From NCBI GenBank assembly GCA_963733035.1, contig CAVTBU010000005.1:960001-1024000 (forward strand): a DNA stretch of 64,000 nt, given 5' to 3'. Of the stretch, positions 1 to 64,000 are shown piece after piece; positions within the stretch are counted from its first letter, which is position 1; each line of letters opens with the position of its first letter. The notes below the pieces were generated by a model. It was not told the origin of the DNA. It worked only from the letters and a program-made list of their open reading frames with translations, and made no database searches. A program made the translations under genes and the position numbers. This DNA comes from Pirellulales bacterium. Its GTDB lineage: Bacteria; Planctomycetota; Planctomycetia; Pirellulales; PALSA-1355.

Positions 1-399
1 TACCCGTAGCCCAATATGGCCGCTCGGGCAAACCGCATGCTGAACCGATACGGGAAGGCGACGAATCAGGCTCTCGGGATGACAATCGGGGGCAACGAGC
101 GTGACAGGCCCAGGCCAGCAGCGGCGGGCCAGTCTGCGACCCAAAGGGCTCAAATCGGGCACGTAGTCCAGCACGTCATCCGCGCTGCGGATGGCCAGCG
201 TGAGGGGTTTGTTGGCATCGCGGCCCTTGGTTTCCAACACTCGAGCGACCGCCACCTCGCTCAGCGCGCTGGCCGCGAGCCCATAGACCGTTTCGGTAGG
301 CAGGGCGACCAGTTTGCCCTCGGCCAGAGCCTGGACTGCCCGATGCACCACATCGCGCGAATCGTCGGCGCTGCGGATGTCAATCACAAGGGGGGGCAT
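1..399 (-). CDS. tsaC: Threonylcarbamoyl-AMP synthase, Sua5/YwlC/TsaC family; 5' part only, runs off the window start
   Basis: Not in the ORF track. Manual minus-strand translation from ATG 399 gives MPPLVIDIRSADD...GKLVALPTETVYGLAA...KGRDANKPL...RCWPGPVTLV...IGLRV, containing the PTETVYGL, KxR and WPGPxT motifs of TsaC/Sua5. Confidence 0.9.
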   Translation of the reverse strand, partial: MPPLVIDIRSADDSRDVVHRAVQALAEGKLVALPTETVYGLAASALSEVAVARVLETKGRDANKPLTLAIRSADDVLDYVPDLSPLGRRLARRCWPGPVTLVAPDCHPESLIRRLPVSVQHAVCPSGHIGLRV

Positions 400-435
400 T
401 CGGCGAGGGCTCCGTCTGCAGCACGCCTGGCGGCC

Positions 436-467
436 ACTGTCAGGAAATGAAACTGTCAGGAATTGAA
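436..467. repeat. 16-bp tandem direct repeat, 2 copies, 1 mismatch
   Basis: ACTGTCAGGAAATGAA at 436-451 followed by ACTGTCAGGAATTGAA at 452-467, about 37 bp upstream of the tsaC start. Confidence 0.85.
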
Positions 468-787
468 AGAGACTGATCGAATTACTGTTGTCCCCATCCA
501 CCTTCTGGATGCACCGGTTCCGACCCTCCACCGTCGAGCTGAAATCGCTCGCCAGCGTTCGAGGTCTCTAGGCGCAATAGATTACTATAGAGGTTGTTAC
601 GATCGCTGACAAGCAAATCGAATCAATCGCTTGCCGCACTCTTGGCGGTAAGCTGCTACGATAAAGGAGTGCCGGGGGGGCTGCCAAATCTTGGGGCCCG
701 CCAGTCGATCACCGTCTCAAATAGGCAACGACTTCTATTGTTCGTTTTCGAAACCCCGATTGATCGAACACAAGGACTCTCCGCCCC

Positions 788-1792
788 ATGAGCGTGGCAG
801 ATAGCATGCAACAGCGGGCCGAGCAGTTCGTGGCTCGTTACGGTGCCGTACGTGAAGAGCTAGGCCGGGTTATCGTCGGACATCACGACATCGTCCACGG
901 CATTCTCACGTGCTTGTTCGTGGGTGGGCACTGCCTGCTCGAGGGCGTTCCGGGGCTCGGCAAAACGCTACTGGTGCGTACGCTGGCTAAGACTCTGAAC
1001 CTCGATTTTTCACGCATCCAGTTCACGCCGGATCTGATGCCCGCGGATATCCTTGGCACCAACATGGTGATGGAATCGTCCGATGGCAAGCGTTTTTTCG
1101 AATTCCAACGTGGCCCGATTTTCACACAAATCTGCCTGGCTGACGAAGTGAATCGGGCAACGCCCAAGACGCAAAGCGCGATGCTCGAGACCATGCAAGA
1201 AGGCTCGGTAAGCGTTGGTGGCCACGTGTACGAACTGAAGCGTCCATTTTTCGTAATGGCCACACAGAACCCAATCGAGCAGGAAGGCACCTACCCGCTA
1301 CCCGAGGCACAACTAGACCGGTTTCTTTTCAAGCTGGTCGTCGGTTACTCGAGCCGTGAGGAGCTTGGCACGATAGTGGACCGTACCACTCGTGGCGAAC
1401 GCATCGACGCTCGAAAGATTATGGATGGCTCCGAGATCCTTCAATGGCAACAACTAGTGCGCGAAGTGATCCTGGCACCCCACGTGCAGGACTACATCGT
1501 ACGACTGGTATTGGCGACGCATCCCGGAGGCGCGCTGGCGCTTCCAATTACCAATCAGTACCTGCGTTGGGGCGCCAGCCCCCGCGGGGCACAAGCCTTG
1601 GCCCTGGCGTCAAAAGTTCGAGCACTGCTGGAAGGCCGCTACAACGTTAGCTTCGAGGACGTACGCCGGGTCTATCTTCCTGCAATGCGGCATCGCGTGA
1701 TCTTGAATTTCGAGGCGCAGGCCGAGGAGGTCGACACCGACCGAGTGTTACTGGAAATCCTCGAAAAGATCTCCGAGAAGCCGAGCGATTAG
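788..1792 (+). CDS. moxR: MoxR-family AAA+ ATPase
   Basis: Motifs GVPGLGKT, RIQFTPDLMPADI, LADEVNRATPKTQSA and ATQNPIEQEGTYPLPEAQLDRF. Confidence 0.95.
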   Translation: MSVADSMQQRAEQFVARYGAVREELGRVIVGHHDIVHGILTCLFVGGHCLLEGVPGLGKTLLVRTLAKTLNLDFSRIQFTPDLMPADILGTNMVMESSDGKRFFEFQRGPIFTQICLADEVNRATPKTQSAMLETMQEGSVSVGGHVYELKRPFFVMATQNPIEQEGTYPLPEAQLDRFLFKLVVGYSSREELGTIVDRTTRGERIDARKIMDGSEILQWQQLVREVILAPHVQDYIVRLVLATHPGGALALPITNQYLRWGASPRGAQALALASKVRALLEGRYNVSFEDVRRVYLPAMRHRVILNFEAQAEEVDTDRVLLEILEKISEKPSD

Positions 1793-1842
1793 GCAATTGA
1801 ACATCTGTCCGTTCATGCATTTCTCTTCCGATCCAAGCGTTT

Positions 1843-2733
1843 ATGCCAACCGTCGACTCCCCCCTTCTCTCGGCCGAATTCATGGCGCGACTCGAGCGGC
1901 TGGAACTCGTCAGTCGCAAGATATTTCGTGGACGCCTGAAGGGCGAGCGGCGGAGCACGCGCAAGGGACAAAGCGTCGAGTTTGCCGATTTCCGCAGCTA
2001 CGTGCCGGGCGATGACCTGCGATTTATCGATTGGAACACCTATGCCCGGCTCGACCGGCTCTTCCTCAAGATGTTCTTTGAGGAAGAAGATCTGCACTTT
2101 TACGCGTTGATCGACGCGAGTGGCTCGATGGGCTTTGGAGATCCAACGAAGTTGCAGTACGCCACGCAGTTGGCCGCCGCGTTGGGATTCATCGGTCTGG
2201 TGCGGTCAGACCGAGTGCGCATCGAAACGGTTGGTCAACCAGCGGGTCGGGCTGGGCCGGTGTTTCGTGGCCGCGCAAGCGCGTGGCGGATGATGAATTA
2301 CCTGCAAGGCATTGAAGCGGAGCCATCCACTTCGCTGACTCAAGGGATTAAAAACTTCTGTGTCCGCAACACGGGCAAAGGCATTGTCGTCCTACTCAGT
2401 GACCTGTTGGACAAGCAGGGTTATACCGACGGGCTGAAATACCTGCTTTCGCGGCAGATGGATGTCTACGTAGTTCAAGTCCTGTCGGCCGAGGAACTCG
2501 ATCCGCCGATAACCGGCGACCTTAAACTCGTCGACAGCGAAGACCAGGATATTGCGGAAATCAGTGTCGGACCGGCCCTCCTGAAACGCTACAAAAAGTC
2601 ACTGGGTACGTTCGTCGAAAGCGCGCGAGAATTTTGCAATCGTCGCGGCATGAATTACCTGCTCGCCAGCAACCAGGTGCCCGCTGAACAGTTGGTAACA
2701 ACCTACCTACGTCAGCGAGGTCTCGTGCGCTGA
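1843..2733 (+). CDS. DUF58 domain protein (MoxR partner)
   Basis: GQSVEFADFRSYVPGDDLRFIDWN...DASGSM; lies directly after moxR. Confidence 0.93.
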   Translation: MPTVDSPLLSAEFMARLERLELVSRKIFRGRLKGERRSTRKGQSVEFADFRSYVPGDDLRFIDWNTYARLDRLFLKMFFEEEDLHFYALIDASGSMGFGDPTKLQYATQLAAALGFIGLVRSDRVRIETVGQPAGRAGPVFRGRASAWRMMNYLQGIEAEPSTSLTQGIKNFCVRNTGKGIVVLLSDLLDKQGYTDGLKYLLSRQMDVYVVQVLSAEELDPPITGDLKLVDSEDQDIAEISVGPALLKRYKKSLGTFVESAREFCNRRGMNYLLASNQVPAEQLVTTYLRQRGLVR

Positions 2734-4700
2734 TGTCCCTCATCAATATGCTCAATTGGTGGCAGTGGGCTCTGCTGGGCGCGGTTCCGCCGGCGATCGT
2801 GCTACTGTATTTTCTTAAGCTCAAACGCACGCGGCTAGAAGTTCCCAGCACGTACTTATGGCGCAAATCGATCGAGGATCTGCATGTCAACAGCATCTGG
2901 CAGCGGCTCCGCACGAGTCTACTGCTTCTACTGCAAATCCTGTTCGTGCTCCTGGTCATGTTGGCGCTCGTGCGACCGGGTTGGAGTGGCAGCGAACTAG
3001 TGGGAAGCCGCTATGTGTTTCTCATCGACAACTCCGCCAGCATGCGGTCGACCGACGTAAAACCCACTCGTTTGGACGAGGCCAAACGCCGGGCCGGCGA
3101 ATTGATTGATCAAATGTCGTCGGGCGACGTGGCCATGATCGTCAGCTTTGCTGACTCTGCCCGCGTCGAACAAGTATTCACCGACAACCGTCGCGAATTG
3201 CAACGGCAACTCGCCGCAATTCGCCCGACAAACCATCCGACGGCACTCGGCGAGGCTCTACGCGTTGCGGCCGGTCTGGCCAATTCGGCGAGCGGTTCCG
3301 AGGATTCGGCAACATCAGCATCGCGCGGCCAGTCGGCCACTTTGTACTTATTTAGCGACGGCAAGTTTCCAGACGTGCAGAACTTTAAGCTCGGAAATCT
3401 TAAGCCGGTTTTCGTGCCGATCGGTCAACCGTCGCCACCGAATGTCGCTATTACCGCCTTTACAACACGACGACGCGAGGACGACCAAGAACAGATCCAG
3501 GCGTTCGGTCGCCTACAAAACTTTGGGCCGACGGACCTGAAGGCCGACGTCGAACTCTACCACGATAACGCATTGCTCGACTCGACCATCGTCGCGATCA
3601 AGTCGCTGGACGCCGAAAGCGTCGTGTTTGACCTCGGAAAAATGCCCAATGGCGTGCTCCACCTTCGCACGCGTACCGGAGGCGATCTGGCCGTTGACGA
3701 CGAAGCGTGGGCGGCCATTGATCCGCCCCAGCGAAGTCGCGTGCTGGTGGTAACGCCAGGCAACGATGCTTTGCAGTTGGCCATCGGCACCGAGAGCGGC
3801 GCTAAATTAGCCGACATTGAGACGGCCCCGCCCGAAATCCTGGACACACAGGAATACCAGGAAAAAGCAGCGGAGGGCTACTATGCGCTGGTCATTTACG
3901 ACCAGTGCCGGCCAGACAAAATGCCCCAAGCCAACACCCTGTTCATCGGCCGGCTCCCACCGGACGACTCCTGGGCAGCCGCGACGGATGCACCAACTGA
4001 AGCGCCGCAAATCATCGATGTCGAAGTCACGCATCCCCTGATGCAGCTAATCGACTTGGGCAATGTTCGATTTGCCGAAGGGACGATCCTCAAAGCACCC
4101 CGCGGCAGCACACCTTTGATCACAACCACGGCTGGCCCGCTGTTCGTTATCGCGCCTCGCGGCGCGTTCGAGGACGCGATCCTTGGCGCTGAAATTGTCG
4201 GAACCAATGAACAAGGCCAGCGATACGCCAACACGGATTGGCCGCTTCGAGTCAGCTTCCCCGTGTTCATCTTGAACACGCTGGCCTATTTCGGCAATGC
4301 GGCCGGCGCAGGGGGCATTCCCAGCGTACTACCCGGTCAAGTTGTGTCGCTGCACGGTGCTGGCTCAACAGGCGAACTGGTGGTTCGAACGCCCGTCGGC
4401 AATGCCATTGAACTCGACCGGGCAGGTGGTGAGAACGTCCAGTTTAGCGATACCGATGAGCCAGGAATCTACACGGTCGAGGAGGCTGGCCAAGCGCCGC
4501 GTCACTTCGCCGTGAACTTGTTCGATTCGGCGGAGAGCAGCATCGCCCCCCGCTCCGAGCTGCGGATTGGCTATGAAGACGTGATCGGTCAGGCAAGCTG
4601 GGAGGGGGGGCGGTTTGAGCTTTGGAAGCCTCTTTTGCTGGCGGTACTAGGCGTTCTGTGCCTGGAGTGGTACATATATAACCGTCGGGTGTCTGTATGA
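2733..4700 (+). CDS. BatA-like double-TM plus VWA domain membrane protein
   Basis: N-terminal PPAIVLLYFLK...PST.LW (BatA), MIDAS motif DNSASM, C-terminal ELW..LL...LEW. Start overlaps the DUF58 stop (TGATG). Confidence 0.9.
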   Translation: MSLINMLNWWQWALLGAVPPAIVLLYFLKLKRTRLEVPSTYLWRKSIEDLHVNSIWQRLRTSLLLLLQILFVLLVMLALVRPGWSGSELVGSRYVFLIDNSASMRSTDVKPTRLDEAKRRAGELIDQMSSGDVAMIVSFADSARVEQVFTDNRRELQRQLAAIRPTNHPTALGEALRVAAGLANSASGSEDSATSASRGQSATLYLFSDGKFPDVQNFKLGNLKPVFVPIGQPSPPNVAITAFTTRRREDDQEQIQAFGRLQNFGPTDLKADVELYHDNALLDSTIVAIKSLDAESVVFDLGKMPNGVLHLRTRTGGDLAVDDEAWAAIDPPQRSRVLVVTPGNDALQLAIGTESGAKLADIETAPPEILDTQEYQEKAAEGYYALVIYDQCRPDKMPQANTLFIGRLPPDDSWAAATDAPTEAPQIIDVEVTHPLMQLIDLGNVRFAEGTILKAPRGSTPLITTTAGPLFVIAPRGAFEDAILGAEIVGTNEQGQRYANTDWPLRVSFPVFILNTLAYFGNAAGAGGIPSVLPGQVVSLHGAGSTGELVVRTPVGNAIELDRAGGENVQFSDTDEPGIYTVEEAGQAPRHFAVNLFDSAESSIAPRSELRIGYEDVIGQASWEGGRFELWKPLLLAVLGVLCLEWYIYNRRVSV

Positions 4701-4817
4701 CCCGCCAGTCAGTCAAAGTTTTGTTTCGCGTATCATCCAGTCCCCCGCTCGCAAGTCAAACCTCCCTAGCACAAGCCTGCGAACTTTGATCAAGTTCGCT
4801 TTTGGCAGGAGTATCGA

Positions 4818-5558
4818 ATGATTCGTAACGCACTTTTGCCTCGTCCACAAAAGAGCAAGACATCCAATCGACAACGCCGACGAAAGATTCTCAAACTTGT
4901 CGAAAACGACCTGATCAATCGGGTCAGCTACGAACAATATCGAGAGAAAGTCCGCGATGTTTATGGAGGACGACAGGGAGCCCTTTTGGCTACCGCTAGC
5001 TTTCTGTCGCTCCACATTCATCTTGGTGATCGCTTGCTGCGGGAGCGTCATTTCGACTTGCACGGTGTGCACAACATTCTCGACGTCGGTAGCGGCGCGG
5101 GCCAAATTGCCAAACACTTGCTCAAGTACGCCGACCCGGAAGCGAGGATTACCTGCTGCGATTTATCGCCAGAAATGCTACGCCGCGCGCGCAATCGACT
5201 AAAGAGTCATCTCCCCAGTCATGTCGCGGCCGACTTGTCGAGCTTGCCGTTTGCCGATGAAAGCTTCGACTGTATCACCTGCGGCTACGTCCTGGAACAT
5301 CTGCCCGAAGCACGGCCGGGTCTCGCCGAAATGGCCCGCGTCTTGCGGCCCGGTGGCAGGATGCTGCTTCTGACCACCGAAGATAACTTCTCGGGTGCGT
5401 GGACCAGCCGTTTTTGGTGTTGCCGTACCTACAACCGCGCGGAACTGCGACGCACGTGTGACGATCTCGAGTTGACTTGGAAGAAAGAACTTTGGTTCAC
5501 TCGCATGCACAAGTTGCTGCGAGCGGGCGGCATCTGCGTCGAGATTGAAAAACGTTAA
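4818..5558 (+). CDS. Class I SAM-dependent methyltransferase
   Basis: ILDVGSGAG, CDLSPEML, LPFADESFD and EMARVLRPGG. Confidence 0.88.
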   Translation: MIRNALLPRPQKSKTSNRQRRRKILKLVENDLINRVSYEQYREKVRDVYGGRQGALLATASFLSLHIHLGDRLLRERHFDLHGVHNILDVGSGAGQIAKHLLKYADPEARITCCDLSPEMLRRARNRLKSHLPSHVAADLSSLPFADESFDCITCGYVLEHLPEARPGLAEMARVLRPGGRMLLLTTEDNFSGAWTSRFWCCRTYNRAELRRTCDDLELTWKKELWFTRMHKLLRAGGICVEIEKR

Positions 5559-6286
5559 CTATCGCGATGACTGTGCCCGTCGTCGCCGTGGCTCAATAGC
5601 AGCCATCGTTTGTCGCGGTTTTCTTCGATTACTCGCCGGATCGCTTGCTCTTGGTTTATCAGCGCTTTTTCGGCCGATTGTCGGACGCGCCGGTCCGCAA
5701 GGAAGTGCGCAAACCGTGGCGCATCGGTCAAAATCTCTTGCTGGAGCCGCTGGCGAACGAGCGTGGTGCCGTCGGGATTCTTCTCAAACCGGACGCGCAT
5801 CTCGTATTGCAAGAGTCTCTCCGTAGGACGCGCTAGTGTGACGTCGGAATATACCTGGTCGGGTTCAATTGTCACGTCTTGGTCTAGCGAGACGACGTGC
5901 TGCCCAATGTACGCGTCGCGGGTGCGAACCTCCAGCGTTCCGTGCAGTTCTAACTTCCACGGCATGTTCCTGAGTCGCAATGCGTCGATCCCCCCGCCGA
6001 TCGTGTTCCAATGCTGCGCAATGAATTGGCTATCGCCGGTCATCGCGACGATCTGCTTCGTCGCGTCCGTCCGCACCAGAATCTTGCGGACTTTCACAAA
6101 ATCCACATCGACGGAAAACGACCGTTCCACCGTTTGTACGGTTGCGTAGGTGCGGCCTACAGCAAGACTGCCAAATACCACGATGACGCCCCCCAGCAAC
6201 AGTGCGCACCCTACGGCGTACAACAGTATTGTCTTGCGCGATTTACGAGCGCCAGCTCGGCTGGTTGAAAAAGTTATGGTACCCAA
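5555..6286 (-). CDS. Hypothetical membrane-anchored protein
   Basis: 243-aa ORF with an N-terminal hydrophobic helix; fills the gap between neighbouring genes. Confidence 0.7.
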   Translation of the reverse strand: MGTITFSTSRAGARKSRKTILLYAVGCALLLGGVIVVFGSLAVGRTYATVQTVERSFSVDVDFVKVRKILVRTDATKQIVAMTGDSQFIAQHWNTIGGGIDALRLRNMPWKLELHGTLEVRTRDAYIGQHVVSLDQDVTIEPDQVYSDVTLARPTERLLQYEMRVRFEKNPDGTTLVRQRLQQEILTDAPRFAHFLADRRVRQSAEKALINQEQAIRRVIEENRDKRWLLLSHGDDGHSHRDS

Positions 6287-6300
6287 CTCGCTTTCTCTCG

Positions 6301-7467
6301 TCAGGGGTTCGCCCGAAGTACGAGCTTCGTTATTTCAGGACGGCAATTCATGCGATAGGGAAACAAACTGGCCGTTCCACGGCTAACGTGGAGCAGCGTC
6401 GGCTCGCTGGCAAAAAAGCCGCAGGAATACTTCGTGCCGTGCCAACTGGGGCAAATGACTGGTCCAACGAGTGGAAATCGGATCTGGCCGCCATGTGTGT
6501 GCCCCGCCAACATCAGGTCGAAACCATGTTGTCGAGCCCAACCCAGCTGATCGGGGGAGTGCGACAGAAGTAGCTTGAGGTGATCATCGGGTAGTTGCGT
6601 GATTGACGGAGCCGCATGCCGAAACCAGGGGCGCTCGTTTCCTGCCACCACGATTGGAGCATCCGCAAGCGACTCCAATCGTCCGCCGACGTCGGTGAAT
6701 CCTGCCTCCTGCATTGTGGCGCGAAGTCGCTGCACATCGTGCGTGCGCAGATCGTGATTTCCGAGTATGAATAGTTTCGATAGTCGCGCGCGCATTTGTC
6801 CCAGCGTCTCAGGAATCCAATCGATGAAACGAGCCTTGTCGCATACGTCTCCTGTCAGCGCGACCAAGTCCACTTCCATCGCGTTGGCGATTCTCACCAC
6901 TTCGTCGAAATACGCGCGTTCAATTCTCGGGCTGAAATGCAGGTCGGAGATGTGGCAAATCGCCAATCCATCAAGCGACGCCGGCAAGGCCGACACGGCG
7001 ATTTCATATTCCACGACGTGCAACTGCCAAAGTTGATTAAATGGGATTTTGCAAAACAGGCGAGTCCTAGGGCTCGTCGTTGGCACTTCTCCAATTCGCT
7101 GGCAGAGGTCAACAATCGTCTCGCTACCCTCGGTCACGCTTGCCAAGGGTTGAAGGGAACGCAGTCGCCACCAGGTCCATAGTGGAACGTGAACCGCTCC
7201 ATATGCCGCACAGAAGGCAGTATAAGCCGTGGCCCAATTTACCGGCGGCATCGTGCCCGTCGACCACCAGCGGCCAGAATTGTCGGCGACGAATTGCCAG
7301 GCTACAAGTGACGGTAAACCCAATAGCGCGGCGTAGAAAACCAACGTTACACTCTTGACCAGCTTGCGCGGAAAGCCGGTGCCGTGCCAGCGGTTAACGA
7401 CGCCGACCCACAAGGCCGCGTGACCGAGGAGTGCAAGCGAGATTAGTCCGATGGTCACGACCATCAT
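6301..7467 (-). CDS. Membrane-anchored metallophosphoesterase (calcineurin-like, YkuE/YaeI type)
   Basis: SDLH, LTGD, GNHD, SHSPD and LAGHTHGGQ motifs after three TM helices. Confidence 0.92.
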   Translation of the reverse strand: MMVVTIGLISLALLGHAALWVGVVNRWHGTGFPRKLVKSVTLVFYAALLGLPSLVAWQFVADNSGRWWSTGTMPPVNWATAYTAFCAAYGAVHVPLWTWWRLRSLQPLASVTEGSETIVDLCQRIGEVPTTSPRTRLFCKIPFNQLWQLHVVEYEIAVSALPASLDGLAICHISDLHFSPRIERAYFDEVVRIANAMEVDLVALTGDVCDKARFIDWIPETLGQMRARLSKLFILGNHDLRTHDVQRLRATMQEAGFTDVGGRLESLADAPIVVAGNERPWFRHAAPSITQLPDDHLKLLLSHSPDQLGWARQHGFDLMLAGHTHGGQIRFPLVGPVICPSWHGTKYSCGFFASEPTLLHVSRGTASLFPYRMNCRPEITKLVLRANP

Positions 7468-7651
7468 GGGCTGTCCCGAGGGTTAGCAGTCCGTTAAGAA
7501 TGCCTTCGCGACATCCCTCAACCTGTCCAGTTACCGAGCCAACGCCGGCACGACTCGAATACCAAGGACCGGCGTCGCTATTTTGTCCTGGAGTTCGTAC
7601 GACGGCACAGTACCCGTCTAGTGCGTGCTGCTAGCGAAAGCTGGCGGCCGC

Positions 7652-9440
7652 CTAGCGCTGCCGAACCGGCTCGCCTTGCTTGGTGGCCGGCTCATTGCTG
7701 TTGGCGGATGGTTCGATCTTGCCGGTCACCTCCTGCTCAGCCCGCGGACGTACAATGCGTTCGACGGTGTCGAGCAGTTGATCGAGCCGGAACGGCTTGC
7801 ACAGTTCGCCGTACAACGGCAGTTTTGCCTGGCGGGCTTTGACAATCGAGTGTCCCGGATCGTAGCCAAAACCGGTCATTAGCACGAGCGGAACCGGATC
7901 CATGATTTCCTGCAGCTTGAGCAACAATTCATAGCCCGTCATGTCAGGTAATCGAATATCGACTAGGATCACGTCGTAGTTTCCTTCCATCGCCACGTTG
8001 CGAACCATGTAGATCGCTTCGCCGCCGTCGTGGGCCGTCTCGACAATGCAGCCGTATCGCTCCAACAGGTTGTGTGCCGCGCTTCGCACGCTTTCGTCAG
8101 CATCTACCACCAGCACGCGGCGACCTCGCAGCAGGGCCCGACCTTCAGCCTGTTCGACATCCGGGTGCGCCTGAACAGGCGCCATCTTCTGCCCGACGTG
8201 CTGGATAAGCTGCTTGATATCGCGAGCATTGCGCAGAATCGCCTGCAATCGTTCAACGACTTCCGGCTCGTGACCGATGTAGCGCTCCATGATGTTGACG
8301 GCGTCGTTCAGAATGTCATCAACCGGAAGCGCCACCGCACTGTGGATGGCCTCGACACTCTCCTGCGCCGTGGTCACTTTCTCAGCCCGCAGTAGTTCAA
8401 GCGTGTTAAGGGCCACGGCTACGTCGCGGGTGAATATCTCCAGGAACTGCAAGTCGCTCTCGCTGAATGCCCTCAGTTCGGGGCTTTCGACGTTGAACGT
8501 GCCAATCACCTCGTCATGCAAGATCAGCGGCACTGTCAACGAACTACGGGCGCCGCGACAACCCTCGAGGTACAAGGGGTCCGCGGCCGTGTCTTCGCAC
8601 AGGTAGCTCTTCCCGGTCGCGGCGACGAAACCGGTCACACCGTTGTTTTGCGGTCGAGCGAAGAGGTCGCGACCAGCGGCTTCCGGTATGATCCCCACTG
8701 CCAACAGCGGCTCTAGCTTGCCGCTACGGCCATCGAGCAGTCGAATCTCCACGACGTCGAAATGCAGCAGGTCCTTGGTGAAGTGCAGGATGTTTTTCTT
8801 CAACAACTCGATGCGCTCTTCCACCGACATGACCGAGAGTTCCTCGGGCATCAGGTCGGCCAACTCGACGCCAGCCTGATGGATCGCGGCCAGCTTTTGC
8901 TGCTGCAACATCTCAGTCGTCACGTCGCGCACGGTAACGATCAAATGTTGCGGTGCCTGGTCCCCTTCGAAGACCGGCGCTGCATGCACCTGAAAGTAAC
9001 GATTTTCGCCCGAACGCAAAGTCGAAGTGCTCGAACGCGCCGTGGCCAAGGCCGTGTGGAAGGGACAGAAATCGGGACCAAGGATTTCGGGACTTCCCAG
9101 CACCGTGTAGAAGTTCGACCCGACGACCGACTCGCGAACCGTCCACTCGCGCAAGCGACCGTTGCCCCAGACGATCGTATTTTCGGCGTCCAGAACGACG
9201 ATTCCGTCGGGCATCCCCTCCAAAATCCGCTCATTCTGCAACAGCCGACCAATCTGAAATGCGTCGCCGAGATGCTCGGCCCCGACGTAAAGACCGGCAA
9301 ATGACTCGCGCAAGCCGACTTAGCGCCCGCAACGGACTCTGTACCTGAACTACTTCGAACGCATTTTGCAGTTCGTCTAGCAGTTGCTGCTGCCGAGGTC
9401 GAGAATCACCGACAAAAAGCAGTTTGGGTTTTGCCGACAA
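7652..9440 (-). CDS. PAS-GAF-receiver signalling protein, frameshifted near 9310
   Basis: Joins ORF 7652-9313 (PAS, GAF, C-terminal VLVVD...DIRLPD...KPF receiver) with the upstream frame LSAKPKLLFVGD...RALSRLA. TTG at 9440 is preceded by GGAG. Confidence 0.82.
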
Positions 9441-9910
9441 AATCGGATACTCCAACCGAGAGAACTCCAGCGTCATTATAGGAGTCACCCAAACCCTGAA
9501 CAACCACTGCCGCTAATCGACGTTTTCAACATTCGCTCCTCTGAGAGAATCGGTGCTCATCGCGGGGATTATTGATGCCGTCGCAGGTTTGGTTGATTTT
9601 TCCGTTTGAACCTGAAATGAGCGGCACGGAAAAACGCTGTGGCTGGCGCAGCCGTTGTCAGCGGCGCTCCCCTCGGCCATTCCGGGAAAAAGAGCGTCTC
9701 GTGGACGTTTGTGCCGGGGATGTGCGACTTAGCCTCGCATCCGCCGCGCCTTCGTTGGAAACCATATAAGCCCGTCACAAGGCAGTCGTTATGACGGCCG
9801 TAGCTCTGCTGGCACTACAGTCCAGAGGATAGTTGCGACGATCTAGTCTCCAGGGCTCGTAACCACGCACGGCCGCCGCCTCGGAAGGCCGATGGGGAGA
9901 CACTAGCAAT

Positions 9911-10141
9911 ATGTTCCGCGCTTTCTTTTTGGCCCTGGGGCTGTCGACCTTCATCCTGGGGCTCGAATGCCTGGTGATCGACAAGGCGGTGCTCGCACCG
10001 CGAAGCGGCAGCGCGGCCGAGCAGATTGCCGTTACCTATCGCGAGGTCAGGCCGCCCGAATGGGCGCCTTGGAGCCTCCTCTCGGCAGGGGCTGTGGTAA
10101 TGCTCTATTCGTTCACACTACCCGCCAAGATGCGGGGCTAG
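9911..10141 (+). CDS. Small hypothetical membrane protein
   Basis: 76 aa, two hydrophobic segments, GGGAG RBS, PPEWAPWSLLSAG motif. Confidence 0.75.
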   Translation: MFRAFFLALGLSTFILGLECLVIDKAVLAPRSGSAAEQIAVTYREVRPPEWAPWSLLSAGAVVMLYSFTLPAKMRG

Positions 10142-10155
10142 CTGCGTCAGCGGAC

Positions 10156-11244
10156 CTAACGCACCGGCAGACCATTCTTATGTGGCACTTCGGAGAGAAC
10201 TTTTCCGTCCCGATCCCAGTCGGTCCAGGTGCCCACGCGCTCGCCGTGATCGTAGCTTTTCAGTGAGGCAGGCTTACCGTCATCGTAGAAATATTTGGTG
10301 TCGCCGTCAGGCTTGCCGTCTACGTATTGACCTGTGCCTCGCAATTTCCCGTTTTCGTGCCACTCACTCCAAGTCCCTTCGCGTTCGCCTTCGACCAGCG
10401 GTAACTCGAGTCGCTTCTGACCGTTGGCATGCCAGTAAACTTGCGTACCGTCATTTAGTCCTCCTCGGAAATTCAGGTCGGCCGCCTTGGCACCGTCTTC
10501 AAACCACTCGTGCCAAATCCCATCCTGCAGTCCCCGGACGAATTGCCCGTCCATCTCCTTATTGCCGTTTGGAAACCAACTAGTTGCCTTTCCGTCGCGG
10601 ATCCCATTGCGATACTCGATCGTCGTTTTGGGTTTGCCGTCAGCGTACCATTCGCTGAAAGTCCCTTCCTTGCGACCCTGGACGTAGTTGACCTCCCGCC
10701 GCTTCTGGTCGTTCTCGTACCAGTGCGTATCCAAGCCGTGCTTTTGGCCATGATCGTAGTGCGTCACGAAACGCGGCTTGCCGCTGGGATACCATGCGCT
10801 GTCAGCGCCGTGTTTGAAACCATTTTCGTAGTCAACTTCGTATCGTTTCCGTTCCGGGCCATACCACTCGATTTGCTTGCCATGATGATGACCATCCTGG
10901 TAGTTGCTTTCCATGAAGAGACTGCCGTTGGCCAAATACCGCCGTTCGACGCCCTCCTTACGGCCTGAGGCGTACATCCCCTCCGCACTCTTCGTTCCGG
11001 AGCGAAACCACTCGGTCCACGGCCCCTCCTTGACTCCCTGTGCAAACGTTTCTTCGCGCTTGGGCTTGCCATCGAGATAATAGAGCGTCCGTTTTCCGTG
11101 CGGCGTTGTCACACCGCGCTCGTCGACCAGCACCTCCGTTCGCAGGTGGATCGTGCCGTTCGAGAGTTTCTTCTCGATGACGTCCGTCTTGATCGGGCCG
11201 GCGGACAGTACAACGACGAGACCGGCCAAATACCATGCGGTCAT
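10156..11244 (-). CDS. Secreted MORN-variant (YwqK-like) repeat protein
   Basis: About 13 repeats of roughly 24 aa (G..eG.w..Wy.nG.k.....y..G) after a signal-like N-terminus. Confidence 0.88.
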   Translation of the reverse strand: MTAWYLAGLVVVLSAGPIKTDVIEKKLSNGTIHLRTEVLVDERGVTTPHGKRTLYYLDGKPKREETFAQGVKEGPWTEWFRSGTKSAEGMYASGRKEGVERRYLANGSLFMESNYQDGHHHGKQIEWYGPERKRYEVDYENGFKHGADSAWYPSGKPRFVTHYDHGQKHGLDTHWYENDQKRREVNYVQGRKEGTFSEWYADGKPKTTIEYRNGIRDGKATSWFPNGNKEMDGQFVRGLQDGIWHEWFEDGAKAADLNFRGGLNDGTQVYWHANGQKRLELPLVEGEREGTWSEWHENGKLRGTGQYVDGKPDGDTKYFYDDGKPASLKSYDHGERVGTWTDWDRDGKVLSEVPHKNGLPVR

Positions 11245-11369
11245 GGGAATTTCTGCGAGATCCACGGGGAGCAAGTCGCCACTAACTTCCAGTGTACCTT
11301 ACGCGTTCGCGGGGGAAAAATTGGCGGTAAGGCACAACCGAGAACGCACCCCCAGACTCTGGCGAGTAG

Positions 11370-13088
11370 CTACTGCTTGCCTTCGCGCAGCGAGTCAAAA
11401 TACTTTTGGGCGTGGTCGCGATAGTCGCGTGGCAAGCGTTGTTCGGAAAGCGCATCCGCCGAGCTCTGTTCGGCCGTAGCAAATTCGGTTTGGATTTCCT
11501 GGCGCACGCTCCCCTTGCGGTTCGGACCGACCGCTTCGCCGACAACTTTTGCTGCCCCGCGGCCAGGTTGCTGCCGGACCGCAGAATCATAGAACTTCCC
11601 GTCCGGATTCGTCTCGTCGCCGAGTCCGGGTCCCAAACCAACACCGATGCCCTTGCCGCCGCCGCGCTGTGCAAACGGCGAGAGCTCACCGTACGTCTTT
11701 TTCCACTGGTCGCCCTGGCATTGATCGCAGCCTCCGCCGTCGCAGTTCTGGCAAGCCATCATTTGCTTACAGTCTGCCACCCCCTCAAGTGCCGCGTCGA
11801 TCGCATCCATCTCCTGCAAGTTTTCCTGCATGCCGGCCACTTGCTCGCCGAGTTGCTCAAGTGCTTCGGCTGCCTGTTCGCAGTTTCCCTCGCCGAGACA
11901 CTCAGCGGCCTGCTTGAGTTGTGCGGCCATGGCTCCCATCTTGTCGGTCTGTGGCTGCTGGGCGGCCAGCTTGTCGAGTTGTTCCTGCAGTTTGTCGGCC
12001 GCCTCTCGGTTGCCATCGCGGCGGGCCGCCTGCATTTGCTCCTTGAGCTGCTCGGTGAGCTTCTTGTGTGCTTCAGACTTCTTTGCCAACTGCTGTTCGA
12101 GCTGTTCGAGCTGCTCGGCGAGCGCCTTTTGTCCCTCCGGATCTAGCTTCCCAGCGGCCATTTGCTGCTTCAGCTTGTCGAGCTCTTTCAGGGCCTTGTC
12201 CAACTCGCCGTTTTTGAGAGCTTGCCCTAACGCCTCGGCCGGCCCCTGCTGCAGGTTCTTGAGGTTTGCCAACTGCTTTTTGAGGTCGGCCGAGCCGGCC
12301 AACTCCTCACGGCGGGCCTGCGCGTCCTTGACCAAATCATTCAGCTCCAGCAGGGTCTGCTTGCGATCGTTTTCCTTGGTCTCCGAGAGCTTCCTCACGC
12401 CGTCCTCGAGCTTGGCGATGGCCTCGGCTTCGGGCAGTCCTTTTTCCAAGGCGTCCTTCTTTTGAGCTTCCAGACGCTTCACAAGGGCTTTCGTGGCCTG
12501 TTTGACCGGTGTCGCTTGGCGAGCCGCGGCCTTGGCCGGCGCTGGCGGCACACGAACGGGCACAAGCGCCACCAATGCAAACACTGCGACTGCCGGCACG
12601 ACCGGCAATAAAGCCCGTCGGTCGAGCCGCAGGCGAAAGCACTCGGCAACGTCGAGCCCCCGCACTCGCTGTTCGGCGTCTCGTGCTAGAGCGCGTCCGA
12701 CGTCGGTCTCGCGGGCGGCATTGTCAAGCGCCAGGGTGCTGGAAACCCTCTCCTTGAGGCCAAACCGGCGATCGAATTCGAGGGCTGCCGCCAAGGTCGT
12801 CTGGCGGCGAACGGCCGTCCACGTCGCTGCTGCCACCAGCCCCCCAGCGAGCGCGACGACAAGCCACGTTGCGGCCCATAGCTCCTGCGACGTTGGGGGA
12901 ACCCAGTACTTTCCGACTCCGATGGCCACGGCAGCGATCAGCAGGCCCGTGAACCAGCACCAGGCCAACTTGACGCCCAGCGATTGCAGCATCAGCCGTC
13001 GGCTCGCCCGCCGAACTTGTTTTTCGAGCGTTTCCACCACAGTGCCCTCCGGGAACCTCTCCAAGTCGCGTGGCCGCACGTCCCGCAT
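11370..13088 (-). CDS. Membrane protein with long coiled coil and Cys/Gly-rich C-terminal region
   Basis: Three TM helices, DRRFGLKERVSST motif, Q/K/E-rich coiled coil, CQNCDGGGCDQCQG, C-terminal LPRDYRDHAQKYF. Confidence 0.85.
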   Translation of the reverse strand: MRDVRPRDLERFPEGTVVETLEKQVRRASRRLMLQSLGVKLAWCWFTGLLIAAVAIGVGKYWVPPTSQELWAATWLVVALAGGLVAAATWTAVRRQTTLAAALEFDRRFGLKERVSSTLALDNAARETDVGRALARDAEQRVRGLDVAECFRLRLDRRALLPVVPAVAVFALVALVPVRVPPAPAKAAARQATPVKQATKALVKRLEAQKKDALEKGLPEAEAIAKLEDGVRKLSETKENDRKQTLLELNDLVKDAQARREELAGSADLKKQLANLKNLQQGPAEALGQALKNGELDKALKELDKLKQQMAAGKLDPEGQKALAEQLEQLEQQLAKKSEAHKKLTEQLKEQMQAARRDGNREAADKLQEQLDKLAAQQPQTDKMGAMAAQLKQAAECLGEGNCEQAAEALEQLGEQVAGMQENLQEMDAIDAALEGVADCKQMMACQNCDGGGCDQCQGDQWKKTYGELSPFAQRGGGKGIGVGLGPGLGDETNPDGKFYDSAVRQQPGRGAAKVVGEAVGPNRKGSVRQEIQTEFATAEQSSADALSEQRLPRDYRDHAQKYFDSLREGKQ

Positions 13089-13374
13089 TATACCCGTCCG
13101 GCGAATATAAAAGCCACGCTGGGGCGTGGACCTGGCTCAAACACGGCACGCCCCGCTGACTTTGCACTTGCCGCCAAACGCAAAATGTCATCGCCGGCCG
13201 GCTTGCCGGCCTGAGATAAAGCCGTTTGGCGAAACTGCGTCAAACGCAAAACGCACAAATCGCTCTGGAAATCGTGGCAATTCCTGACACAATGAACACT
13301 GGACGGCCGCTCGCCGGGCGACTCGGTCGGGCGCGGCAAAGGGGCATCACTTCTCGCACGTGAGGATTTCTGGC

Positions 13375-14490
13375 ATGTACCGGCATTTCTCGGCTCTCAC
13401 TTCGCGCCCGGCACCGGCAACTCGCAACCGCGGCGCATTCACGCTCGTCGAATTGCTGGTCGTGATCACCATCATTGCGTTGTTGGTCGGCCTGCTCATT
13501 CCAGCCATTCAGGCCGCCCGCGGTGCCGCCCGCAAAACACAATGCATCAACAACCAGAAGAACCTCGCCACGGCGGTCATCAACTACGCCACCACGAAGG
13601 AGAAGTTTCCGCCGCTCTTTAGTTGGCAGCCGGGAACCTCTGGGATTAATACTCGTGCTGTCGGATGGGTCCCGCCAATTTTGCCGAATATCGAGCAAAA
13701 TGAACTTTATCGAGTCTTTCAAAATAACTTGTGGTACACAATTCCAAATGCTGAGGTTGAAACGTTGGTCTGTCCGTCGAGAGACCCAAGCAGCTCTCCG
13801 GCTCCCCTAAGTTATGTCGTCAACGCAGGGGTGCAGGATGCCGTACTGAGCGGCAAGCAGATGGATTTCCAAGAAAATGGAGTGTTCTTTGATGAATTCA
13901 CTCCAAGCCCCAAGAGCGTGGTCGCCATGCCTCCGGCGAAAACTCCACCCATTGATCTGGCCTATTTGAGTTCACATGATGGTACGAAGAACACAATCAT
14001 GTTGAGTGAAAACTGCCTAAATACGCTGGACTGGATTGCTCCTCTTGGAACGCCATCTACGACCCCGCCACCGAAATATCCTTCGTTGGGGATGTCATAT
14101 TGGAATGCGATTACCTGGGAACAGCCGAACGGCGCTGGCGGAAGCGTTCAACCCAACTGGGGCACTGACGGAATCGCCCCAACCGGCACCCGCTTAAACC
14201 AACCAAACGCGGGCTCGATGTACGACTATGAGCAGGGGCGTCCATTTAGCTACCACTCCGGCGGATTTATCGTCGCGTACTGCGACGGCCATTGCGCCTT
14301 CATGAGCCAAGATATTGAGTACCGTGTTTACTGCTTACTGATGTCGCCCGATAGCAATAATGCCAAATACACGTTCACTTCAGGTTCATCGAATCCCACT
14401 GGTAACGGCAATCCCATGGTATTTCCAGCTCAATGGCGGCAAGGCGGCGTTGGCCCCCTTCGCCCAATAACAGACGCTGACTTGAAATAA
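13375..14490 (+). CDS. DUF1559 family prepilin-type protein (N-methyl site, H-X9-DG motif)
   Basis: RGAFTLVELLVVITIIALLVGLLIPAIQAARGAARKTQCINNQK and C-terminal HSGGFIVAYCDGH. Confidence 0.95.
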   Translation: MYRHFSALTSRPAPATRNRGAFTLVELLVVITIIALLVGLLIPAIQAARGAARKTQCINNQKNLATAVINYATTKEKFPPLFSWQPGTSGINTRAVGWVPPILPNIEQNELYRVFQNNLWYTIPNAEVETLVCPSRDPSSSPAPLSYVVNAGVQDAVLSGKQMDFQENGVFFDEFTPSPKSVVAMPPAKTPPIDLAYLSSHDGTKNTIMLSENCLNTLDWIAPLGTPSTTPPPKYPSLGMSYWNAITWEQPNGAGGSVQPNWGTDGIAPTGTRLNQPNAGSMYDYEQGRPFSYHSGGFIVAYCDGHCAFMSQDIEYRVYCLLMSPDSNNAKYTFTSGSSNPTGNGNPMVFPAQWRQGGVGPLRPITDADLK

Positions 14491-14586
14491 TACCAAGATT
14501 CAAAGAAGTCGAAACTAGTACAGCGCCGGTCGCCTTCCGGTGACCAGCCCTGTTTGCTTAGCTTCTGGGTTCGCGCTCTCAGGTAG

Positions 14587-15342
14587 TTACGCAGCCGGCT
14601 TCGCGGCGGCAGCCGGTTTGACTGGTGTTTCGACAAACTCTTCACCCTCTCGGGCTCGCCTGGCCTTTTCGAAGCCTGGCTTCAGCGCCGCGGTGGCCAC
14701 GGGCATGAATTCCCGGATAAACGCCGTGCAGAAGTCCTCGTCCGTTCTTCCACCACCCGACGTCGGAACGTTGCCGAACACGTACATCTTGTAGAGAGCT
14801 CGTTCACCCGAAAACGTCAGGCGTTCGTCTTTCGGAGCCAGCCAACGTCCGTCCGCGGTCCAGGTCCAGTAGCCGCGTTCGTCGTGCGTGCCGGTCGCGG
14901 GATCGGTTTTGCGGAACGTGGTAGTGAAGAACTCCGCGCCGTCGATCACCCGCTGCTGCGGAGGATTCAGCATTTCAAAACCGGCCGCCGGGTAGCATTT
15001 ATCCGGGGAGTGATAAAAAATGTCGCGGAATCGGGCGCACATCAGCATGACCCGCACTTCCTCGCCCGACGCATTGCGATAGACGCGATTGAATTCGCCC
15101 TGGGCGCCGGAAATTTCCTTCACGCGTTCATCACTCTCGCCGATATCCTCGCCTTCCCACTCACCAACCTTCAACGGCACTTCGTGAAGCTGCTCGGCAA
15201 AGATCGCCAACTCAGGGAATTCGCCCCAGCGTTCCGACCAGATGCCCTGGTAGTAGCACGAGACGCCCATCAGCAGCACGGCCGCTCCAATTGGCAACAG
15301 CGTCGAGGGCTTGAGAAAGTTCGATTTGTTCATGGAAGACAA
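14587..15342 (-). CDS. Exosortase-associated EpsI-family protein
   Basis: N-terminal TM, P..vGeW.G, RvYrN and HSPDKCYPAAGF motifs; downstream of the exosortase gene on the same strand. Confidence 0.85.
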   Translation of the reverse strand: MSSMNKSNFLKPSTLLPIGAAVLLMGVSCYYQGIWSERWGEFPELAIFAEQLHEVPLKVGEWEGEDIGESDERVKEISGAQGEFNRVYRNASGEEVRVMLMCARFRDIFYHSPDKCYPAAGFEMLNPPQQRVIDGAEFFTTTFRKTDPATGTHDERGYWTWTADGRWLAPKDERLTFSGERALYKMYVFGNVPTSGGGRTDEDFCTAFIREFMPVATAALKPGFEKARRAREGEEFVETPVKPAAAAKPAA

Positions 15343-15432
15343 CCTCAGTTGGCAAACGGACGATTTCGGGCTGGTTGGTTATACGATGCCTGGCCGAGAC
15401 GGTTCGTCGTGACCAGTCTAGAATTCTACATG

Positions 15433-16569
15433 TCAGCCGCAGCGACCCTCAACAGTTTTTGCGGAGCCGGCGATCAGGCCCAGACCGACACAAAACAGCC
15501 CCAGGCCCGCCAGCACGCCGCAGGCTATATTGCGGATGGTCGCGTCGCTATGATCTGCTGACACGGCGTCGTCAAGTTTGATGATCCGGTCGGGCGCCAG
15601 CCGCTCGATGCGAAGTCGATCGACCTCGGCGGCAAGTTGGCTCTTCATGACTGCAGTTGCAGCCAACTCTTCGCGCTTGGCAGTCGCCAGAGCCGAATAG
15701 TTTTCCATTTTGGAAACGATCTTGGTTTGATTCGCGATCTTCTCGTTTGCCTCTGCCAGCCGCTGTTCCAGAAACTCGCGTTTCCTCTCCAGTAGCGGCA
15801 ATGGCAGCGATTCGTTTGACTCCTCAACTCGCCACGAAATCGCGTCGGCAGCTCGTTTTTCCTCAATCAGCGCAGCGCGGGCTTTGTTGAGCACGATCGC
15901 GAGGTCGTTTTCGCGGATCGACTCGGCGATATGTGCGCGGTCCAACATGAGCATGCCAAGCTCATCGGTGGCGAGTTTCTTCATGAGTTGGGCAGTCTCC
16001 GAACCGCTCGTCTTATATTGACGCTCAAGCGATGCCAGATTATCGAGCTCGCGCTGATAGTCGGCAGCCTTGGTTTCGTAGGCTTTCTGCAACTTGGCTT
16101 CGTTCGCCATCCGCAGGCCCTTTTCGTGCTCCACAACCTCCTTGAGGTAAACCTCCACGACCTTGTTGACGATCTTGAGCGAATCCTCCTGCGATTTCGT
16201 TTTGATCGCGACCCGCATCACTTCCGAGTCACCCGGGAAGTTTACGCTCAACCTGCCACTTAGCCAGTCGACGGATTCCGCGGCGTGGTCCTGAACACTG
16301 GGCAGCCGATTGATTGCAGCTTCGCGCAGGACACCATTGAGCACGGGATTGCTCTTCAAGAGTTGCAACTGCGTGGCCTTGAAGAGCGAGAACTCACGCG
16401 CGTCCGACGGCTGCTTGGTGAGTATCGTGGGCGGCACCGATGAGACCTTCAGGAGTGCGAACGCTTCGTACTCCGTTGGCATTGTCAGCCAAATGGCAGC
16501 GGCACCTAGCAGGAGAATTCCCCCCATCGCCAGCATCGACGCGCGCCGTGAACGGGGCATGATCGTCAC
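15433..16569 (-). CDS. Kinase-less paralog of the adjacent Wzc (polysaccharide co-polymerase-like; two TM helices plus coiled coil)
   Basis: Long near-identical blocks shared with 16583-18935, e.g. AYETKAADYQRELDNLASLERQYKTSGSETAQ. Ends shortly after the second TM helix. Confidence 0.85.
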   Translation of the reverse strand: MTIMPRSRRASMLAMGGILLLGAAAIWLTMPTEYEAFALLKVSSVPPTILTKQPSDAREFSLFKATQLQLLKSNPVLNGVLREAAINRLPSVQDHAAESVDWLSGRLSVNFPGDSEVMRVAIKTKSQEDSLKIVNKVVEVYLKEVVEHEKGLRMANEAKLQKAYETKAADYQRELDNLASLERQYKTSGSETAQLMKKLATDELGMLMLDRAHIAESIRENDLAIVLNKARAALIEEKRAADAISWRVEESNESLPLPLLERKREFLEQRLAEANEKIANQTKIVSKMENYSALATAKREELAATAVMKSQLAAEVDRLRIERLAPDRIIKLDDAVSADHSDATIRNIACGVLAGLGLFCVGLGLIAGSAKTVEGRCG

Positions 16570-16582
16570 TCGCTATTGTGTA

Positions 16583-18935
16583 CTAACCGGTGGATGCTGT
16601 CTCGGCCGTTTCGCCGCGCGGCGTTTCGGCCATCAATAGTTCCATGCCGTGCCGCGCGACGTCGTCTTTCACGCCGTTGACGACCGAACCCAACACGGTG
16701 ATGCCGACCGATCGTAATCGCTCGACCGCCTCATAAACGCTGGGTACCTTGCTGGTATCCTTTAGCACCGAGAGAACCGCGGCATCCACGTGCTGTCCAA
16801 CCAGAAGTGGATCGGCCACTTTGAGTACCGGGCCCGCGTCGATGATTACGTAGTCGAATTGCACCGACAGCGCCGCAATTGTCGAACCCAGGTACGAACC
16901 CGACAACGCTTGTACGCTGCGCAAATCACATCGCCCGGCGGGCATCAGCCACAAGTTGGCCGTGCGGGTGGGGTGAATCACATCGTCACGATCGGCCTCA
17001 TTGCGCAACAATTCGCAGAGCCCCGGATCTTGCGGAATTTCAAACACGCGGTGAGCACCTGGATTGCGGATATCCGCATCGATAAGCAGGGTGCGGCGGC
17101 CGCTACGCGCGAGACTGGCAGCCAACTGCGTACTGGTCGTGGTCTTGCCTTCGCGCGGTTCGGCACTGGTCACCATTACAACCCGCGGCGGATCGATCGC
17201 CGTGGTATGAATCAGTGCCGTGCGGGTTCCGTCAATGCGTTCGGCCATCAGCGCCTTGAGCACGTTTTGCCCCTTGCCACCCCGCACGCGCCGGAAGGCC
17301 CTGCCACCGATGTTTGGCAGTTCGCCGACCACTCGGATGCCCAATCCATCGTTGACTTCCTTTACGGAGTTGACCTTCCGCGACTGGAATTCCATGATGG
17401 CCACACTCAGGACGACGCCGCAGAACGTAAACAGAAACGAAAAGACAACTGCGATGTACTTACGAATCGCGTCACCGCTTCCTTCGAGGACGGCATCATC
17501 GAGTTTGATGATTCGGTCGGGCGCCAGCCGCTCGATGCGAATTCGGTCGACCTCCGCGGCAAGCTGGCTCTTCATGAGTGCAGCCGAATCCAACTCGTCA
17601 CGCTTGGCAGCCACGAGAGCCGAAAAGTTCTCCATTTTTGAAACGACGTCGGTTTGATTCGCGATTTTCTCGTCTACCACTTTCAGCCTTTGATCGAGCA
17701 ATTCTTTTTGCTTCTGCAGCTGTTCGGGCGTCCAGGGTAATTGCGAATGGGCCTGACCGGTGCCTTGCTGAAAGAGCTCGACAAGGTGGGGCCGTCGTTC
17801 GGCTCTCGCTTCGTTAATCGTTTCTTCGAGCCGAAGGATTTCCCGCTGCAGTTCCGCGACATAGGGCGTTGGTTCCGCGTTGGCGGCAACGCCCTTGACC
17901 CGCCCCAAGTGGTTTTGATATTCGACTAGCTGTTGCTTCATCTGCACGATCGTTGGATCTTTTTCCAGCTCGTTGTCGATCAGCACATCCGGCGTCGTCA
18001 TTTGACTATTCTGCATGTGGGTTTCCAGCAGCGCGATGTCCATGTTGTTTTGCTGCAATTGATCGACGATCCTGTTCTTATCCGCCCGAAGCATATTCAG
18101 CTCTTCGATGGCCATCCTCTTCATGATTTGAGCGGTCTCTGAACCGCTCGTCTTATATTGACGCTCCAGTGATGCCAAATTGTCGAGCTCGCGCTGATAG
18201 TCGGCAGCCTTGGTTTCGTAGGCCTGCTGCAGCTTGCCCTCGTTGGCCAGTCGCAGGCTCTTTTCGTGTTCCACAATCTCCTTGAGGTAGACCTCCACGA
18301 CCTTGTTGACGATCTTGAGCGAATCCCCCTGCGATTTCGTCTTGATGGCGATCCGCATTACTTCCGTGTCACCAGGGAAACTCGATCATCAACTCCCCTT
18401 TGAGCCAATCGACTTGATCGTCGGCATGCTCCTGGACGCTGGGCAGGCGATTGATGGCGGCTTCGCGCAAAACTCCGTTGATCACCGGATTGCTCAAGAT
18501 CAATTGTTCCTGCGTCGCCTTGAAGAGTTCGAACTCTTCCGGGCCGGTATGTTCCTTCTCGAGAACGGCCGGCGGCCTGGCGGAGACTTTGAGCAAGGCA
18601 AAGGCCTCGTACTTGACTGGCACGAGCAACCACAGCAGTGCGGCGACGATGCTGGCACACGCGATCCCCGCCCCCACCGCCAGTGGCCAACGACGACGGA
18701 CGGCATGCAACAATTCGACCGGATTCGGCTTGGACGAAAGAATCTCTGGTCGCGGTGGGGGTCCATACGACCAATTCAACGTGGAGACGCTTGGCAACTG
18801 GCTTCCAATTTTGGCCAGGGTGCCATTGGTAGCCGCCGCGCCGTTCGCGTGTGCACTAGCATCTCCCGGCGTGTGATGTTCGTGGCCATCGTGCTGCGAA
18901 TCGCCGGGGTTAGAAATCGGATCCAGGGGAGCCAT
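16583..18935 (-). CDS. wzc: Wzc/CpsD-type polysaccharide tyrosine autokinase, frameshifted near 18376
   Basis: Walker A SAEPREGKTT, A' LLIDADIRNP, B VIIDAGP. Removing one C from a CCC run restores FPGDTEVMR, matching the paralog's FPGDSEVMR. Confidence 0.88.
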
Positions 18936-19198
18936 GAATCTTGTGCCTTCTTTCGATTCCGATCGTATGCAATAACCGAAGCGTCCGGACCAACGAGAGT
19001 ACGCTGTGCGTCGCCGTTCCTCTTGCAACCGGCGGACCAGCCACCGATTGAACTCACATTCTGCTCATAAATGTTAAATAGTCAGGGTCTTACGTCGGAT
19101 CTGCCCGCCGAGGCCAATATCCTCCCGTTTCCGGTTGGCAACACACACGCCCCTCTCGTTGACAAATCACCACATGCGGATTCGTCGGCGCTGGCAAG

Positions 19199-20113
19199 CT
19201 AGGCCACTTGCAACGGACCGGTTGCCGCGTCGTCGATAACCAGGTGGGATAAGATTTGAAACTCGACGTAAAGTAACCCCAACGCGAAGGGCATCATCAA
19301 CCAACCATCCAGGTCGTGAAACACACGGTCAACCCACTCCGCTCCGATTGTGATGTAAAGTAGTGCCGTGACGATAATCCGTACGATGTTTGAAACCAGC
19401 GCAATCGGAATCGAGCTGAGCACGATGACGACGCGTTCCCAAAAGGGACGCTCCGTCACCAAGACGATCGCAAACGACAAGGCAATGAAGATCGTCAACA
19501 TTCGTAATCCGCTGCAAGCCTCGACAACGCCGAGTTGCATCTCGCCGATGTAGATCACATTGCCTTCGGAGTAACTGGGAATCCCCATGGTTTGCAGCAC
19601 ATAGGTGCTCGAACGGGTGGCGATTGCCTGCAAGGGCGCCAATAGCCGAGAGTCCAAAAACCCTGGCAGAGGGAACATGAAAATCAAGAACGCCACGGCC
19701 GGGCCGGCCCAACGCATCATTCGCCAGCCACCCACGAGCAGGAATACACCCGCCACACTCGGTACGAACGAAACCATCTCGGCCACATGGCTCGAGTAGT
19801 AGGTTGCCGCCATCCGCATGGCAACTCCCGCCGAGAGGAGCCCAAAGCCAGCCCAGCGTTCGCCAGGTTTCACCGGCCCGAACGGCTCGTAGCGCATCCA
19901 TAGCAGAATCACCGTAAACACAGGAACCAGCCAGCCGTGTGAATACTTGGGATTATCCCAGAATTGCATCGCACCGCGGCTATCAAGCTCATTGCCGAAC
20001 GCGTAGAGCAACACGATCAGGAGTCCAGCCAGGATTGACCACGGAACGACCTGGTCCGAATTGGCCTTGAGTGTGTCGGCTAGACTTGGGTTACGAGTTG
20101 CTGTATCGGCCAT
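19199..20113 (-). CDS. xrt: Exosortase (EpsH family)
   Basis: Multi-TM protein with YSHG and the catalytic-triad contexts VEACSGLR (Cys), NIVRI (Arg) and FHD (His). Confidence 0.93.
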   Translation of the reverse strand: MADTATRNPSLADTLKANSDQVVPWSILAGLLIVLLYAFGNELDSRGAMQFWDNPKYSHGWLVPVFTVILLWMRYEPFGPVKPGERWAGFGLLSAGVAMRMAATYYSSHVAEMVSFVPSVAGVFLLVGGWRMMRWAGPAVAFLIFMFPLPGFLDSRLLAPLQAIATRSSTYVLQTMGIPSYSEGNVIYIGEMQLGVVEACSGLRMLTIFIALSFAIVLVTERPFWERVVIVLSSIPIALVSNIVRIIVTALLYITIGAEWVDRVFHDLDGWLMMPFALGLLYVEFQILSHLVIDDAATGPLQVA

Positions 20114-20748
20114 TTTTAGACTTCTCCCAGGACACGTCGTGCCGGTGAATCAACGCTGTAAAGAAATGCCGCCAAACTTGAAAGACTGGACTTCGCGAGA
20201 CGCCTCGGCTCCGCCCCCGGAGCATCCCGGTATCGTCTCCGTCCGCAGCGGTCGTCGCTACCTGCGCGGGTTTGTGCGAGTACTTGCTCACTTGGAGGAC
20301 TGGTCAACCGAGTTGCAAATCAAAGAGGCGCGGATGCTACTCCTGTGAGATTCCTCTTCGGTGTGGTCAATTCAACCCCGAACGGGCACACCGGATTACG
20401 CGCGGCTCACATCGGCCTTCATAGCACTCGCCGCTTATTGACAATTCTCCTGAATTGCCGCCAACGCACTGACTCCAACCCTCGCGGCCAGCTACCAGTC
20501 AAACGGGCCGCGTAAGGTCCAGAATTTCACAATAAGCGTCCTTCCGAACCTTGTCAAACACTTTACAGCCTTTGCAAAAGCCCTCATTTTTCCGTTGGTA
20601 CGCAGTTTAACGGTGTGCCCGAATACGCTACCACCAGCGTGGCCTCAGTCGACCAAGTACCAGCCGAAAACATCTCGGCTGAGAGTGCAAGTGCTTCTCA
20701 AACGGCCAGTATTTTCCCCGAGATTTTGGTTTGGGGTGGGAATGGGGG

Positions 20749-20776
20749 CAAAGTGTTTGGTTGAGTTTGCCGATTA
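20749..20776 (+). promoter_or_regulatory. Candidate sigma28/FliA-WhiG-like promoter upstream of wza
   Basis: CAAAG-N15-GCCGATTA, about 93 bp before ATG 20869. Confidence 0.4.
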
Positions 20777-20868
20777 GTAGGTCTGTGACGGTCGGGAGGA
20801 CGTTGAGGGCGCCGGTGCGCTCCGCTCCGCGACGGGCTAGGTCCAGACAAGGGTTGGCCAACTTGACC

Positions 20869-21966
20869 ATGCTGGCGCGACACGTCGATCGCTGGGCTTG
20901 CGGGCTCGCCTTGCTGGTGTTGCTGACGCTGGGGTCCGGCTGCCATGCGCTGGTCAATCGGCCCGACCCCCGCCTTGTAGGCCCCCAAACGGGCGATCCG
21001 TTCGGCGGCCTGGTCCCCACCGAGAAGGACAAGACCTCGCTCCCACCCTATACCATCGAACCGCCCGACATCCTGTTCATCGAGGCCATCCGGGTGGTGC
21101 CCAAACCGCCGTATCACATTCAGGCAACCGACGTGTTGAGCATTCAGCTGCAAGGCGGCTTTCCCACACCTCCGGTCGGTGGCGGCCCGAACGCCGATCA
21201 GTACCTGGTCAGCCCCTCGGGACGCATTGATCTGGGTCCCGCCTACGGCGAGGCCGGCCGCGTGGAAGTCACCGGTCTGACCGAGGACGAGGCGGCCCGC
21301 AAGATCGAAGCCTCGCTCCGCGAGGTGGTTAAGGACCCCCAGGTCTCGGTGCAGCTCTCGCAGTCGGCCGGCATGCAACCGATCACCGGCGAGCACCTGG
21401 TGGCTCCCGACGGCACGGTTAACCTGGGCAGCTACGGCTCGGTCTACGTGGCCGGCCTGACCCTGGAAGAGGCCACCAAAGCGGTCAACGAGCACCTTTC
21501 CGAGCAGCTCGACAACCCGCAGGTCTCGATCAGCGTGTTCGCCTACAACAGCAAGGTGTACTACGTGGTGACCGAAGGGGCCGGGCTGGGCGACACGGTG
21601 GCCCGCTTCCCGGTCACCGGCAACGAAACGGTGCTCGACGCGTTGACGCAAGTCAACGGTCTGAGCCGGGTGTCGAGCAAACGGATCTGGATCGCCCGGC
21701 CGATGCCCGGCGGGGCCGGCTGCGACGCGATTCTGCCGGTCAACTGGAAAGAAATCACCGCCAGCGGCGCCACGGCCAGCAACTACCAAGTGCTGCCGGG
21801 CGATCGAATCTTCATCGCCCAGGATCCGCTGATCGCCCTGGATTCCACACTCAACCGCGTCATCGCACCCGTCGAACGTCTGTTCGGCGTCACCTTGCTC
21901 AGCACCCAAGCCATCCAAACCATCAACCGCTACCCCCTCGGATTCAACTCCGGCGTCGGCTTCTAA
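20869..21966 (+). CDS. wza: Polysaccharide export lipoprotein (Wza/Poly_export with SLBB domains)
   Basis: Lipobox LGSGC, YTIEPPDIL, V.PDG.vnLgsyG.vyVaGLT repeated twice, NYQVLPGDRIFI. Confidence 0.9.
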   Translation: MLARHVDRWACGLALLVLLTLGSGCHALVNRPDPRLVGPQTGDPFGGLVPTEKDKTSLPPYTIEPPDILFIEAIRVVPKPPYHIQATDVLSIQLQGGFPTPPVGGGPNADQYLVSPSGRIDLGPAYGEAGRVEVTGLTEDEAARKIEASLREVVKDPQVSVQLSQSAGMQPITGEHLVAPDGTVNLGSYGSVYVAGLTLEEATKAVNEHLSEQLDNPQVSISVFAYNSKVYYVVTEGAGLGDTVARFPVTGNETVLDALTQVNGLSRVSSKRIWIARPMPGGAGCDAILPVNWKEITASGATASNYQVLPGDRIFIAQDPLIALDSTLNRVIAPVERLFGVTLLSTQAIQTINRYPLGFNSGVGF

Positions 21967-22038
21967 ATTAACCCAGGGCAAAGCGGAAACGGAAGCAATC
22001 GCAAGTTGCAGAACAGAGCACCAATTCAAGGAAGTTCG

Positions 22039-23029
22039 ATGCCAGCGCATCTGAAAAACATTGGGGTATTCGCCGTCGCGGCAATGATCCTGGGACTAGT
22101 ATTGCCGGAGTCTCGTGCTCAAGTGGCGGGTCACTGTCGCAACGGGACGTGTGGTTCTCCGTTGGCAGGACCGTGCATTCCTGCAAGTCCGTATGGGTAT
22201 GTCCCGACAAGTTGGCGACGCTGGCCCACGGACCAAGTCGCTGCACCGATGTTCGGCGCCGAGGAATTGCCAACGCCGGCCGCAGAAGGAGAACAACTGC
22301 CCGCTCCGGCAACTCCCCAAACTCGCCCGCTTTCCCCGCGCGAACCAATCGCCGCACCATCGGAGCGTCCAAGAGATCAACCGTTGGCACCTCCCTTCGG
22401 CGAAGAGCCACTTACACCACCGTTTGGTGAAGAACCGTCTAGTTCGCCCTTCGGAGAGGAGCCGCAAGCACCGCCATCGGCGGCCGACCCATTGGCGGCG
22501 CCATTTGGCGATGAGCCGCCAGCGCCTCCTGAAGATAAACCGAACACGCCACCATCGACTGACGACTTATTCCCCGGCACGCCGGAGGAGAAGGCCTTCG
22601 TCGAACAGTGCGTCTCCACCGGCCTTTGACAGCACCGAACCGCCGGCCATGCCGGATGAAGATCCATTCAAGGACGACCCCGAGCCCGACGCGCAGCCAA
22701 CCCCTGAATCGGGAGCGAGGACGGGCGATGCGTATCGCGCCGCACACGAGCGTCTGGCAGAGACGCACCAAGTGCGACCGTTCCCCAACTTCGCCCCTGC
22801 CGTTGCGGTCGGTAACTTGTCGAGCAAGCCTCGCTTGTTGCGAGCGGATGGCGAAAGCATCGTGCCGACCATGTTGCCCGACCGGCGCACGGTGGAGTCG
22901 AACCCCCTGCGACAGATCAGCCACCCGGTTCAAAAGTCGGTATTCAAGGCCGAGACGGGTACCGTGTCAGCAGTAATTCCCAAACCAGAATCGGACGTTT
23001 GGCAACGCAACCCATTACGCGCCCATTAG
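22039..23029 (+). CDS. Secreted Pro/acidic-rich protein with PFGEEP repeats, frameshifted near 22594
   Basis: Signal peptide, C..G.C...C.P..PYGY.PT.WRRWP head and four PFG(E/D)EP repeats. The second frame continues PSSNSASPPAF...NPLRAH. Confidence 0.7.
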
Positions 23030-23391
23030 CTTGAAAGCGTTTGAAAGCTGAAGACTTCGTACGCAAGGCGCCACGAACCCATTGCCGATAGAAGATAAAT
23101 GGATGAGCAAAGGCAACTCAGGGCCAAAAATTCGTTCCAAGATTAGGAGTTCGTCGCAGCACCAAGACTCAGACCAGCGACGGAATCTGATCGACCGCGA
23201 GCTAACGTTTGATGCCACAGTCGTTTAGCTCACCTTGGCAGGCGAAGTGTGATTTGGTACTGTACCTCGCGCGACGACGAAACCGGGGTTCCGCGCGGGT
23301 CTTGGCTGTCGCGGACAAAAGGGATTAAGCAGAACGAGTCCACATAGCCGAGAAACTCCGGGCGTGTGCCGTTCGAAGGCAGGAGGCCGAC

Positions 23392-23913
23392 ATGAGTCCC
23401 CAGCAGCAAGAGCAGTTGCGTGTTCACATCCGTTGGATGATCCGGCGCGACATGGCTGAAGTCCTGGAAATTGAAAATCAGGGATTCGAATTCCCCTGGA
23501 GCGAAGAGGATTTCATTCGCTGTCTCCGTCAGCGAAACTGCATCGGCATGGTCGCCGAGCATGATGAACGTGTGCTTGGTTTCATGATTTACGAGTTGCA
23601 CCGTACTCGTTTGCATCTACTTAACTTTGCGGTTGCACGAGAGTATCGCCGCCGCCGCGCTGGTAGCCAGATGCTGAACAAACTGCTAGGCAAGCTCTCG
23701 GCGCAACGCCGCACGCGGATCCTGTTGGAAGTTCGTGAGACCAACCTGGCGGCGCAGCTATTCTTTCGCAGCATTGGCTTTCGCGCGGTGTCGGTCCTCA
23801 AGGACTTTTATGATGACACTACCGAGGATGCATATCAGATGCAGTATCGGTACCGGCCGGCCGAATCACAGATTGTGTTGCCGATCAATCGCATCACCAG
23901 GCTGGCCGGCTGA
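23392..23913 (+). CDS. rimI: RimI-family GNAT N-acetyltransferase
   Basis: IE...FefPW, LLNFAV..YRRR.aG, LEVRETN.AAQLFF..GF, FYDDTTEDAYQM; AGGAGG RBS. Confidence 0.9.
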   Translation: MSPQQQEQLRVHIRWMIRRDMAEVLEIENQGFEFPWSEEDFIRCLRQRNCIGMVAEHDERVLGFMIYELHRTRLHLLNFAVAREYRRRRAGSQMLNKLLGKLSAQRRTRILLEVRETNLAAQLFFRSIGFRAVSVLKDFYDDTTEDAYQMQYRYRPAESQIVLPINRITRLAG

Positions 23914-23937
23914 ATTTCCGTGGTGATCGCGCGTCAT

Positions 23938-24418
23938 CTATAGCGGAACGTGTGTCACACGCATCTCCAGCAACTCAACCACAGCCAGGCAATGTGGCTG
24001 CGCGGTAAAGCGCTCCCGGATTGAGAACCAACGTACCGGCCTCTCGGTGCTGTTCGGCTTGGTGCGTATGTCCGTAGCAGACTAGGTCATACCTTCCTGA
24101 ACCGACAACGTCACGAAAACGCTGCTGATCGTCGCTATGCACAATCGCGATCCGCCGGCCTGCTAGTTCGAGTTCACCGAACCGCCCGTGGCAGGTCTGG
24201 CCGGCCTCTTCGATTGCGCCCCGCAAGTACTCCGCGTCGAAATCAACATTGCCAAAGACGAAATGCGTCGGCCAGCGATTGAAGAGCGGGACGACTCGTG
24301 GTGAGCCGATATCACCGCAGTGAAGCACCTGTTTGACGTCGAAACTCTCCAGCATTCGAACTGCCTGTTGCGTGTAGGCTAAGTGCCCATGCGTGTCACT
24401 TACGACGCCGATGATCAT
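23938..24418 (-). CDS. YfcE-family metallophosphoesterase, frameshifted near the C-terminus at about 23993
   Basis: SDTHG, HCGD, GNVD, GHTH and NPG motifs. The alternative frame gives a typical tail, HCLAVVELLEMRVTHVPL, with stop at 23938. Confidence 0.88.
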
Positions 24419-24561
24419 GCCTCCCCCTTTGCGTTGACATTCCAGGCCGCAGCATGTCGCTCAGGCGGCGAACATTCGTGCTGCGCTCGCTTGGCATCAG
24501 CCAGCACGTTATAGTCTTTTAGCGAACGTGTCTGCCAACTCCTAGGGCGTCTGCAACAAGC

Positions 24562-25368
24562 ATGGATCGACCGACCAACATTGCGGCTGGCGTGGCGGTG
24601 GCATTGTTCTTAGTGCTTGTGGTGTGGGTCTGTCGGAGTTGGCGCCGAACGAAGTTCACGTTCTTTCAAGCCTCTCTGAGCTTTCTCAATCTCTTGCTGG
24701 CACGAATTCTCTGGCGGGCAACCATCAGCGGACCACTTCCGGTGGCCGACGGTGAGGGGGCTTTGATCGTCTGCAATCATATTAGCGGAGTCGACCCCAT
24801 GATCATCCAGTTGTGCACGGATCGAGTTGTGCACTGGATGGTAGCCCGTGAATACTATGAAATGCCCGTACTTTCGTTCGCGTTTCGGGCCGTGGACACG
24901 ATTCCCGTCAATCGAGCCGGCGTTGATACCGCGGCGACGAAGATGGCGATTCGTTTGGCGCAGCAGGGAGGCCTAGTGGGGCTGTTTCCCGAAGGGCGGG
25001 TCAACATAACCGACGAACTTCTCTTGCCGGGGCGTTCCGGCGCCGCCCTGATCGCACTGCGAGCCCGCGTGAAAGTCGTACCTTGCTTTGTAAGCGGTGT
25101 ACCGTACGACGGAACCGCCTTGGGAAGCCTGTGGATGGCGGGCAGGGCCCACGTCACGGTTGGAGAGCCGATCGATCTTTCCGGGTACTTTGGGCGAGAA
25201 GGGGATAAGGCCGTCTTACAGGACCTGACAAAACGGTTCCTCTCGGAAATCGCAAACCTTGCCGGCGATCGCGACTTTCAGCCACAACTTGCCGGTCGAA
25301 ATTGGAGAACCGGCAACGATAACGAATCGCCGTCTCTGGCCGCCAACGACGACGCCGCCAATGGCTAG
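24562..25368 (+). CDS. plsC: 1-acyl-sn-glycerol-3-phosphate acyltransferase family
   Basis: NHISGVD (HX4D) and FPEGR motifs. Confidence 0.88.
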   Translation: MDRPTNIAAGVAVALFLVLVVWVCRSWRRTKFTFFQASLSFLNLLLARILWRATISGPLPVADGEGALIVCNHISGVDPMIIQLCTDRVVHWMVAREYYEMPVLSFAFRAVDTIPVNRAGVDTAATKMAIRLAQQGGLVGLFPEGRVNITDELLLPGRSGAALIALRARVKVVPCFVSGVPYDGTALGSLWMAGRAHVTVGEPIDLSGYFGREGDKAVLQDLTKRFLSEIANLAGDRDFQPQLAGRNWRTGNDNESPSLAANDDAANG

Positions 25369-25663
25369 TGGCAAACTGCGATATCAACTTGGCACGGCTA
25401 GGACGCTGGGCTTTTCGGGGTAGCTTCTGCTTCGCCGCCAAACCCAACGAGCGTGCCGAGGCGTCGCTGGAGTAATATGGATTTTGCCGACCCCTGCATT
25501 TTTGGAGAAAAATCCGGAAAGACAATTGACATCATCAAAATCCAGAGGGTTAAATAACCGGTTGAAAGTGGGAGCAAACCCCGAGCGCCGCGCGGAGGAC
25601 CCACGTTTCAGATGTCACGTGCACTCGCCGCCAACCGCAACATTGGTACAGGGACCCATCTCC

Positions 25664-28600
25664 ATGAACCGAGACTCGTTTTTCGACCGGCTCGTAGCCC
25701 CCGGCCATCTAATCAGGCCGTCGTCCTCATTGGATCGCCGCGACAGAAAACTGGTGGGACTTGAGGTCTTGGAAGACCGCAAGATGCTGGTCTTTTCAGT
25801 CTATGTCAACGATAACTGGGTTAATCTGGATAATCCCGGCCAGCCTGTTCAGATCGGCGACTATGTGCAAAGTCAAGTCGACGACAACATCGCCGTAATT
25901 GCTGAGTACGGCTTCGACGCCTTTGGAACGGTTGAAGGCACGAGCCAGCCGGGAGCGGCAACGATTCACGACGCAATTGCCAACACTTCCAACACGGGAA
26001 CTCTTACGATTCTTTCGGGTACCTACCAGGAGTCGGACATCGTCGTCGACAAGCCCATCCATGTTGAGGGTTCGACGGGGGTGAACCCCACGTTGATCGT
26101 TCCCGAGGCGGTTTCAAGCCACGCAAATGCCGAGGATTTTGGCGTCGGCACACACTCGGGCATCATCATTTATTCGCCCAGCGTAACCATCGAGAATTTA
26201 ACGGTCGATGGCAATGGCAATGGCTCCCTGGCGGGCACGCTCAACTACCATCAGGGTATCACGACGCTCTACACACAACAGAACGGAAGTGACTACAGCA
26301 CGCTTCACAACGGGACTCTGGCGCCCAGCAACATGGGCGGTGACGATGCAACGACGTACATCACGATACATAACGTGACGGTTACCAATACCTGGTGGCA
26401 CGGTATCACGCTGTCGGGCCTGAGCGGTACGAATATTCGTACCAATAGAATTAGTAATGTGACGGTCAGCAACGTCGGCGAAGTTGGTTCCCGCGATTTG
26501 AATCGCATCGGGATTTTGCTGCAGAATCATGACGGCGGTGATGTACGCGATAGTTCTGTATCAGACGTCGGCGTGGGGATTGAGACGGGAGTGCTTGGTC
26601 CTGCCTCATTCGGCGATAACAGCCTTTCGCGAAACCGAACTGGCATCCTGCGCAACACTGTAACCGACGCGGTTCAAAGGGCTTACTCGGTCACGAACGC
26701 TGACGGCCAAATCGATCTTTCGTTCATTCTGTCGTCGGATGCCCAGTTCACCGGCTTCGACGCGAACAAAGCCATCTATACCAGCCCGGCCAACAGCGGT
26801 ACGGGCCTCTATCTCAATCACAGCCAACCGGTGGTGATCGGGTATGAGTCGATCAATGCGAAGATCGGTGCCCTGATCGAGAATACGACCGTGGACAATC
26901 TCTTGTTGCCGATCTTTGCCGGCACGACGATTACGGGTCCCGGCGTTGGTGTCAGTGGATCTGTCGGCATTTTGGCGGATAACGCGGGAGATCCAACGCA
27001 CGCAGTCAATTTTGGGATTGGGGGCACAACAACGATTAGCGGTTTCGAAACTGGAATCCGCATCAACCAAACGACGCCGGTGGCCGAACAAAACCTGGTG
27101 CAGATCGACCGGCCAACACTTACCGGCAATGGCATCGCAATCAGTGTTGGCAACAACAGCGTATTTCAAGGGAACGCCAAGACTGGCGATTCGGTGGTGA
27201 CAACAGGCACGGGCAGCCTCCAGCCTGGTTTCCCAAACAGCTTCTTTATCGTCGACGGCCCAGGCGCTCCGCCCTCGTATGTCGGGCCATTTTCGGACGT
27301 TATGGATACCGGAGACGTTAACCTCAATAGTTCCGGCACCTTCGATGCCCGACTTACTGGTCAGTCTGGCAGCACGACGCTGTTTTCTTTCGACGAAGAG
27401 GTAGGCGACTTCCCCTTCGGCGTTATTCCACCGGTCCCGGACAACGGCACTACCACAGAACCCAACGGTAGTAGCTTCCCCTCCGGGCAGGTCAATCAGA
27501 GCGGCGGGCAATTGAAAATCGCCAACGGTGCCCTCAATGGCCCTCTAAACGTCGCCTACAACACGCTAAACCACGAGGATCCCAACAACCCGGGTACGTA
27601 TATTCTGGACCCCGTAGATATTAGCGACTACTCGCACCTGGACATCAAGGTCAAGTTGGGGGCAGGAAATCAAGCCAAGGCCTTCATCTTTGGTCTGGCC
27701 GACACCGAGGGTCAGATCGCGTTGTTCACCTTTTCGACCGAGGGTATGAGTTCGACGACCTATTCAACTCTGACACTGAATCTGGCCGCCCCGGGGATCC
27801 CTTTTTCGCTCGGACCAAGCGGCAATTTTGATCTCACGAAGGTCATGGGTTACGCCGTCCTTGGCGACGAAGGCTTAATCAATGGCGCTTCGAATGTCCC
27901 ATTCAGCTTGACGTTCGACGAAGTCGTCGCCAAGGGCGTCGTCAATTCAGAACTAAACGTCACCGGCACTGTCAGTCTTGGCGGAGCGAATCTGAACGTA
28001 AGTGCCGGTCCGGCTCTCACGCCCACGGTGGGCCAGCAGTGGACCATCATCAACAACGATGGGGCCGATGCCGTCTCCGGTACGTTCTCCAGCGTTACGT
28101 CTGGCTATTCGGTGTCCTACACCGCGGGCGACGGGAACGACGTGGTGCTGACGTACACCGGCACTTCTGTGACACCCATGACTGTCGTGGGTCAGCAGAT
28201 CTTCTACAACAATTCGAGCTACGACGCCAACACGCCCGCCATCAGCGCCTCGGACGACGCGGCGATCGCCACGGACAAGGCGGCCTTCAACGGCGTGGGA
28301 ACCGCGCCAACCACGGCGTTTACCAGCTACAGCAAGGGTATCAATGGCATCATGATCGATGTCACCAATGAGCCCGGCAATTTGTCGCTGTCCGACTTCA
28401 CCTTCAAGGTCGGCACCAACAACATGCCCAACCTCTGGGCGAACGCTCCGGCTCCGACCGGTTTTTCGATCCGGCCGGGCGCGGGTGCCGGTGGTTCGGA
28501 CCGGGTGGAAATCATCTGGGCCGATAGCGCCGTTGCCAACGAGTGGCTGCAGGTGGTGGTCCGAGGAAACGACACGGTCGGTGGCAACTGGACCAATACG

Positions 28601-29143
28601 GGGTTGACCACCAGCGACGTGTTCTTCTACGGCAACCGCATCGGCGACAACTTCACCGGCGAGCCGCCAACGCTGGTCACCACCAACGCAGGCGACGAGA
28701 TTTACGCTCGTAACAACACGGGCTTCTTATTGCCGGTCACCAACATCACGGACTTCAACAAGGACAAGTTCGTGAACGCGGCCGACCAGATTGTCGCCCG
28801 CAACAACGGTGGCTTTTTGACCCGCGTGATCAACTGGGTTCCACCGGCCGCTCCCGTAGCGTCGCCGTCGGTGGCCACCAGCAGCAGCGATGGGACTGGT
28901 TCGGCCGTGGCTTCGGCCCTGGCTATTCATGCCACGCCCAGCCTGCCGAACGTACCGGGCTGGATCGCCTCGCGACTGGCCAGCGTGGACCTGAACAGCG
29001 GCCCGATCGCCACGGTGTTCACGCACCTGGCCGCGGCCGACACGCCTCGCACCCGGCAGCTTTTGCAGGCGGTCGATCAACTGGCCGATGATCTCGGTCT
29101 CGACGATTCCTTGCTGGATTCGCTGATCGGTGATTTAAGTTAA
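25664..29143 (+). CDS. Large planctomycete surface/secreted protein: extracellular signal motif, beta-helix passenger, dockerin-like C-terminal module
   Basis: RRDRKLVGLEVLEDRKML (Planc_extracel-like), TI.dAI...GTY.E beta-helix start, GDGNDVVL repeat, EF-hand-like DFNKDKFVNAADQ. Confidence 0.88.
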   Translation: MNRDSFFDRLVAPGHLIRPSSSLDRRDRKLVGLEVLEDRKMLVFSVYVNDNWVNLDNPGQPVQIGDYVQSQVDDNIAVIAEYGFDAFGTVEGTSQPGAATIHDAIANTSNTGTLTILSGTYQESDIVVDKPIHVEGSTGVNPTLIVPEAVSSHANAEDFGVGTHSGIIIYSPSVTIENLTVDGNGNGSLAGTLNYHQGITTLYTQQNGSDYSTLHNGTLAPSNMGGDDATTYITIHNVTVTNTWWHGITLSGLSGTNIRTNRISNVTVSNVGEVGSRDLNRIGILLQNHDGGDVRDSSVSDVGVGIETGVLGPASFGDNSLSRNRTGILRNTVTDAVQRAYSVTNADGQIDLSFILSSDAQFTGFDANKAIYTSPANSGTGLYLNHSQPVVIGYESINAKIGALIENTTVDNLLLPIFAGTTITGPGVGVSGSVGILADNAGDPTHAVNFGIGGTTTISGFETGIRINQTTPVAEQNLVQIDRPTLTGNGIAISVGNNSVFQGNAKTGDSVVTTGTGSLQPGFPNSFFIVDGPGAPPSYVGPFSDVMDTGDVNLNSSGTFDARLTGQSGSTTLFSFDEEVGDFPFGVIPPVPDNGTTTEPNGSSFPSGQVNQSGGQLKIANGALNGPLNVAYNTLNHEDPNNPGTYILDPVDISDYSHLDIKVKLGAGNQAKAFIFGLADTEGQIALFTFSTEGMSSTTYSTLTLNLAAPGIPFSLGPSGNFDLTKVMGYAVLGDEGLINGASNVPFSLTFDEVVAKGVVNSELNVTGTVSLGGANLNVSAGPALTPTVGQQWTIINNDGADAVSGTFSSVTSGYSVSYTAGDGNDVVLTYTGTSVTPMTVVGQQIFYNNSSYDANTPAISASDDAAIATDKAAFNGVGTAPTTAFTSYSKGINGIMIDVTNEPGNLSLSDFTFKVGTNNMPNLWANAPAPTGFSIRPGAGAGGSDRVEIIWADSAVANEWLQVVVRGNDTVGGNWTNTGLTTSDVFFYGNRIGDNFTGEPPTLVTTNAGDEIYARNNTGFLLPVTNITDFNKDKFVNAADQIVARNNGGFLTRVINWVPPAAPVASPSVATSSSDGTGSAVASALAIHATPSLPNVPGWIASRLASVDLNSGPIATVFTHLAAADTPRTRQLLQAVDQLADDLGLDDSLLDSLIGDLS

Positions 29144-29155
29144 CGTATTCCAACT

Positions 29156-29192
29156 TCGAGCGGCCGGTAGACGTGTTCCGCCGGCCGCTCGA
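29156..29192. terminator. Stem-loop between convergent genes
   Basis: TCGAGCGGCCGG...CCGGCCGCTCGA, a 12-bp perfect stem 13 bp after the stop of the large protein; no U-tract. Confidence 0.6.
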
Positions 29193-29264
29193 GGACTTGG
29201 TCAAAGTTACATTCTTGGCGAGTAACGTGCGCCGACAGATACTGAGCAGACAGTTGACTTGCCC

Positions 29265-30440
29265 TTAGCCAGCTTGGCAAAGGGCACGCAAGAGCGTTGC
29301 ACGGTCGCGAAGCGCTTCCAGCACGGCCCTCGAATTACTGCCTACCGCGAACACAGTTGCAATGGGCCAGCCGCACTCGACGGTCATTTGGCCGCGTGGA
29401 ATATCAGCGAGAGTCGGCCATCCATCACATTCGACCGCTTCAAAGCAAGTAGACCAACTCTCTGCCAGCTCAAGCCGCCGTGGAGCAAACAGGACTGCCT
29501 TGCCGCAGAATTTGACTTCCGGTCGGTCGCTCAGGTTTGGCAATGCACCCTCTCGGCAGGCAGCAATATGTAGGGCAATTCCAGGCAGGTCGAAAGACCG
29601 CTCTAGAATCTCCACGGATGCTGTATAGCGAGGATTGACCTCCACTACCCAGACACCCCTTGCATTGATGATCGCGTCGACGCCAAACAATCCGCGGAGA
29701 CTGAACTCCGCGGTTAACGATTGGCCGATCCTGAGAAATTGCTCAGTCACCAAGGGGCCAAGCTGCACTGGGCCGAGCGATCCACAATAGCGAAAGCTGC
29801 TAGCGCCCGCCCAACGGCAACCAATGAGCTGCTCGGTAACGCCCAGGAGAATCGCACTTCGCCCATCCGCAACGTAGACACCGCTATGGGGAGTCCCCGG
29901 AATATACTCCTGGAAATAGCACGCGCGCCGTGACGCGTGGCGGCCGCCTCGCCATCGCTGAATGCCAATGCCGCCAGCGGAGCGTATGGGCTTGCTCAAC
30001 CACGAGCCGTCCGGCGGGATGCCGGTCGAATCGCGGGTAAAGCTCGGAAAGCGGAGACCATGCCGCGTTAGGGTGCTTAGTAAACGATGCGGGTCGCGAA
30101 CAGCCCGCAAGACGGCACCGTCATTTCCCAGCAAAGGTCGACGACACGCCCAGTCGTCGACCAGGCGAGGATGGTTTTCCAAGGCTCCTGTGTATAGCCA
30201 ACTACCTGATTGCACGCCGTCAATTACCCGGCCAAGCCCAGCCGGATAGTCAACGACTTGAGTGACATCGGCCACACGGCAGAGATCGGCGTCGGCAAAT
30301 AAGTCGCCGGCGTGTACGAGAAAGCCCGAGCGCGCGGCGGAATATGCCGCGGCTCGAGCACTGCTACCAACGATGGTCAATTCCGGCTGCACGCCGGCAT
30401 TGTTCTCGTTCAAGCGGACTAGTGCAAGAATTGCTGGCAC
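29265..30440 (-). CDS. ATP-grasp protein of the C1-transfer (H4MPT/methanofuran) gene set, orf9/COG2232-like
   Basis: IVGSSARAAAYSA..G, DLFADADL, KP..SaGG.GI, GlfGVD and VEVNPRYTAS; near fae and mtdC. Confidence 0.75.
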   Translation of the reverse strand: MPAILALVRLNENNAGVQPELTIVGSSARAAAYSAARSGFLVHAGDLFADADLCRVADVTQVVDYPAGLGRVIDGVQSGSWLYTGALENHPRLVDDWACRRPLLGNDGAVLRAVRDPHRLLSTLTRHGLRFPSFTRDSTGIPPDGSWLSKPIRSAGGIGIQRWRGGRHASRRACYFQEYIPGTPHSGVYVADGRSAILLGVTEQLIGCRWAGASSFRYCGSLGPVQLGPLVTEQFLRIGQSLTAEFSLRGLFGVDAIINARGVWVVEVNPRYTASVEILERSFDLPGIALHIAACREGALPNLSDRPEVKFCGKAVLFAPRRLELAESWSTCFEAVECDGWPTLADIPRGQMTVECGWPIATVFAVGSNSRAVLEALRDRATLLRALCQAG

Positions 30441-30838
30441 CAGTAGATGGTGCCTCCAGGCGTCGTAAACGCTGCCACGCCGATCCGAGTATGTCCAGGG
30501 TTAAGGATGTTCGCCCGGTGCCCGGAAGAGTTCATCCAGGCGTTAATTACTTCGCCGCTAGAACGCTGCCCCATTGCGATGTTTTCCGCGACTGCCTGGT
30601 TCGTGTGAACCATCGAGCGGTTGTTGGTCATCCAGGCCGCGTGGCGCCGTGCTGATTGGATCAGCCGCCGATCGACAGCGAGCGGACGTAGCCCGTGTCG
30701 AATCCGTTGGGCATTGGTCTTCTCGATGACTCTTGCCTCAATGGCGTGCAATTCGGGAGGGGTAGCTGTTGACTCAGCCGCCGGGGGATTCATGGCCGCA
30801 GTCACTCCGGCGCAGAGTACGATCAGGCTTCCAAGCAT
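30419..30838 (-). CDS. CAP/SCP domain secreted protein
   Basis: N..R...GL.PL, ENIA.GQ and WMNSSGHRANIL; AGGAG RBS before ATG 30838. Confidence 0.92.
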   Translation of the reverse strand: MLGSLIVLCAGVTAAMNPPAAESTATPPELHAIEARVIEKTNAQRIRHGLRPLAVDRRLIQSARRHAAWMTNNRSMVHTNQAVAENIAMGQRSSGEVINAWMNSSGHRANILNPGHTRIGVAAFTTPGGTIYWCQQFLH

Positions 30839-31084
30839 GTCTGTGCAATCTCCTGTTGCATAATCCAAGTAGAACCAAGTTGCTCCGCGTTCCGCGTCGG
30901 AGAACAACTGGCATGCGTCGATTTCGAAAGAGAGCCCCTTGACGGCTCGGCTACTCTGCCGAAGTACCGCTCAGGCGAAACCGAGCACATAGGTAAGGCC
31001 TGCTAGCATAGCGCGGCCTGCAGCCCATCACAACCCTCCTAACCGAGAAACTTCGCGCAATTTATCCAGTCCTGATGGGGGTGC

Positions 31085-31112
31085 TTGAAAAGCGCGGTTG
31101 GTTTGCTATCGT
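31085..31112 (+). promoter_or_regulatory. Candidate sigma70 promoter for fae
   Basis: TTGAAA-N16-TATCGT with an extended TG element, about 160 nt upstream of fae. Confidence 0.35.
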
Positions 31113-31274
31113 TGTGAGCTTCGGTCGGTATTTAAGCCACCACGCGGCTTGCGGAACGTGTTTTGTGTGGCACGCCCGCCGAAGAGTATTGCGTTGAGCT
31201 ACCAGTCGAGGCGAGCTGCCTAACTTCAGGCGCAGACCTCTCGTGCAATTTAGCTAGAGATGGAGAGATGAATC

Positions 31275-31772
31275 ATGTCCATGTTCATTGGCGAGGCGTT
31301 GGTCGGCGAAGGCAATGAAATCGCCCATATCGACCTGTTGATCGGTAGCAAGGATGGTCCGGTGGGTGTCGCATTCGCCAATGCTTTGGCTCGTCAGAGC
31401 GAAGGACACACGAACTTGTTGGCCGTTTTGACGCCGAATCTGGCCGTCAAGCCGTCGACCGTGATGATCACGAAAGTCACGATCAAAGGTATGAAGCAGG
31501 CCGTGCAGATGTTCGGTCCGGCTCAGGCGGCCGTCGCCAAGGCGGTTGCCGATTCGGTTGCCGACGGCGTGATTCCGCAGAAGGACGCTGAGGACCTTGT
31601 CATTGTCTGCGGTGTGTTCATCCATCCTGCCGCCGAAGAAGACAAGAAGATTTACGACTACAACTACCAAGCTACGAAGGACGCCATCTCCAGTGCAATG
31701 CAGGGTAAGCCAAACGTAAAGGAAATGCTTGCAGGGAAGGACCAGGCCGCCCATCCGTTCCGAGGCTTCTAG
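31275..31772 (+). CDS. fae: Formaldehyde-activating enzyme
   Basis: GEALVGEGNEIAHIDLLIG...GHTNLLAV..PNL...QAVQMFGPAQAAVAKAV...VFIHP...YNYQATK. Confidence 0.97.
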   Translation: MSMFIGEALVGEGNEIAHIDLLIGSKDGPVGVAFANALARQSEGHTNLLAVLTPNLAVKPSTVMITKVTIKGMKQAVQMFGPAQAAVAKAVADSVADGVIPQKDAEDLVIVCGVFIHPAAEEDKKIYDYNYQATKDAISSAMQGKPNVKEMLAGKDQAAHPFRGF

Positions 31773-31820
31773 CTTTGGTGTCGACGCCGACTAAAGGTCA
31801 TGTCTGCCGAGAACAGCGGT

Positions 31821-31858
31821 GAGCTCACGGGCCGATTTTTGGCCCGTGGGCTCTTTTT
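31821..31858 (+). terminator. Rho-independent terminator after fae
   Basis: GAGCTCACGGGCC-loop-GGCCCGTGGGCTC followed by TTTTT. Confidence 0.8.
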
Positions 31859-31902
31859 CATGCAATTCACGCGTCCAGCCGCCTGCCAGGGAGTACGCCG
31901 CG

Positions 31903-32773
31903 GTGAGCAAGCCTAGAATTCTCGTGCAATTGGATACGGACTCCCAGCCCAGTGTTTTCGACGGCGTCGTTGCGATCGACGCCGACGTCGATCAGCTACT
32001 GCGCTACGGTGGCGTGCAGGCCGAACAGGTTCGCGACCTCGTCTTCGGTGCGATTTTTACCCGTGGCATAGATGACCTCAAATACACAGCTCTGTTCGTG
32101 GGCGGTTCGGACGTCGCAGCTGGCGAAGAGCTATTGTCAAAGATCAAGAAAACGTTCTTCGGGCCAATGCGTGTCTCGGTAATGCTTGACTCTAATGGGG
32201 CCAATACGACCGCCGCGGCTGCTGTGTTGAGTGCCGCACGGCATTGCCGGCTGCAAGGCGCTGAAGCTGTCGTGCTCGCGGCCACGGGGCCGGTAGGATC
32301 CCGCGTCGTGCGACTGCTGGCGATGGAAGGCACCCGTGTGCGGGTTGCATCTCGGAACAGGGCACGCGCCGAGGCGGTCTGCCAAGCCGTTTTGGAACAA
32401 ACTCCCGATGCCGAATTGAGACCTCTGGAACTACGCTCGGCCGATGCGGCAATCGAACCGTTGGCAGATGCTCAAATCGTCATTGCGGCCGTGCGCGCCA
32501 GGTGTGGAATTGGCCACTATCTCGGCACGGTCGCAAAGCAAAACTCTGGAAGTCGCGATTGATCTAAGCGCCGTGCCACCTCTGGGACTTGCTGGTGTCG
32601 AGGTCATGGACCGTGCTGTTGAGCGTGAGGGGATGACATGCTACGGCGCAATCGGAGTCGGTGGCACGAAAATGAAAATTCACAAAGCGGCGATTCGCGA
32701 GCTGTTTGCTGATCACGATCGCGTGCTCGACGCCGAGGAAATCTATCGTCTAGGGCAGCAGATCGGCATCTGA
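31903..32773 (+). CDS. mtdC: NAD(P)-dependent methylene-H4MPT/H4F dehydrogenase (MtdA/MtdC type), frameshifted near 32491
   Basis: QLDTD.QPSVFD.VVA.DA, GAIFTRG, DSNGANTTAAAAV and ATGPVG. The second frame has DLSAVPPLG...GAIGVGGTKMKIHKA. Confidence 0.9.
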
Positions 32774-32799
32774 ACGGGAGGAGGCTCCGGCTCCGACAG

Positions 32800-33234
32800 T
32801 TACATTCGGCTGAGCAAGAGTAATGCAATAATCAGCAGGGCGAGTCCGCCAGCCATCAGGATCGTACTACGTCGCTGACGGCGGCGTGTTTTTTCCTCGC
32901 GGCTCAAGGTCCGCACGGCGCGTTTTTCAGCGGGCCTCCCCGCTGTATTCTCGACGGCTTCGTCCGCATTCAACTCTTTGGCGGACATCTCTATTCGGAC
33001 TTTTCGGGACGTGCGGCCGGTTCCGATCGAAAGCGTGGGTTGAATAAAATCGAGGGCCGACGATTCCCCGACATCGTCACCGCTGGCGGTTTCTTCGGAC
33101 CGGGTAGCCGGCAACTCGTCGCGTATCGCCAGCGATTGCCCGCACTTCGGGCATGCGACCAGCTCGTTGGTAGCCCGATTTTCCAATCGAAACCGCCAAC
33201 TACAATGGGGACATGCAAATTCAAACGAAGGCAT
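32800..33234 (-). CDS. Zn-ribbon protein with C-terminal TM helix
   Basis: MPSFEFACPHC...CPKCG, a basic patch, then a hydrophobic C-terminus. The ORF-track extension to 33687 overlaps the next gene. Confidence 0.75.
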   Translation of the reverse strand: MPSFEFACPHCSWRFRLENRATNELVACPKCGQSLAIRDELPATRSEETASGDDVGESSALDFIQPTLSIGTGRTSRKVRIEMSAKELNADEAVENTAGRPAEKRAVRTLSREEKTRRRQRRSTILMAGGLALLIIALLLLSRM

Positions 33235-33354
33235 CGTCCCGATACCCAGAAAGAGTTTTGACTGCCGCTTCAATTCCGACAATGCGGCTATTCTAGATTG
33301 GAAGCCGAGTTTGAGTAACCACAAACGGCAGTCAGCGCGGAGCCGAAAATTGGA

Positions 33355-34413
33355 ATGAGTCAAGTTTTTCGTACGTCGTTGCCACCGGGACAGCAACAAG
33401 TCGCAGCGGGAAAATGGCCGCTTGTTGGTGAACGCGCCCCACATTCGCTCAATGAATCCTGGAGCATGGATGTCAATGGTGAGGTCAAATGTCCCCGCGT
33501 ATTCTCGCTGGATGCACTGCTCGCGATGCCAAAACGCGAGCTGGTTGTCGACATCCACTGCGTGACTCGCTGGTCGAAACTTGCGGTGCGCTTTCAGGGT
33601 GTGCCGCTGGTCAATCTGATCACCGTCGTAGAGCCAACAAAAAGGGCACGTTTCGTATCGTTTGTCGCTCGGACGGAGCGCAACCACAGTACCTCACTTG
33701 CTCTGGATCAGGCATTGTCACTCGATTGCCTGGTCGCATTCGAGGCGGAGGGAAGGCCGCTCGCAACCGAGCATGGTGGGCCGGTACGGCTAATCGTGCC
33801 GCAGCGGTATTTCTACAAGAGCCTGAAATGGCTTTCGCGAATTGAACTTCTGGCCGAAGATCGCCTTGGATATTGGGAACGGACGGCGGGCTATCACAAT
33901 GGTGCCGATCCCTGGCGCGAGCAACGATATATCGCCAGTCGAATATCAAAAGGAGAAGCCGCGGCCATTCTTACGGGCCGGGACCTACGCCGTCGCAAGC
34001 TCTTGGGTCTGGTAGCCGAGGGGCGCGACTTAGCAGGTCTTCGAGCCGAAAGATCTGTATTACGCGATGCCAATTTTTCTGACTGCAGTCTGGTCGGTGC
34101 TTGTTTCGATGGCGCGAATCTGTCGAATGCTCATTTTGAACGCGCCTGCCTCCAGGGGGCAAGCTTCCGTGGTGCGGATCTTGACGGCGCGAACTTCGCC
34201 GGCGCCGACCTGCGGAGTGCCTGCCTGCTGGCTGACAGCATGGTAGCGGCGTCGTTCAGTGGCCCCGCAGTCAAGTCGCCGTCAGCTGGTGGCGCGCAGT
34301 TCGACGAGTCTACCCAATTCGCAACCCAACTCATCGAGCAGTTGACGCCGGTCCAACAGGCATATGTCCAAGCCGCATTGAAACGGAACCAGGAGCTACG
34401 GAATGCTGATTGA
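33355..34413 (+). CDS. Sulfite-oxidase-family molybdopterin-binding domain fused to pentapeptide repeats
   Basis: DIHCVTRWS, HGGPVRLIVP.RYFYKS.KW and GYWE...GYH...DPW.EQRY, followed by ANFS.../ANLS.../ADLD... repeats. Confidence 0.88.
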   Translation: MSQVFRTSLPPGQQQVAAGKWPLVGERAPHSLNESWSMDVNGEVKCPRVFSLDALLAMPKRELVVDIHCVTRWSKLAVRFQGVPLVNLITVVEPTKRARFVSFVARTERNHSTSLALDQALSLDCLVAFEAEGRPLATEHGGPVRLIVPQRYFYKSLKWLSRIELLAEDRLGYWERTAGYHNGADPWREQRYIASRISKGEAAAILTGRDLRRRKLLGLVAEGRDLAGLRAERSVLRDANFSDCSLVGACFDGANLSNAHFERACLQGASFRGADLDGANFAGADLRSACLLADSMVAASFSGPAVKSPSAGGAQFDESTQFATQLIEQLTPVQQAYVQAALKRNQELRNAD

Positions 34414-35113
34414 CAAGCTTGCCCCACTCGATGTGCTGGTTGTGGCACCGCACCCCGACGACGCCGAACTGGGAATGGGCGGAGCGATTGCGCAGTACAA
34501 GGCTGAGGGCTACCGCGTGGGGGTGCTCGACCTGACCGATGGCGAACCAACACCGTTTGGAAGCCCTGAAACTCGCGCTCAGGAGACGGCTGCGGCCACG
34601 GCAATTCTTGACCTCGATTGGCGCGGAAACTTGGGGCTACCCAACCGGAGCGTGCAAGCATCACTGGAAGCTCGAGCCGCTTTGGCCGCCGTGTTCCGCA
34701 AGCTGAGACCCCGCCTGCTGTTCAGCCCCTATTGGGTCGATGCCCATCCCGACCACATGGCGGCCGTAGAACTTATCGAGGCAGCTCGCTTCTGGTCGAA
34801 GCTTACAAAGACGGATATACCGGGTGAACCGCATCATCCTTCTCGAATTCTCTACTATAACTGTGTGCATCTGCGGTTGGTCGAGAAACCTGCCTTCATA
34901 CTCGATATCAGCAGGACCTGGGAGAAGAAGCTGGCGAGCATCCAGTGCTATCGCAGCCAGTTCATCACAGGTCGTCCAATGGCCCCACCGACATTTCTCG
35001 ACCGGCTCCGCGATCAGGCCGCCTATTGGGGTTGGTCGATCGGCACGTCCTATGGCGAAGCATTCGCGAGTCGCGAGCCGTTAGGGCTTGCCAGCATGCG
35101 AGATCTAGTTTAG
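34403..35113 (+). CDS. bshB1: PIG-L family deacetylase, BshB1-like
   Basis: APHPDDAELG.GG, DLT.GE, DAHPDH and CY.SQF; start overlaps the upstream stop. Confidence 0.8.
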   Translation: MLIDKLAPLDVLVVAPHPDDAELGMGGAIAQYKAEGYRVGVLDLTDGEPTPFGSPETRAQETAAATAILDLDWRGNLGLPNRSVQASLEARAALAAVFRKLRPRLLFSPYWVDAHPDHMAAVELIEAARFWSKLTKTDIPGEPHHPSRILYYNCVHLRLVEKPAFILDISRTWEKKLASIQCYRSQFITGRPMAPPTFLDRLRDQAAYWGWSIGTSYGEAFASREPLGLASMRDLV

Positions 35114-35538
35114 TCACGATCGTCAAATGCGGCATAGCCCGAAATTGCTAGGCCGCTCGGAACGACCGGAAAATTCCAAACGCCTCTCGGTTCGAATCGA
35201 TTGCTGATGGAGCGAGACCACGACGGCGGCCGGTTCGCCTGCGTTGCTGTCGATCGTCTTGGCAAAACGCCTGCGCCAGCAAAGTAAGCAGCCCGGCTAC
35301 TCCACGTAGCATGTCGCTTCGAGTCAGCGCGGATTCCGCGGTCGCACAGCGCTGACATGAATCTCAAACGGAATTGCACGCCGGACGGTTGTACCGATGA
35401 CCGCTTTTTAGGCCTTGAAAAACGCGAGTCGTGAAACGCGTGTCGAATCGCCGATAAGTAGGGTTGGAATAACTGGGTGAGAGCGGCAAGCAGCTGACCT
35501 CGCCTGCAAGCCTGCCGTGCACTGGAAGGAGCCTCGCA

Positions 35539-35787
35539 GTGAATCAAGACATCAACGTCCTGGCCTTGGTCAAAGGTGCTGAGCGCTACGTTTTTCTGTA
35601 CGACGACACGAGTCGTGCCGAGACCCTGCGCGTGCTGGGACGCTATGCCTCGAATCCAGAACTAAGCTTTACCTGGTACGATGCTGCCGTCCTGAGCCAA
35701 AAGATCCGTCAGGAATCTCGCAAGGCGCCGGCAGGCGTGCGGCGTTTCGACCTCCCGCTTCCAAGTGACGCCGACACCGACGAATAA
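35539..35787 (+). CDS. Small conserved-looking hypothetical protein
   Basis: AGGAG RBS, GTG start, INVLALVKG.ERYVFLYDD...ASNPELSFTWYDAAVL. Confidence 0.8.
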   Translation: MNQDINVLALVKGAERYVFLYDDTSRAETLRVLGRYASNPELSFTWYDAAVLSQKIRQESRKAPAGVRRFDLPLPSDADTDE

Positions 35788-35820
35788 TACCGGCAATTGC
35801 TGATTACCCTCGCAACCGCA

Positions 35821-36720
<900 letters not shown>

Positions 36721-36753
36721 CGTGAACGCGGATCTTATTTGACGTGCGTGTGG

Positions 36754-37386
36754 TCAAACCAATCCTTTGCGCACGGCCCAAACTGCCGCTTGCGTGCGGT
36801 CGGTAACCGCAATCTTTCGCAGGATGTTTTGCACGTGTTCCTTGACAGTCTCGATGCTGATCGAGAGCGAACGCCCAATTTCCTTGTTGCTCAGACCCAA
36901 CGCCACATGTCGCAACACTTGTGTCTCACGAGTCGTCAGAGGCACGTCCTGCTTGTTGCCGTTGGGATTCTTGCTCATTGCACCGGCTACCCTTTGGAGT
37001 TCGCCTTTGCTGGAGGGGGCCTTGCCTTCGGCGGCACCGGTGATCGTTGAGATCAGTTCCTGCCGACTGGCACCCTTGAGGACGTAGTCGCAGGCCCCCA
37101 ACGCGACGGCGCGAGCTACATATGTGGGGTTGTCGTACGTCGAGAGCATAATGACCCGCGTGTTCGGAAGTTGGCGATGTATTTTGTCGAGCGCTTCCAA
37201 GCCGTCGGTGCCGGGCATGCGAATGTCCAACAGCGCGACATCGGGTTTGTGCTTCATCGCCAGCTTCACAGCTTCAGCGCCATCGGCAGCTTCGGCCACG
37301 ATCTTTACATTCGACCCCGATAACAGGCTCGCTAGGCCAGTTCGCACCACCTCGTGGTCATCTGCCACTAACACTTTGACACTCAT
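36754..37386 (-). CDS. NarL/LuxR-family response regulator
   Basis: VADDHEVVR, DIRMP, and the HTH LT.RETQVL..VA.GLSNKEI...TVK.HV.NI. Confidence 0.93.
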   Translation of the reverse strand: MSVKVLVADDHEVVRTGLASLLSGSNVKIVAEAADGAEAVKLAMKHKPDVALLDIRMPGTDGLEALDKIHRQLPNTRVIMLSTYDNPTYVARAVALGACDYVLKGASRQELISTITGAAEGKAPSSKGELQRVAGAMSKNPNGNKQDVPLTTRETQVLRHVALGLSNKEIGRSLSISIETVKEHVQNILRKIAVTDRTQAAVWAVRKGLV

Positions 37387-38022
37387 AGTATCTCCAGGAA
37401 CGTGTAGTCGAAGGAGCGGCTTGGCTAGCGGAACCAAGCGCCGACATCGAATGAAACCTGCCCCACCACTTCGGCTTGAGTCTGGGGGTCTCCAGCCGGC
37501 CCAAGCTAATGATACCCGCGTTGTTGGTGCGGAAAAGTCCCCCCCCGAGCGTGCGGCGCTTACTTTATCGTCAGAATGCGCCATGGCGCAGGGTCAGCAC
37601 GACAATCGTCACTGCGCCCGTAGCTCATCGTTCTTGGGGATGTGCGAAGAAGCCCGTGTATTTGCACGTGCAATTCGCTTAAAACACCGTGATTTGTTGT
37701 TTGGCGACAACGTACGTCCAAACAAATAACCCATTGGTCTTTGGTTAGTACTCAATGCGACGAGTGAACATGGCGCTCACCACACCCGTTGTCGTTTTTT
37801 GACGACACCTTTCCCGTGACGTAGATATTTCACGACGCCTACCAAGTGCGCCACAAACTGACTGCGTCGTGTTGGGTTTTCGCCGCGTTTGCAGGACGCA
37901 CAAATCGCTCGGTACCGGATCGTGCCAAATTTGCCGAATCTACTGCCCGTGCACAACGGCTTGCTCTGACATTCGGGTGTCCACCGGCCGGTTATTTGTG
38001 CCCTCCAGACTTGGGAGTTCCA

Positions 38023-39408
38023 ATGAGCAAGGGGTCGCTGCTTCTGGTCGACGATGATCGACTTGTCCTCGAATCGATGGCCGACTGGCTTCGGGAAAAA
38101 GGGTATGCCCTCGATGTGGCCAACAGTTTTGCCGCGGCCCAGGCCGCAATTTCCAAGAAACAATACGATCTGATCCTACTGGATATCCGCTTGGGCGACG
38201 GCGATGGCTTCGATCTGTTGTCCGAATGCCGCCAGCGGCGGCCGGATAGCACCGTGATCTTTATCACCGGCTACGGCACCGTCGACACGGCCATGGAGGC
38301 CATTCGCGCCGGTGCTTTCGACCTGCTCACGAAGCCACTGATCGATGAGGAGCTCGAAATGGCGATCGAGCGTGCGTTGGCCCAGCGCGGAATCACGGAG
38401 GAAAATAAGAATCTCAAGGCTCAACTCGATCTGCGGTTTGGGCTGGAAAATGTCGTAGGTCACGACCACCGCATGTTGCGAGTCTATGACATGATCGACT
38501 CGGTGGCCGACACTAAAGCCACGGTCCTGATCACCGGTGAGAGCGGCACGGGTAAATCTCTTGTGGCCCGCGCAGTTCACCGCCGAAGCGCACGCCGAGA
38601 CAAACCATTCATCGAGGTGGCGTGTGGCGCCCTGCCGGAAACATTGCTCGAGAGCGAGCTGTTCGGCCATGTGGCGGGCTCGTTCACTGGTGCCACTGGC
38701 GAAAAGGAAGGCAAGTTCCTGCTGGCAGATGGCGGGACGATTTTCCTAGACGAAATAGGAACCGCCAGTCCGGCGATGCAGGTCAAACTGCTTCGCGTGC
38801 TGCAGGAGTTTCAGTTCGAGCCCGTCGGTGGCAACAAGACCCAGCACGTGGACGCACGAGTGATTCTGGCTACCAACGAGGACTTGACGAAGCTCGTGAG
38901 CGAAGGCCGCTTTCGCCAGGATCTGTATTATCGTGTCAACGTAATCAACGTCGAATTGCCCCCGCTGCGAGAACGGATCTCGGACATTCCGCTTCTAGCC
39001 AAACATTTCCTTGACGACGTTTGTGAGGAAGCCGGAAAGATAGTGCACGGCTTCACGCAAGACGCCCTGACTGCCTTGCAGCGGTATGCTTGGCCTGGCA
39101 ACGTGCGCGAACTGGAAAACGTCGTCGAACGAGCTGTCTTGCTAGGCAAGTCGGACGTGATCGATCTTGATGATCTGCCGCGTACCGTGGCGGCGGCCGG
39201 GCCGTCCAGTTCTGATGCTGTCGCCGGACGGACGCTCAAGGAGGCGCTCGCCGGTCCCGAGCGGCGGATCATTCTTGACGTTCTCGAAAGTAACGATTGG
39301 AACCGTTTTGCGACGGCCGAAATCCTCGGTATCAACCGCACCACGCTCTACAAGAAGATGAAGCGACTGGGGCTGGAAGAAAGCCGACGCCCGGCAAAGA
39401 CGGAATAA
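38023..39408 (+). CDS. Sigma54-dependent response regulator (NtrC family)
   Basis: Receiver domain, GESGTGKS, ESELFGHVAGSFTGA, FLDEI, WPGNVREL and a Fis-type HTH. Confidence 0.95.
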   Translation: MSKGSLLLVDDDRLVLESMADWLREKGYALDVANSFAAAQAAISKKQYDLILLDIRLGDGDGFDLLSECRQRRPDSTVIFITGYGTVDTAMEAIRAGAFDLLTKPLIDEELEMAIERALAQRGITEENKNLKAQLDLRFGLENVVGHDHRMLRVYDMIDSVADTKATVLITGESGTGKSLVARAVHRRSARRDKPFIEVACGALPETLLESELFGHVAGSFTGATGEKEGKFLLADGGTIFLDEIGTASPAMQVKLLRVLQEFQFEPVGGNKTQHVDARVILATNEDLTKLVSEGRFRQDLYYRVNVINVELPPLRERISDIPLLAKHFLDDVCEEAGKIVHGFTQDALTALQRYAWPGNVRELENVVERAVLLGKSDVIDLDDLPRTVAAAGPSSSDAVAGRTLKEALAGPERRIILDVLESNDWNRFATAEILGINRTTLYKKMKRLGLEESRRPAKTE

Positions 39409-39568
39409 GTCTTGCTAGCAGTGCGTCAATTTGGTCGGCCCGCGTCAATTGGACCATCCAACTCGCACGTGGGGAGTTGACCGGCCGAAGATACTGGTAC
39501 GAGCCGGGCATGCGTTGTCACGGCCCTACAGGCCTTCGCGGGTAGCCCCTGCTGCCGCTGGGAGACAC

Positions 39569-39871
39569 ATGGCGATGAATCGTTGGTCCTTTCGTCTATT
39601 GTTCGTGGGCGTTGCCCTGGCTCTCTGTGCACCTTCGTCGCAAGCGGGGAAGATTTTTCAGCGTATGCAGCGTGAGAAGCAGCAACATCCGCCGCGATAT
39701 GTCCGCGGCACGATGCAGCAAAACTATGTCTTCCGCGACCGCGATGGCAACATCAAGGTGCGGGAAGTCTACCCAGGTTACGCGGAGAAATTCCCGGCTC
39801 CGGCGATGTTCTTCTACGGCTATCCGCACAGCGGATACTTTACCGGCTTGGGCATAGACGGATCGCCGTGA
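39569..39871 (+). CDS. Small secreted hypothetical protein
   Basis: GGAG RBS and a signal peptide ending SSQA. Confidence 0.65.
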   Translation: MAMNRWSFRLLFVGVALALCAPSSQAGKIFQRMQREKQQHPPRYVRGTMQQNYVFRDRDGNIKVREVYPGYAEKFPAPAMFFYGYPHSGYFTGLGIDGSP

Positions 39872-39980
39872 TCCGAGGCAATCTGAACCGGTCGGACCGA
39901 CACTCGACGGCAGAAACGACTTCGACGCGGCGTCTTCTGCTTTCAATTGCGGACACACTGAGGCCAAGGCCGTAGCGTCG

Positions 39981-40907
39981 TTAGGCGGCGTCGAAGGCGG
40001 CTCGCATTTCATCGACGTATCGGGGACAAGCCTCGCGCGGATTCTCGTTCTCTTCAAACTCCAGCACGATATAGCCGCGGTACCCCGCGTCGGCCACGAT
40101 TCGCGCCAAGCGGCCGAAATCGGCATGCTGGCGGCCACCACCTTCTGGCGAAATAGATACCTTCACCTGCACGTTGATCGCGTAGGGCGCTAGACGTGCT
40201 AATTCGGCGTAGGGATCCCGACTGTGGAAGTTCCCGGTGTCCAAGTTGACGCCAAACCAGGGACTTTGCACTGCCTTGACCAGGGCCAGCAATCCGTCGG
40301 CTGTCGCGGTCAGGCCACCGTGATTCTCCAACGCCAACATGACTCCGTGCTCTCCCGCGTACTGGCAGCATTCCTCGATTGCGGCCACTGCCAAGTTCCG
40401 GGCTTCGTCTTCGTCCGTGCCGTGCGGGTGACCGGAAAAAATGCGAATAACTGGCGCGCCCAGAATTGCGGCGTGATCGACCCAACGTTTGACGTGGGCA
40501 ATCTCGGCGTCTCGTTTTTCGCCGGGAGGATGACAAAAGTCATTGCCGACGGCCGTGCCAGACACATCGAGTCCAAGCAAGAAGCATTTATGTCGCAAGT
40601 CTCGTAGAAACTCGGGCGACGGATCGGCCGGAAAGTAGTACGACGTCAGTTCCGTGCCGTCGAGTCCCATCTTCGCGCAGTCCGCCACGAAATCGGCCAG
40701 CTCTAGTTTTTCACTCGGTGATTTGGCCTTCAGAAGATCTCGGTAACTGTATGCCGCCAGACTGTACTTGAAGAAGCTTTTGCCATTGCGTTTGATGGGT
40801 TCGATGGCCCGAACAAGCGTCGAACCATTGGCAGCCCATACTGAGACTCCGGTCGAAGCCAAGACACACTGACGGAGAAAATGACGACGGCTTGCGTGAG
40901 TGGACAT
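39981..40907 (-). CDS. Tat-exported sugar-phosphate isomerase/epimerase (TIM barrel)
   Basis: SRRHFL Tat motif, ALENHGG, NLDTGNF and GY.GY.vLEfE. Confidence 0.88.
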   Translation of the reverse strand: MSTHASRRHFLRQCVLASTGVSVWAANGSTLVRAIEPIKRNGKSFFKYSLAAYSYRDLLKAKSPSEKLELADFVADCAKMGLDGTELTSYYFPADPSPEFLRDLRHKCFLLGLDVSGTAVGNDFCHPPGEKRDAEIAHVKRWVDHAAILGAPVIRIFSGHPHGTDEDEARNLAVAAIEECCQYAGEHGVMLALENHGGLTATADGLLALVKAVQSPWFGVNLDTGNFHSRDPYAELARLAPYAINVQVKVSISPEGGGRQHADFGRLARIVADAGYRGYIVLEFEENENPREACPRYVDEMRAAFDAA

Positions 40908-41051
40908 CGGTGCAGCGTCCTTCAGGTGAGCGGATTGTATGGATGACAATTGCACATCTTGGTGCCATTGTGGCACGAGTTGGAGACAAATGGCAACCGC
41001 CGCTCCGCAAGTGCAGCACGGCCTACCGGTCGTGGCAGCAAGAGTCCTTGT

Positions 41052-42017
41052 CTAAACGGCCTTCTGCCGGACGTTGGACTGCGGCTGCCGCTCACGATGA
41101 AGAATTGCTTCGACGGCGCTGGGCGAGACAAACGCCAGGCTCGCGATCATCAACATGAGGGCGAACGTGATGTCGCCCGTAACCATCGCCAGTGATGTCC
41201 AGACGATAACGCCGAGCGTCAGCAAGAGCGGCCGCGCCAGTGGTACCCAGATCAGCACCGGGAAAACTAGTTCGAAGGCAATCACGACATGGGTCCAAAA
41301 ATCGATGACGAGTGGTGACGTTTCAAGCCACGTAAAATCAACCAGCCGAGATTCGTGTCGCGTGATCAAAAACCAGATGCCACCCCCGTTCCACCACACG
41401 TCGCCACCGAGTTGCGAAAATCCCATCATTCCCACCAACAGCGCCATGTGGATCTGGATCAGGCGTGTGGAAATGGTGGCAGTCGTGGAAAGGGGCGCGT
41501 GAGGCACGCCCAACAGAGTGCCTTTACGCGCGGCGAGCAAGGCATCCACGGAGAATCTGCGGCCGCAGGGCGCGACGCACAAGTACAACATTACCATAGC
41601 CAGGATCGATTCGGTACGTCCCGTGATCATCGGCGCCCGATTGACCACCGATAGAAACACAACGAGCGCCAAAACTGATGTGATTCGCGTCCATACACCG
41701 GCGGCGAACATCACCAGGACGGCCAGTCCCAGCAGGTGCACAATCCACAACTCGGTCGTGCCGTAGACGTAGTTCAAGTACGAGAGTGTGTTACCCTCGA
41801 GTGGCGAGATATCGACTGCCGGCAGCATCCCGCCGGGACCAAAGAACGCCGCCAAGTCAAACGTTAGCGTGGCATGCAGGTAGACCACAACGAGCCCGGC
41901 AAGCAGACGGATCGCAGATACCGTCGCAGGGTCACTGGGAATAAACCAGAAACGAGTCCAGGCAGTACCAAACCCGTTCGAAAGTCGAGCAAAATAGGAA
42001 CCGGTTGGGTGGCTCAT
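41052..42017 (-). CDS. HTTM-domain membrane protein (SdpB / vitamin-K carboxylase-like), divergent
   Basis: W.RFWF.P..P...aiR, G.wTR, NR.P, FSVDA, RLIQ.H and W..G motifs; multiple TM helices. Confidence 0.8.
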   Translation of the reverse strand: MSHPTGSYFARLSNGFGTAWTRFWFIPSDPATVSAIRLLAGLVVVYLHATLTFDLAAFFGPGGMLPAVDISPLEGNTLSYLNYVYGTTELWIVHLLGLAVLVMFAAGVWTRITSVLALVVFLSVVNRAPMITGRTESILAMVMLYLCVAPCGRRFSVDALLAARKGTLLGVPHAPLSTTATISTRLIQIHMALLVGMMGFSQLGGDVWWNGGGIWFLITRHESRLVDFTWLETSPLVIDFWTHVVIAFELVFPVLIWVPLARPLLLTLGVIVWTSLAMVTGDITFALMLMIASLAFVSPSAVEAILHRERQPQSNVRQKAV

Positions 42018-42802
42018 GGCCGCGAGCTCCTTGGTACCGCGGGCGCAGATCGGGACGGTGTGGGAGCCGGCGGTGCTGCGTTGTCTTCGACCGGAGCAAC
42101 TTCCAAAGTGGTCGACTTGCGTAGCAATTCGACACTGCCGCGGCTGACGATCACCTCGGCTTCGTAGACATTGCTCACGTTTTGTTCGGCGGCCCGGGCA
42201 ACATCGGCCAGGCTGGCCATTTGAGCAAGATCGGCCAATCCGAGCGCACGAATATGAATCACGCCGCCGGTAGCGTTCTCACGCCGCAGGAGCGATCCGG
42301 CGATCGCCTTAGGGAGAATGCTGGTAAGCCCATCCCCCATCTCGCCAGAGGCCAGCGTACCGGTGGCATTGACCAGTGCCTGATAGCGGCGGAATCGGAT
42401 CAGAGGCTGAAGCGGAGTTGGAGGCAGCGTCAAAGTCGCTGCAGAGCCGTCTGTTCGCTCGACGTCGACTTCGATCGAGTAGTCGACGTCAGTGGGGCCG
42501 GCATGGGTCAGGTGAAACCTCGCATATGGATAGCTCGTGGGCAGTGCAGTGAGATGCAGGTTCCGGAGGTAAGTCTCGAACAGGTTGTGCAGGCGTTCTT
42601 GCAAAACGCTTGGTCGAGTATAGGCTGAGACGGCCACAATCACCGCAAACAGATGCGCGAATAAAAGCAAACTGACCCACGTCCTGGTCTCGACGCTCCA
42701 CGTCGGCTCCGGAGTCTGCGTTTCGGACGGTGCTGTCATCGTCAACTTCTTATCACCCAACGTCGTGTCATGTGTATGGTGGGAATTCACTATGGCCCGC
42801 AT
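42014..42802 (-). CDS. HTTM partner protein (N-terminal TM with His; SdpA/DUF5819-like position)
   Basis: Stop overlaps the HTTM start (ATGA); single TM WVSLLLFAHLFAV. Confidence 0.7.
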   Translation of the reverse strand: MRAIVNSHHTHDTTLGDKKLTMTAPSETQTPEPTWSVETRTWVSLLLFAHLFAVIVAVSAYTRPSVLQERLHNLFETYLRNLHLTALPTSYPYARFHLTHAGPTDVDYSIEVDVERTDGSAATLTLPPTPLQPLIRFRRYQALVNATGTLASGEMGDGLTSILPKAIAGSLLRRENATGGVIHIRALGLADLAQMASLADVARAAEQNVSNVYEAEVIVSRGSVELLRKSTTLEVAPVEDNAAPPAPTPSRSAPAVPRSSRP

Positions 42803-42895
42803 GCCTCCATCGTCGTGGCGAGGCGTTTGGCTTGACGACCGGCGGGATGGGTGTACTTGGCGCGAAAGACCGTCATGACGCGACCATGATTCTAC

Positions 42896-42933
42896 AAAAA
42901 AAGCCGGACCTCAAGGAATGAGGTCCGGCTTTT
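42896..42933. terminator. Bidirectional rho-independent terminator
   Basis: A7-GCCGGACCTC-AAGGAAT-GAGGTCCGGC-T4; on the minus strand it follows the Cys-rich gene. Confidence 0.88.
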
Positions 42934-43063
42934 AAAGCCGTTCTACTCAGTTGAGCCGATCCGCCTGGACCAAAGGCGCCTTCAACTCCTCCGAGCTTAG
43001 TGACTGCGAATGACCAGCGTGCACCATTGCAAGTCACCAGGCAAAATCAACAAGGTCGCGTTA

Positions 43064-43456
43064 TCAGGCACTGGGAGCCGGAGCGGCCGGAGCCTCGGGA
43101 GCTGCAGGAGCTTCAGGGGCCGCCGGAGCTTCGCTACCGCTGCAAGCCGGGGCAGCGCCGCAGCAAGCCGGAGCGGCGCCGGCACATCCACAGCAGCGAT
43201 GCTTGCCAAACAAGCCGTGGCAGCGCTTGCGGCCATGACAACGATGACGGCCGTGGCAACGATGGCGACCGTGGCAGCCACCACAATCGGCACCACCGCA
43301 ATTGCCGCCGTCACATGCCGGAGCGCCACCGCAATCGCAGCCGCAACAACCGTGATGACGGAACAGACCGGCCGAGGCCGTCTTCTCGCTGCCGAGCAGC
43401 GACAGGCCGACGATCGCGAAGAACAACGCGATCCCGAAAACTAACGTGCGATTCAT
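43064..43456 (-). CDS. Secreted Cys/His/Gly-rich repeat peptide
   Basis: AGGAGG RBS, signal peptide ending TASA, 17 Cys and 9 His in 101 mature aa, three CHGR(H/K)R and three EAPAAP repeats, double stop TGA TAA. Confidence 0.85.
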   Translation of the reverse strand: MNRTLVFGIALFFAIVGLSLLGSEKTASAGLFRHHGCCGCDCGGAPACDGGNCGGADCGGCHGRHRCHGRHRCHGRKRCHGLFGKHRCCGCAGAAPACCGAAPACSGSEAPAAPEAPAAPEAPAAPAPSA

Positions 43457-43673
43457 CTAGAATCCTCCTACAGGTATACCGGAACGTACGGGTCCGTAAA
43501 CAAAAACTTGCTTGTTATGCCGTCCTACGTCCTCCGCTTCAACCGTGACGGCACTCGGCTGAAGGTACCTCGAAAACTCTTAAAAACAGGCGGTCCGCTA
43601 GCAGGCAGAAGGGCCCGTATTATAAGTTTTTCCGATTAGACAAATCCTTCTGGATACGCAGTCTAGGCTGCTT

Positions 43674-43701
43674 AAGGTATCACGGTGGGTCCCATTGTCA
43701 A
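43674..43701 (-). promoter_or_regulatory. Candidate sigma70 promoter of the Cys-rich peptide gene
   Basis: TTGACA-N16-TACCTT with an extended TG element, about 218 bp upstream of the ATG. Confidence 0.45.
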
Positions 43702-43996
43702 GCGGCAACAGGATAATGTGCGAGTCATGCGAGTCGCCGGTATTTTGGGCGATAGTTGCTCCCGGTGTGCTGTTCAACCATAGGACAAGTTTCAAGACTG
43801 TCCACTGGATTGGGGGCGCAAGAAGAAGGGCCCCGAATTTCATTTCGGGACCCACCGGCGGGGCGCGATGATAAGCGGAAAGCCTCGCGAGACTTACGTA
43901 ATTTCCATGCCAGCCATTGACGGGCCTGGACCAACCGAATTCGGCAAAATCACCGTATTTTTGGCAGACCCGAAGTTTGGTTTCCGGGCCTCCCTT

Positions 43997-44575
43997 TTAG
44001 CGTATTGTCGGATCGCCGTCGTTAGTGGCCTCGCTCGAGTCGACTTGGATCAGCGCGTCTCGACGCGCAATTTCCTCCTCAGCCTGTTGTTGCTTGCGAA
44101 GCATGTCTTCCGGATCCTCGAAGTTCAACATGATTGGAGCCATATCCGGAAATACACGAGTGGCCATGCCTCTAATTCGCCAATCAGCACTGTCGCGACG
44201 CAAGAGCCAAACGATACGATCGGTACGCGGCCGACCATCGGCGTCCAAATCGGTCCAATCCGTGGCAACCTGAGCTTCGTTACCTTCGATCTCGGATTCC
44301 AGTACCTTAAAGCTGGCAGTGTCACTGCCGGGGGGGGCTACCACCATCTCCATTTCCGTCGTCTTTTGCCGGGCAACCTGGGTCAAGAGCTCCGACGCTA
44401 GCTTGTCATCCCCCTTTTTCACCGCGGAAAGAAACTCGCGGATTACAGCTTCTGCGCCGCGTGCGTCCGATGTTGCCGTCTCGGCCCCAGGTTTGGGTTC
44501 ACTAGATGTGCCACATCCGGAGAGCAATAGCGCCGCGCAAACCGTAGCCGCCAACCAATCCATTCGCGAAACCAT
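43997..44575 (-). CDS. Lipoprotein of unknown function (NTF2-like/DUF4878-like)
   Basis: AGGAGG RBS, lipobox LSGC, FL.Av..GD...A..LL and W.lrr....Wri motifs. Confidence 0.8.
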   Translation of the reverse strand: MVSRMDWLAATVCAALLLSGCGTSSEPKPGAETATSDARGAEAVIREFLSAVKKGDDKLASELLTQVARQKTTEMEMVVAPPGSDTASFKVLESEIEGNEAQVATDWTDLDADGRPRTDRIVWLLRRDSADWRIRGMATRVFPDMAPIMLNFEDPEDMLRKQQQAEEEIARRDALIQVDSSEATNDGDPTIR

Positions 44576-44730
44576 AACTGCCTCCTTGCATGGCCAAACG
44601 CGGTGTGTACGTTGCGATGCCGTGATGCGAAAACCGCCGGCGATTCCTCGGGATGCCATTGGCGGCGAAGTCTCGCAACTTCGGCGATCAGGGTCAAGAC
44701 GAACCGCACCAGACGTGCTAGCAATGCGCG

Positions 44731-46224
44731 TCAGCCTGCCCGCAGACCACGATCAAAAGCATCCTGGTCCCTGCTATACAGCGCCAACACCGACTCGAAT
44801 TGCTCGCTGGAGATATACCAACTCGGCTCGTCGTCAGTGTGGGCATTGCAGTGCGCCACCATCAAGCGGTACATGAATTTGAATAGGTGTCGTGGCACCC
44901 GCAGTCCGCGGAAAGCGTCGACTAGCCGACGATCGTTGACGACCGGATCGAATAGGTCGCGTAGCGTGGGTGAACTGCCCGGAATCGCACAAGCCTTGAG
45001 CCGAGCCGAAGCGACGTCATACAACGCCTCGCCGGTCCATTCGAGCGACGGCACCAAGTTTTGCTTATCCAGTCGCGCTCGCTGGTAAAAGTCGCGGTCT
45101 TCCCGGTCAATGTACTGCGAAAGTTCGATCGGTAGTAAAAGCTTGAAGCCAACTCCGGGGTGTTTGAGGAACTTATTATCGAGCATTGGCCATAGCAGGG
45201 CACGCATCTGTTCGACCGACCCATTGATCAGATGTGGTTCGTCCACTCGATCGACCAGCACGACAATCCCGTTGAATCCGAGCGTCTTTAAGATGCCCTG
45301 AAACTTGGCGAGCAACTCGTAGCGATCGTCCGTACGCTGCTTGCGCGGCAACGGTTGTCCCGACAGATCAACGCTCCGCAACTTAGTGAGCATGCGACGC
45401 AGTTGCTGCGTTGCATGCCTGCCAACGCGCACATTGCGTGAAACGCCGACGGCCAACCATAGCCGACGCACGAATCGGACCAGCCAAGGTAACCACGCCA
45501 CGCCCGCGGCCAGGTACAACCACGGAAACTCAAGCCACTCCCACTTACTCAAGTACACCACGAGTCCAAAAACGGCTGCCGTAGTCGCAATACCCAGGCC
45601 CAGATCCCAGTGTGCAAACCAATTGCGGTAGCGCAATTTCCGCCGCAGACGATTCCAGCGGCCCCGCTTCGTTTCGGCGGTCGATTGATCATAGCAGGCG
45701 GCCAACAGCAGCAGATCGCGGGCTTGATGGTGGTCGAGCGAACGCACTTCCGCCGGATCGAAGGCATTCGTGGGCGGATCACCGCTCTGCTTCGTTTCCA
45801 GGATGCGATCGACTAGTCCGGTCACTCCCAGCGACAGAATCGCGTCCATGTGGTCCCAAAGTTTCCAGTCACTTAGCACCTTGTCGGCTCGGCGATGCCT
45901 TGAGCCGAATCGATCGCGAAAACGATCCAGGAAAGGATTGAAGTCGTCGTACTCAATTACGTACACGCGTCCGTGTGGGTGGGCTTGGTTGTGGTCGCAC
46001 AAATGCCTCACGATTTGAAGGCGCATCGCCGTCTTGCCGGCTCCTTTTTCGCCAAAGACGATTGAGGTGGACGGCTCAATTGGATCTCCGTATATCTTGT
46101 CCCAAGTCGGGTGATGCGTGCTTGAAATGCAATAGTCCTTGAACACCGGATCCGTTTGCGCGTCTTCTTCGGCAAACGGATTAGTGCGAATTCCGTGGTG
46201 TTCGAGAAACTGCTGCGTTTTCAT
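44731..46224 (-). CDS. P-loop NTPase with two TM helices inserted between Walker A and Walker B
   Basis: FGEKGAGKT, two hydrophobic helices at about aa 205-250, VVLVDRVDE. Confidence 0.85.
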   Translation of the reverse strand: MKTQQFLEHHGIRTNPFAEEDAQTDPVFKDYCISSTHHPTWDKIYGDPIEPSTSIVFGEKGAGKTAMRLQIVRHLCDHNQAHPHGRVYVIEYDDFNPFLDRFRDRFGSRHRRADKVLSDWKLWDHMDAILSLGVTGLVDRILETKQSGDPPTNAFDPAEVRSLDHHQARDLLLLAACYDQSTAETKRGRWNRLRRKLRYRNWFAHWDLGLGIATTAAVFGLVVYLSKWEWLEFPWLYLAAGVAWLPWLVRFVRRLWLAVGVSRNVRVGRHATQQLRRMLTKLRSVDLSGQPLPRKQRTDDRYELLAKFQGILKTLGFNGIVVLVDRVDEPHLINGSVEQMRALLWPMLDNKFLKHPGVGFKLLLPIELSQYIDREDRDFYQRARLDKQNLVPSLEWTGEALYDVASARLKACAIPGSSPTLRDLFDPVVNDRRLVDAFRGLRVPRHLFKFMYRLMVAHCNAHTDDEPSWYISSEQFESVLALYSRDQDAFDRGLRAG

Positions 46225-46233
46225 GCGGCGTTG

Positions 46234-46845
46234 TTAGTTCTGCTTGAGGCCTTCGATCATTTCGACGAATGCCCGTTCATTTTCGGCGATGGTTTGATTG
46301 GGCCCGTAGAGCTTGACGAAATAGTTGCCGTTTCCGTTGGTCGAGATAATTGCCGCCAGCATTCGAAAGTTCGGCCGTTCGACTGCCGGGGCCGCCGGAC
46401 CGCGCTGATCTCGGAAGTTGCCCGAGATTTCCACCAGGTGCACGTCCTGTCCGGCAACTTTAATCTGCTTGATCTTGGCCCGCTCGCGAGTGCTACTACC
46501 GTCTGGTTGCGAAAACTGTCCGAACCAGCGGTCAATATTTGCCTCAATGCTTCCGCCCGCTCCCATTACGGTTAGACGGCCGTCGATCTTGTCGCCCTCA
46601 GCGGCCGGAATGGCAAACTCTTGCTCGACGATCCTCGTTCGCGGCTGTTTGCGCACCCACGTTTTGGGTGCGGTGAGTTCGAACTTGCCTTCCGCAATTG
46701 CGAATTTCGCAGGATGATCCTGCGCGGTTGCCACGACGGACGAGGCCCATATGACGACCGCACCGGCGCAGTGTACGAGCGTTCGGCAAGACATAGATGC
46801 CCCCATCGATTTTGAGAGTTTAGAACCTTGAAGTAAGTCGGACAT
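46234..46845 (-). CDS. Secreted hypothetical protein
   Basis: Signal-like N-terminus, P..W, GG..eANI.RW.GQF and yfvKl.GP. Confidence 0.8.
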   Translation of the reverse strand: MSDLLQGSKLSKSMGASMSCRTLVHCAGAVVIWASSVVATAQDHPAKFAIAEGKFELTAPKTWVRKQPRTRIVEQEFAIPAAEGDKIDGRLTVMGAGGSIEANIDRWFGQFSQPDGSSTRERAKIKQIKVAGQDVHLVEISGNFRDQRGPAAPAVERPNFRMLAAIISTNGNGNYFVKLYGPNQTIAENERAFVEMIEGLKQN

Positions 46846-46877
46846 GCGGCCAGACCATCGCCCAAAGCGTCATCAAC

Positions 46878-47699
46878 TTAGCCGCACAGGGAAATCGGCG
46901 TCAAATCAGGCCTTCTGGTCACTTGCTGCTTCGGGTGGCGAAACGGGCTCGATAGGCGCGTTTTGCGCCGAAAAACCAGCGCCAGAATAATGATCAGAAT
47001 GACCGTTACGGCGACCAGCACGGCACTGGCCATTAAGCTTACATCTTTTTTTCGCCTGCGCTTGCGGCTCATTTCGGCCAGCGGAGGCACGGAACCGGAC
47101 GAGGAAACTTCGTGTGGTGGCGGGCTGGGAGCCAGCACTTCGGCGACTCGCCCGCGCGGCAAGTCGGCGGCCGATGTGCCCGCACCTGGAAGCGGCGCCT
47201 GCGGCATCGCTGGACCGGGGGCTACGAGTTGGGACCCGAGTTGTGGAAACGTGGCCGCCGCGCTTCGCCACTCCGACCACCCGTCGCGCCAAACGAGTGA
47301 ACTTGCCCCGACACGACCGTCCTTTATCCAGCCCCGCATGATTTCGCCGGAGGCCGGGCCGAACTGACCGCCGCTAGCCGGCCGCACGTACCACACGGCG
47401 CCTGGCGCTTCGGCGATGGGGTCATTCGCGGTGGTTTCGGTCACCTCCCGCGAGGGCGCGGTCGGCTTGGCCGAAATGGCGACAGCCTGGCTCAACTCCA
47501 CCAGCTGCGACTCATCCAATTCGAGTGACGGTTCGGTCGACGTGCCGTCGTCTCGCGCCGTTTCCGTATTCGACGTTCTCGTATTGTCAGCAGGAACTAC
47601 AACCCTTGCACCACATTTTGGGCAAATGGCCCGCTTGCCACTGAGGAAACTCTTAACGTGAAGTTTATGCCCATTGGGGCACAGAAACTTGATGCCCAT
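46878..47699 (-). CDS. Zn-ribbon plus GYF_2 (DUF4339) membrane protein; probable C-terminal frameshift near 46973
   Basis: CPNGH...CPKC, WYVRP..GGQFGP...W...GRV....LVWRDGW.EW, and a TM helix. Confidence 0.85.
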   Translation of the reverse strand: MGIKFLCPNGHKLHVKSFLSGKRAICPKCGARVVVPADNTRTSNTETARDDGTSTEPSLELDESQLVELSQAVAISAKPTAPSREVTETTANDPIAEAPGAVWYVRPASGGQFGPASGEIMRGWIKDGRVGASSLVWRDGWSEWRSAAATFPQLGSQLVAPGPAMPQAPLPGAGTSAADLPRGRVAEVLAPSPPPHEVSSSGSVPPLAEMSRKRRRKKDVSLMASAVLVAVTVILIIILALVFRRKTRLSSPFRHPKQQVTRRPDLTPISLCG

Positions 47700-47908
47700 C
47701 TTCTATCCGCTTGCCCCAGGAATCCTGCCGCATCACGGTCCTACCGGACCACCGAGTGTGTATTTACCGGGGCAAGGATTGATGTGAAAAAACCCCGGCG
47801 AACTGCCATTATATATACTTTTGGCGCAGCGGTGGAAAACGACAGTTGTCCGCGGTTGGCAGGAAATGCGACCCTAGGAAGGAAAAGCAAGTTGCCGGTG
47901 CAACGTCG

Positions 47909-47938
47909 CGTCACGACAGGGCTCGTCACGACAGGGCT
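47909..47938. repeat. Perfect 15-bp tandem duplication
   Basis: CGTCACGACAGGGCT twice, in a divergent intergenic region. Confidence 0.9.
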
Positions 47939-48125
47939 CTCGCATCGCCAAAATTGGTACAACACATGAGGCCCACTGCTGGGGGCCCCTCAGGAGCCTA
48001 GAAAAATGCGGGATTTTCGCGTCGGAACTTGATTGTTCTGGGCATCCAGTCAAACTACATGCAGGGTACTGGCAGGTCCGCCACACGGGCCGGTCCAACG
48101 TGCAAAACATAGGGGACGTGGCACG

Positions 48126-48746
48126 ATGCAGCAGCAACATGAAGAGGAAGGTCCGCTTGAACTTGCTCTCGTCGGGGACCTGACCGACAACGAAGTCGAA
48201 CTCACTGACAAGCTTTTGGCCGTCGAGCCTGGCGGCGAATGTACGATGTTCATCGATTCGCCAGGCGGAAGTCCGTACTGCGCGATGTCGCTGATGACGC
48301 TCATTCTGGTCCGTGGCCTTCGCGTTACGGGCATCGTTACCGGCGAATGCTCTTCGGCCGCCTTGTGGCCGTTTGCTGCTTGCACTCGACGCTTGGTCAC
48401 ACCATATAGCGTACTGCTATTCCATCCCATGAAGTGGCAGAGTGAAGAGCACGTGGGCTTAGCCGAGGCGGCCGAATGGGCGCGCCATTTCGGCAGTCTG
48501 GAAGATGACATGGACTCCCTGTTGGCCGAGTTGTTCGGGTTGCCGAATAGCGAGATGGAAAAATGGATCAAACCCGGCCGCTACGTTTCGGGAAACGAGA
48601 TCGCCGAAGCGGGCCTAGCCGAGATGATCGACTTGCGAAAGTTTCGCACGTTGGCAGCGGCACCGAAACCGGCCCGGCGTCATCGTAAGCGGGCGTCCAA
48701 CGGCAGTGGATCCGAAGCCGTGCGTCCGGCGGCCCAGCGCCGATAG
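48126..48746 (+). CDS. ClpP/crotonase-fold protease-like protein, divergent
   Basis: IDSPGG, GECSSAA (Ser), LLFHP (His), E..eaGL. Confidence 0.8.
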   Translation: MQQQHEEEGPLELALVGDLTDNEVELTDKLLAVEPGGECTMFIDSPGGSPYCAMSLMTLILVRGLRVTGIVTGECSSAALWPFAACTRRLVTPYSVLLFHPMKWQSEEHVGLAEAAEWARHFGSLEDDMDSLLAELFGLPNSEMEKWIKPGRYVSGNEIAEAGLAEMIDLRKFRTLAAAPKPARRHRKRASNGSGSEAVRPAAQRR

Positions 48747-48766
48747 GTCGAGCCAGTCGAAGCGGC

Positions 48767-49756
48767 CTAGCTGCGGTAGCCGTCGTGGCAGTTCGTGCAT
48801 GACTGCCCAAGTTTGCCGGCCGCCTGACGAGCTTGTTCGTAGTTCCCTTGCAGTGTCGCATCTCGCAATGATAGCGCCTGTTGCTGCATCTCCCGAGCAA
48901 ATTCAACATACGACGCGTCGTCGGCAAATTCGTAGCCCGGTCGGGTAATCACCTCGGCCAGTGCCGCCACGATCTGTGTTTCGTGCAAGAGTTGATCGGC
49001 ATTTTGCTCAAATTGACGCTCACTTCCCACCAGGGGGGTGATGCCTTGCTGTTCGGCCTGATCGAGCCGTTTCATGAGGGCTGATCGGTCTGCAACTCGC
49101 GGCCATTCCAGGATGGTGGATGGTTCTGACAATTGCAGCGATCCGCCGCGGACGAGGGTCTGCAGATCCTCGGCTCGACTGCGGGCCTCGTTGAAGGACG
49201 CATCGCTGGCAACCTTGCAATTCAATCCCGCACGACCAACGAGGTCTCGAAGCGATGCCGCCTCCTGTTTCCAGCGAATTGGTCCGTCGAATTCTGCGAC
49301 AATGGCCAACATGGCGGCCAGCATACTCAACCGTGTCCGGGCCTGTTGGTACTCCCCGCCTTTAAAACGGGTCGCGTTTTGGACGGTCTGCGCCAGCTTG
49401 AGTTGCTGGGCCTTTACTTCGTCCTCGACTGCTTCGGCGGTGATAAACTTCGACCAAGAACCACCTGGCGTGACTTCTCCGCTCGAATTGGCCGCACCTG
49501 GCGAAGTACTGGCCACCGTCAGCGGGCGGCCGTCGGATATTTCGGGACGCGGCCCCTCAAGCTTTTCGCGCGCATCCGAGAAGAATACGTCTTGAATGCT
49601 CTTGGGAAACTTTGGAGGCCGTGCGCGCTTTCGGGGAGGAGCCGCTTCCGACGGTGTAATGACGCCGATCACCAGCGCCATGAGCAGGATTGAGAGCGGC
49701 AACGCCGGCCTAATGGCACGGGAAAAACGACAATATCCAGGTGGTCGGTAGTACAT
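48767..49756 (-). CDS. Secreted class II cytochrome c (cytochrome c'-like)
   Basis: Signal peptide, predicted helical sequence, C-terminal CTNCHDGYR. Confidence 0.8.
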   Translation of the reverse strand: MYYRPPGYCRFSRAIRPALPLSILLMALVIGVITPSEAAPPRKRARPPKFPKSIQDVFFSDAREKLEGPRPEISDGRPLTVASTSPGAANSSGEVTPGGSWSKFITAEAVEDEVKAQQLKLAQTVQNATRFKGGEYQQARTRLSMLAAMLAIVAEFDGPIRWKQEAASLRDLVGRAGLNCKVASDASFNEARSRAEDLQTLVRGGSLQLSEPSTILEWPRVADRSALMKRLDQAEQQGITPLVGSERQFEQNADQLLHETQIVAALAEVITRPGYEFADDASYVEFAREMQQQALSLRDATLQGNYEQARQAAGKLGQSCTNCHDGYRS

Positions 49757-49848
49757 ACCTCGATTATGTTCACGGTCGAGCGGGATGACAACGTGCCTAC
49801 CTGGCTTGTGATGTCAGCAATTGACGGCACCAGGGTATAATTTGCTTG

Positions 49849-50940
49849 ATGCATGGGAAGCCCCACTCTACTCGCCGCGAGTTCCTGACCGGCCAAGCCG
49901 CGGTCGACGCGCTAACGCAATTCGACATTGGCGGTGTCGAGCCCTTACCCCCACCTGCGGCCGCGACCGATCGATATCTGCTGCGGTTGGCGCGGCGTGC
50001 CATGGCCTGCTCGTTCGAAGTCTTCTTAAATGCCGGTCAACACCGGCAATCTACCGCCGCCGCACTCGCTGCGCTCGACCTGGTCGATCGGCTGGAAACT
50101 CAACTGACGGTCTACTGCGAAACGAGTGAAGTGAGCCAACTCAATCTCGCGGCCTCGTTTTCCGCGGTCGAGGTCGAGCAAAGCCTGTTCTCGCTCCTTG
50201 AACTAGCCGTGAGATTGCATCGCGAAACGGGGGGAGCGTTTGACGTGACGGCAGGCCGGCTGTCCAGTATCTGGGGATTTACCAATCGCGCTGGCAGGAT
50301 TCCGGACGAAGCTGAGCTCGAGGCGGCTCGAAGGTGCGTCGGCAGCAACTATCTTGAGCTTGATGCGGCCACTCGCAGCATCCGCTTCAAGCGCCCTGGA
50401 CTTGAAATCAACTTGGGAGGCATCGGCAAGGGCTACGCACTTGATCGATGCGCCGAACAGCTCGAAGGTGCCGGAGTTGAAAGCTTTCTCTTGCACGGGG
50501 GGAGCAGCAGCGTTCTTGCGCGAGGCTCGCATGCCGCCGAGACCGATCTTGGCGGTTGGCTCATCGGAGTCCGCAACCCGCTGCGACCAGACCGCCGGTT
50601 GGGACAATTTCGCCTCCGAGACAGGGCGCTGGGCACATCAGGCTCGGGAACCCAATTCTTCGAGCACGCCGGGGAGCGCTATGGGCATATTCTCGACCCG
50701 CGTAGCGGTTGGCCGGCCAAAGGCGTGTATACCGTCAGCGTGCTGGCACCCACCGCCAGAGAGGCTGACGCCTTGGCAACCGCGTTTTATGTGATGGGAC
50801 CGTCCGCGGCCTCGGAGTATTGTGCAAGCCATCCGGACGTCGCGATGGTGATGCTTTGCCCAGGCGAACGCGCTGGGGCGATTAAGATTGAAACCTATGG
50901 GCTTGCCGAGGGGGAATGGACACTCGTCGAGTTCCCATGA
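49849..50940 (+). CDS. apbE: FAD:protein FMN transferase (ApbE)
   Basis: AM.c.f, SEvS.lN, TGGAFDvT, nLGGIGKGYALD, TSG, GHILDPRsGWP and ADALATAF. Confidence 0.93.
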   Translation: MHGKPHSTRREFLTGQAAVDALTQFDIGGVEPLPPPAAATDRYLLRLARRAMACSFEVFLNAGQHRQSTAAALAALDLVDRLETQLTVYCETSEVSQLNLAASFSAVEVEQSLFSLLELAVRLHRETGGAFDVTAGRLSSIWGFTNRAGRIPDEAELEAARRCVGSNYLELDAATRSIRFKRPGLEINLGGIGKGYALDRCAEQLEGAGVESFLLHGGSSSVLARGSHAAETDLGGWLIGVRNPLRPDRRLGQFRLRDRALGTSGSGTQFFEHAGERYGHILDPRSGWPAKGVYTVSVLAPTAREADALATAFYVMGPSAASEYCASHPDVAMVMLCPGERAGAIKIETYGLAEGEWTLVEFP

Positions 50941-51049
50941 GCCTCGCCGGAAGAGGCCACTAGTTTCGGTCGCAGTTGATTGAACGATCGGGCCGTTTCA
51001 CGCGGATTGCCTAGTTTGACGTATTCCAAGCACCGATCGTCGGGCTAGA

Positions 51050-51754
51050 ATGCCTTCGGATTGGGGCAGCTCTGAACCCGGCGGACTAGGCAAGACTTTG
51101 TTCGACTTACCGCTCGATCACATGTCGTATTTGGGGATCATTATGATCCTCGTGTTCACGGGTTGCGGATTGCCAATACCCGAGGAAGTGCCGATCATCG
51201 CGGCAGGCATTGCGAGTTCCGTCGGGACGCTGAATCCCTGGTGGGCCTTCCTATCGTGCGTCGTTGGTGCCGTTGCCGGCGACTCGGTGTTGTACGCCAT
51301 CGGCTACCATTTTGGGCATTCGCTCGTTTATCGGCACCCCCGCTTTGCGCACCTGTTGCATGCCGAGCGTGAAGCCAAGATCGAACAGATGATCCGAAAG
51401 CACGAAGTGAAAGTCTTGTTTCTCTCGCGGTTCATGGTTGGCGTACGAGCGCCCGTATATCTTGCCGCAGGAATCCTAAGAATTCCGTTTCTGCGGTTCT
51501 TGATCATCGATGTGGTTTGCGCGACTACCGTCGTGGGGTTATTCTTCGGTTTGAGTTATGCCTACGGCGATCGCTTGACACGGCTGATTCGGCAGTCTGA
51601 AATCGGTTTAACGGTTGTCATTGTCGCGGCCGCCGTGGCTGTGACCGCATATTTCTTCTGGCGCCGCCGCCGAAAGTTGCAGCAGGTACTGGAACCGGAA
51701 CTCAGGGACGAGGAAGCGTGCACAGTTGGAGCACGGGATTCCGAATCGCTTTAA
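51050..51754 (+). CDS. DedA family membrane protein
   Basis: GLPIPEE, GD...Y.iG, lSRF.vGvR and AG. Confidence 0.9.
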   Translation: MPSDWGSSEPGGLGKTLFDLPLDHMSYLGIIMILVFTGCGLPIPEEVPIIAAGIASSVGTLNPWWAFLSCVVGAVAGDSVLYAIGYHFGHSLVYRHPRFAHLLHAEREAKIEQMIRKHEVKVLFLSRFMVGVRAPVYLAAGILRIPFLRFLIIDVVCATTVVGLFFGLSYAYGDRLTRLIRQSEIGLTVVIVAAAVAVTAYFFWRRRRKLQQVLEPELRDEEACTVGARDSESL

Positions 51755-51818
51755 AATCGCTCCGTACGGACTTCGTAGTCAAATCTGGAGGTGGCGAACT
51801 TTTTTGCCGCCGGGTGCC

Positions 51819-52861
51819 ATGCTTCGCTGGGCCTTGATTACGTTTACCTGTTGCCTGTCTCTTGGGGCTCACGGCGGCTGGGCCAGTTGGCGGCTCCTGT
51901 GCTCGTGCCCAGCAAGGTCAACGCGGCACGGTTGCGATGGCTGCAATACAAACTCGTCGCCGGACGAGTCATGGCCAACAGCTCGTACCCGGCTGGCATG
52001 AACATTTCGTTCGGCCCGTCCGTGATCGACGGCCGATTTCGCGAACATTTGCAGCTGCTCATTCTCAAGGACCAAGCCAGCATCAATTACGAGTTGTCGG
52101 GCGACGGCGAGGAACTGGCGATCGAATTATCCGAGACGGGCGCGTTTGCCATTCGTCGAACGCGTGCCAATCCGGCTTTTGCCCTTGAGTACTTGCAGCC
52201 TCCGGACCATCCGGTGACGCTTTTCGTGACGGCCGACGACGAAGAGCGAGCTATCGCGGGCGACAGCTTCTGGCACGTTTACTTGGCCGAGCCGGACCTC
52301 GTGCGAAACGAACTCGTTCCGTACTTGGAATTGCTACGCCCCTCGTGGCAGTTGGCCGCCACTGGTGCGGCGATTGAAGATGCATTGATTCAGCAGGCGC
52401 AACATCCTCATGCGATCGACACCGAGCGGTGGCAGGCGCTCGTTGCGCAACTTGGTAGCGATCGCTTTGCCGACCGAGAGAGTAGCGAGCGCGAACTATA
52501 TCGCGTCGGCCAGCTAATACTGCCCTATCTAGAGGACCTCGATCCGAAGTCGCTTGACGCTGAGCAGGCTGCTCGAGTTGGAAAACTGATCAAGAAGCTT
52601 TCGGTCGATTATGAAGATGCGACTGACCGAATTGCCAACTGGTTGGCGGGCGACCGTCAAGTATGGCTGTCGTTGCTCGATCGTGACGAACCCGTCAAAC
52701 GCCGTGTCGCAGCGCAGCAACTCGCATTGTTAGTGGGCAGACCGATCGAATTTGATCCAGAAGCCGACGCTGCCACCAGGCGCGACCAATTCGCAAAACT
52801 TCGTCAGCGCTTTGGTACGACCCGACCACCGGCAAAGGTGACAGAGCGGGCCGGACGCTAG
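51819..52861 (+). CDS. Secreted hypothetical protein; probable frameshift near 51881
   Basis: A signal peptide (MLRWALITFTCCLSLGAHGGW) lies in the frame neighbouring the long ORF 51791-52861. The C-terminus has a HEAT-like L.sd.f..Re motif. Confidence 0.65.
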
Positions 52862-54581
52862 TCCCACCACCAGGCATCAAGCGGCAGCTCGCCGCTGGCC
52901 CAACTTAACCGCTCGGTAGCCAAGCGGCCTTGCGGGTCGCTCTGGATCGCGGCTGACCGAACGTACTTCCACGGTTCGGCACGCACGCCGCCGCTGACTC
53001 CCACGACGAGATGTTTGCCGCCAATGCGCCGATGGTTGATGACCGATTCGACACTCTGAGGCGCAGGCCCTAATGCAACCTGGTACTGTTTCGGGTCGCC
53101 AAAGCAGGTCATATGCCAGCCGACACGTTCAGCAAGGCCCTCTTGTCGCACAAGGGCGGCCACAAGCGCCAAATCAAATACGTTCTGCAGATCGGCATAA
53201 ACAGGATATATCGCCGCCAACTCGGCGAAGTGCTGTGTGAAGCGATTCGAGAATTCTTGATTCGTTACATTCGACTTCCCGGTATGGATACGCCGTCCCA
53301 GTTGGGTGAGAAATTCATTTTCGCTGAGAACTTGCACGCCTTGGCCGCGAATTTCAAACCCGTCACGGTTTGTCGTCGGCGCAGGGCATCATACTTTAGC
53401 GTGAACCACCACCGCAGCACGTCGAGCGGCGGCGGTGTTGCGCCCGGCCTAACCCGAATCAGTTCCAGATAGCTTGGCACGTCGACCGTTCCCCGCTCCA
53501 ATCCCATGCCGACCAGCTTCATGTGGTAGTCCGCCTTGACAAGCACGCGAGCCACGCGGGTACGAGGATCGATCCCTTCGACGGAAATGGCTTGACGGCC
53601 CATACAATTGCGCAGCTTGTCGAGCCAGCTCGTTCGCTGGCTAGGATTTAACGGAGCAGCGCTGGATTGTTCCGCGAATCGCCGCGTGCGAGCCAACCCC
53701 TCTTGTGTCGGATTGATCGAGCAGGCGAAAGCCGCATGCGGATCGGCCATTTGTTGCCGCAACAGCACGACCAGATCGTCAAGTTGAAGCACAGGCCGGC
53801 CCGTGTGGCGACTCACTTGTCGGCCCTCGGCGTCGGTTTGCCACGAACCGGCCGGACCGGCAAGGACGAGATCGCCGGTTTCAGGATATACGAGCACATA
53901 CTGGATCTTCTCTAGCCCAGCGAGATTTCGCATCTCGTCGTTCGGTTGCCGTCCCGAAGCCAGCGCAAGCTGCACGTGCTTTTCCAACCGCGTGACAGAA
54001 ACTTTCCGTAGTGGACTGCAAAGGCGTGAATCGACGTTCGCGTCTTTGTTCAGCGAGGCCAATCGTGCGATGGCCAACCCCCGCGCTTTCCGCACGGCCA
54101 GCTTTTGTCGCAAGACGCCCTGGGGATCGACGTACACGCCGTTTTGGAACTGGGAGATCGTGCCCGGACCGCCGACGTCATCCCAGGTTTGTGGTCGCAC
54201 GGTCGTCGTAATCAAGTCAATGAGCGCACCGAAGTTCGCTTGTGATCCGCCACCTGTGCCTCGCCCACCGAGGACACGAATTGCTTCGCTGCGCGACAAA
54301 TCGCTCTCGACCGCCGCAAGCGTATGGAAGGCCGCGTCTTGACCACCGGCACTGGCTTGGGCTTGAGCCAGTCTGCCTAACAGAGCGTCACGCTGTGATG
54401 CGTCCGAAACGGCTCTGGCAGCCGCCAATGCGGGTGCAAATTCGCCGGCGGCCAACTGAGCCTCAAAACCGTCCGGGTCGAGCAGCTCGCCGCTTGAGGC
54501 GGTCGTGATCCCAACAGCAAGAATGGCTAGGCCGCATCCGAAGACGACAAGCCCGCGCGTGGACATCGTAGGCGCTCTCAT
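52858..54581 (-). CDS. DUF1598 family protein, frameshifted near 53380
   Basis: LRKVS..RLE, LAGL.kI.YV.vYPE.gDlVlAGPA, CSI.P, ADY.MK.vG and RWWF; the second frame continues V..LSE.E...L.N.fDLA...SGGV. Confidence 0.85.
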
Positions 54582-54676
54582 GAGAAGGACTCCCTGTTCC
54601 GGCGGAAAGGCGAATCGCAGCGCGCGACGACCTTTAAGCTCGCACAACAGTAACCGGAAGTCAAGAAAACGCCACG

Positions 54677-54718
54677 AAAAACGAACGGCCCGCCCAAGTC
54701 GTGCTCAGGCGGGCCGTT
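54677..54718 (-). terminator. Rho-independent terminator after the Cys-rich gene
   Basis: AACGGCCCGCC / GGCGGGCCGTT stem, with an A-tract at 54677-54681 (U-tract on the minus strand). Confidence 0.75.
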
Positions 54719-54774
54719 GTGTTTCTACTGTCAAGGAGACCGCTCAAATGTTCGCGGGTGCTCCGCTGTGGCAA

Positions 54775-55257
54775 TTAGCCACCGCAACCGCAGGACGGTT
54801 CGCAAACCGGGGCACAGCAGCTGGGCTCACAGCACGGCGTGCAGCAGCTCTTGCGGCAGCAGTGACGGTGGAACAGGTGGCAGCGGTGACGGCAGCACTT
54901 CGGAGCGCAGCACGAAGGCGCGGCACAGCACGAAGGTTCTGGCGCACAGCATGTCGGTTCCGGCGCACAACAAGTGGGCTCACAGCACGACGTGCAGCAG
55001 CTCTTGCGGCAGCAATGACGGTGGAACAGGCGGCAGCGGTGACGGCAGCACTTCGGAGCGCAGCACGAGGGCGCCGCACAGCACGAAGGTTCTGGCGCAC
55101 AGCATGCCGGCTCACACACCGGAGCGCAACACGACGGCTCGGGGGCACAACACGACGGCTCACAACAGCCGCCAAACAGGCGGGCTTCCGCTTGCGAAGC
55201 GGAAAGCACAAACAGACCGGCCAACAGCAGGGCCGGCAACACGATCCGGGATTTCAT
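54775..55257 (-). CDS. Secreted ultra-Cys-rich (CCxP) repeat protein
   Basis: AGGAG RBS, 25-aa signal peptide ending AEA, 44 Cys in 135 mature aa, CCAPEPS repeats, downstream terminator. Confidence 0.88.
54842..55105. repeat. Internal direct repeat of about 110 bp, period 153 bp (51 codons)
   Basis: 54842-54952 and 54995-55105 are nearly identical. Confidence 0.9.
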
Positions 55258-55408
55258 GGACGGAACTCCTAAACAGAAACTTTGGGGGATTCCACTTCTC
55301 CTTTGACCGCACAGCCAATCAGACCTCTGGCGCATTTTTATGCGAAGTATCAGGCCTGGCTGAGCAGCTACGTCTGAGGTCGTTCCCGTAGGAAAGCCTC
55401 GCTGATGG

Positions 55409-55436
55409 TTATCGTCGACGCAGTTCCGCCCTTTTA
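55409..55436 (-). promoter_or_regulatory. Candidate sigma28-like promoter of the Cys-rich gene
   Basis: TAAAA-N15-GACGATAA on the minus strand, about 150 bp upstream of ATG 55257. Confidence 0.45.
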
Positions 55437-55748
55437 GTCTGTCTATCTATTTCTCCTAAACTTCCTGGATCAGGAGTGCATGCAGACGGGATCTAGCGGT
55501 TTTGCGGCACCTCGGTTCCGTCGCTGGCCGATGTTAACCATCCACGCAGAGGGGATTTACGAAAAACCGACGCCAATACATGCGGTATCGCAGGCAAAAT
55601 CGCGCCGAGCGAACCAACCTGGCTGGGCAGCAACTAGGCCGGCGCACTTTCAAATTCCCAGTTATGACCTAGAGTTAGCTGGAGCTTTGATAGGCCGCGT
55701 TCGGCGAGCTTTGGAGTTGCCGGTACCGCATCCGGCACTGGGGCGGAA

Positions 55749-56081
55749 ATGTCGCAGATTCGCACGCAACTTCCGACGATTCACTCGTCTCTTGCAGCGG
55801 ACCCCGTGTTGGCAGAACTCGTCGCTGAATTCGTCACCGAGATTCCCGGACGGTTGGCACGGTTGCGACGCCACCTCGAATCGGAAGATTGGGACTCGCT
55901 CCGACGCTCGGCGCATCAACTGCGAGGAGCGGCCGGGAGCTATGGTTTTGACCCGATTACTCCGCTCGCTGCGGAAGTCGAAACACTTGTCTGCCAGTGC
56001 GCAAGTCGCAAACAGGTGGCCTCAGCCACGCACCTCCTGATAGCGCACTGCCAACGGATGAGTGCCGATACCGCTCGGTAG
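55749..56081 (+). CDS. Stand-alone Hpt (histidine phosphotransfer) protein
   Basis: AHQLRGAAGSYGF motif. Confidence 0.9.
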   Translation: MSQIRTQLPTIHSSLAADPVLAELVAEFVTEIPGRLARLRRHLESEDWDSLRRSAHQLRGAAGSYGFDPITPLAAEVETLVCQCASRKQVASATHLLIAHCQRMSADTAR

Positions 56082-56092
56082 ACGTGGCGCCG

Positions 56093-57490
56093 CTACCTTT
56101 GCTCACGGTCGGCAGCCATCGACAGGGCGACTAAGTAGGGCACCGGTTCACTGCCGAGCGCGTTTAAAACGGTCCCACCTGCCGTAAAGACGTGGGTAAC
56201 GTCCGCGGGCTTGCCGTACCGTTCGAGAGCTGCGCCACCTTCGCCACCGCCAACATAGACTTCCACGCCCGCATCGTGGAGGCGTTTGAGTTGGCTGATG
56301 AAGTGTTTGGTGCCCTCGGCAAACTGAGGATCTTCGAACTTGCCGAACACGCCGTTGTAAAACGCCACAGTACGGCGGCCCTTGTGCCTATCGATGAATT
56401 CACCGACCTTCGTCGCAAATAGTTTGCTCGTCATTGGACCAACGTCGAGTTGTTGGTCTTTGGGCCCGATCGTTTCGCCAACTTGGCCATTCTGCAGAAC
56501 GAAGTCTACCGGCAAGACAAATTCAATCCCTTTTTCACGGCCTTCGGAAATCATCCGCCGAGCTTGTTCAATTCTCTCTGCCGGAATGAAGTAAGGCTTG
56601 TCTGCGTGCGTCGGATCTTCGGCGACACCCATCGAGAATTGTTTTCGATCAAGTTCTGCTGAAGCCTTTTTGAGCGCCATGGCCAACGAACCCGCGGTGA
56701 ACACCATTTTCACTTTGCCGCGCCCGATCATGGCCTCGAGATCGTCAAGCTTGTCGGTCTTCAGGCCACTAAAGATCACGAGCTCCGTGTCGAGGCATCG
56801 CAGCATTGGCCCATCGAATTCCTTGGCCACATAGGCACCAAGGGCCACACGATCCATCGCGGCTGGCACGATGATGGTGGACGTATCGAGGCTTCCGGCC
56901 GACAAGGCTTCGTTAACGTAGACCTTTGCCACGTTGTCCGCCATTTGCTTGGCAAAACGGGCAAGGGGTCCGGCGAGATTTGCAAGGTCGTCGGGTTCGG
57001 CCTTCCAGAGGACGCGTTCAATTTCGTATCGACGTGTGTTTTCAAGTACCAAAATGCTTCCAGGTGCCGCCGCGCGAATCGTTTCGACAACGTGATTCTT
57101 GACCGTCAGCGATGATTCGTCGAGCCAATCTTCCACTAGCGGCACGTTGCACTTGAGCAATTCGCCGATCCGCCGCGTAACGTTGGCCAACGTTTCGTCC
57201 GGCTTGCGTCCACGATGGCCGAAGATAATCTGCTTCCACCCATTCTTGCGGCCGAATTCGAGTGATTCCACCATCGAACGCAGACGGATATCGCCGTCGC
57301 CGATTTGTGACCCGGGTTTTGCATCCACGTCGCCGCGTACCAGCACGGGCGTACCGCTCTGAATCTCGCGTAGCGAGTCGAGTCGCGGAATACTCTTGAG
57401 GAAGTCAGCCAGCGATCGCATCGGACGCTGCCCGTCCACGTTTAACAGCGTTTGGCACCACTTCAGCATGAATTCGGGGGAGACGTTCAT
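56093..57490 (-). CDS. Phosphoglycerate kinase-like protein, divergent
   Basis: vLVR.D, GH.GR, LENtR, yVNea, lDvGP, NG.fG.FE, GGGE and T.GG motifs. Confidence 0.85.
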   Translation of the reverse strand: MNVSPEFMLKWCQTLLNVDGQRPMRSLADFLKSIPRLDSLREIQSGTPVLVRGDVDAKPGSQIGDGDIRLRSMVESLEFGRKNGWKQIIFGHRGRKPDETLANVTRRIGELLKCNVPLVEDWLDESSLTVKNHVVETIRAAAPGSILVLENTRRYEIERVLWKAEPDDLANLAGPLARFAKQMADNVAKVYVNEALSAGSLDTSTIIVPAAMDRVALGAYVAKEFDGPMLRCLDTELVIFSGLKTDKLDDLEAMIGRGKVKMVFTAGSLAMALKKASAELDRKQFSMGVAEDPTHADKPYFIPAERIEQARRMISEGREKGIEFVLPVDFVLQNGQVGETIGPKDQQLDVGPMTSKLFATKVGEFIDRHKGRRTVAFYNGVFGKFEDPQFAEGTKHFISQLKRLHDAGVEVYVGGGEGGAALERYGKPADVTHVFTAGGTVLNALGSEPVPYLVALSMAADREQR

Positions 57491-57545
57491 TGGGGTTCCT
57501 CTTCTTCGCGCAGATTCAAACGGCGATGGCCAAGGAGCTGCTGAA

Positions 57546-57562
57546 AGCAACTTCCTCGCCAA
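57546..57562 (-). promoter_or_regulatory. Sigma54 (-24/-12) promoter candidate upstream of the PGK-like gene
   Basis: TTGGCGAGGAAGTTGCT, with exact GG-N10-GC spacing and a TTGCT -12 box, about 55 bp upstream of ATG 57490. Confidence 0.6.
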
Positions 57563-57677
57563 TTCCACTGGTTGGCGGGCGACCCATTCTATGAGCTCGC
57601 CTGATAATCGCCCCGCCGAGCGGCCACTCAATGTACAGAAGTGACCGTTGCCTCGCCATGGCCGATAGGGGGAGATG

Positions 57678-59051
57678 CTACTTGGGCGGGACGGCACGAC
57701 CAGCGATTTCCGAATCGTTCGGAGCCTCGTGGGCATCGACGAGTACTTCCGTTAACCGACGCTCGAACTCCTTCTTTTCGGCTTCGTACGCGTCCAGTTC
57801 CGCCTGAGCGAGGTTTTCTCCGGCCAGCAGTTTGTCGAGCTTAGCTGGTAGCGTCTGGGGCAGCTGGGGATCGTAGCCGATGTGATAGTCTTGCACCGTG
57901 CCGTCACGTCCGAGGACGACGGTCGTTGGCAACCCTTGCAAGGCAAATACGCGATCCGTGAGCTGTTCTTGGTCGCGTGCTATCGGGATCGTCAGGTTGT
58001 GGTTTTTGAAGGCCTCCTCCACTTTCGCATTGCTGAGTGCCAGATCGTCTTTGCTGACAGCGAGAAACGCGATTTGGTCATTGTCTTTGTATTGCTGATA
58101 GACCTGTTCCAGCAGCGGTAGACCTTCAAAGCACCAACCGCACCAGGTTGCCCACAGGTCGAGCACAACGACCTTGCCAGCCAGCGATTCCCTGCCCAAG
58201 GCTGTTCCGTCGAGCGTGACGAATGTAAATTTGTCGACCGGCTTGGCCAACAAGGCCGGCGGTGCCGGTGGCGGTGGCATGACAAACTGTTTGACAAGTT
58301 TCACGTCCTCGGGCACTTCCATCTCGAATGCCACTGGATTGATCGACTCATTGACCGCAGCGCCGCGAAACTCAGCCCACAGCCGCGCCAGCGGGAATTG
58401 TTTGCGGATCTCGTCCAGCGGAAATTCGTATTTCACCAGCAGCCCGCTTTGTTGTTCGATCCAGAGCTCACTTTTGCCGGCGGGACCTTCCAATGCGATG
58501 CGCCAGCACTTCTTCCCTTGAAACTCCGAATCAGAAAGTTGCCGCGGCGTGCACTCGCTTGTGAGCGTTTCGAGCGGTTGGTCGCCAGACAGCAACAACA
58601 ATTGCGGTAAGTCGACCCCGAGCTGGCCGTGCATGGCCTTGTCGAGCATTTCGTCGGACATCAGTTCCGAGGCCGTCAATTCCGCGGGACATTTTCGCAC
58701 AAGTACCTGACCGGGGAGCGATTGGACCACGCTGTGAATCCATTCGCCATCGGACACGCTCGTCGTGTCAAGTGCGTGAATTCGCAGACGGTTTGGTCGC
58801 TCCAGCGACACCGAAAATGGTAGGGAGCGGAATTCACCCTCGGGCGCGCCATCGACAAGAAACCGCAATTCGCCTGCATCTTGATAACTGGCGGCCTTGC
58901 GATAGCGCTCCGCCAGCGTGGCCAGACGTTCGCGAGGACTGCGCTGCCTACCAACCTCCCTTTGCTGCGACGTCGAGTCTCGGCCGCATCCTAGGAGAAA
59001 CAACACGACAATGGCCGTGAACGCCATCCCGTAGGTAGTCGTAATCTTCAT
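57678..59051 (-). CDS. Lipoprotein with LolA-like N-domain and TlpA/redoxin C-domain
   Basis: Lipobox LLGC, RPNrlri, W.e....Ll.K, WATWCGWC and lPT.vv...dG. Confidence 0.88.
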   Translation of the reverse strand: MKITTTYGMAFTAIVVLFLLGCGRDSTSQQREVGRQRSPRERLATLAERYRKAASYQDAGELRFLVDGAPEGEFRSLPFSVSLERPNRLRIHALDTTSVSDGEWIHSVVQSLPGQVLVRKCPAELTASELMSDEMLDKAMHGQLGVDLPQLLLLSGDQPLETLTSECTPRQLSDSEFQGKKCWRIALEGPAGKSELWIEQQSGLLVKYEFPLDEIRKQFPLARLWAEFRGAAVNESINPVAFEMEVPEDVKLVKQFVMPPPPAPPALLAKPVDKFTFVTLDGTALGRESLAGKVVVLDLWATWCGWCFEGLPLLEQVYQQYKDNDQIAFLAVSKDDLALSNAKVEEAFKNHNLTIPIARDQEQLTDRVFALQGLPTTVVLGRDGTVQDYHIGYDPQLPQTLPAKLDKLLAGENLAQAELDAYEAEKKEFERRLTEVLVDAHEAPNDSEIAGRAVPPK

Positions 59052-59191
59052 CTCGCTAGCATCCTTGCATGGAGTTGACGACCGTGTGGGCGGTGTCTGC
59101 AGTACGTGAAAACTGTCGCAGGCGACGATTATTCGCAACTTCGCCGGCTACGTAAAGCTCGACTTCTTGACCGCTTGCAAAGGCCCTCCCT

Positions 59192-60493
59192 ATGATGCCA
59201 GCAGGTCGGAAATTGGATCTCCTCGCTTTGTCGATGGCCGCAATGATTGAACTCACTTACGGTACCGGCTCGAAAATCGAACTTGAGCTCGAAAACGATG
59301 CTCTGGTGACGGTTTGCGACGCGCCGCGTGGACGACCACTGAACGACGTGGCAACCGAATTGCAGGCTGCTTTGAACACTCCACGTGATTTTCCAGCCCT
59401 TTCACAGGCTGCCGTGCCCGGCGATCGGGTGGTGCTAGCACTCGATGACAGCGTGCCCCAGGCGGCGACATGCGTAGCCCAAACAATTGCCGTACTGCTC
59501 GAGGCTGGCGTGCGGGCGAGTGAGATCACAATTCTCACTACGGCCGGGCGCGCTTCCACGGCCGAAACATTGGCCGCGCTACCTGCCGAAATTCACGGGG
59601 CCGTCAAAACACAAGTCCACAACCCAAGAGATCGCGAACGGTTGAGTTATCTTGCCTCCGCGACCGATGCCAGTCCGATCTACATCAACCGGGCAATTCA
59701 TGATGCCGACCTGGTCGTTTCAATTGGTGCTCTGCATCTACCTCATACGTTGGGCTACCACGGGATCTACTCCGGAATCTTTCCTGCGTTCTCCGACAGC
59801 CGCACCATAGCTCGCTTTCGTTCACCGAAGGCCACCCGCGCTGAGGAACAGGACCGCCTACGTGAGCAAGCCAACGAAGTCGGTTGGCTGCTAGGAGCGA
59901 GGTTTACCATTCAGGTCATTCCCGGAGCGCGTGATCATGTGCTCCACGTCTTGGCCGGCGATCAGGACGCCGTCCTTGCCGCCGGTGGAGAACTTTGCAG
60001 AGCGGCTTGGAGCTTTGAGGTGCCTAACCGAGTCGGACTCGTGGTGGCTGCGATTGAGGGCGACGTTTCACAACAAACCTGGGAGAACGTCGGTCGTGCC
60101 TTGGGCGCTGCGGAACGCGTGCTCGACGAAGGCGGCGACGTTGTCATTTGCAGCCGGCTGAATCAACCGCTCGGTCCGGGACTTGAACGCCTCATCGGTG
60201 CCGACGATCTAAACGTGGCATTGCGTGAGATCGCTCGGGAACAACCCATCGACGGACTCCCGGCGGCACAACTCGGCCATGCTCTCGAACGAGGTCGGGT
60301 CTACTTGTTGAGCGACCTGCGCGACGAGCGGATGGAAGAATTGGGTATTTATCCGCTCGATGCTGAACACGTTTCACGCGTCGCGAGCCGTTACAGTTCG
60401 TGCATCGTCCTGGCTAATGCGCAATACGCTCAGGCCTGGCCTCGTGCCGAGTCGTTACCTGACAAACCTCGACCACGCAAATCGCGAATATGA
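59192..60493 (+). CDS. Lactate racemase (LarA/DUF2088) domain protein, divergent
   Basis: aL..P...paL, H.p.d...l.yl, iyiNr...dAD.vv.ig and gG.vv motifs. Confidence 0.75.
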   Translation: MMPAGRKLDLLALSMAAMIELTYGTGSKIELELENDALVTVCDAPRGRPLNDVATELQAALNTPRDFPALSQAAVPGDRVVLALDDSVPQAATCVAQTIAVLLEAGVRASEITILTTAGRASTAETLAALPAEIHGAVKTQVHNPRDRERLSYLASATDASPIYINRAIHDADLVVSIGALHLPHTLGYHGIYSGIFPAFSDSRTIARFRSPKATRAEEQDRLREQANEVGWLLGARFTIQVIPGARDHVLHVLAGDQDAVLAAGGELCRAAWSFEVPNRVGLVVAAIEGDVSQQTWENVGRALGAAERVLDEGGDVVICSRLNQPLGPGLERLIGADDLNVALREIAREQPIDGLPAAQLGHALERGRVYLLSDLRDERMEELGIYPLDAEHVSRVASRYSSCIVLANAQYAQAWPRAESLPDKPRPRKSRI

Positions 60494-61476
60494 CCACTGC
60501 GCCTGCTAGCCAACCGGCCTGGCTATCTGACTATCAAGCTCTAACCCAAAGCGTCGGGTTTGTGCCGCTTGGCCGCACACAAATCGAACTGTCCGGCAAG
60601 GATCGCGGCGCGTTTCTGCATAATCTCTGCACGAACGAAATCAAGAAGTTGGTCGTTGGGTCCGGCTGCGAAGCGTTCATCACGTCGGTGCAGGGCAAGA
60701 CACTCGGTCACGTCTTAGTATTCGCCGAGCCAGACTCGCTAATACTCGACACCGTCGGCGGACAAAGCGAAACACTGCTGAAACACTTGGATCACTATCT
60801 GGTTTGTGAGAATGTCGTTCTAGCAGATCGTACCGAGGACTGGTTCGAATTGTTGTTGTCCGGCCCGAACGCTGAACCGATACTGTCGGAGCAGTGGCAC
60901 GTCGCGCTACCGACCTCGCGGCTGGCTCACGTTTCAATCAATGTCGATCGCCGGCCGATTCACATTCGCCGTATCGACATGACAGCCGGCGGAGGTTTTC
61001 TGATAAGTGTTGCCCAAAACGATTCTGACTGGCTCAAATTGCAACTCAAGGAGGCCGGCGCAATCGAATGTGCAACTGCCGCATTTGAGGCAGCTCGCAT
61101 TGAACACGGAACGCCACTTTTCGGCCATGACATTAGCGACAAGAACCTTCCCCAGGAGTTGGCACGCGACGATCAAGCGATCAGCTTCGTAAAGGGATGC
61201 TATTTGGGTCAGGAAACCGTCGCGCGCATCGACGCACTCGGACACGTCAATCGATTGCTGGTCGGCATCCGCTTCGCGGGAAAACGGATCCCAGAAGTCG
61301 GTGCTGAGTTGCGGGTGGGAGACCAGGTAGTGGGCGAGATCACTTCAGCGACTTATAGCCCACGATTGTCCGCACCCCTGGGATTGGGCTTTGTACGCCA
61401 GGCGCACGCGCGCCCTGCGACACGGCTGGCGTCGATGAACGGCGACGCGGAAATAATCGCGCTGCCGGTCGGTTAG
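60490..61476 (+). CDS. ygfZ: Folate-binding YgfZ/GcvT family protein
   Basis: G.D...FL.nl.Tn and ISFVKGCYLGQETVARI. Confidence 0.9.
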   Translation: MTTAPASQPAWLSDYQALTQSVGFVPLGRTQIELSGKDRGAFLHNLCTNEIKKLVVGSGCEAFITSVQGKTLGHVLVFAEPDSLILDTVGGQSETLLKHLDHYLVCENVVLADRTEDWFELLLSGPNAEPILSEQWHVALPTSRLAHVSINVDRRPIHIRRIDMTAGGGFLISVAQNDSDWLKLQLKEAGAIECATAAFEAARIEHGTPLFGHDISDKNLPQELARDDQAISFVKGCYLGQETVARIDALGHVNRLLVGIRFAGKRIPEVGAELRVGDQVVGEITSATYSPRLSAPLGLGFVRQAHARPATRLASMNGDAEIIALPVG

Positions 61477-61961
61477 TTGGACCGCGGCGAGGCGGCGATG
61501 GTAGTCGTTGCCGCGTGTGTCGTTAACCACTCACCGACTCTGCCGAGCACATTGGCGGTTTTCGGAAATTGGGAGGCACAACAGTACGACTTTTTCGAAA
61601 GCGAATCAGCAAGGCATTGAAGGTACTCTTGCATTTCAGCTAGAAATGCCCGCGCAGCTTCATCGCTGAGCGCCTGACTGATGAGCAGTACGTCCGCGGT
61701 GTGGCGTTCACGTCGCAGCGAGATGAGCTCTCCGGCCCTGGCCTTGTAGAGCAAGCCATCAACGTAAGCTCGACGTAACTTGCCATTCGAGGTGAACTGG
61801 TAGACTCGATCCGGGGTCACGTACACTGAGAAGCTCCCCTCGCGACGAAAGCCCACGACGGTCTCTTCGTCACGGCCCGGCAAACGCACACTGGCCCGCT
61901 CGACCAGCGAGGTGGCTTCGGCCATCAGATCTTCACGGTCTTCTTCTTGTCGGGCCATCAC
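61473..61961 (-). CDS. Hypothetical protein
   Basis: 162-aa ORF, MAR.EeDREDL..EA..l.eR...vyQF...g.LRRA. Confidence 0.75.
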   Translation of the reverse strand: MMARQEEDREDLMAEATSLVERASVRLPGRDEETVVGFRREGSFSVYVTPDRVYQFTSNGKLRRAYVDGLLYKARAGELISLRRERHTADVLLISQALSDEAARAFLAEMQEYLQCLADSLSKKSYCCASQFPKTANVLGRVGEWLTTHAATTTIAASPRSN

Positions 61962-61964
61962 AGG

Positions 61965-63449
61965 CTATTCTATTGTCCGCCGATGCCGAACGCGGCCGCA
62001 GACCATAAACAGGGCAATCGTGGCCAGACAGGCGAGCAGGTATCCTTCCGGCTCGGGTACCAGGATCTGCGTAATGTGGGTGGCCCAGGCATCGGATGAC
62101 AGGGGGTACTCCTGGAACGTCCAAAACACGTTCGGATCGTAGGGATCGACTAGTGTTGTGGTGTAGTCGCCCCAGCGGCTGTTCAGATAGTGATAGTCGT
62201 CGACGGTACCGGCCAGCAGAAGGAAGGGATCGGAAAAGGTGGTTACGTCACCCACCGTTGTTCCCAAGGCCGACAAGATGCTGATCTGACCATCTGGCCC
62301 AAATCCTGATCGGTTAAAACCAACCATCACGTCGCCGTCCGGGTTTGCCGCGATCGACGCTTGGTAGAAGTCGTAGTTCGGGTCGCTGATCGTCCCGGAC
62401 TGAATGACCTGATTCGTGGCCTCGTCAATCTTGTACCAACGGATGCCGGAATTGACGCCAACAAGCACGTCTTGCACGGCATAAATAGTGCCGCCAACTT
62501 GGACGACTTCGCTCTTGAGGCGGTGATCGATCAAGCCGATCGTCCGCGTTCCGTCGGGCTGTGCCGCGTTGGGAGGGAACGAATAATCGGGGACAGGAAT
62601 CTCCGTGGCAGAGGGTGTCATTGTGGCGCCGGCCCCGGCCGTGTTCATGAGGTCCGTGCGGTAAAGATAGCTGTCGGTGTAAGTGAGCCCCGTCGCCAGT
62701 ATAGGGGCATGGTTGCCGACTGATCCAAAGTTGATGATTGGCTGAAGTGTCCAGCCGACGAATGGCTGAAAACCAGAAATCAAGCCATCGAAACGCGTCA
62801 TATTGGCCAGCGAAGGCGTCGATGCCAGGAGGTCAGACTTTGGCACGGAGAAAAGGGATACGCTGTCGAGACCGCCCGCCAGACTGGCAAAGTTATCGGT
62901 GGAAACATAAACCCCGTTGGCATCCAAACCGAGAGCCGTGTAGTCGACAAACCTTCCAGTTCCCCCGACGTTTCCGGCGAAACTGACCGCCTTCCACGGC
63001 CCGGTCGGATCGCCGGTTTCGCTACGAGCCAACATCACGCGGTTGTCAACGCTGTCTGCTGTAAGAGCTGCCGCGATCCAACGATCCTCGGTCGGGTCAT
63101 AGATGATCCGCTGGTTAAAGGCGCCGAGATTGTTGATTCCGGTGCCGGGGTCAACGCCGGCGTTAACCCAGAATTGTCGCCCGGAAATCGCCTCAATTTG
63201 CGCGCCGGTTGACTTGTCGTAGACCGCAAACGCACCATTGATGAGTTGCACGATCTGTGATTGCCCGACCGCCCCGGCATCGTCCGGCGGGGCATAGCCG
63301 TTGTTGCCCGTGAGCAGCGCGCCCTGGTCGCGTGTGATCCCGGTGAAGTTCAAGCCAATCGTTTGGCTGAACGCCATCGAGTCGACAAACGTCAGCAGTA
63401 CGATTGAAAGAATAGCGCCCTTCAGAGGCGCGAGCGAACGCTGCGACAT
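61965..63449 (-). CDS. PEP-CTERM sorting-domain protein
   Basis: Signal peptide, PPD..gAVG and RWGDY.....DP motifs, C-terminal VPEP plus TM plus RVRHRR. Confidence 0.9.
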   Translation of the reverse strand: MSQRSLAPLKGAILSIVLLTFVDSMAFSQTIGLNFTGITRDQGALLTGNNGYAPPDDAGAVGQSQIVQLINGAFAVYDKSTGAQIEAISGRQFWVNAGVDPGTGINNLGAFNQRIIYDPTEDRWIAAALTADSVDNRVMLARSETGDPTGPWKAVSFAGNVGGTGRFVDYTALGLDANGVYVSTDNFASLAGGLDSVSLFSVPKSDLLASTPSLANMTRFDGLISGFQPFVGWTLQPIINFGSVGNHAPILATGLTYTDSYLYRTDLMNTAGAGATMTPSATEIPVPDYSFPPNAAQPDGTRTIGLIDHRLKSEVVQVGGTIYAVQDVLVGVNSGIRWYKIDEATNQVIQSGTISDPNYDFYQASIAANPDGDVMVGFNRSGFGPDGQISILSALGTTVGDVTTFSDPFLLLAGTVDDYHYLNSRWGDYTTTLVDPYDPNVFWTFQEYPLSSDAWATHITQILVPEPEGYLLACLATIALFMVCGRVRHRRTIE

Positions 63450-63637
63450 GATGACCTGCTACCGACCGAAAACGTAGAGTTGCCACGACGAGGAAAACGG
63501 CCTCAAATCACGAGCAACTCCAGCAGGTGTTTCAAACGAGAAGAATGGTGGCGGTTAATCTCCGCACGGTTACATCCTATTTGGCGTTCAAGTCAATTTC
63601 AACGGTTTTGTGATTATCTGCGAAATTCCCGTTCCGA

Positions 63638-64000
63638 CTAGCGGGCGATTTCCAAGTGCTCCGTGCTGACAGTTAGTCCGCGGTCATCGCGTGACGTGAA
63701 AAAGCAGATCAGCGGCCTGGTGGTCGGCAAATTGGCTGAAAGTTCGTGCTTTGCTTGATCAATTTCGGCGGGCAGGGTCGTCCAACTACGCTCCTGCCAG
63801 CGGCCAGCGTCGGTCGTGCAGTGTAGCTTTGCGCTCGCCAATGGCACGGCGGACGAGAATCTAGCGACTGCCCGATTCGCGTCAACCGTAACGGGCGACA
63901 GGGTGGCCAGTGACTTCCCGTCTTTGAGCACACTGTCGACGAACGCGGCGATTTCTGGCGGTGCCCAGCCGGCTTGATGTCCGTGGGGCATCTTTACCGT
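63638..64000 (-). CDS. C-terminal part of a probable alpha/beta-hydrolase (acetyl xylan esterase-like); runs off the window end
   Basis: M.HGH..GWAP.EI..F.D (candidate catalytic His region) followed by a beta-rich tail. Confidence 0.55.
   Translation of the reverse strand, partial: TVKMPHGHQAGWAPPEIAAFVDSVLKDGKSLATLSPVTVDANRAVARFSSAVPLASAKLHCTTDAGRWQERSWTTLPAEIDQAKHELSANLPTTRPLICFFTSRDDRGLTVSTEHLEIAR

What the first reader, a model, noticed from the sequence alone, without database searches (positions are those of the whole stretch)
43064..55257. Two related secreted Cys-rich repeat proteins: candidate disulfide-crosslinked envelope/fibre or metal-binding family
Seen: 54775-55257 has 44 Cys in 135 mature aa, built from CCAPEPS-type units and CCRHRCxLFHRHCC blocks. 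43064-43456 has 17 Cys and 9 His in 101 mature aa. Both have an AxA-cleaved signal peptide followed by xLF, RHRC(H/R) and LF-(His/basic)-CC blocks, and AAP(S/A)CC units. Each has a strong RBS, a long leader and its own terminator, and each is overlapped by antisense shadow ORFs that could mislead gene callers. Established: CCxP periodicity typifies animal keratin-associated proteins, and planctomycete envelope preparations were classically reported to be rich in Cys and Pro. Inference: an abundant secreted structural family (envelope, stalk or holdfast), or exported metallothionein-like proteins.
Basis: partly seen in the sequence, partly recalled or inferred. Interest (0 to 1): 0.8.

Follow-up and report, generated by a model that had tools for sequence, protein, structure and literature searches.

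The report
Secreted cysteine-rich planctomycete wall proteins
Two real, conserved genes of a Pirellulales-type planctomycete encode small exported proteins that are up to one third cysteine: one looks like a free-standing copy of the cysteine-rich end-cap of the known YTV cell-wall proteins, and the other is the first gene of a conserved cluster with a membrane enzyme folded like the vitamin-K-dependent carboxylase.

Summary
ORF B (54775-55257, minus) has 44 Cys in 135 mature residues. ORF A (43064-43456, minus) has 17 Cys and 9 His in 101. Both are real genes: they have orthologues across the order (B in 31 of 41 related genomes, A in 35 of 41), dN/dS of 0.10-0.28 in the Cys frame, and rejected or closed shadow frames. 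Neither matches a curated family, and no paper on them was found.

The two are not demonstrably homologous; only the signal peptides align by profile. They appear to belong to two systems.

- **B** ends in the same EPSCGCGG module as this genome's 773-aa YTV cell-wall protein, which fits a keratin-associated-protein-like disulfide cross-linker of the wall.
- **A** sits in a cluster (lipoprotein, A, one-helix protein N1, multipass protein N2) kept in 19 of 22 genomes that carry A. N2 folds like human gamma-glutamyl carboxylase (Z 20.8). A paralogous N1'-N2' pair follows a Gly/Ser/Trp/Tyr-rich secreted protein, so A is probably the cargo or substrate of this enzyme.

Function is inferred throughout. 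No expression, proteomic or metal data were available, and metal binding is not excluded, above all for A. The scan has earlier notes on YTV proteins in other genomes, but none on these two families.

The parts
54775..55257 (-). ORF B. A 160-aa exported protein: a 25-aa signal peptide ending AEA, then RLFGG, then CC(A/E)PEP(S/T)CC units and two CCRHRC(R/H)LFHRHCCRK linkers, ending CEPSCGCGG. It has 44 Cys.
   Evidence: dN/dS 0.10-0.18 in 6 of 6 pairs.
54807..55110 (-). 153-nt (51-aa) tandem duplication inside ORF B, 2.0 copies at 93% match.
55255..55274 (-). Ribosome-binding region of B (GTTTAGGAGTTCCGTCC-ATG), conserved in orthologues.
55275..55465 (-). Conserved 5' leader of B, about 210 nt, with sequence blocks kept across genera of the same family. 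The predicted hairpin GCCUG..CGCA..UGCG..CAGAGGC has compensatory changes.
   Evidence: No Rfam match.
54675..54718 (-). Intrinsic terminator of B: 15-bp stem plus a T run.
54727..54745 (-). Conserved 3'-UTR motif GAGCGGTCTCCTTGACAGT between the stop codon and the terminator of B. It is kept in 9 of 9 orthologues shown. Meaning unknown.
43064..43456 (-). ORF A. A 130-aa protein with a highly conserved N-terminal hydrophobic segment (signal peptide or signal anchor, MNRTLVFGIALFFAIVGLSLLG..ASA). This is followed by GLFRHHGCC, a Cys/Gly-rich stretch, (R)CHGRxRCHG repeats, GLFGKHRCC, AAPACC, and an EAPAAP-repeat tail.
   Evidence: dN/dS 0.10-0.28 in 6 of 6 pairs.
43454..43470 (-). Ribosome-binding region of A (TAGGAGGATTCTAG-ATG).
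43671..43701 (-). Conserved sigma-70-like promoter of A (TTGACA, 16 nt, TACCTT with an upstream TG). It lies about 245 nt before the ATG and defines a leader of roughly 210 nt. A second conserved promoter-like site lies at 43777-43804.
42895..42932 (-). Intrinsic terminator of A (15-bp stem, U run), lying between A and N1. It is conserved in 8 of 8 orthologues.
   Evidence: Not listed by the consensus scan.
43997..44659 (-). U1: a 220-aa predicted lipoprotein (LLLSGC lipobox, kept in relatives). It lies upstream of A in 11 of 16 distant loci.
   Evidence: Only a weak sub-threshold NCBIfam Rv0361_Cterm hit.
42014..42802 (-). N1: a 262-aa protein with one N-terminal membrane helix and no curated family. 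It lies downstream of A and overlaps N2 by 4 nt. It is homologous to N1' of the paralogous cluster.
   Evidence: hhalign probability 99%, E 2.6e-18.
41052..42017 (-). [quoted passage not shown]
   Evidence: Z 20.8, rmsd 3.4 A, 273 residues aligned to GGCX 32-327. The paralogue passes Pfam HTTM.
52858..54647 (-). DUF1598 gene directly downstream of B. In this window it is split into two ORFs (53265-54647 and 52858-53337). A DUF1598 gene follows B in 7 of 20 distant loci.

Best explanation
Both ORFs are genuine, vertically inherited genes for small, Sec-exported, basic, low-complexity Cys-rich proteins. They are confined to Pirellulales-type planctomycetes. B-like proteins also occur in one neighbouring family, probably Planctomycetales. 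The two belong to different systems.

**B** is a free-standing, repeated version of the Cys-rich end-cap of the YTV cell-wall proteins (CCxPEPxCC ... EPSCGCGG). It most likely acts in the periplasm or wall as a disulfide cross-linking matrix protein. It would tie YTV rods and itself into the SDS-resistant, Cys/Pro-rich protein envelope, much as keratin-associated proteins tie keratin filaments. Its His/Arg-rich GLF...HRH linkers would supply positive charge.

**A** is the cargo gene of a conserved cluster: lipoprotein U1, A, a strong terminator, single-helix protein N1, and HTTM protein N2. N1 and N2 together resemble a two-piece gamma-glutamyl-carboxylase-like membrane enzyme. A is probably bound or chemically modified by this pair after export, and then becomes part of the envelope. 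The paralogous N1'-N2' pair would do the same for a Gly/Ser/Trp/Tyr-rich secreted protein.

Shown: gene reality, export-type N-termini, conservation, the shared cap, the cluster, and the fold of N2. Inferred: cross-linking, wall location, and any modification or its chemistry.
For: **Coding.**
- dN/dS in the ORF's own frame is 0.10-0.28 in 12 of 12 orthologue pairs, with an excess of third-position changes.
- The open shadow frames give ratios above 1.
- The only other low-ratio frame is the wobble-aligned antisense frame, which has 4-5 stops.

**Families.**
- B: 93 homologues with E<=1e-3. There are 475 clusters at 50% identity among 1.84 billion proteins, all 47-313 aa.
- B-like genes occur in 31 of 41 related genomes. 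All 80 kept genome loci whose titles name a taxon are planctomycetal, including Blastopirellula marina DSM 3645, Aeoliella, Botrimarina and Fuerstiella.
- A: 24 homologues, present in 35 of 41 related genomes.
- Signal-peptide-like N-termini occur in 89 of 93 B hits and 24 of 24 A hits by a crude test.

**Link between B and YTV.**
- Only two ORFs in the whole genome end in EP[STA]C[GC]C plus 0-2 residues: B and the 773-aa YTV protein, which scores 742 bits on PF07639.
- The YTV orthologue ends in C-x-C plus two residues in 23 of 30 loci.
- A profile of 27 YTV tails aligns end-to-end with the C-terminus of the B profile (probability 81%, E 1.3e-5). The reversed control gives probability 1.3%.
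- In G013 both proteins end in the unusual SCACGG.
- YTV proteins are established Cys-rich wall proteins (passages in PMC8567305 and PMC12673574). Envelopes are reported to be rich in Pro and Cys and disulfide-stabilised (PMC3035269 passage).
- The B family is 20% Cys and 12% Pro. EP precedes xC[CG] in 501 of 1320 cases, and the commonest CC-to-CC spacing is 7.

**Cluster around A.**
- N2 lies within about 2.2 kb of A, on the same contig, in 19 of 22 genomes that have A.
- U1, N1 and N2 are found by BLASTP in 11, 11 and 13 of 16 distant loci.
- The three genomes without A (G005, G010, G026) show only N2 hits at the level of the second paralogue.
- The N2 model has pLDDT 82.8. The top 15 Foldseek hits are all human GGCX. 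VIA-align gives Z 20.8, against 7.8 for the best non-GGCX chain.
- The ESM Atlas places N2 in HTTM clusters with score 0.98. Paralogue N2' passes Pfam HTTM (35.2 bits against a 27.7 cutoff).
- A paralogous arrangement (secreted low-complexity protein, N1', N2') occurs in 14 of 17 loci.
- A preprint describes bacterial HTTM proteins paired with a single-helix partner that together mimic whole GGCX (10.64898/2026.08.19.745780, passages).
Against: - There is no expression, proteomic or biochemical evidence for either protein.
- The shared cap between B and YTV is short (22 columns, probability 81%) and Cys-rich. Convergence or composition could contribute.
- The tails of B and YTV do not co-vary strictly. 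In G004, G018 and G022 B ends SCCGG while YTV ends SCGCSN or SCGCAN. G025 and G037 also differ.
- AF2 gives no confident fold for B (pLDDT 52.7). That fits a matrix protein, but equally an apo metal-binding protein.
- B is not next to any YTV, Dsb or HTTM gene. Its commonest neighbour is DUF1598, of unknown function (7 of 20 loci). A thioredoxin-like neighbour occurs in only 2 of 20 loci.
- A has its own strong terminator before N1, so co-transcription is not shown.
- The cluster is broken in 3 of 22 genomes (G028, G031, G032).
- N2 itself does not reach any Pfam or NCBIfam threshold.
- The catalytic residues of GGCX could not be mapped onto N2.
- The A-family core is hypervariable, with poly-Cys and poly-His runs in some members (L166). 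That pattern looks at least as much like metal binding as like a structural role.
Confidence: 0.5

Rival explanations
1. Exported metallothionein-like metal buffers or chaperones. The Cys (and in A the His) side chains would bind Cu, Zn, Ni or Cd in the periplasm, and the thiols would stay reduced because they are metal-bound.
For: - A carries CxC, CHG and HxxxxC motifs and 9 His.
- Some A-family members carry CCCCC and HHHHH runs, and the core is conserved in composition rather than in sequence.
- AF2 finds no fold for B without ligands, as expected for apo-metallothioneins.
- Both proteins are small and lack aromatic residues in their cores.
Against: - Known periplasmic metal proteins mostly use Met and His, because exported Cys are oxidised (general knowledge, not tested here).
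- No metal-resistance, efflux or metal-sensor gene lies next to A or B, either in the window or in the 36 distant loci inspected.
- No metal riboswitch was found in the leaders.
- B's CCxPEPxCC heptads resemble keratin-associated proteins more than CxC/CxxC metallothionein clusters. Its only hit is a sub-threshold Pfam Keratin_B2_2 match.
- B shares its end module with a wall protein.
Confidence: 0.22
2. A, and possibly B, is a precursor of a secreted cationic Cys-rich antimicrobial or signalling peptide. It would be matured by the HTTM protein, as the Bacillus SDP toxin needs the HTTM protein SdpB.
For: - The gene order is a small precursor-like gene, a strong terminator, then membrane maturation genes.
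- N2' gives a sub-threshold NCBIfam SdpB-family hit (E 4e-14, 52.8 bits against a 178.4 cutoff).
- The mature proteins are basic and Cys-rich.
- The SDP/SdpAB biology itself is recalled from memory, not read here.
Against: - A is single-copy, syntenic and nearly universal in the order (35 of 41 genomes). That is the pattern of a housekeeping gene, not of a sporadic bacteriocin.
- No immunity, ABC-exporter or SdpA-like gene was detected in the cluster.
- The paralogous cargo is a protein of about 320 aa with two TIGR03000 domains, which is not peptide-like.
Confidence: 0.08
3. Sacrificial periplasmic thiol or redox buffer, or a sulfur store. The many Cys would absorb oxidants or store reduced sulfur, with no structural role.
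For: - Extreme Cys content.
- Thioredoxin-like (TlpA/AhpC-type) neighbours lie beside B in 2 of 20 distant loci.
Against: - Non-Cys residues and motifs are conserved: EP before the Cys pairs, the basic LF linkers, and the exact C-terminal module. A pure thiol reservoir would not need these.
- No reductase partner is consistently linked.
Confidence: 0.05
4. The Cys-rich frames are artefacts. The real gene, if any, lies in one of the overlapping open frames, or the region is non-coding repeat DNA.
For: Two antisense frames are open over each ORF, with 0-1 stops.
Against: - Those frames give dN/dS of 1.1-4.2 in all 12 pairs, while the Cys frame gives 0.10-0.28.
- The signal peptide, start codon, Shine-Dalgarno site and terminator are conserved on the Cys-frame strand.
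- Hundreds of homologues exist in the Cys frame.
Confidence: 0.02

Closest known systems
YTV-domain cysteine-rich cell-wall proteins of Planctomycetia (Pfam PF07639; found in wall preparations of Rhodopirellula baltica, Gemmata obscuriglobus and Tuwongella immobilis)
   Same: - Same organisms; exported and Cys-rich.
- B shares the C-terminal [13 protein letters not shown] module with the genome's YTV protein, and also the CCxxCCEPC motif that follows its signal peptide.
   Different: - A and B have no YTV repeat. They are 5-6 times shorter and have no predicted beta-rich rod.
- B-like proteins were found in a narrower range than the class-wide range reported for YTV: 11 of 301 sampled genomes of the phylum, in two families only.
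Animal keratin-associated proteins (high-sulfur and ultra-high-sulfur KAPs; Pfam Keratin_B2_2 PF13885)
   Same: - Vicinal CC pairs separated by short Pro-containing spacers, and extreme Cys content.
- The presumed role is the same: a disulfide cross-linking matrix around a fibrous, Cys-capped partner.
- NCBI names one homologue 'keratin-like protein'.
   Different: - Convergent, not homologous: 20.6 bits against a cutoff of 27.
- The unit is a heptad, CC(A/E)PEP(S/T), with a conserved Glu.
- B is a bacterial, Sec-exported protein with basic His/Arg linkers.
Chlamydial cysteine-rich envelope proteins OmcA and OmcB (same PVC superphylum; recalled, not read here)
   Same: Small and large Cys-rich envelope proteins that are disulfide cross-linked into a rigid protein shell. 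This parallels a small B plus a large YTV protein.
   Different: - No sequence similarity was detected: no Pfam hit at E<=10 apart from Keratin_B2_2.
- B and A lack a lipobox, whereas OmcA is a lipoprotein.
[quoted passage not shown]
   Same: - N2 has the HTTM fold (Z 20.8 to GGCX residues 32-327).
- N2 is translationally coupled to a single-helix protein N1. This matches the DUF5819-HTTM pairs described in the preprint passages.
- A substrate-like secreted protein gene lies directly upstream, in two paralogous clusters.
   Different: - N2 lacks the lumenal domain of GGCX (321 aa against about 750 aa).
- It does not reach Pfam or NCBIfam thresholds itself.
- N1 matches no known family, DUF5819 included.
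- No Gla-type propeptide or Glu-rich target is evident in A.
- The chemistry is unknown.
Metallothioneins and His/Cys-rich metal-storage proteins
   Same: Small, Cys-rich (A also His-rich) and low-complexity, with no confident fold predicted for B.
   Different: - Exported rather than cytoplasmic.
- No metallothionein family hit.
- No metal-related gene context.

Membership tests
Keratin-associated proteins (Pfam Keratin_B2_2, PF13885) | Score at or above the Pfam gathering threshold (27 bits) | tested here: not met
   B scores 20.6 bits (E 4.2e-4). A has no hit.
Keratin-associated proteins (Pfam Keratin_B2_2, PF13885) | Repeated CC pairs with short Pro-containing spacers | tested here: met
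   Among the 93 B-family hits, CC-to-CC spacing is 7 in 278 cases and 5 in 156 cases. The family is 12% Pro.
YTV cell-wall proteins (PF07639) | At least one YTV repeat | tested here: not met
   No PF07639 hit for A or B at E<=10. The genome's own YTV protein scores 742 bits.
YTV cell-wall proteins (PF07639) | Cys-rich terminal cap ending ..[12 protein letters not shown] (a feature seen here, not part of the Pfam definition) | tested here: met
   B and the YTV protein are the only two ORFs in the genome with this ending. The tail profiles align with probability 81% and E 1.3e-5, against 1.3% for the reversed control. A lacks this ending.
Metallothioneins | Match to a curated metallothionein family | tested here: not met
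   No Pfam or NCBIfam metallothionein hit at E<=10.
Metallothioneins | Stoichiometric thiolate-bound metal | not testable with these tools
   Needs ICP-MS or native mass spectrometry of the purified protein.
Chlamydial small Cys-rich lipoprotein OmcA | Lipobox with a Cys at the cleavage site | tested here: not met
   The N-termini end AEA/RLFGG (B) and ASA/GLFRH (A), with no L-x-[GAS]-C at the end of the hydrophobic region.
HTTM domain (PF05090), tested for neighbour N2 | Pfam gathering threshold | tested here: inconclusive
   N2 itself has no hit at E<=10. Its paralogue N2' (A5 profile E 4e-81) scores 35.2 bits against a 27.7 cutoff over profile positions 1-257 of 259.
HTTM domain (PF05090), tested for neighbour N2 | Fold of the GGCX membrane domain | tested here: met
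   Model pLDDT is 82.8. The top 15 Foldseek hits are all GGCX. VIA-align gives Z 20.8, rmsd 3.4 A and 273 residues aligned; the next fold scores Z 7.8.
Vitamin-K-dependent carboxylases (GGCX, MloH) | Catalytic lysine (GGCX K218) and the vitamin K pocket retained | tested here: inconclusive
   N2 has a nearly invariant K202. By interpolation between the aligned ranges (model 14-313, GGCX 32-327) it falls near K218. No residue-level alignment could be made.
SdpB family (NCBIfam TIGR04033) | NCBIfam cut-off of 178.4 bits | tested here: not met
   N2 has no hit. N2' scores 52.8 bits.

The most novel reading that the evidence does not exclude
Pirellulales would build part of their protein wall like hair. 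YTV rods with Cys-rich caps would be cross-linked by small ultra-high-sulfur matrix proteins (the B family).

Alongside this, a menaquinone-dependent, two-piece GGCX-like enzyme (N1+N2) would post-translationally modify low-complexity secreted proteins on the outer face of the cytoplasmic membrane, for example by carboxylating acidic residues. Its substrates would be the Cys/His-rich A family and, through the paralogous pair, a Gly/Ser/Trp/Tyr-rich TIGR03000 protein.

This would be the first vitamin-K-type protein modification pathway serving bacterial envelope assembly.
Probability: 0.15. Interest if true: 0.85.

Novelty: new variant of a known kind. Interest (0 to 1): 0.6.

Why it matters
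The identity of the Cys- and Pro-rich, disulfide-stabilised protein envelope of planctomycetes has been discussed since the 1980s. So far only the YTV proteins have been assigned to it.

The B family is far richer in Cys and Pro than YTV proteins. Tryptic proteomics would hardly see it, because its repeat blocks lack Lys and Arg. It carries the same end module as YTV proteins. That makes it a concrete and testable candidate for the missing cross-linking component.

Separately, the cluster of cargo, N1 and an HTTM protein is conserved and duplicated. It gives bacterial HTTM/GGCX-like proteins, whose substrates are almost entirely unknown, two candidate natural substrates. Some carriers are cultivable (Blastopirellula, Botrimarina, Aeoliella).

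A practical point: both genes are overlapped by long open antisense frames that can mislead gene callers.

Tried and rejected
**Searches that gave nothing**
- RNA evidence: no RNA holder was listed for window 50000-58000.
- Longer, fused forms of B: none scored among 1963 candidates (weak evidence).
- ESM Atlas for B returned only unnamed planctomycetal clusters.
- Rfam on 42000-56500 returned only a sub-threshold miRNA chance hit.
- A PDB sequence search with the N2 profile gave 0 hits.
- Pfam and NCBIfam gave nothing above threshold for U1, N1 or N2.
- Earlier findings of this scan, searched by sequence and by place, had nothing on A or B.

**Tests that were uninformative or negative**
- AF2 on B gave no fold (pLDDT 52.7), so no fold search was run on it.
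- Codon adaptation was uninformative. This genome has weak bias; A sits at the 53rd percentile and B at the 80th.
- A shared cis-element upstream of A, B, the YTV gene and two other Cys-rich genes was not found.
- No B-like gene lies next to the extra HTTM paralogues in four loci.
- Strict co-variation of the B and YTV tails was not seen beyond G013.
- The U2 P-loop ATPase as part of the conserved cluster: found next to U1 in only 1 of 16 distant loci.

It was rerun with the single protein.
- Complex prediction for N2 plus N1 was never run.

**Literature**
- 'keratin-like protein' + Planctomycetes: 0 papers.
- HTTM + Planctomycetes: 0 papers.
- The YTV, cysteine and cell-wall searches returned papers on YTV proteins, but none describing CCxPEPxCC proteins in the passages read.
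- Hieu et al. 2008 and Liesack et al. 1986 were not available. They are cited only through other papers' passages.

Full report
**Observation.** The window is G000:C5:960001-1024000.

ORF B (54775-55257, minus strand) encodes 160 residues with 44 Cys and 21 Pro. ORF A (43064-43456, minus strand) encodes 130 residues with 17 Cys, 9 His, 23 Gly and 25 Ala.

B contains a 153-nt tandem duplication (93% match). A contains 18-nt repeats that encode the CHGRHR and EAPAAP units.

Both genes have strong Shine-Dalgarno sites and strong terminators: -27.2 kcal/mol with z -8.3 for A, and -29.2 kcal/mol with z -4.9 for B. The consensus scan listed B's terminator but not A's.

Among 63,029 stop-to-stop ORFs of at least 60 aa in the genome, only 31 have 12 or more Cys in a 60-residue window. 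B ranks first with 21.

**Are they genes?** Orthologues were recovered from related genomes: B in 31 of 41 and A in 35 of 41.

In 12 of 12 pairwise codon alignments the ORF's own frame has dN/dS of 0.10-0.28 with a clear third-position excess. One example gave 15, 13 and 46 differences at codon positions 1, 2 and 3. The open shadow frames give ratios of 1.1-4.2.

The only other frame with a low ratio is the wobble-aligned antisense frame, which is expected on geometric grounds. That frame carries 4-5 stops in both genes.

One caveat: the alignments were guided by the Cys-frame protein. Independently of that, the start codon, ribosome-binding site, signal peptide and terminator are all conserved on this strand. 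I regard coding in the Cys frame as settled.

**What the families look like.**

*B family.* There are 93 hits with E<=1e-3 and 475 clusters at 50% identity in 1.84 billion proteins, all 47-313 aa. The architecture is:
- a signal peptide ending AxA;
- a hydrophobic pair such as GLFG or FGFG, found within the first six mature residues in 49 of 70 parsable members, against 41 of 591 control ORFs with signal-peptide-like starts;
- heptad CC(A/E)PEP(S/T) units;
- one to three basic linkers (RHRxGLFxxLFHRH);
- an ending of EPSCGC plus one or two residues, with a C-(x)-C-type end in 62 of 93 hits.

Glu and Pro are conserved along with Cys. E33, E40 and E100 are at least 90% conserved. EP precedes xC[CG] in 501 of 1320 cases.

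All named carriers are planctomycetes: Blastopirellula marina DSM 3645, Aeoliella sp. SH292, two Botrimarina species, and Fuerstiella MAGs. In an even sample of the phylum, the profile hit 11 of 301 genomes. The hits were the window's own genome, the one other genome of its order, and 9 of 15 genomes of one further family of the class. None lay elsewhere.

*A family.* There are 24 hits. The architecture is:
- an unusually conserved N-terminus (MNRTLVFGIAIFFAVVGIALLG..EK.A.AG);
- usually GHGCHGC next;
- a core conserved in composition only (Cys, Gly, His, Arg), which in one genome includes CCCCC and HHHHH runs;
- an Ala/Pro-rich tail;
- in most distant members, a C-terminal ..VSFRR motif that the window's copy lacks.

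In the same phylum sample the A profile hit 2 of 301 genomes, both in the window's own order.

Neither protein matches a curated family. B's only hit is Keratin_B2_2 at 20.6 bits against a cutoff of 27.

**Are A and B related?** Only loosely.
- BLASTP gives E=0.001 over low-complexity segments.
- Profile-profile comparison aligns only the signal peptides (probability 84%).
- They do share short motifs, and chimeric members exist that join an A-type N-terminus to B-type CCxPEPxCC repeats (P0110, P0112).
- A third, longer subfamily (G000:C5:2130820-2131680) combines a B-like core with an A-like tail (AAPMPPAP...VVRRN).

I read this as modular reuse of low-complexity cores, not as demonstrated common descent of the two window genes. 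Their spacing of about 12 kb is kept in at least 14 genomes of the same family but lost in more distant ones. That is ordinary synteny.

**B and the YTV wall proteins.** The genome encodes a 773-aa protein made of YTV repeats (PF07639, 742 bits). This family has been identified by proteomics in planctomycete wall preparations (passages in PMC8567305, PMC12673574 and PMC5287468).
- Right after its signal peptide the YTV protein carries CCATCCEPC, and it ends [20 protein letters not shown].
- B ends [14 protein letters not shown]. These two are the only ORFs in the genome with that type of ending.
- The YTV orthologue keeps a C-x-C plus two residues ending in 23 of 30 loci across the order.
- A profile of 27 such tails aligns end-to-end with the C-terminus of the B-family profile (probability 81%, E 1.3e-5). 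The reversed control gives probability 1.3%.
- In G013 both proteins carry the unusual SCACGG. In other genomes the last residues differ, for example B ..SCCGG against YTV ..SCGCSN in G004. Co-variation is therefore anecdotal.

[quoted passage not shown] B's mature part is 33% Cys and 16% Pro, which fits that composition better than YTV repeats do.

The most economical reading is that B is a free-standing, multiplied cap module that is disulfide-bonded to YTV caps and to itself. That is the relation keratin-associated proteins have to keratin filaments. It is an inference; nothing here shows location or cross-linking.

AF2 gives no confident fold for B (pLDDT 52.7). That is compatible with a matrix protein, but also with an apo metal-binding protein.

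B's commonest neighbour is a DUF1598 gene directly downstream, seen in the window and in 7 of 20 distant loci. Thioredoxin-like neighbours occur in 2 of 20 loci.

**A and the HTTM cluster.** A's surroundings are conserved far beyond family-level synteny. The order U1 (lipoprotein), A, N1 (one membrane helix), N2 (multipass) is kept on one strand.
- BLASTP found N1 in 11, N2 in 13 and U1 in 11 of 16 distant loci.
- Combining, N2 lies within about 2.2 kb of A in 19 of 22 genomes that have A. The exceptions are G028, G031 and G032.
- The three genomes without A (G005, G010, G026) show only N2 hits at the score level of the second paralogue.
- N1 and N2 overlap by 4 nt.

N2 has no Pfam or NCBIfam hit of its own. 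The other evidence places it firmly in the HTTM fold:
- The ESM Atlas puts it in HTTM clusters (score 0.98, 30 of 30 hits).
[quoted passage not shown] The top 15 Foldseek hits are GGCX (E 4e-5 to 3e-3).
- VIA-align gives Z 20.8, rmsd 3.4 A and 273 residues aligned to GGCX 32-327. The next fold scores Z 7.8.
- Its paralogue on contig C7 passes the Pfam HTTM threshold.

That paralogue sits in a parallel cluster: a secreted protein, then N1', then N2'.
- The secreted protein has a signal peptide, then AQAG-WRHHHR, then a Gly/Ser/Trp/Tyr low-complexity region, an Ala/Pro linker and two TIGR03000 domains.
- This arrangement is kept in 14 of 17 loci.
- N1 and N1' are homologous by profile comparison (probability 99%, E 2.6e-18), though not by BLASTP.

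Two paralogous enzyme pairs, each preceded by a different low-complexity secreted protein, argue that these proteins are the cargo or substrate of the pair.

A recent preprint describes bacterial HTTM proteins paired with a single-helix partner that together mimic whole GGCX. It also recalls MloH, a bacterial vitamin-K-dependent carboxylase (10.64898/2026.08.19.745780, passages).

What N1-N2 would do to A is unknown. N2 has a nearly invariant Lys202. By interpolation between the aligned ranges it falls near the catalytic K218 of GGCX, but no residue-level alignment was possible.

A's strong terminator before N1 resembles the layout of a highly expressed subunit or precursor gene followed by lower-expressed processing genes. 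Co-transcription is not shown.

**Rivals.**
- *Metal binding* remains the main alternative, especially for A, given its CxC and CH motifs and the poly-His and poly-Cys relatives. Against it stand the export signal, the absence of any metal-related neighbour in 36 distant loci and in the window, and the absence of a metal riboswitch.
- *An SDP-like antimicrobial precursor role* for A fits the gene layout, but not the near-universal, syntenic, single-copy distribution.
- *A pure redox-buffer role* does not explain the conserved non-Cys motifs.
- *The artefact reading* is refuted.

**Novelty and verdict.** No curated family, no named function beyond 'hypothetical' or 'keratin-like protein', and no paper was found. 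The searches are listed under Tried and rejected. The primary wall-proteome papers and their supplements could not be read.

The thing is a new variant of a known kind: Cys-rich planctomycete envelope proteins. It adds an unreported link between one of the two families and an HTTM/GGCX-like enzyme pair. Earlier notes of this scan on YTV proteins in other genomes mention Cys-rich knots at the rod ends and a KAP-like tail. I confirmed the Cys-rich tails on the YTV orthologues here, but not the proposed hairpin fold.

Interest is 0.6: solid genes and two testable mechanistic hypotheses, but no functional data.

Noticed in passing
window 55275-55465 (minus) and 43471-43670 (minus): Both Cys-rich genes have 5' leaders of about 210 nt whose sequence blocks are conserved across genera. 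RNAalifold predicts 31 pairs for B (8 with compensatory changes) and 20 pairs for A (5 with compensatory changes). There is no Rfam match, and the two leaders share no motif. They may be unrecognised cis-regulatory RNAs.
   Followed up: partly
window 54727-54745 (minus): The motif GAGCGGTCTCCTTGACAGT, in the 3' UTR of B between the stop codon and the terminator, is conserved in 9 of 9 orthologues shown. Its meaning is unknown.
   Followed up: no
window 52858-54647 (minus): The DUF1598 gene downstream of B is split into two overlapping ORFs (460 aa and 159 aa). They align to residues 77-442 and 458-618 of intact relatives of 618-657 aa. This is either a frameshift or a sequencing error near 53300.
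   Followed up: yes
G000:C7:208914-211803 (locus L193): A paralogous cluster: a secreted Gly/Ser/Trp/Tyr-rich protein with two TIGR03000 domains, then N1', then an HTTM protein N2'. The arrangement is conserved in 14 of 17 loci examined.
   Followed up: partly
loci L157, L159, L163, L165, L166, L170, L171 and proteins P0099, P0101, P0104, P0106; also G000:C5:2130820-2131680: Most distant A-family members, and a long B-like subfamily, end in an Ala/Pro-rich stretch followed by a conserved C-terminal motif (..F-R-T-V-S-F-R-R or ..VVRRN). It may be a sorting or docking signal. The window's own A and B lack it.
   Followed up: no
G000:C5:1754082-1754504(-), C8:205521-206090(+), C5:1164659-1165132(-), C5:2219594-2220925(+): The same genome holds further secreted Cys-rich ORFs with no Pfam family. 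They include a CCxxxxxCC-repeat protein, a short YTV-like protein, a protein that starts PEPSCCTPEPACC, and a protein with a Cys/Gly knot plus a helical repeat C-terminus.
   Followed up: partly
window 44731-46224 (minus): A 497-aa P-loop ATPase with membrane segments lies upstream of U1. It gives sub-threshold NCBIfam hits to an anti-phage protein model (DS41_1, 103 bits against a 370 cutoff) and to the Sll1717 ATPase family. It was found next to U1 in only 1 of 16 distant loci.
   Followed up: partly
loci L158 (G004) and L068 (G015): In G004 the tail of the A orthologue reads like a frameshifted sequence, and the adjacent N2 is split into two pieces. In G015 the B orthologue is split into two ORFs. 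These may be assembly errors or decaying copies.
   Followed up: no
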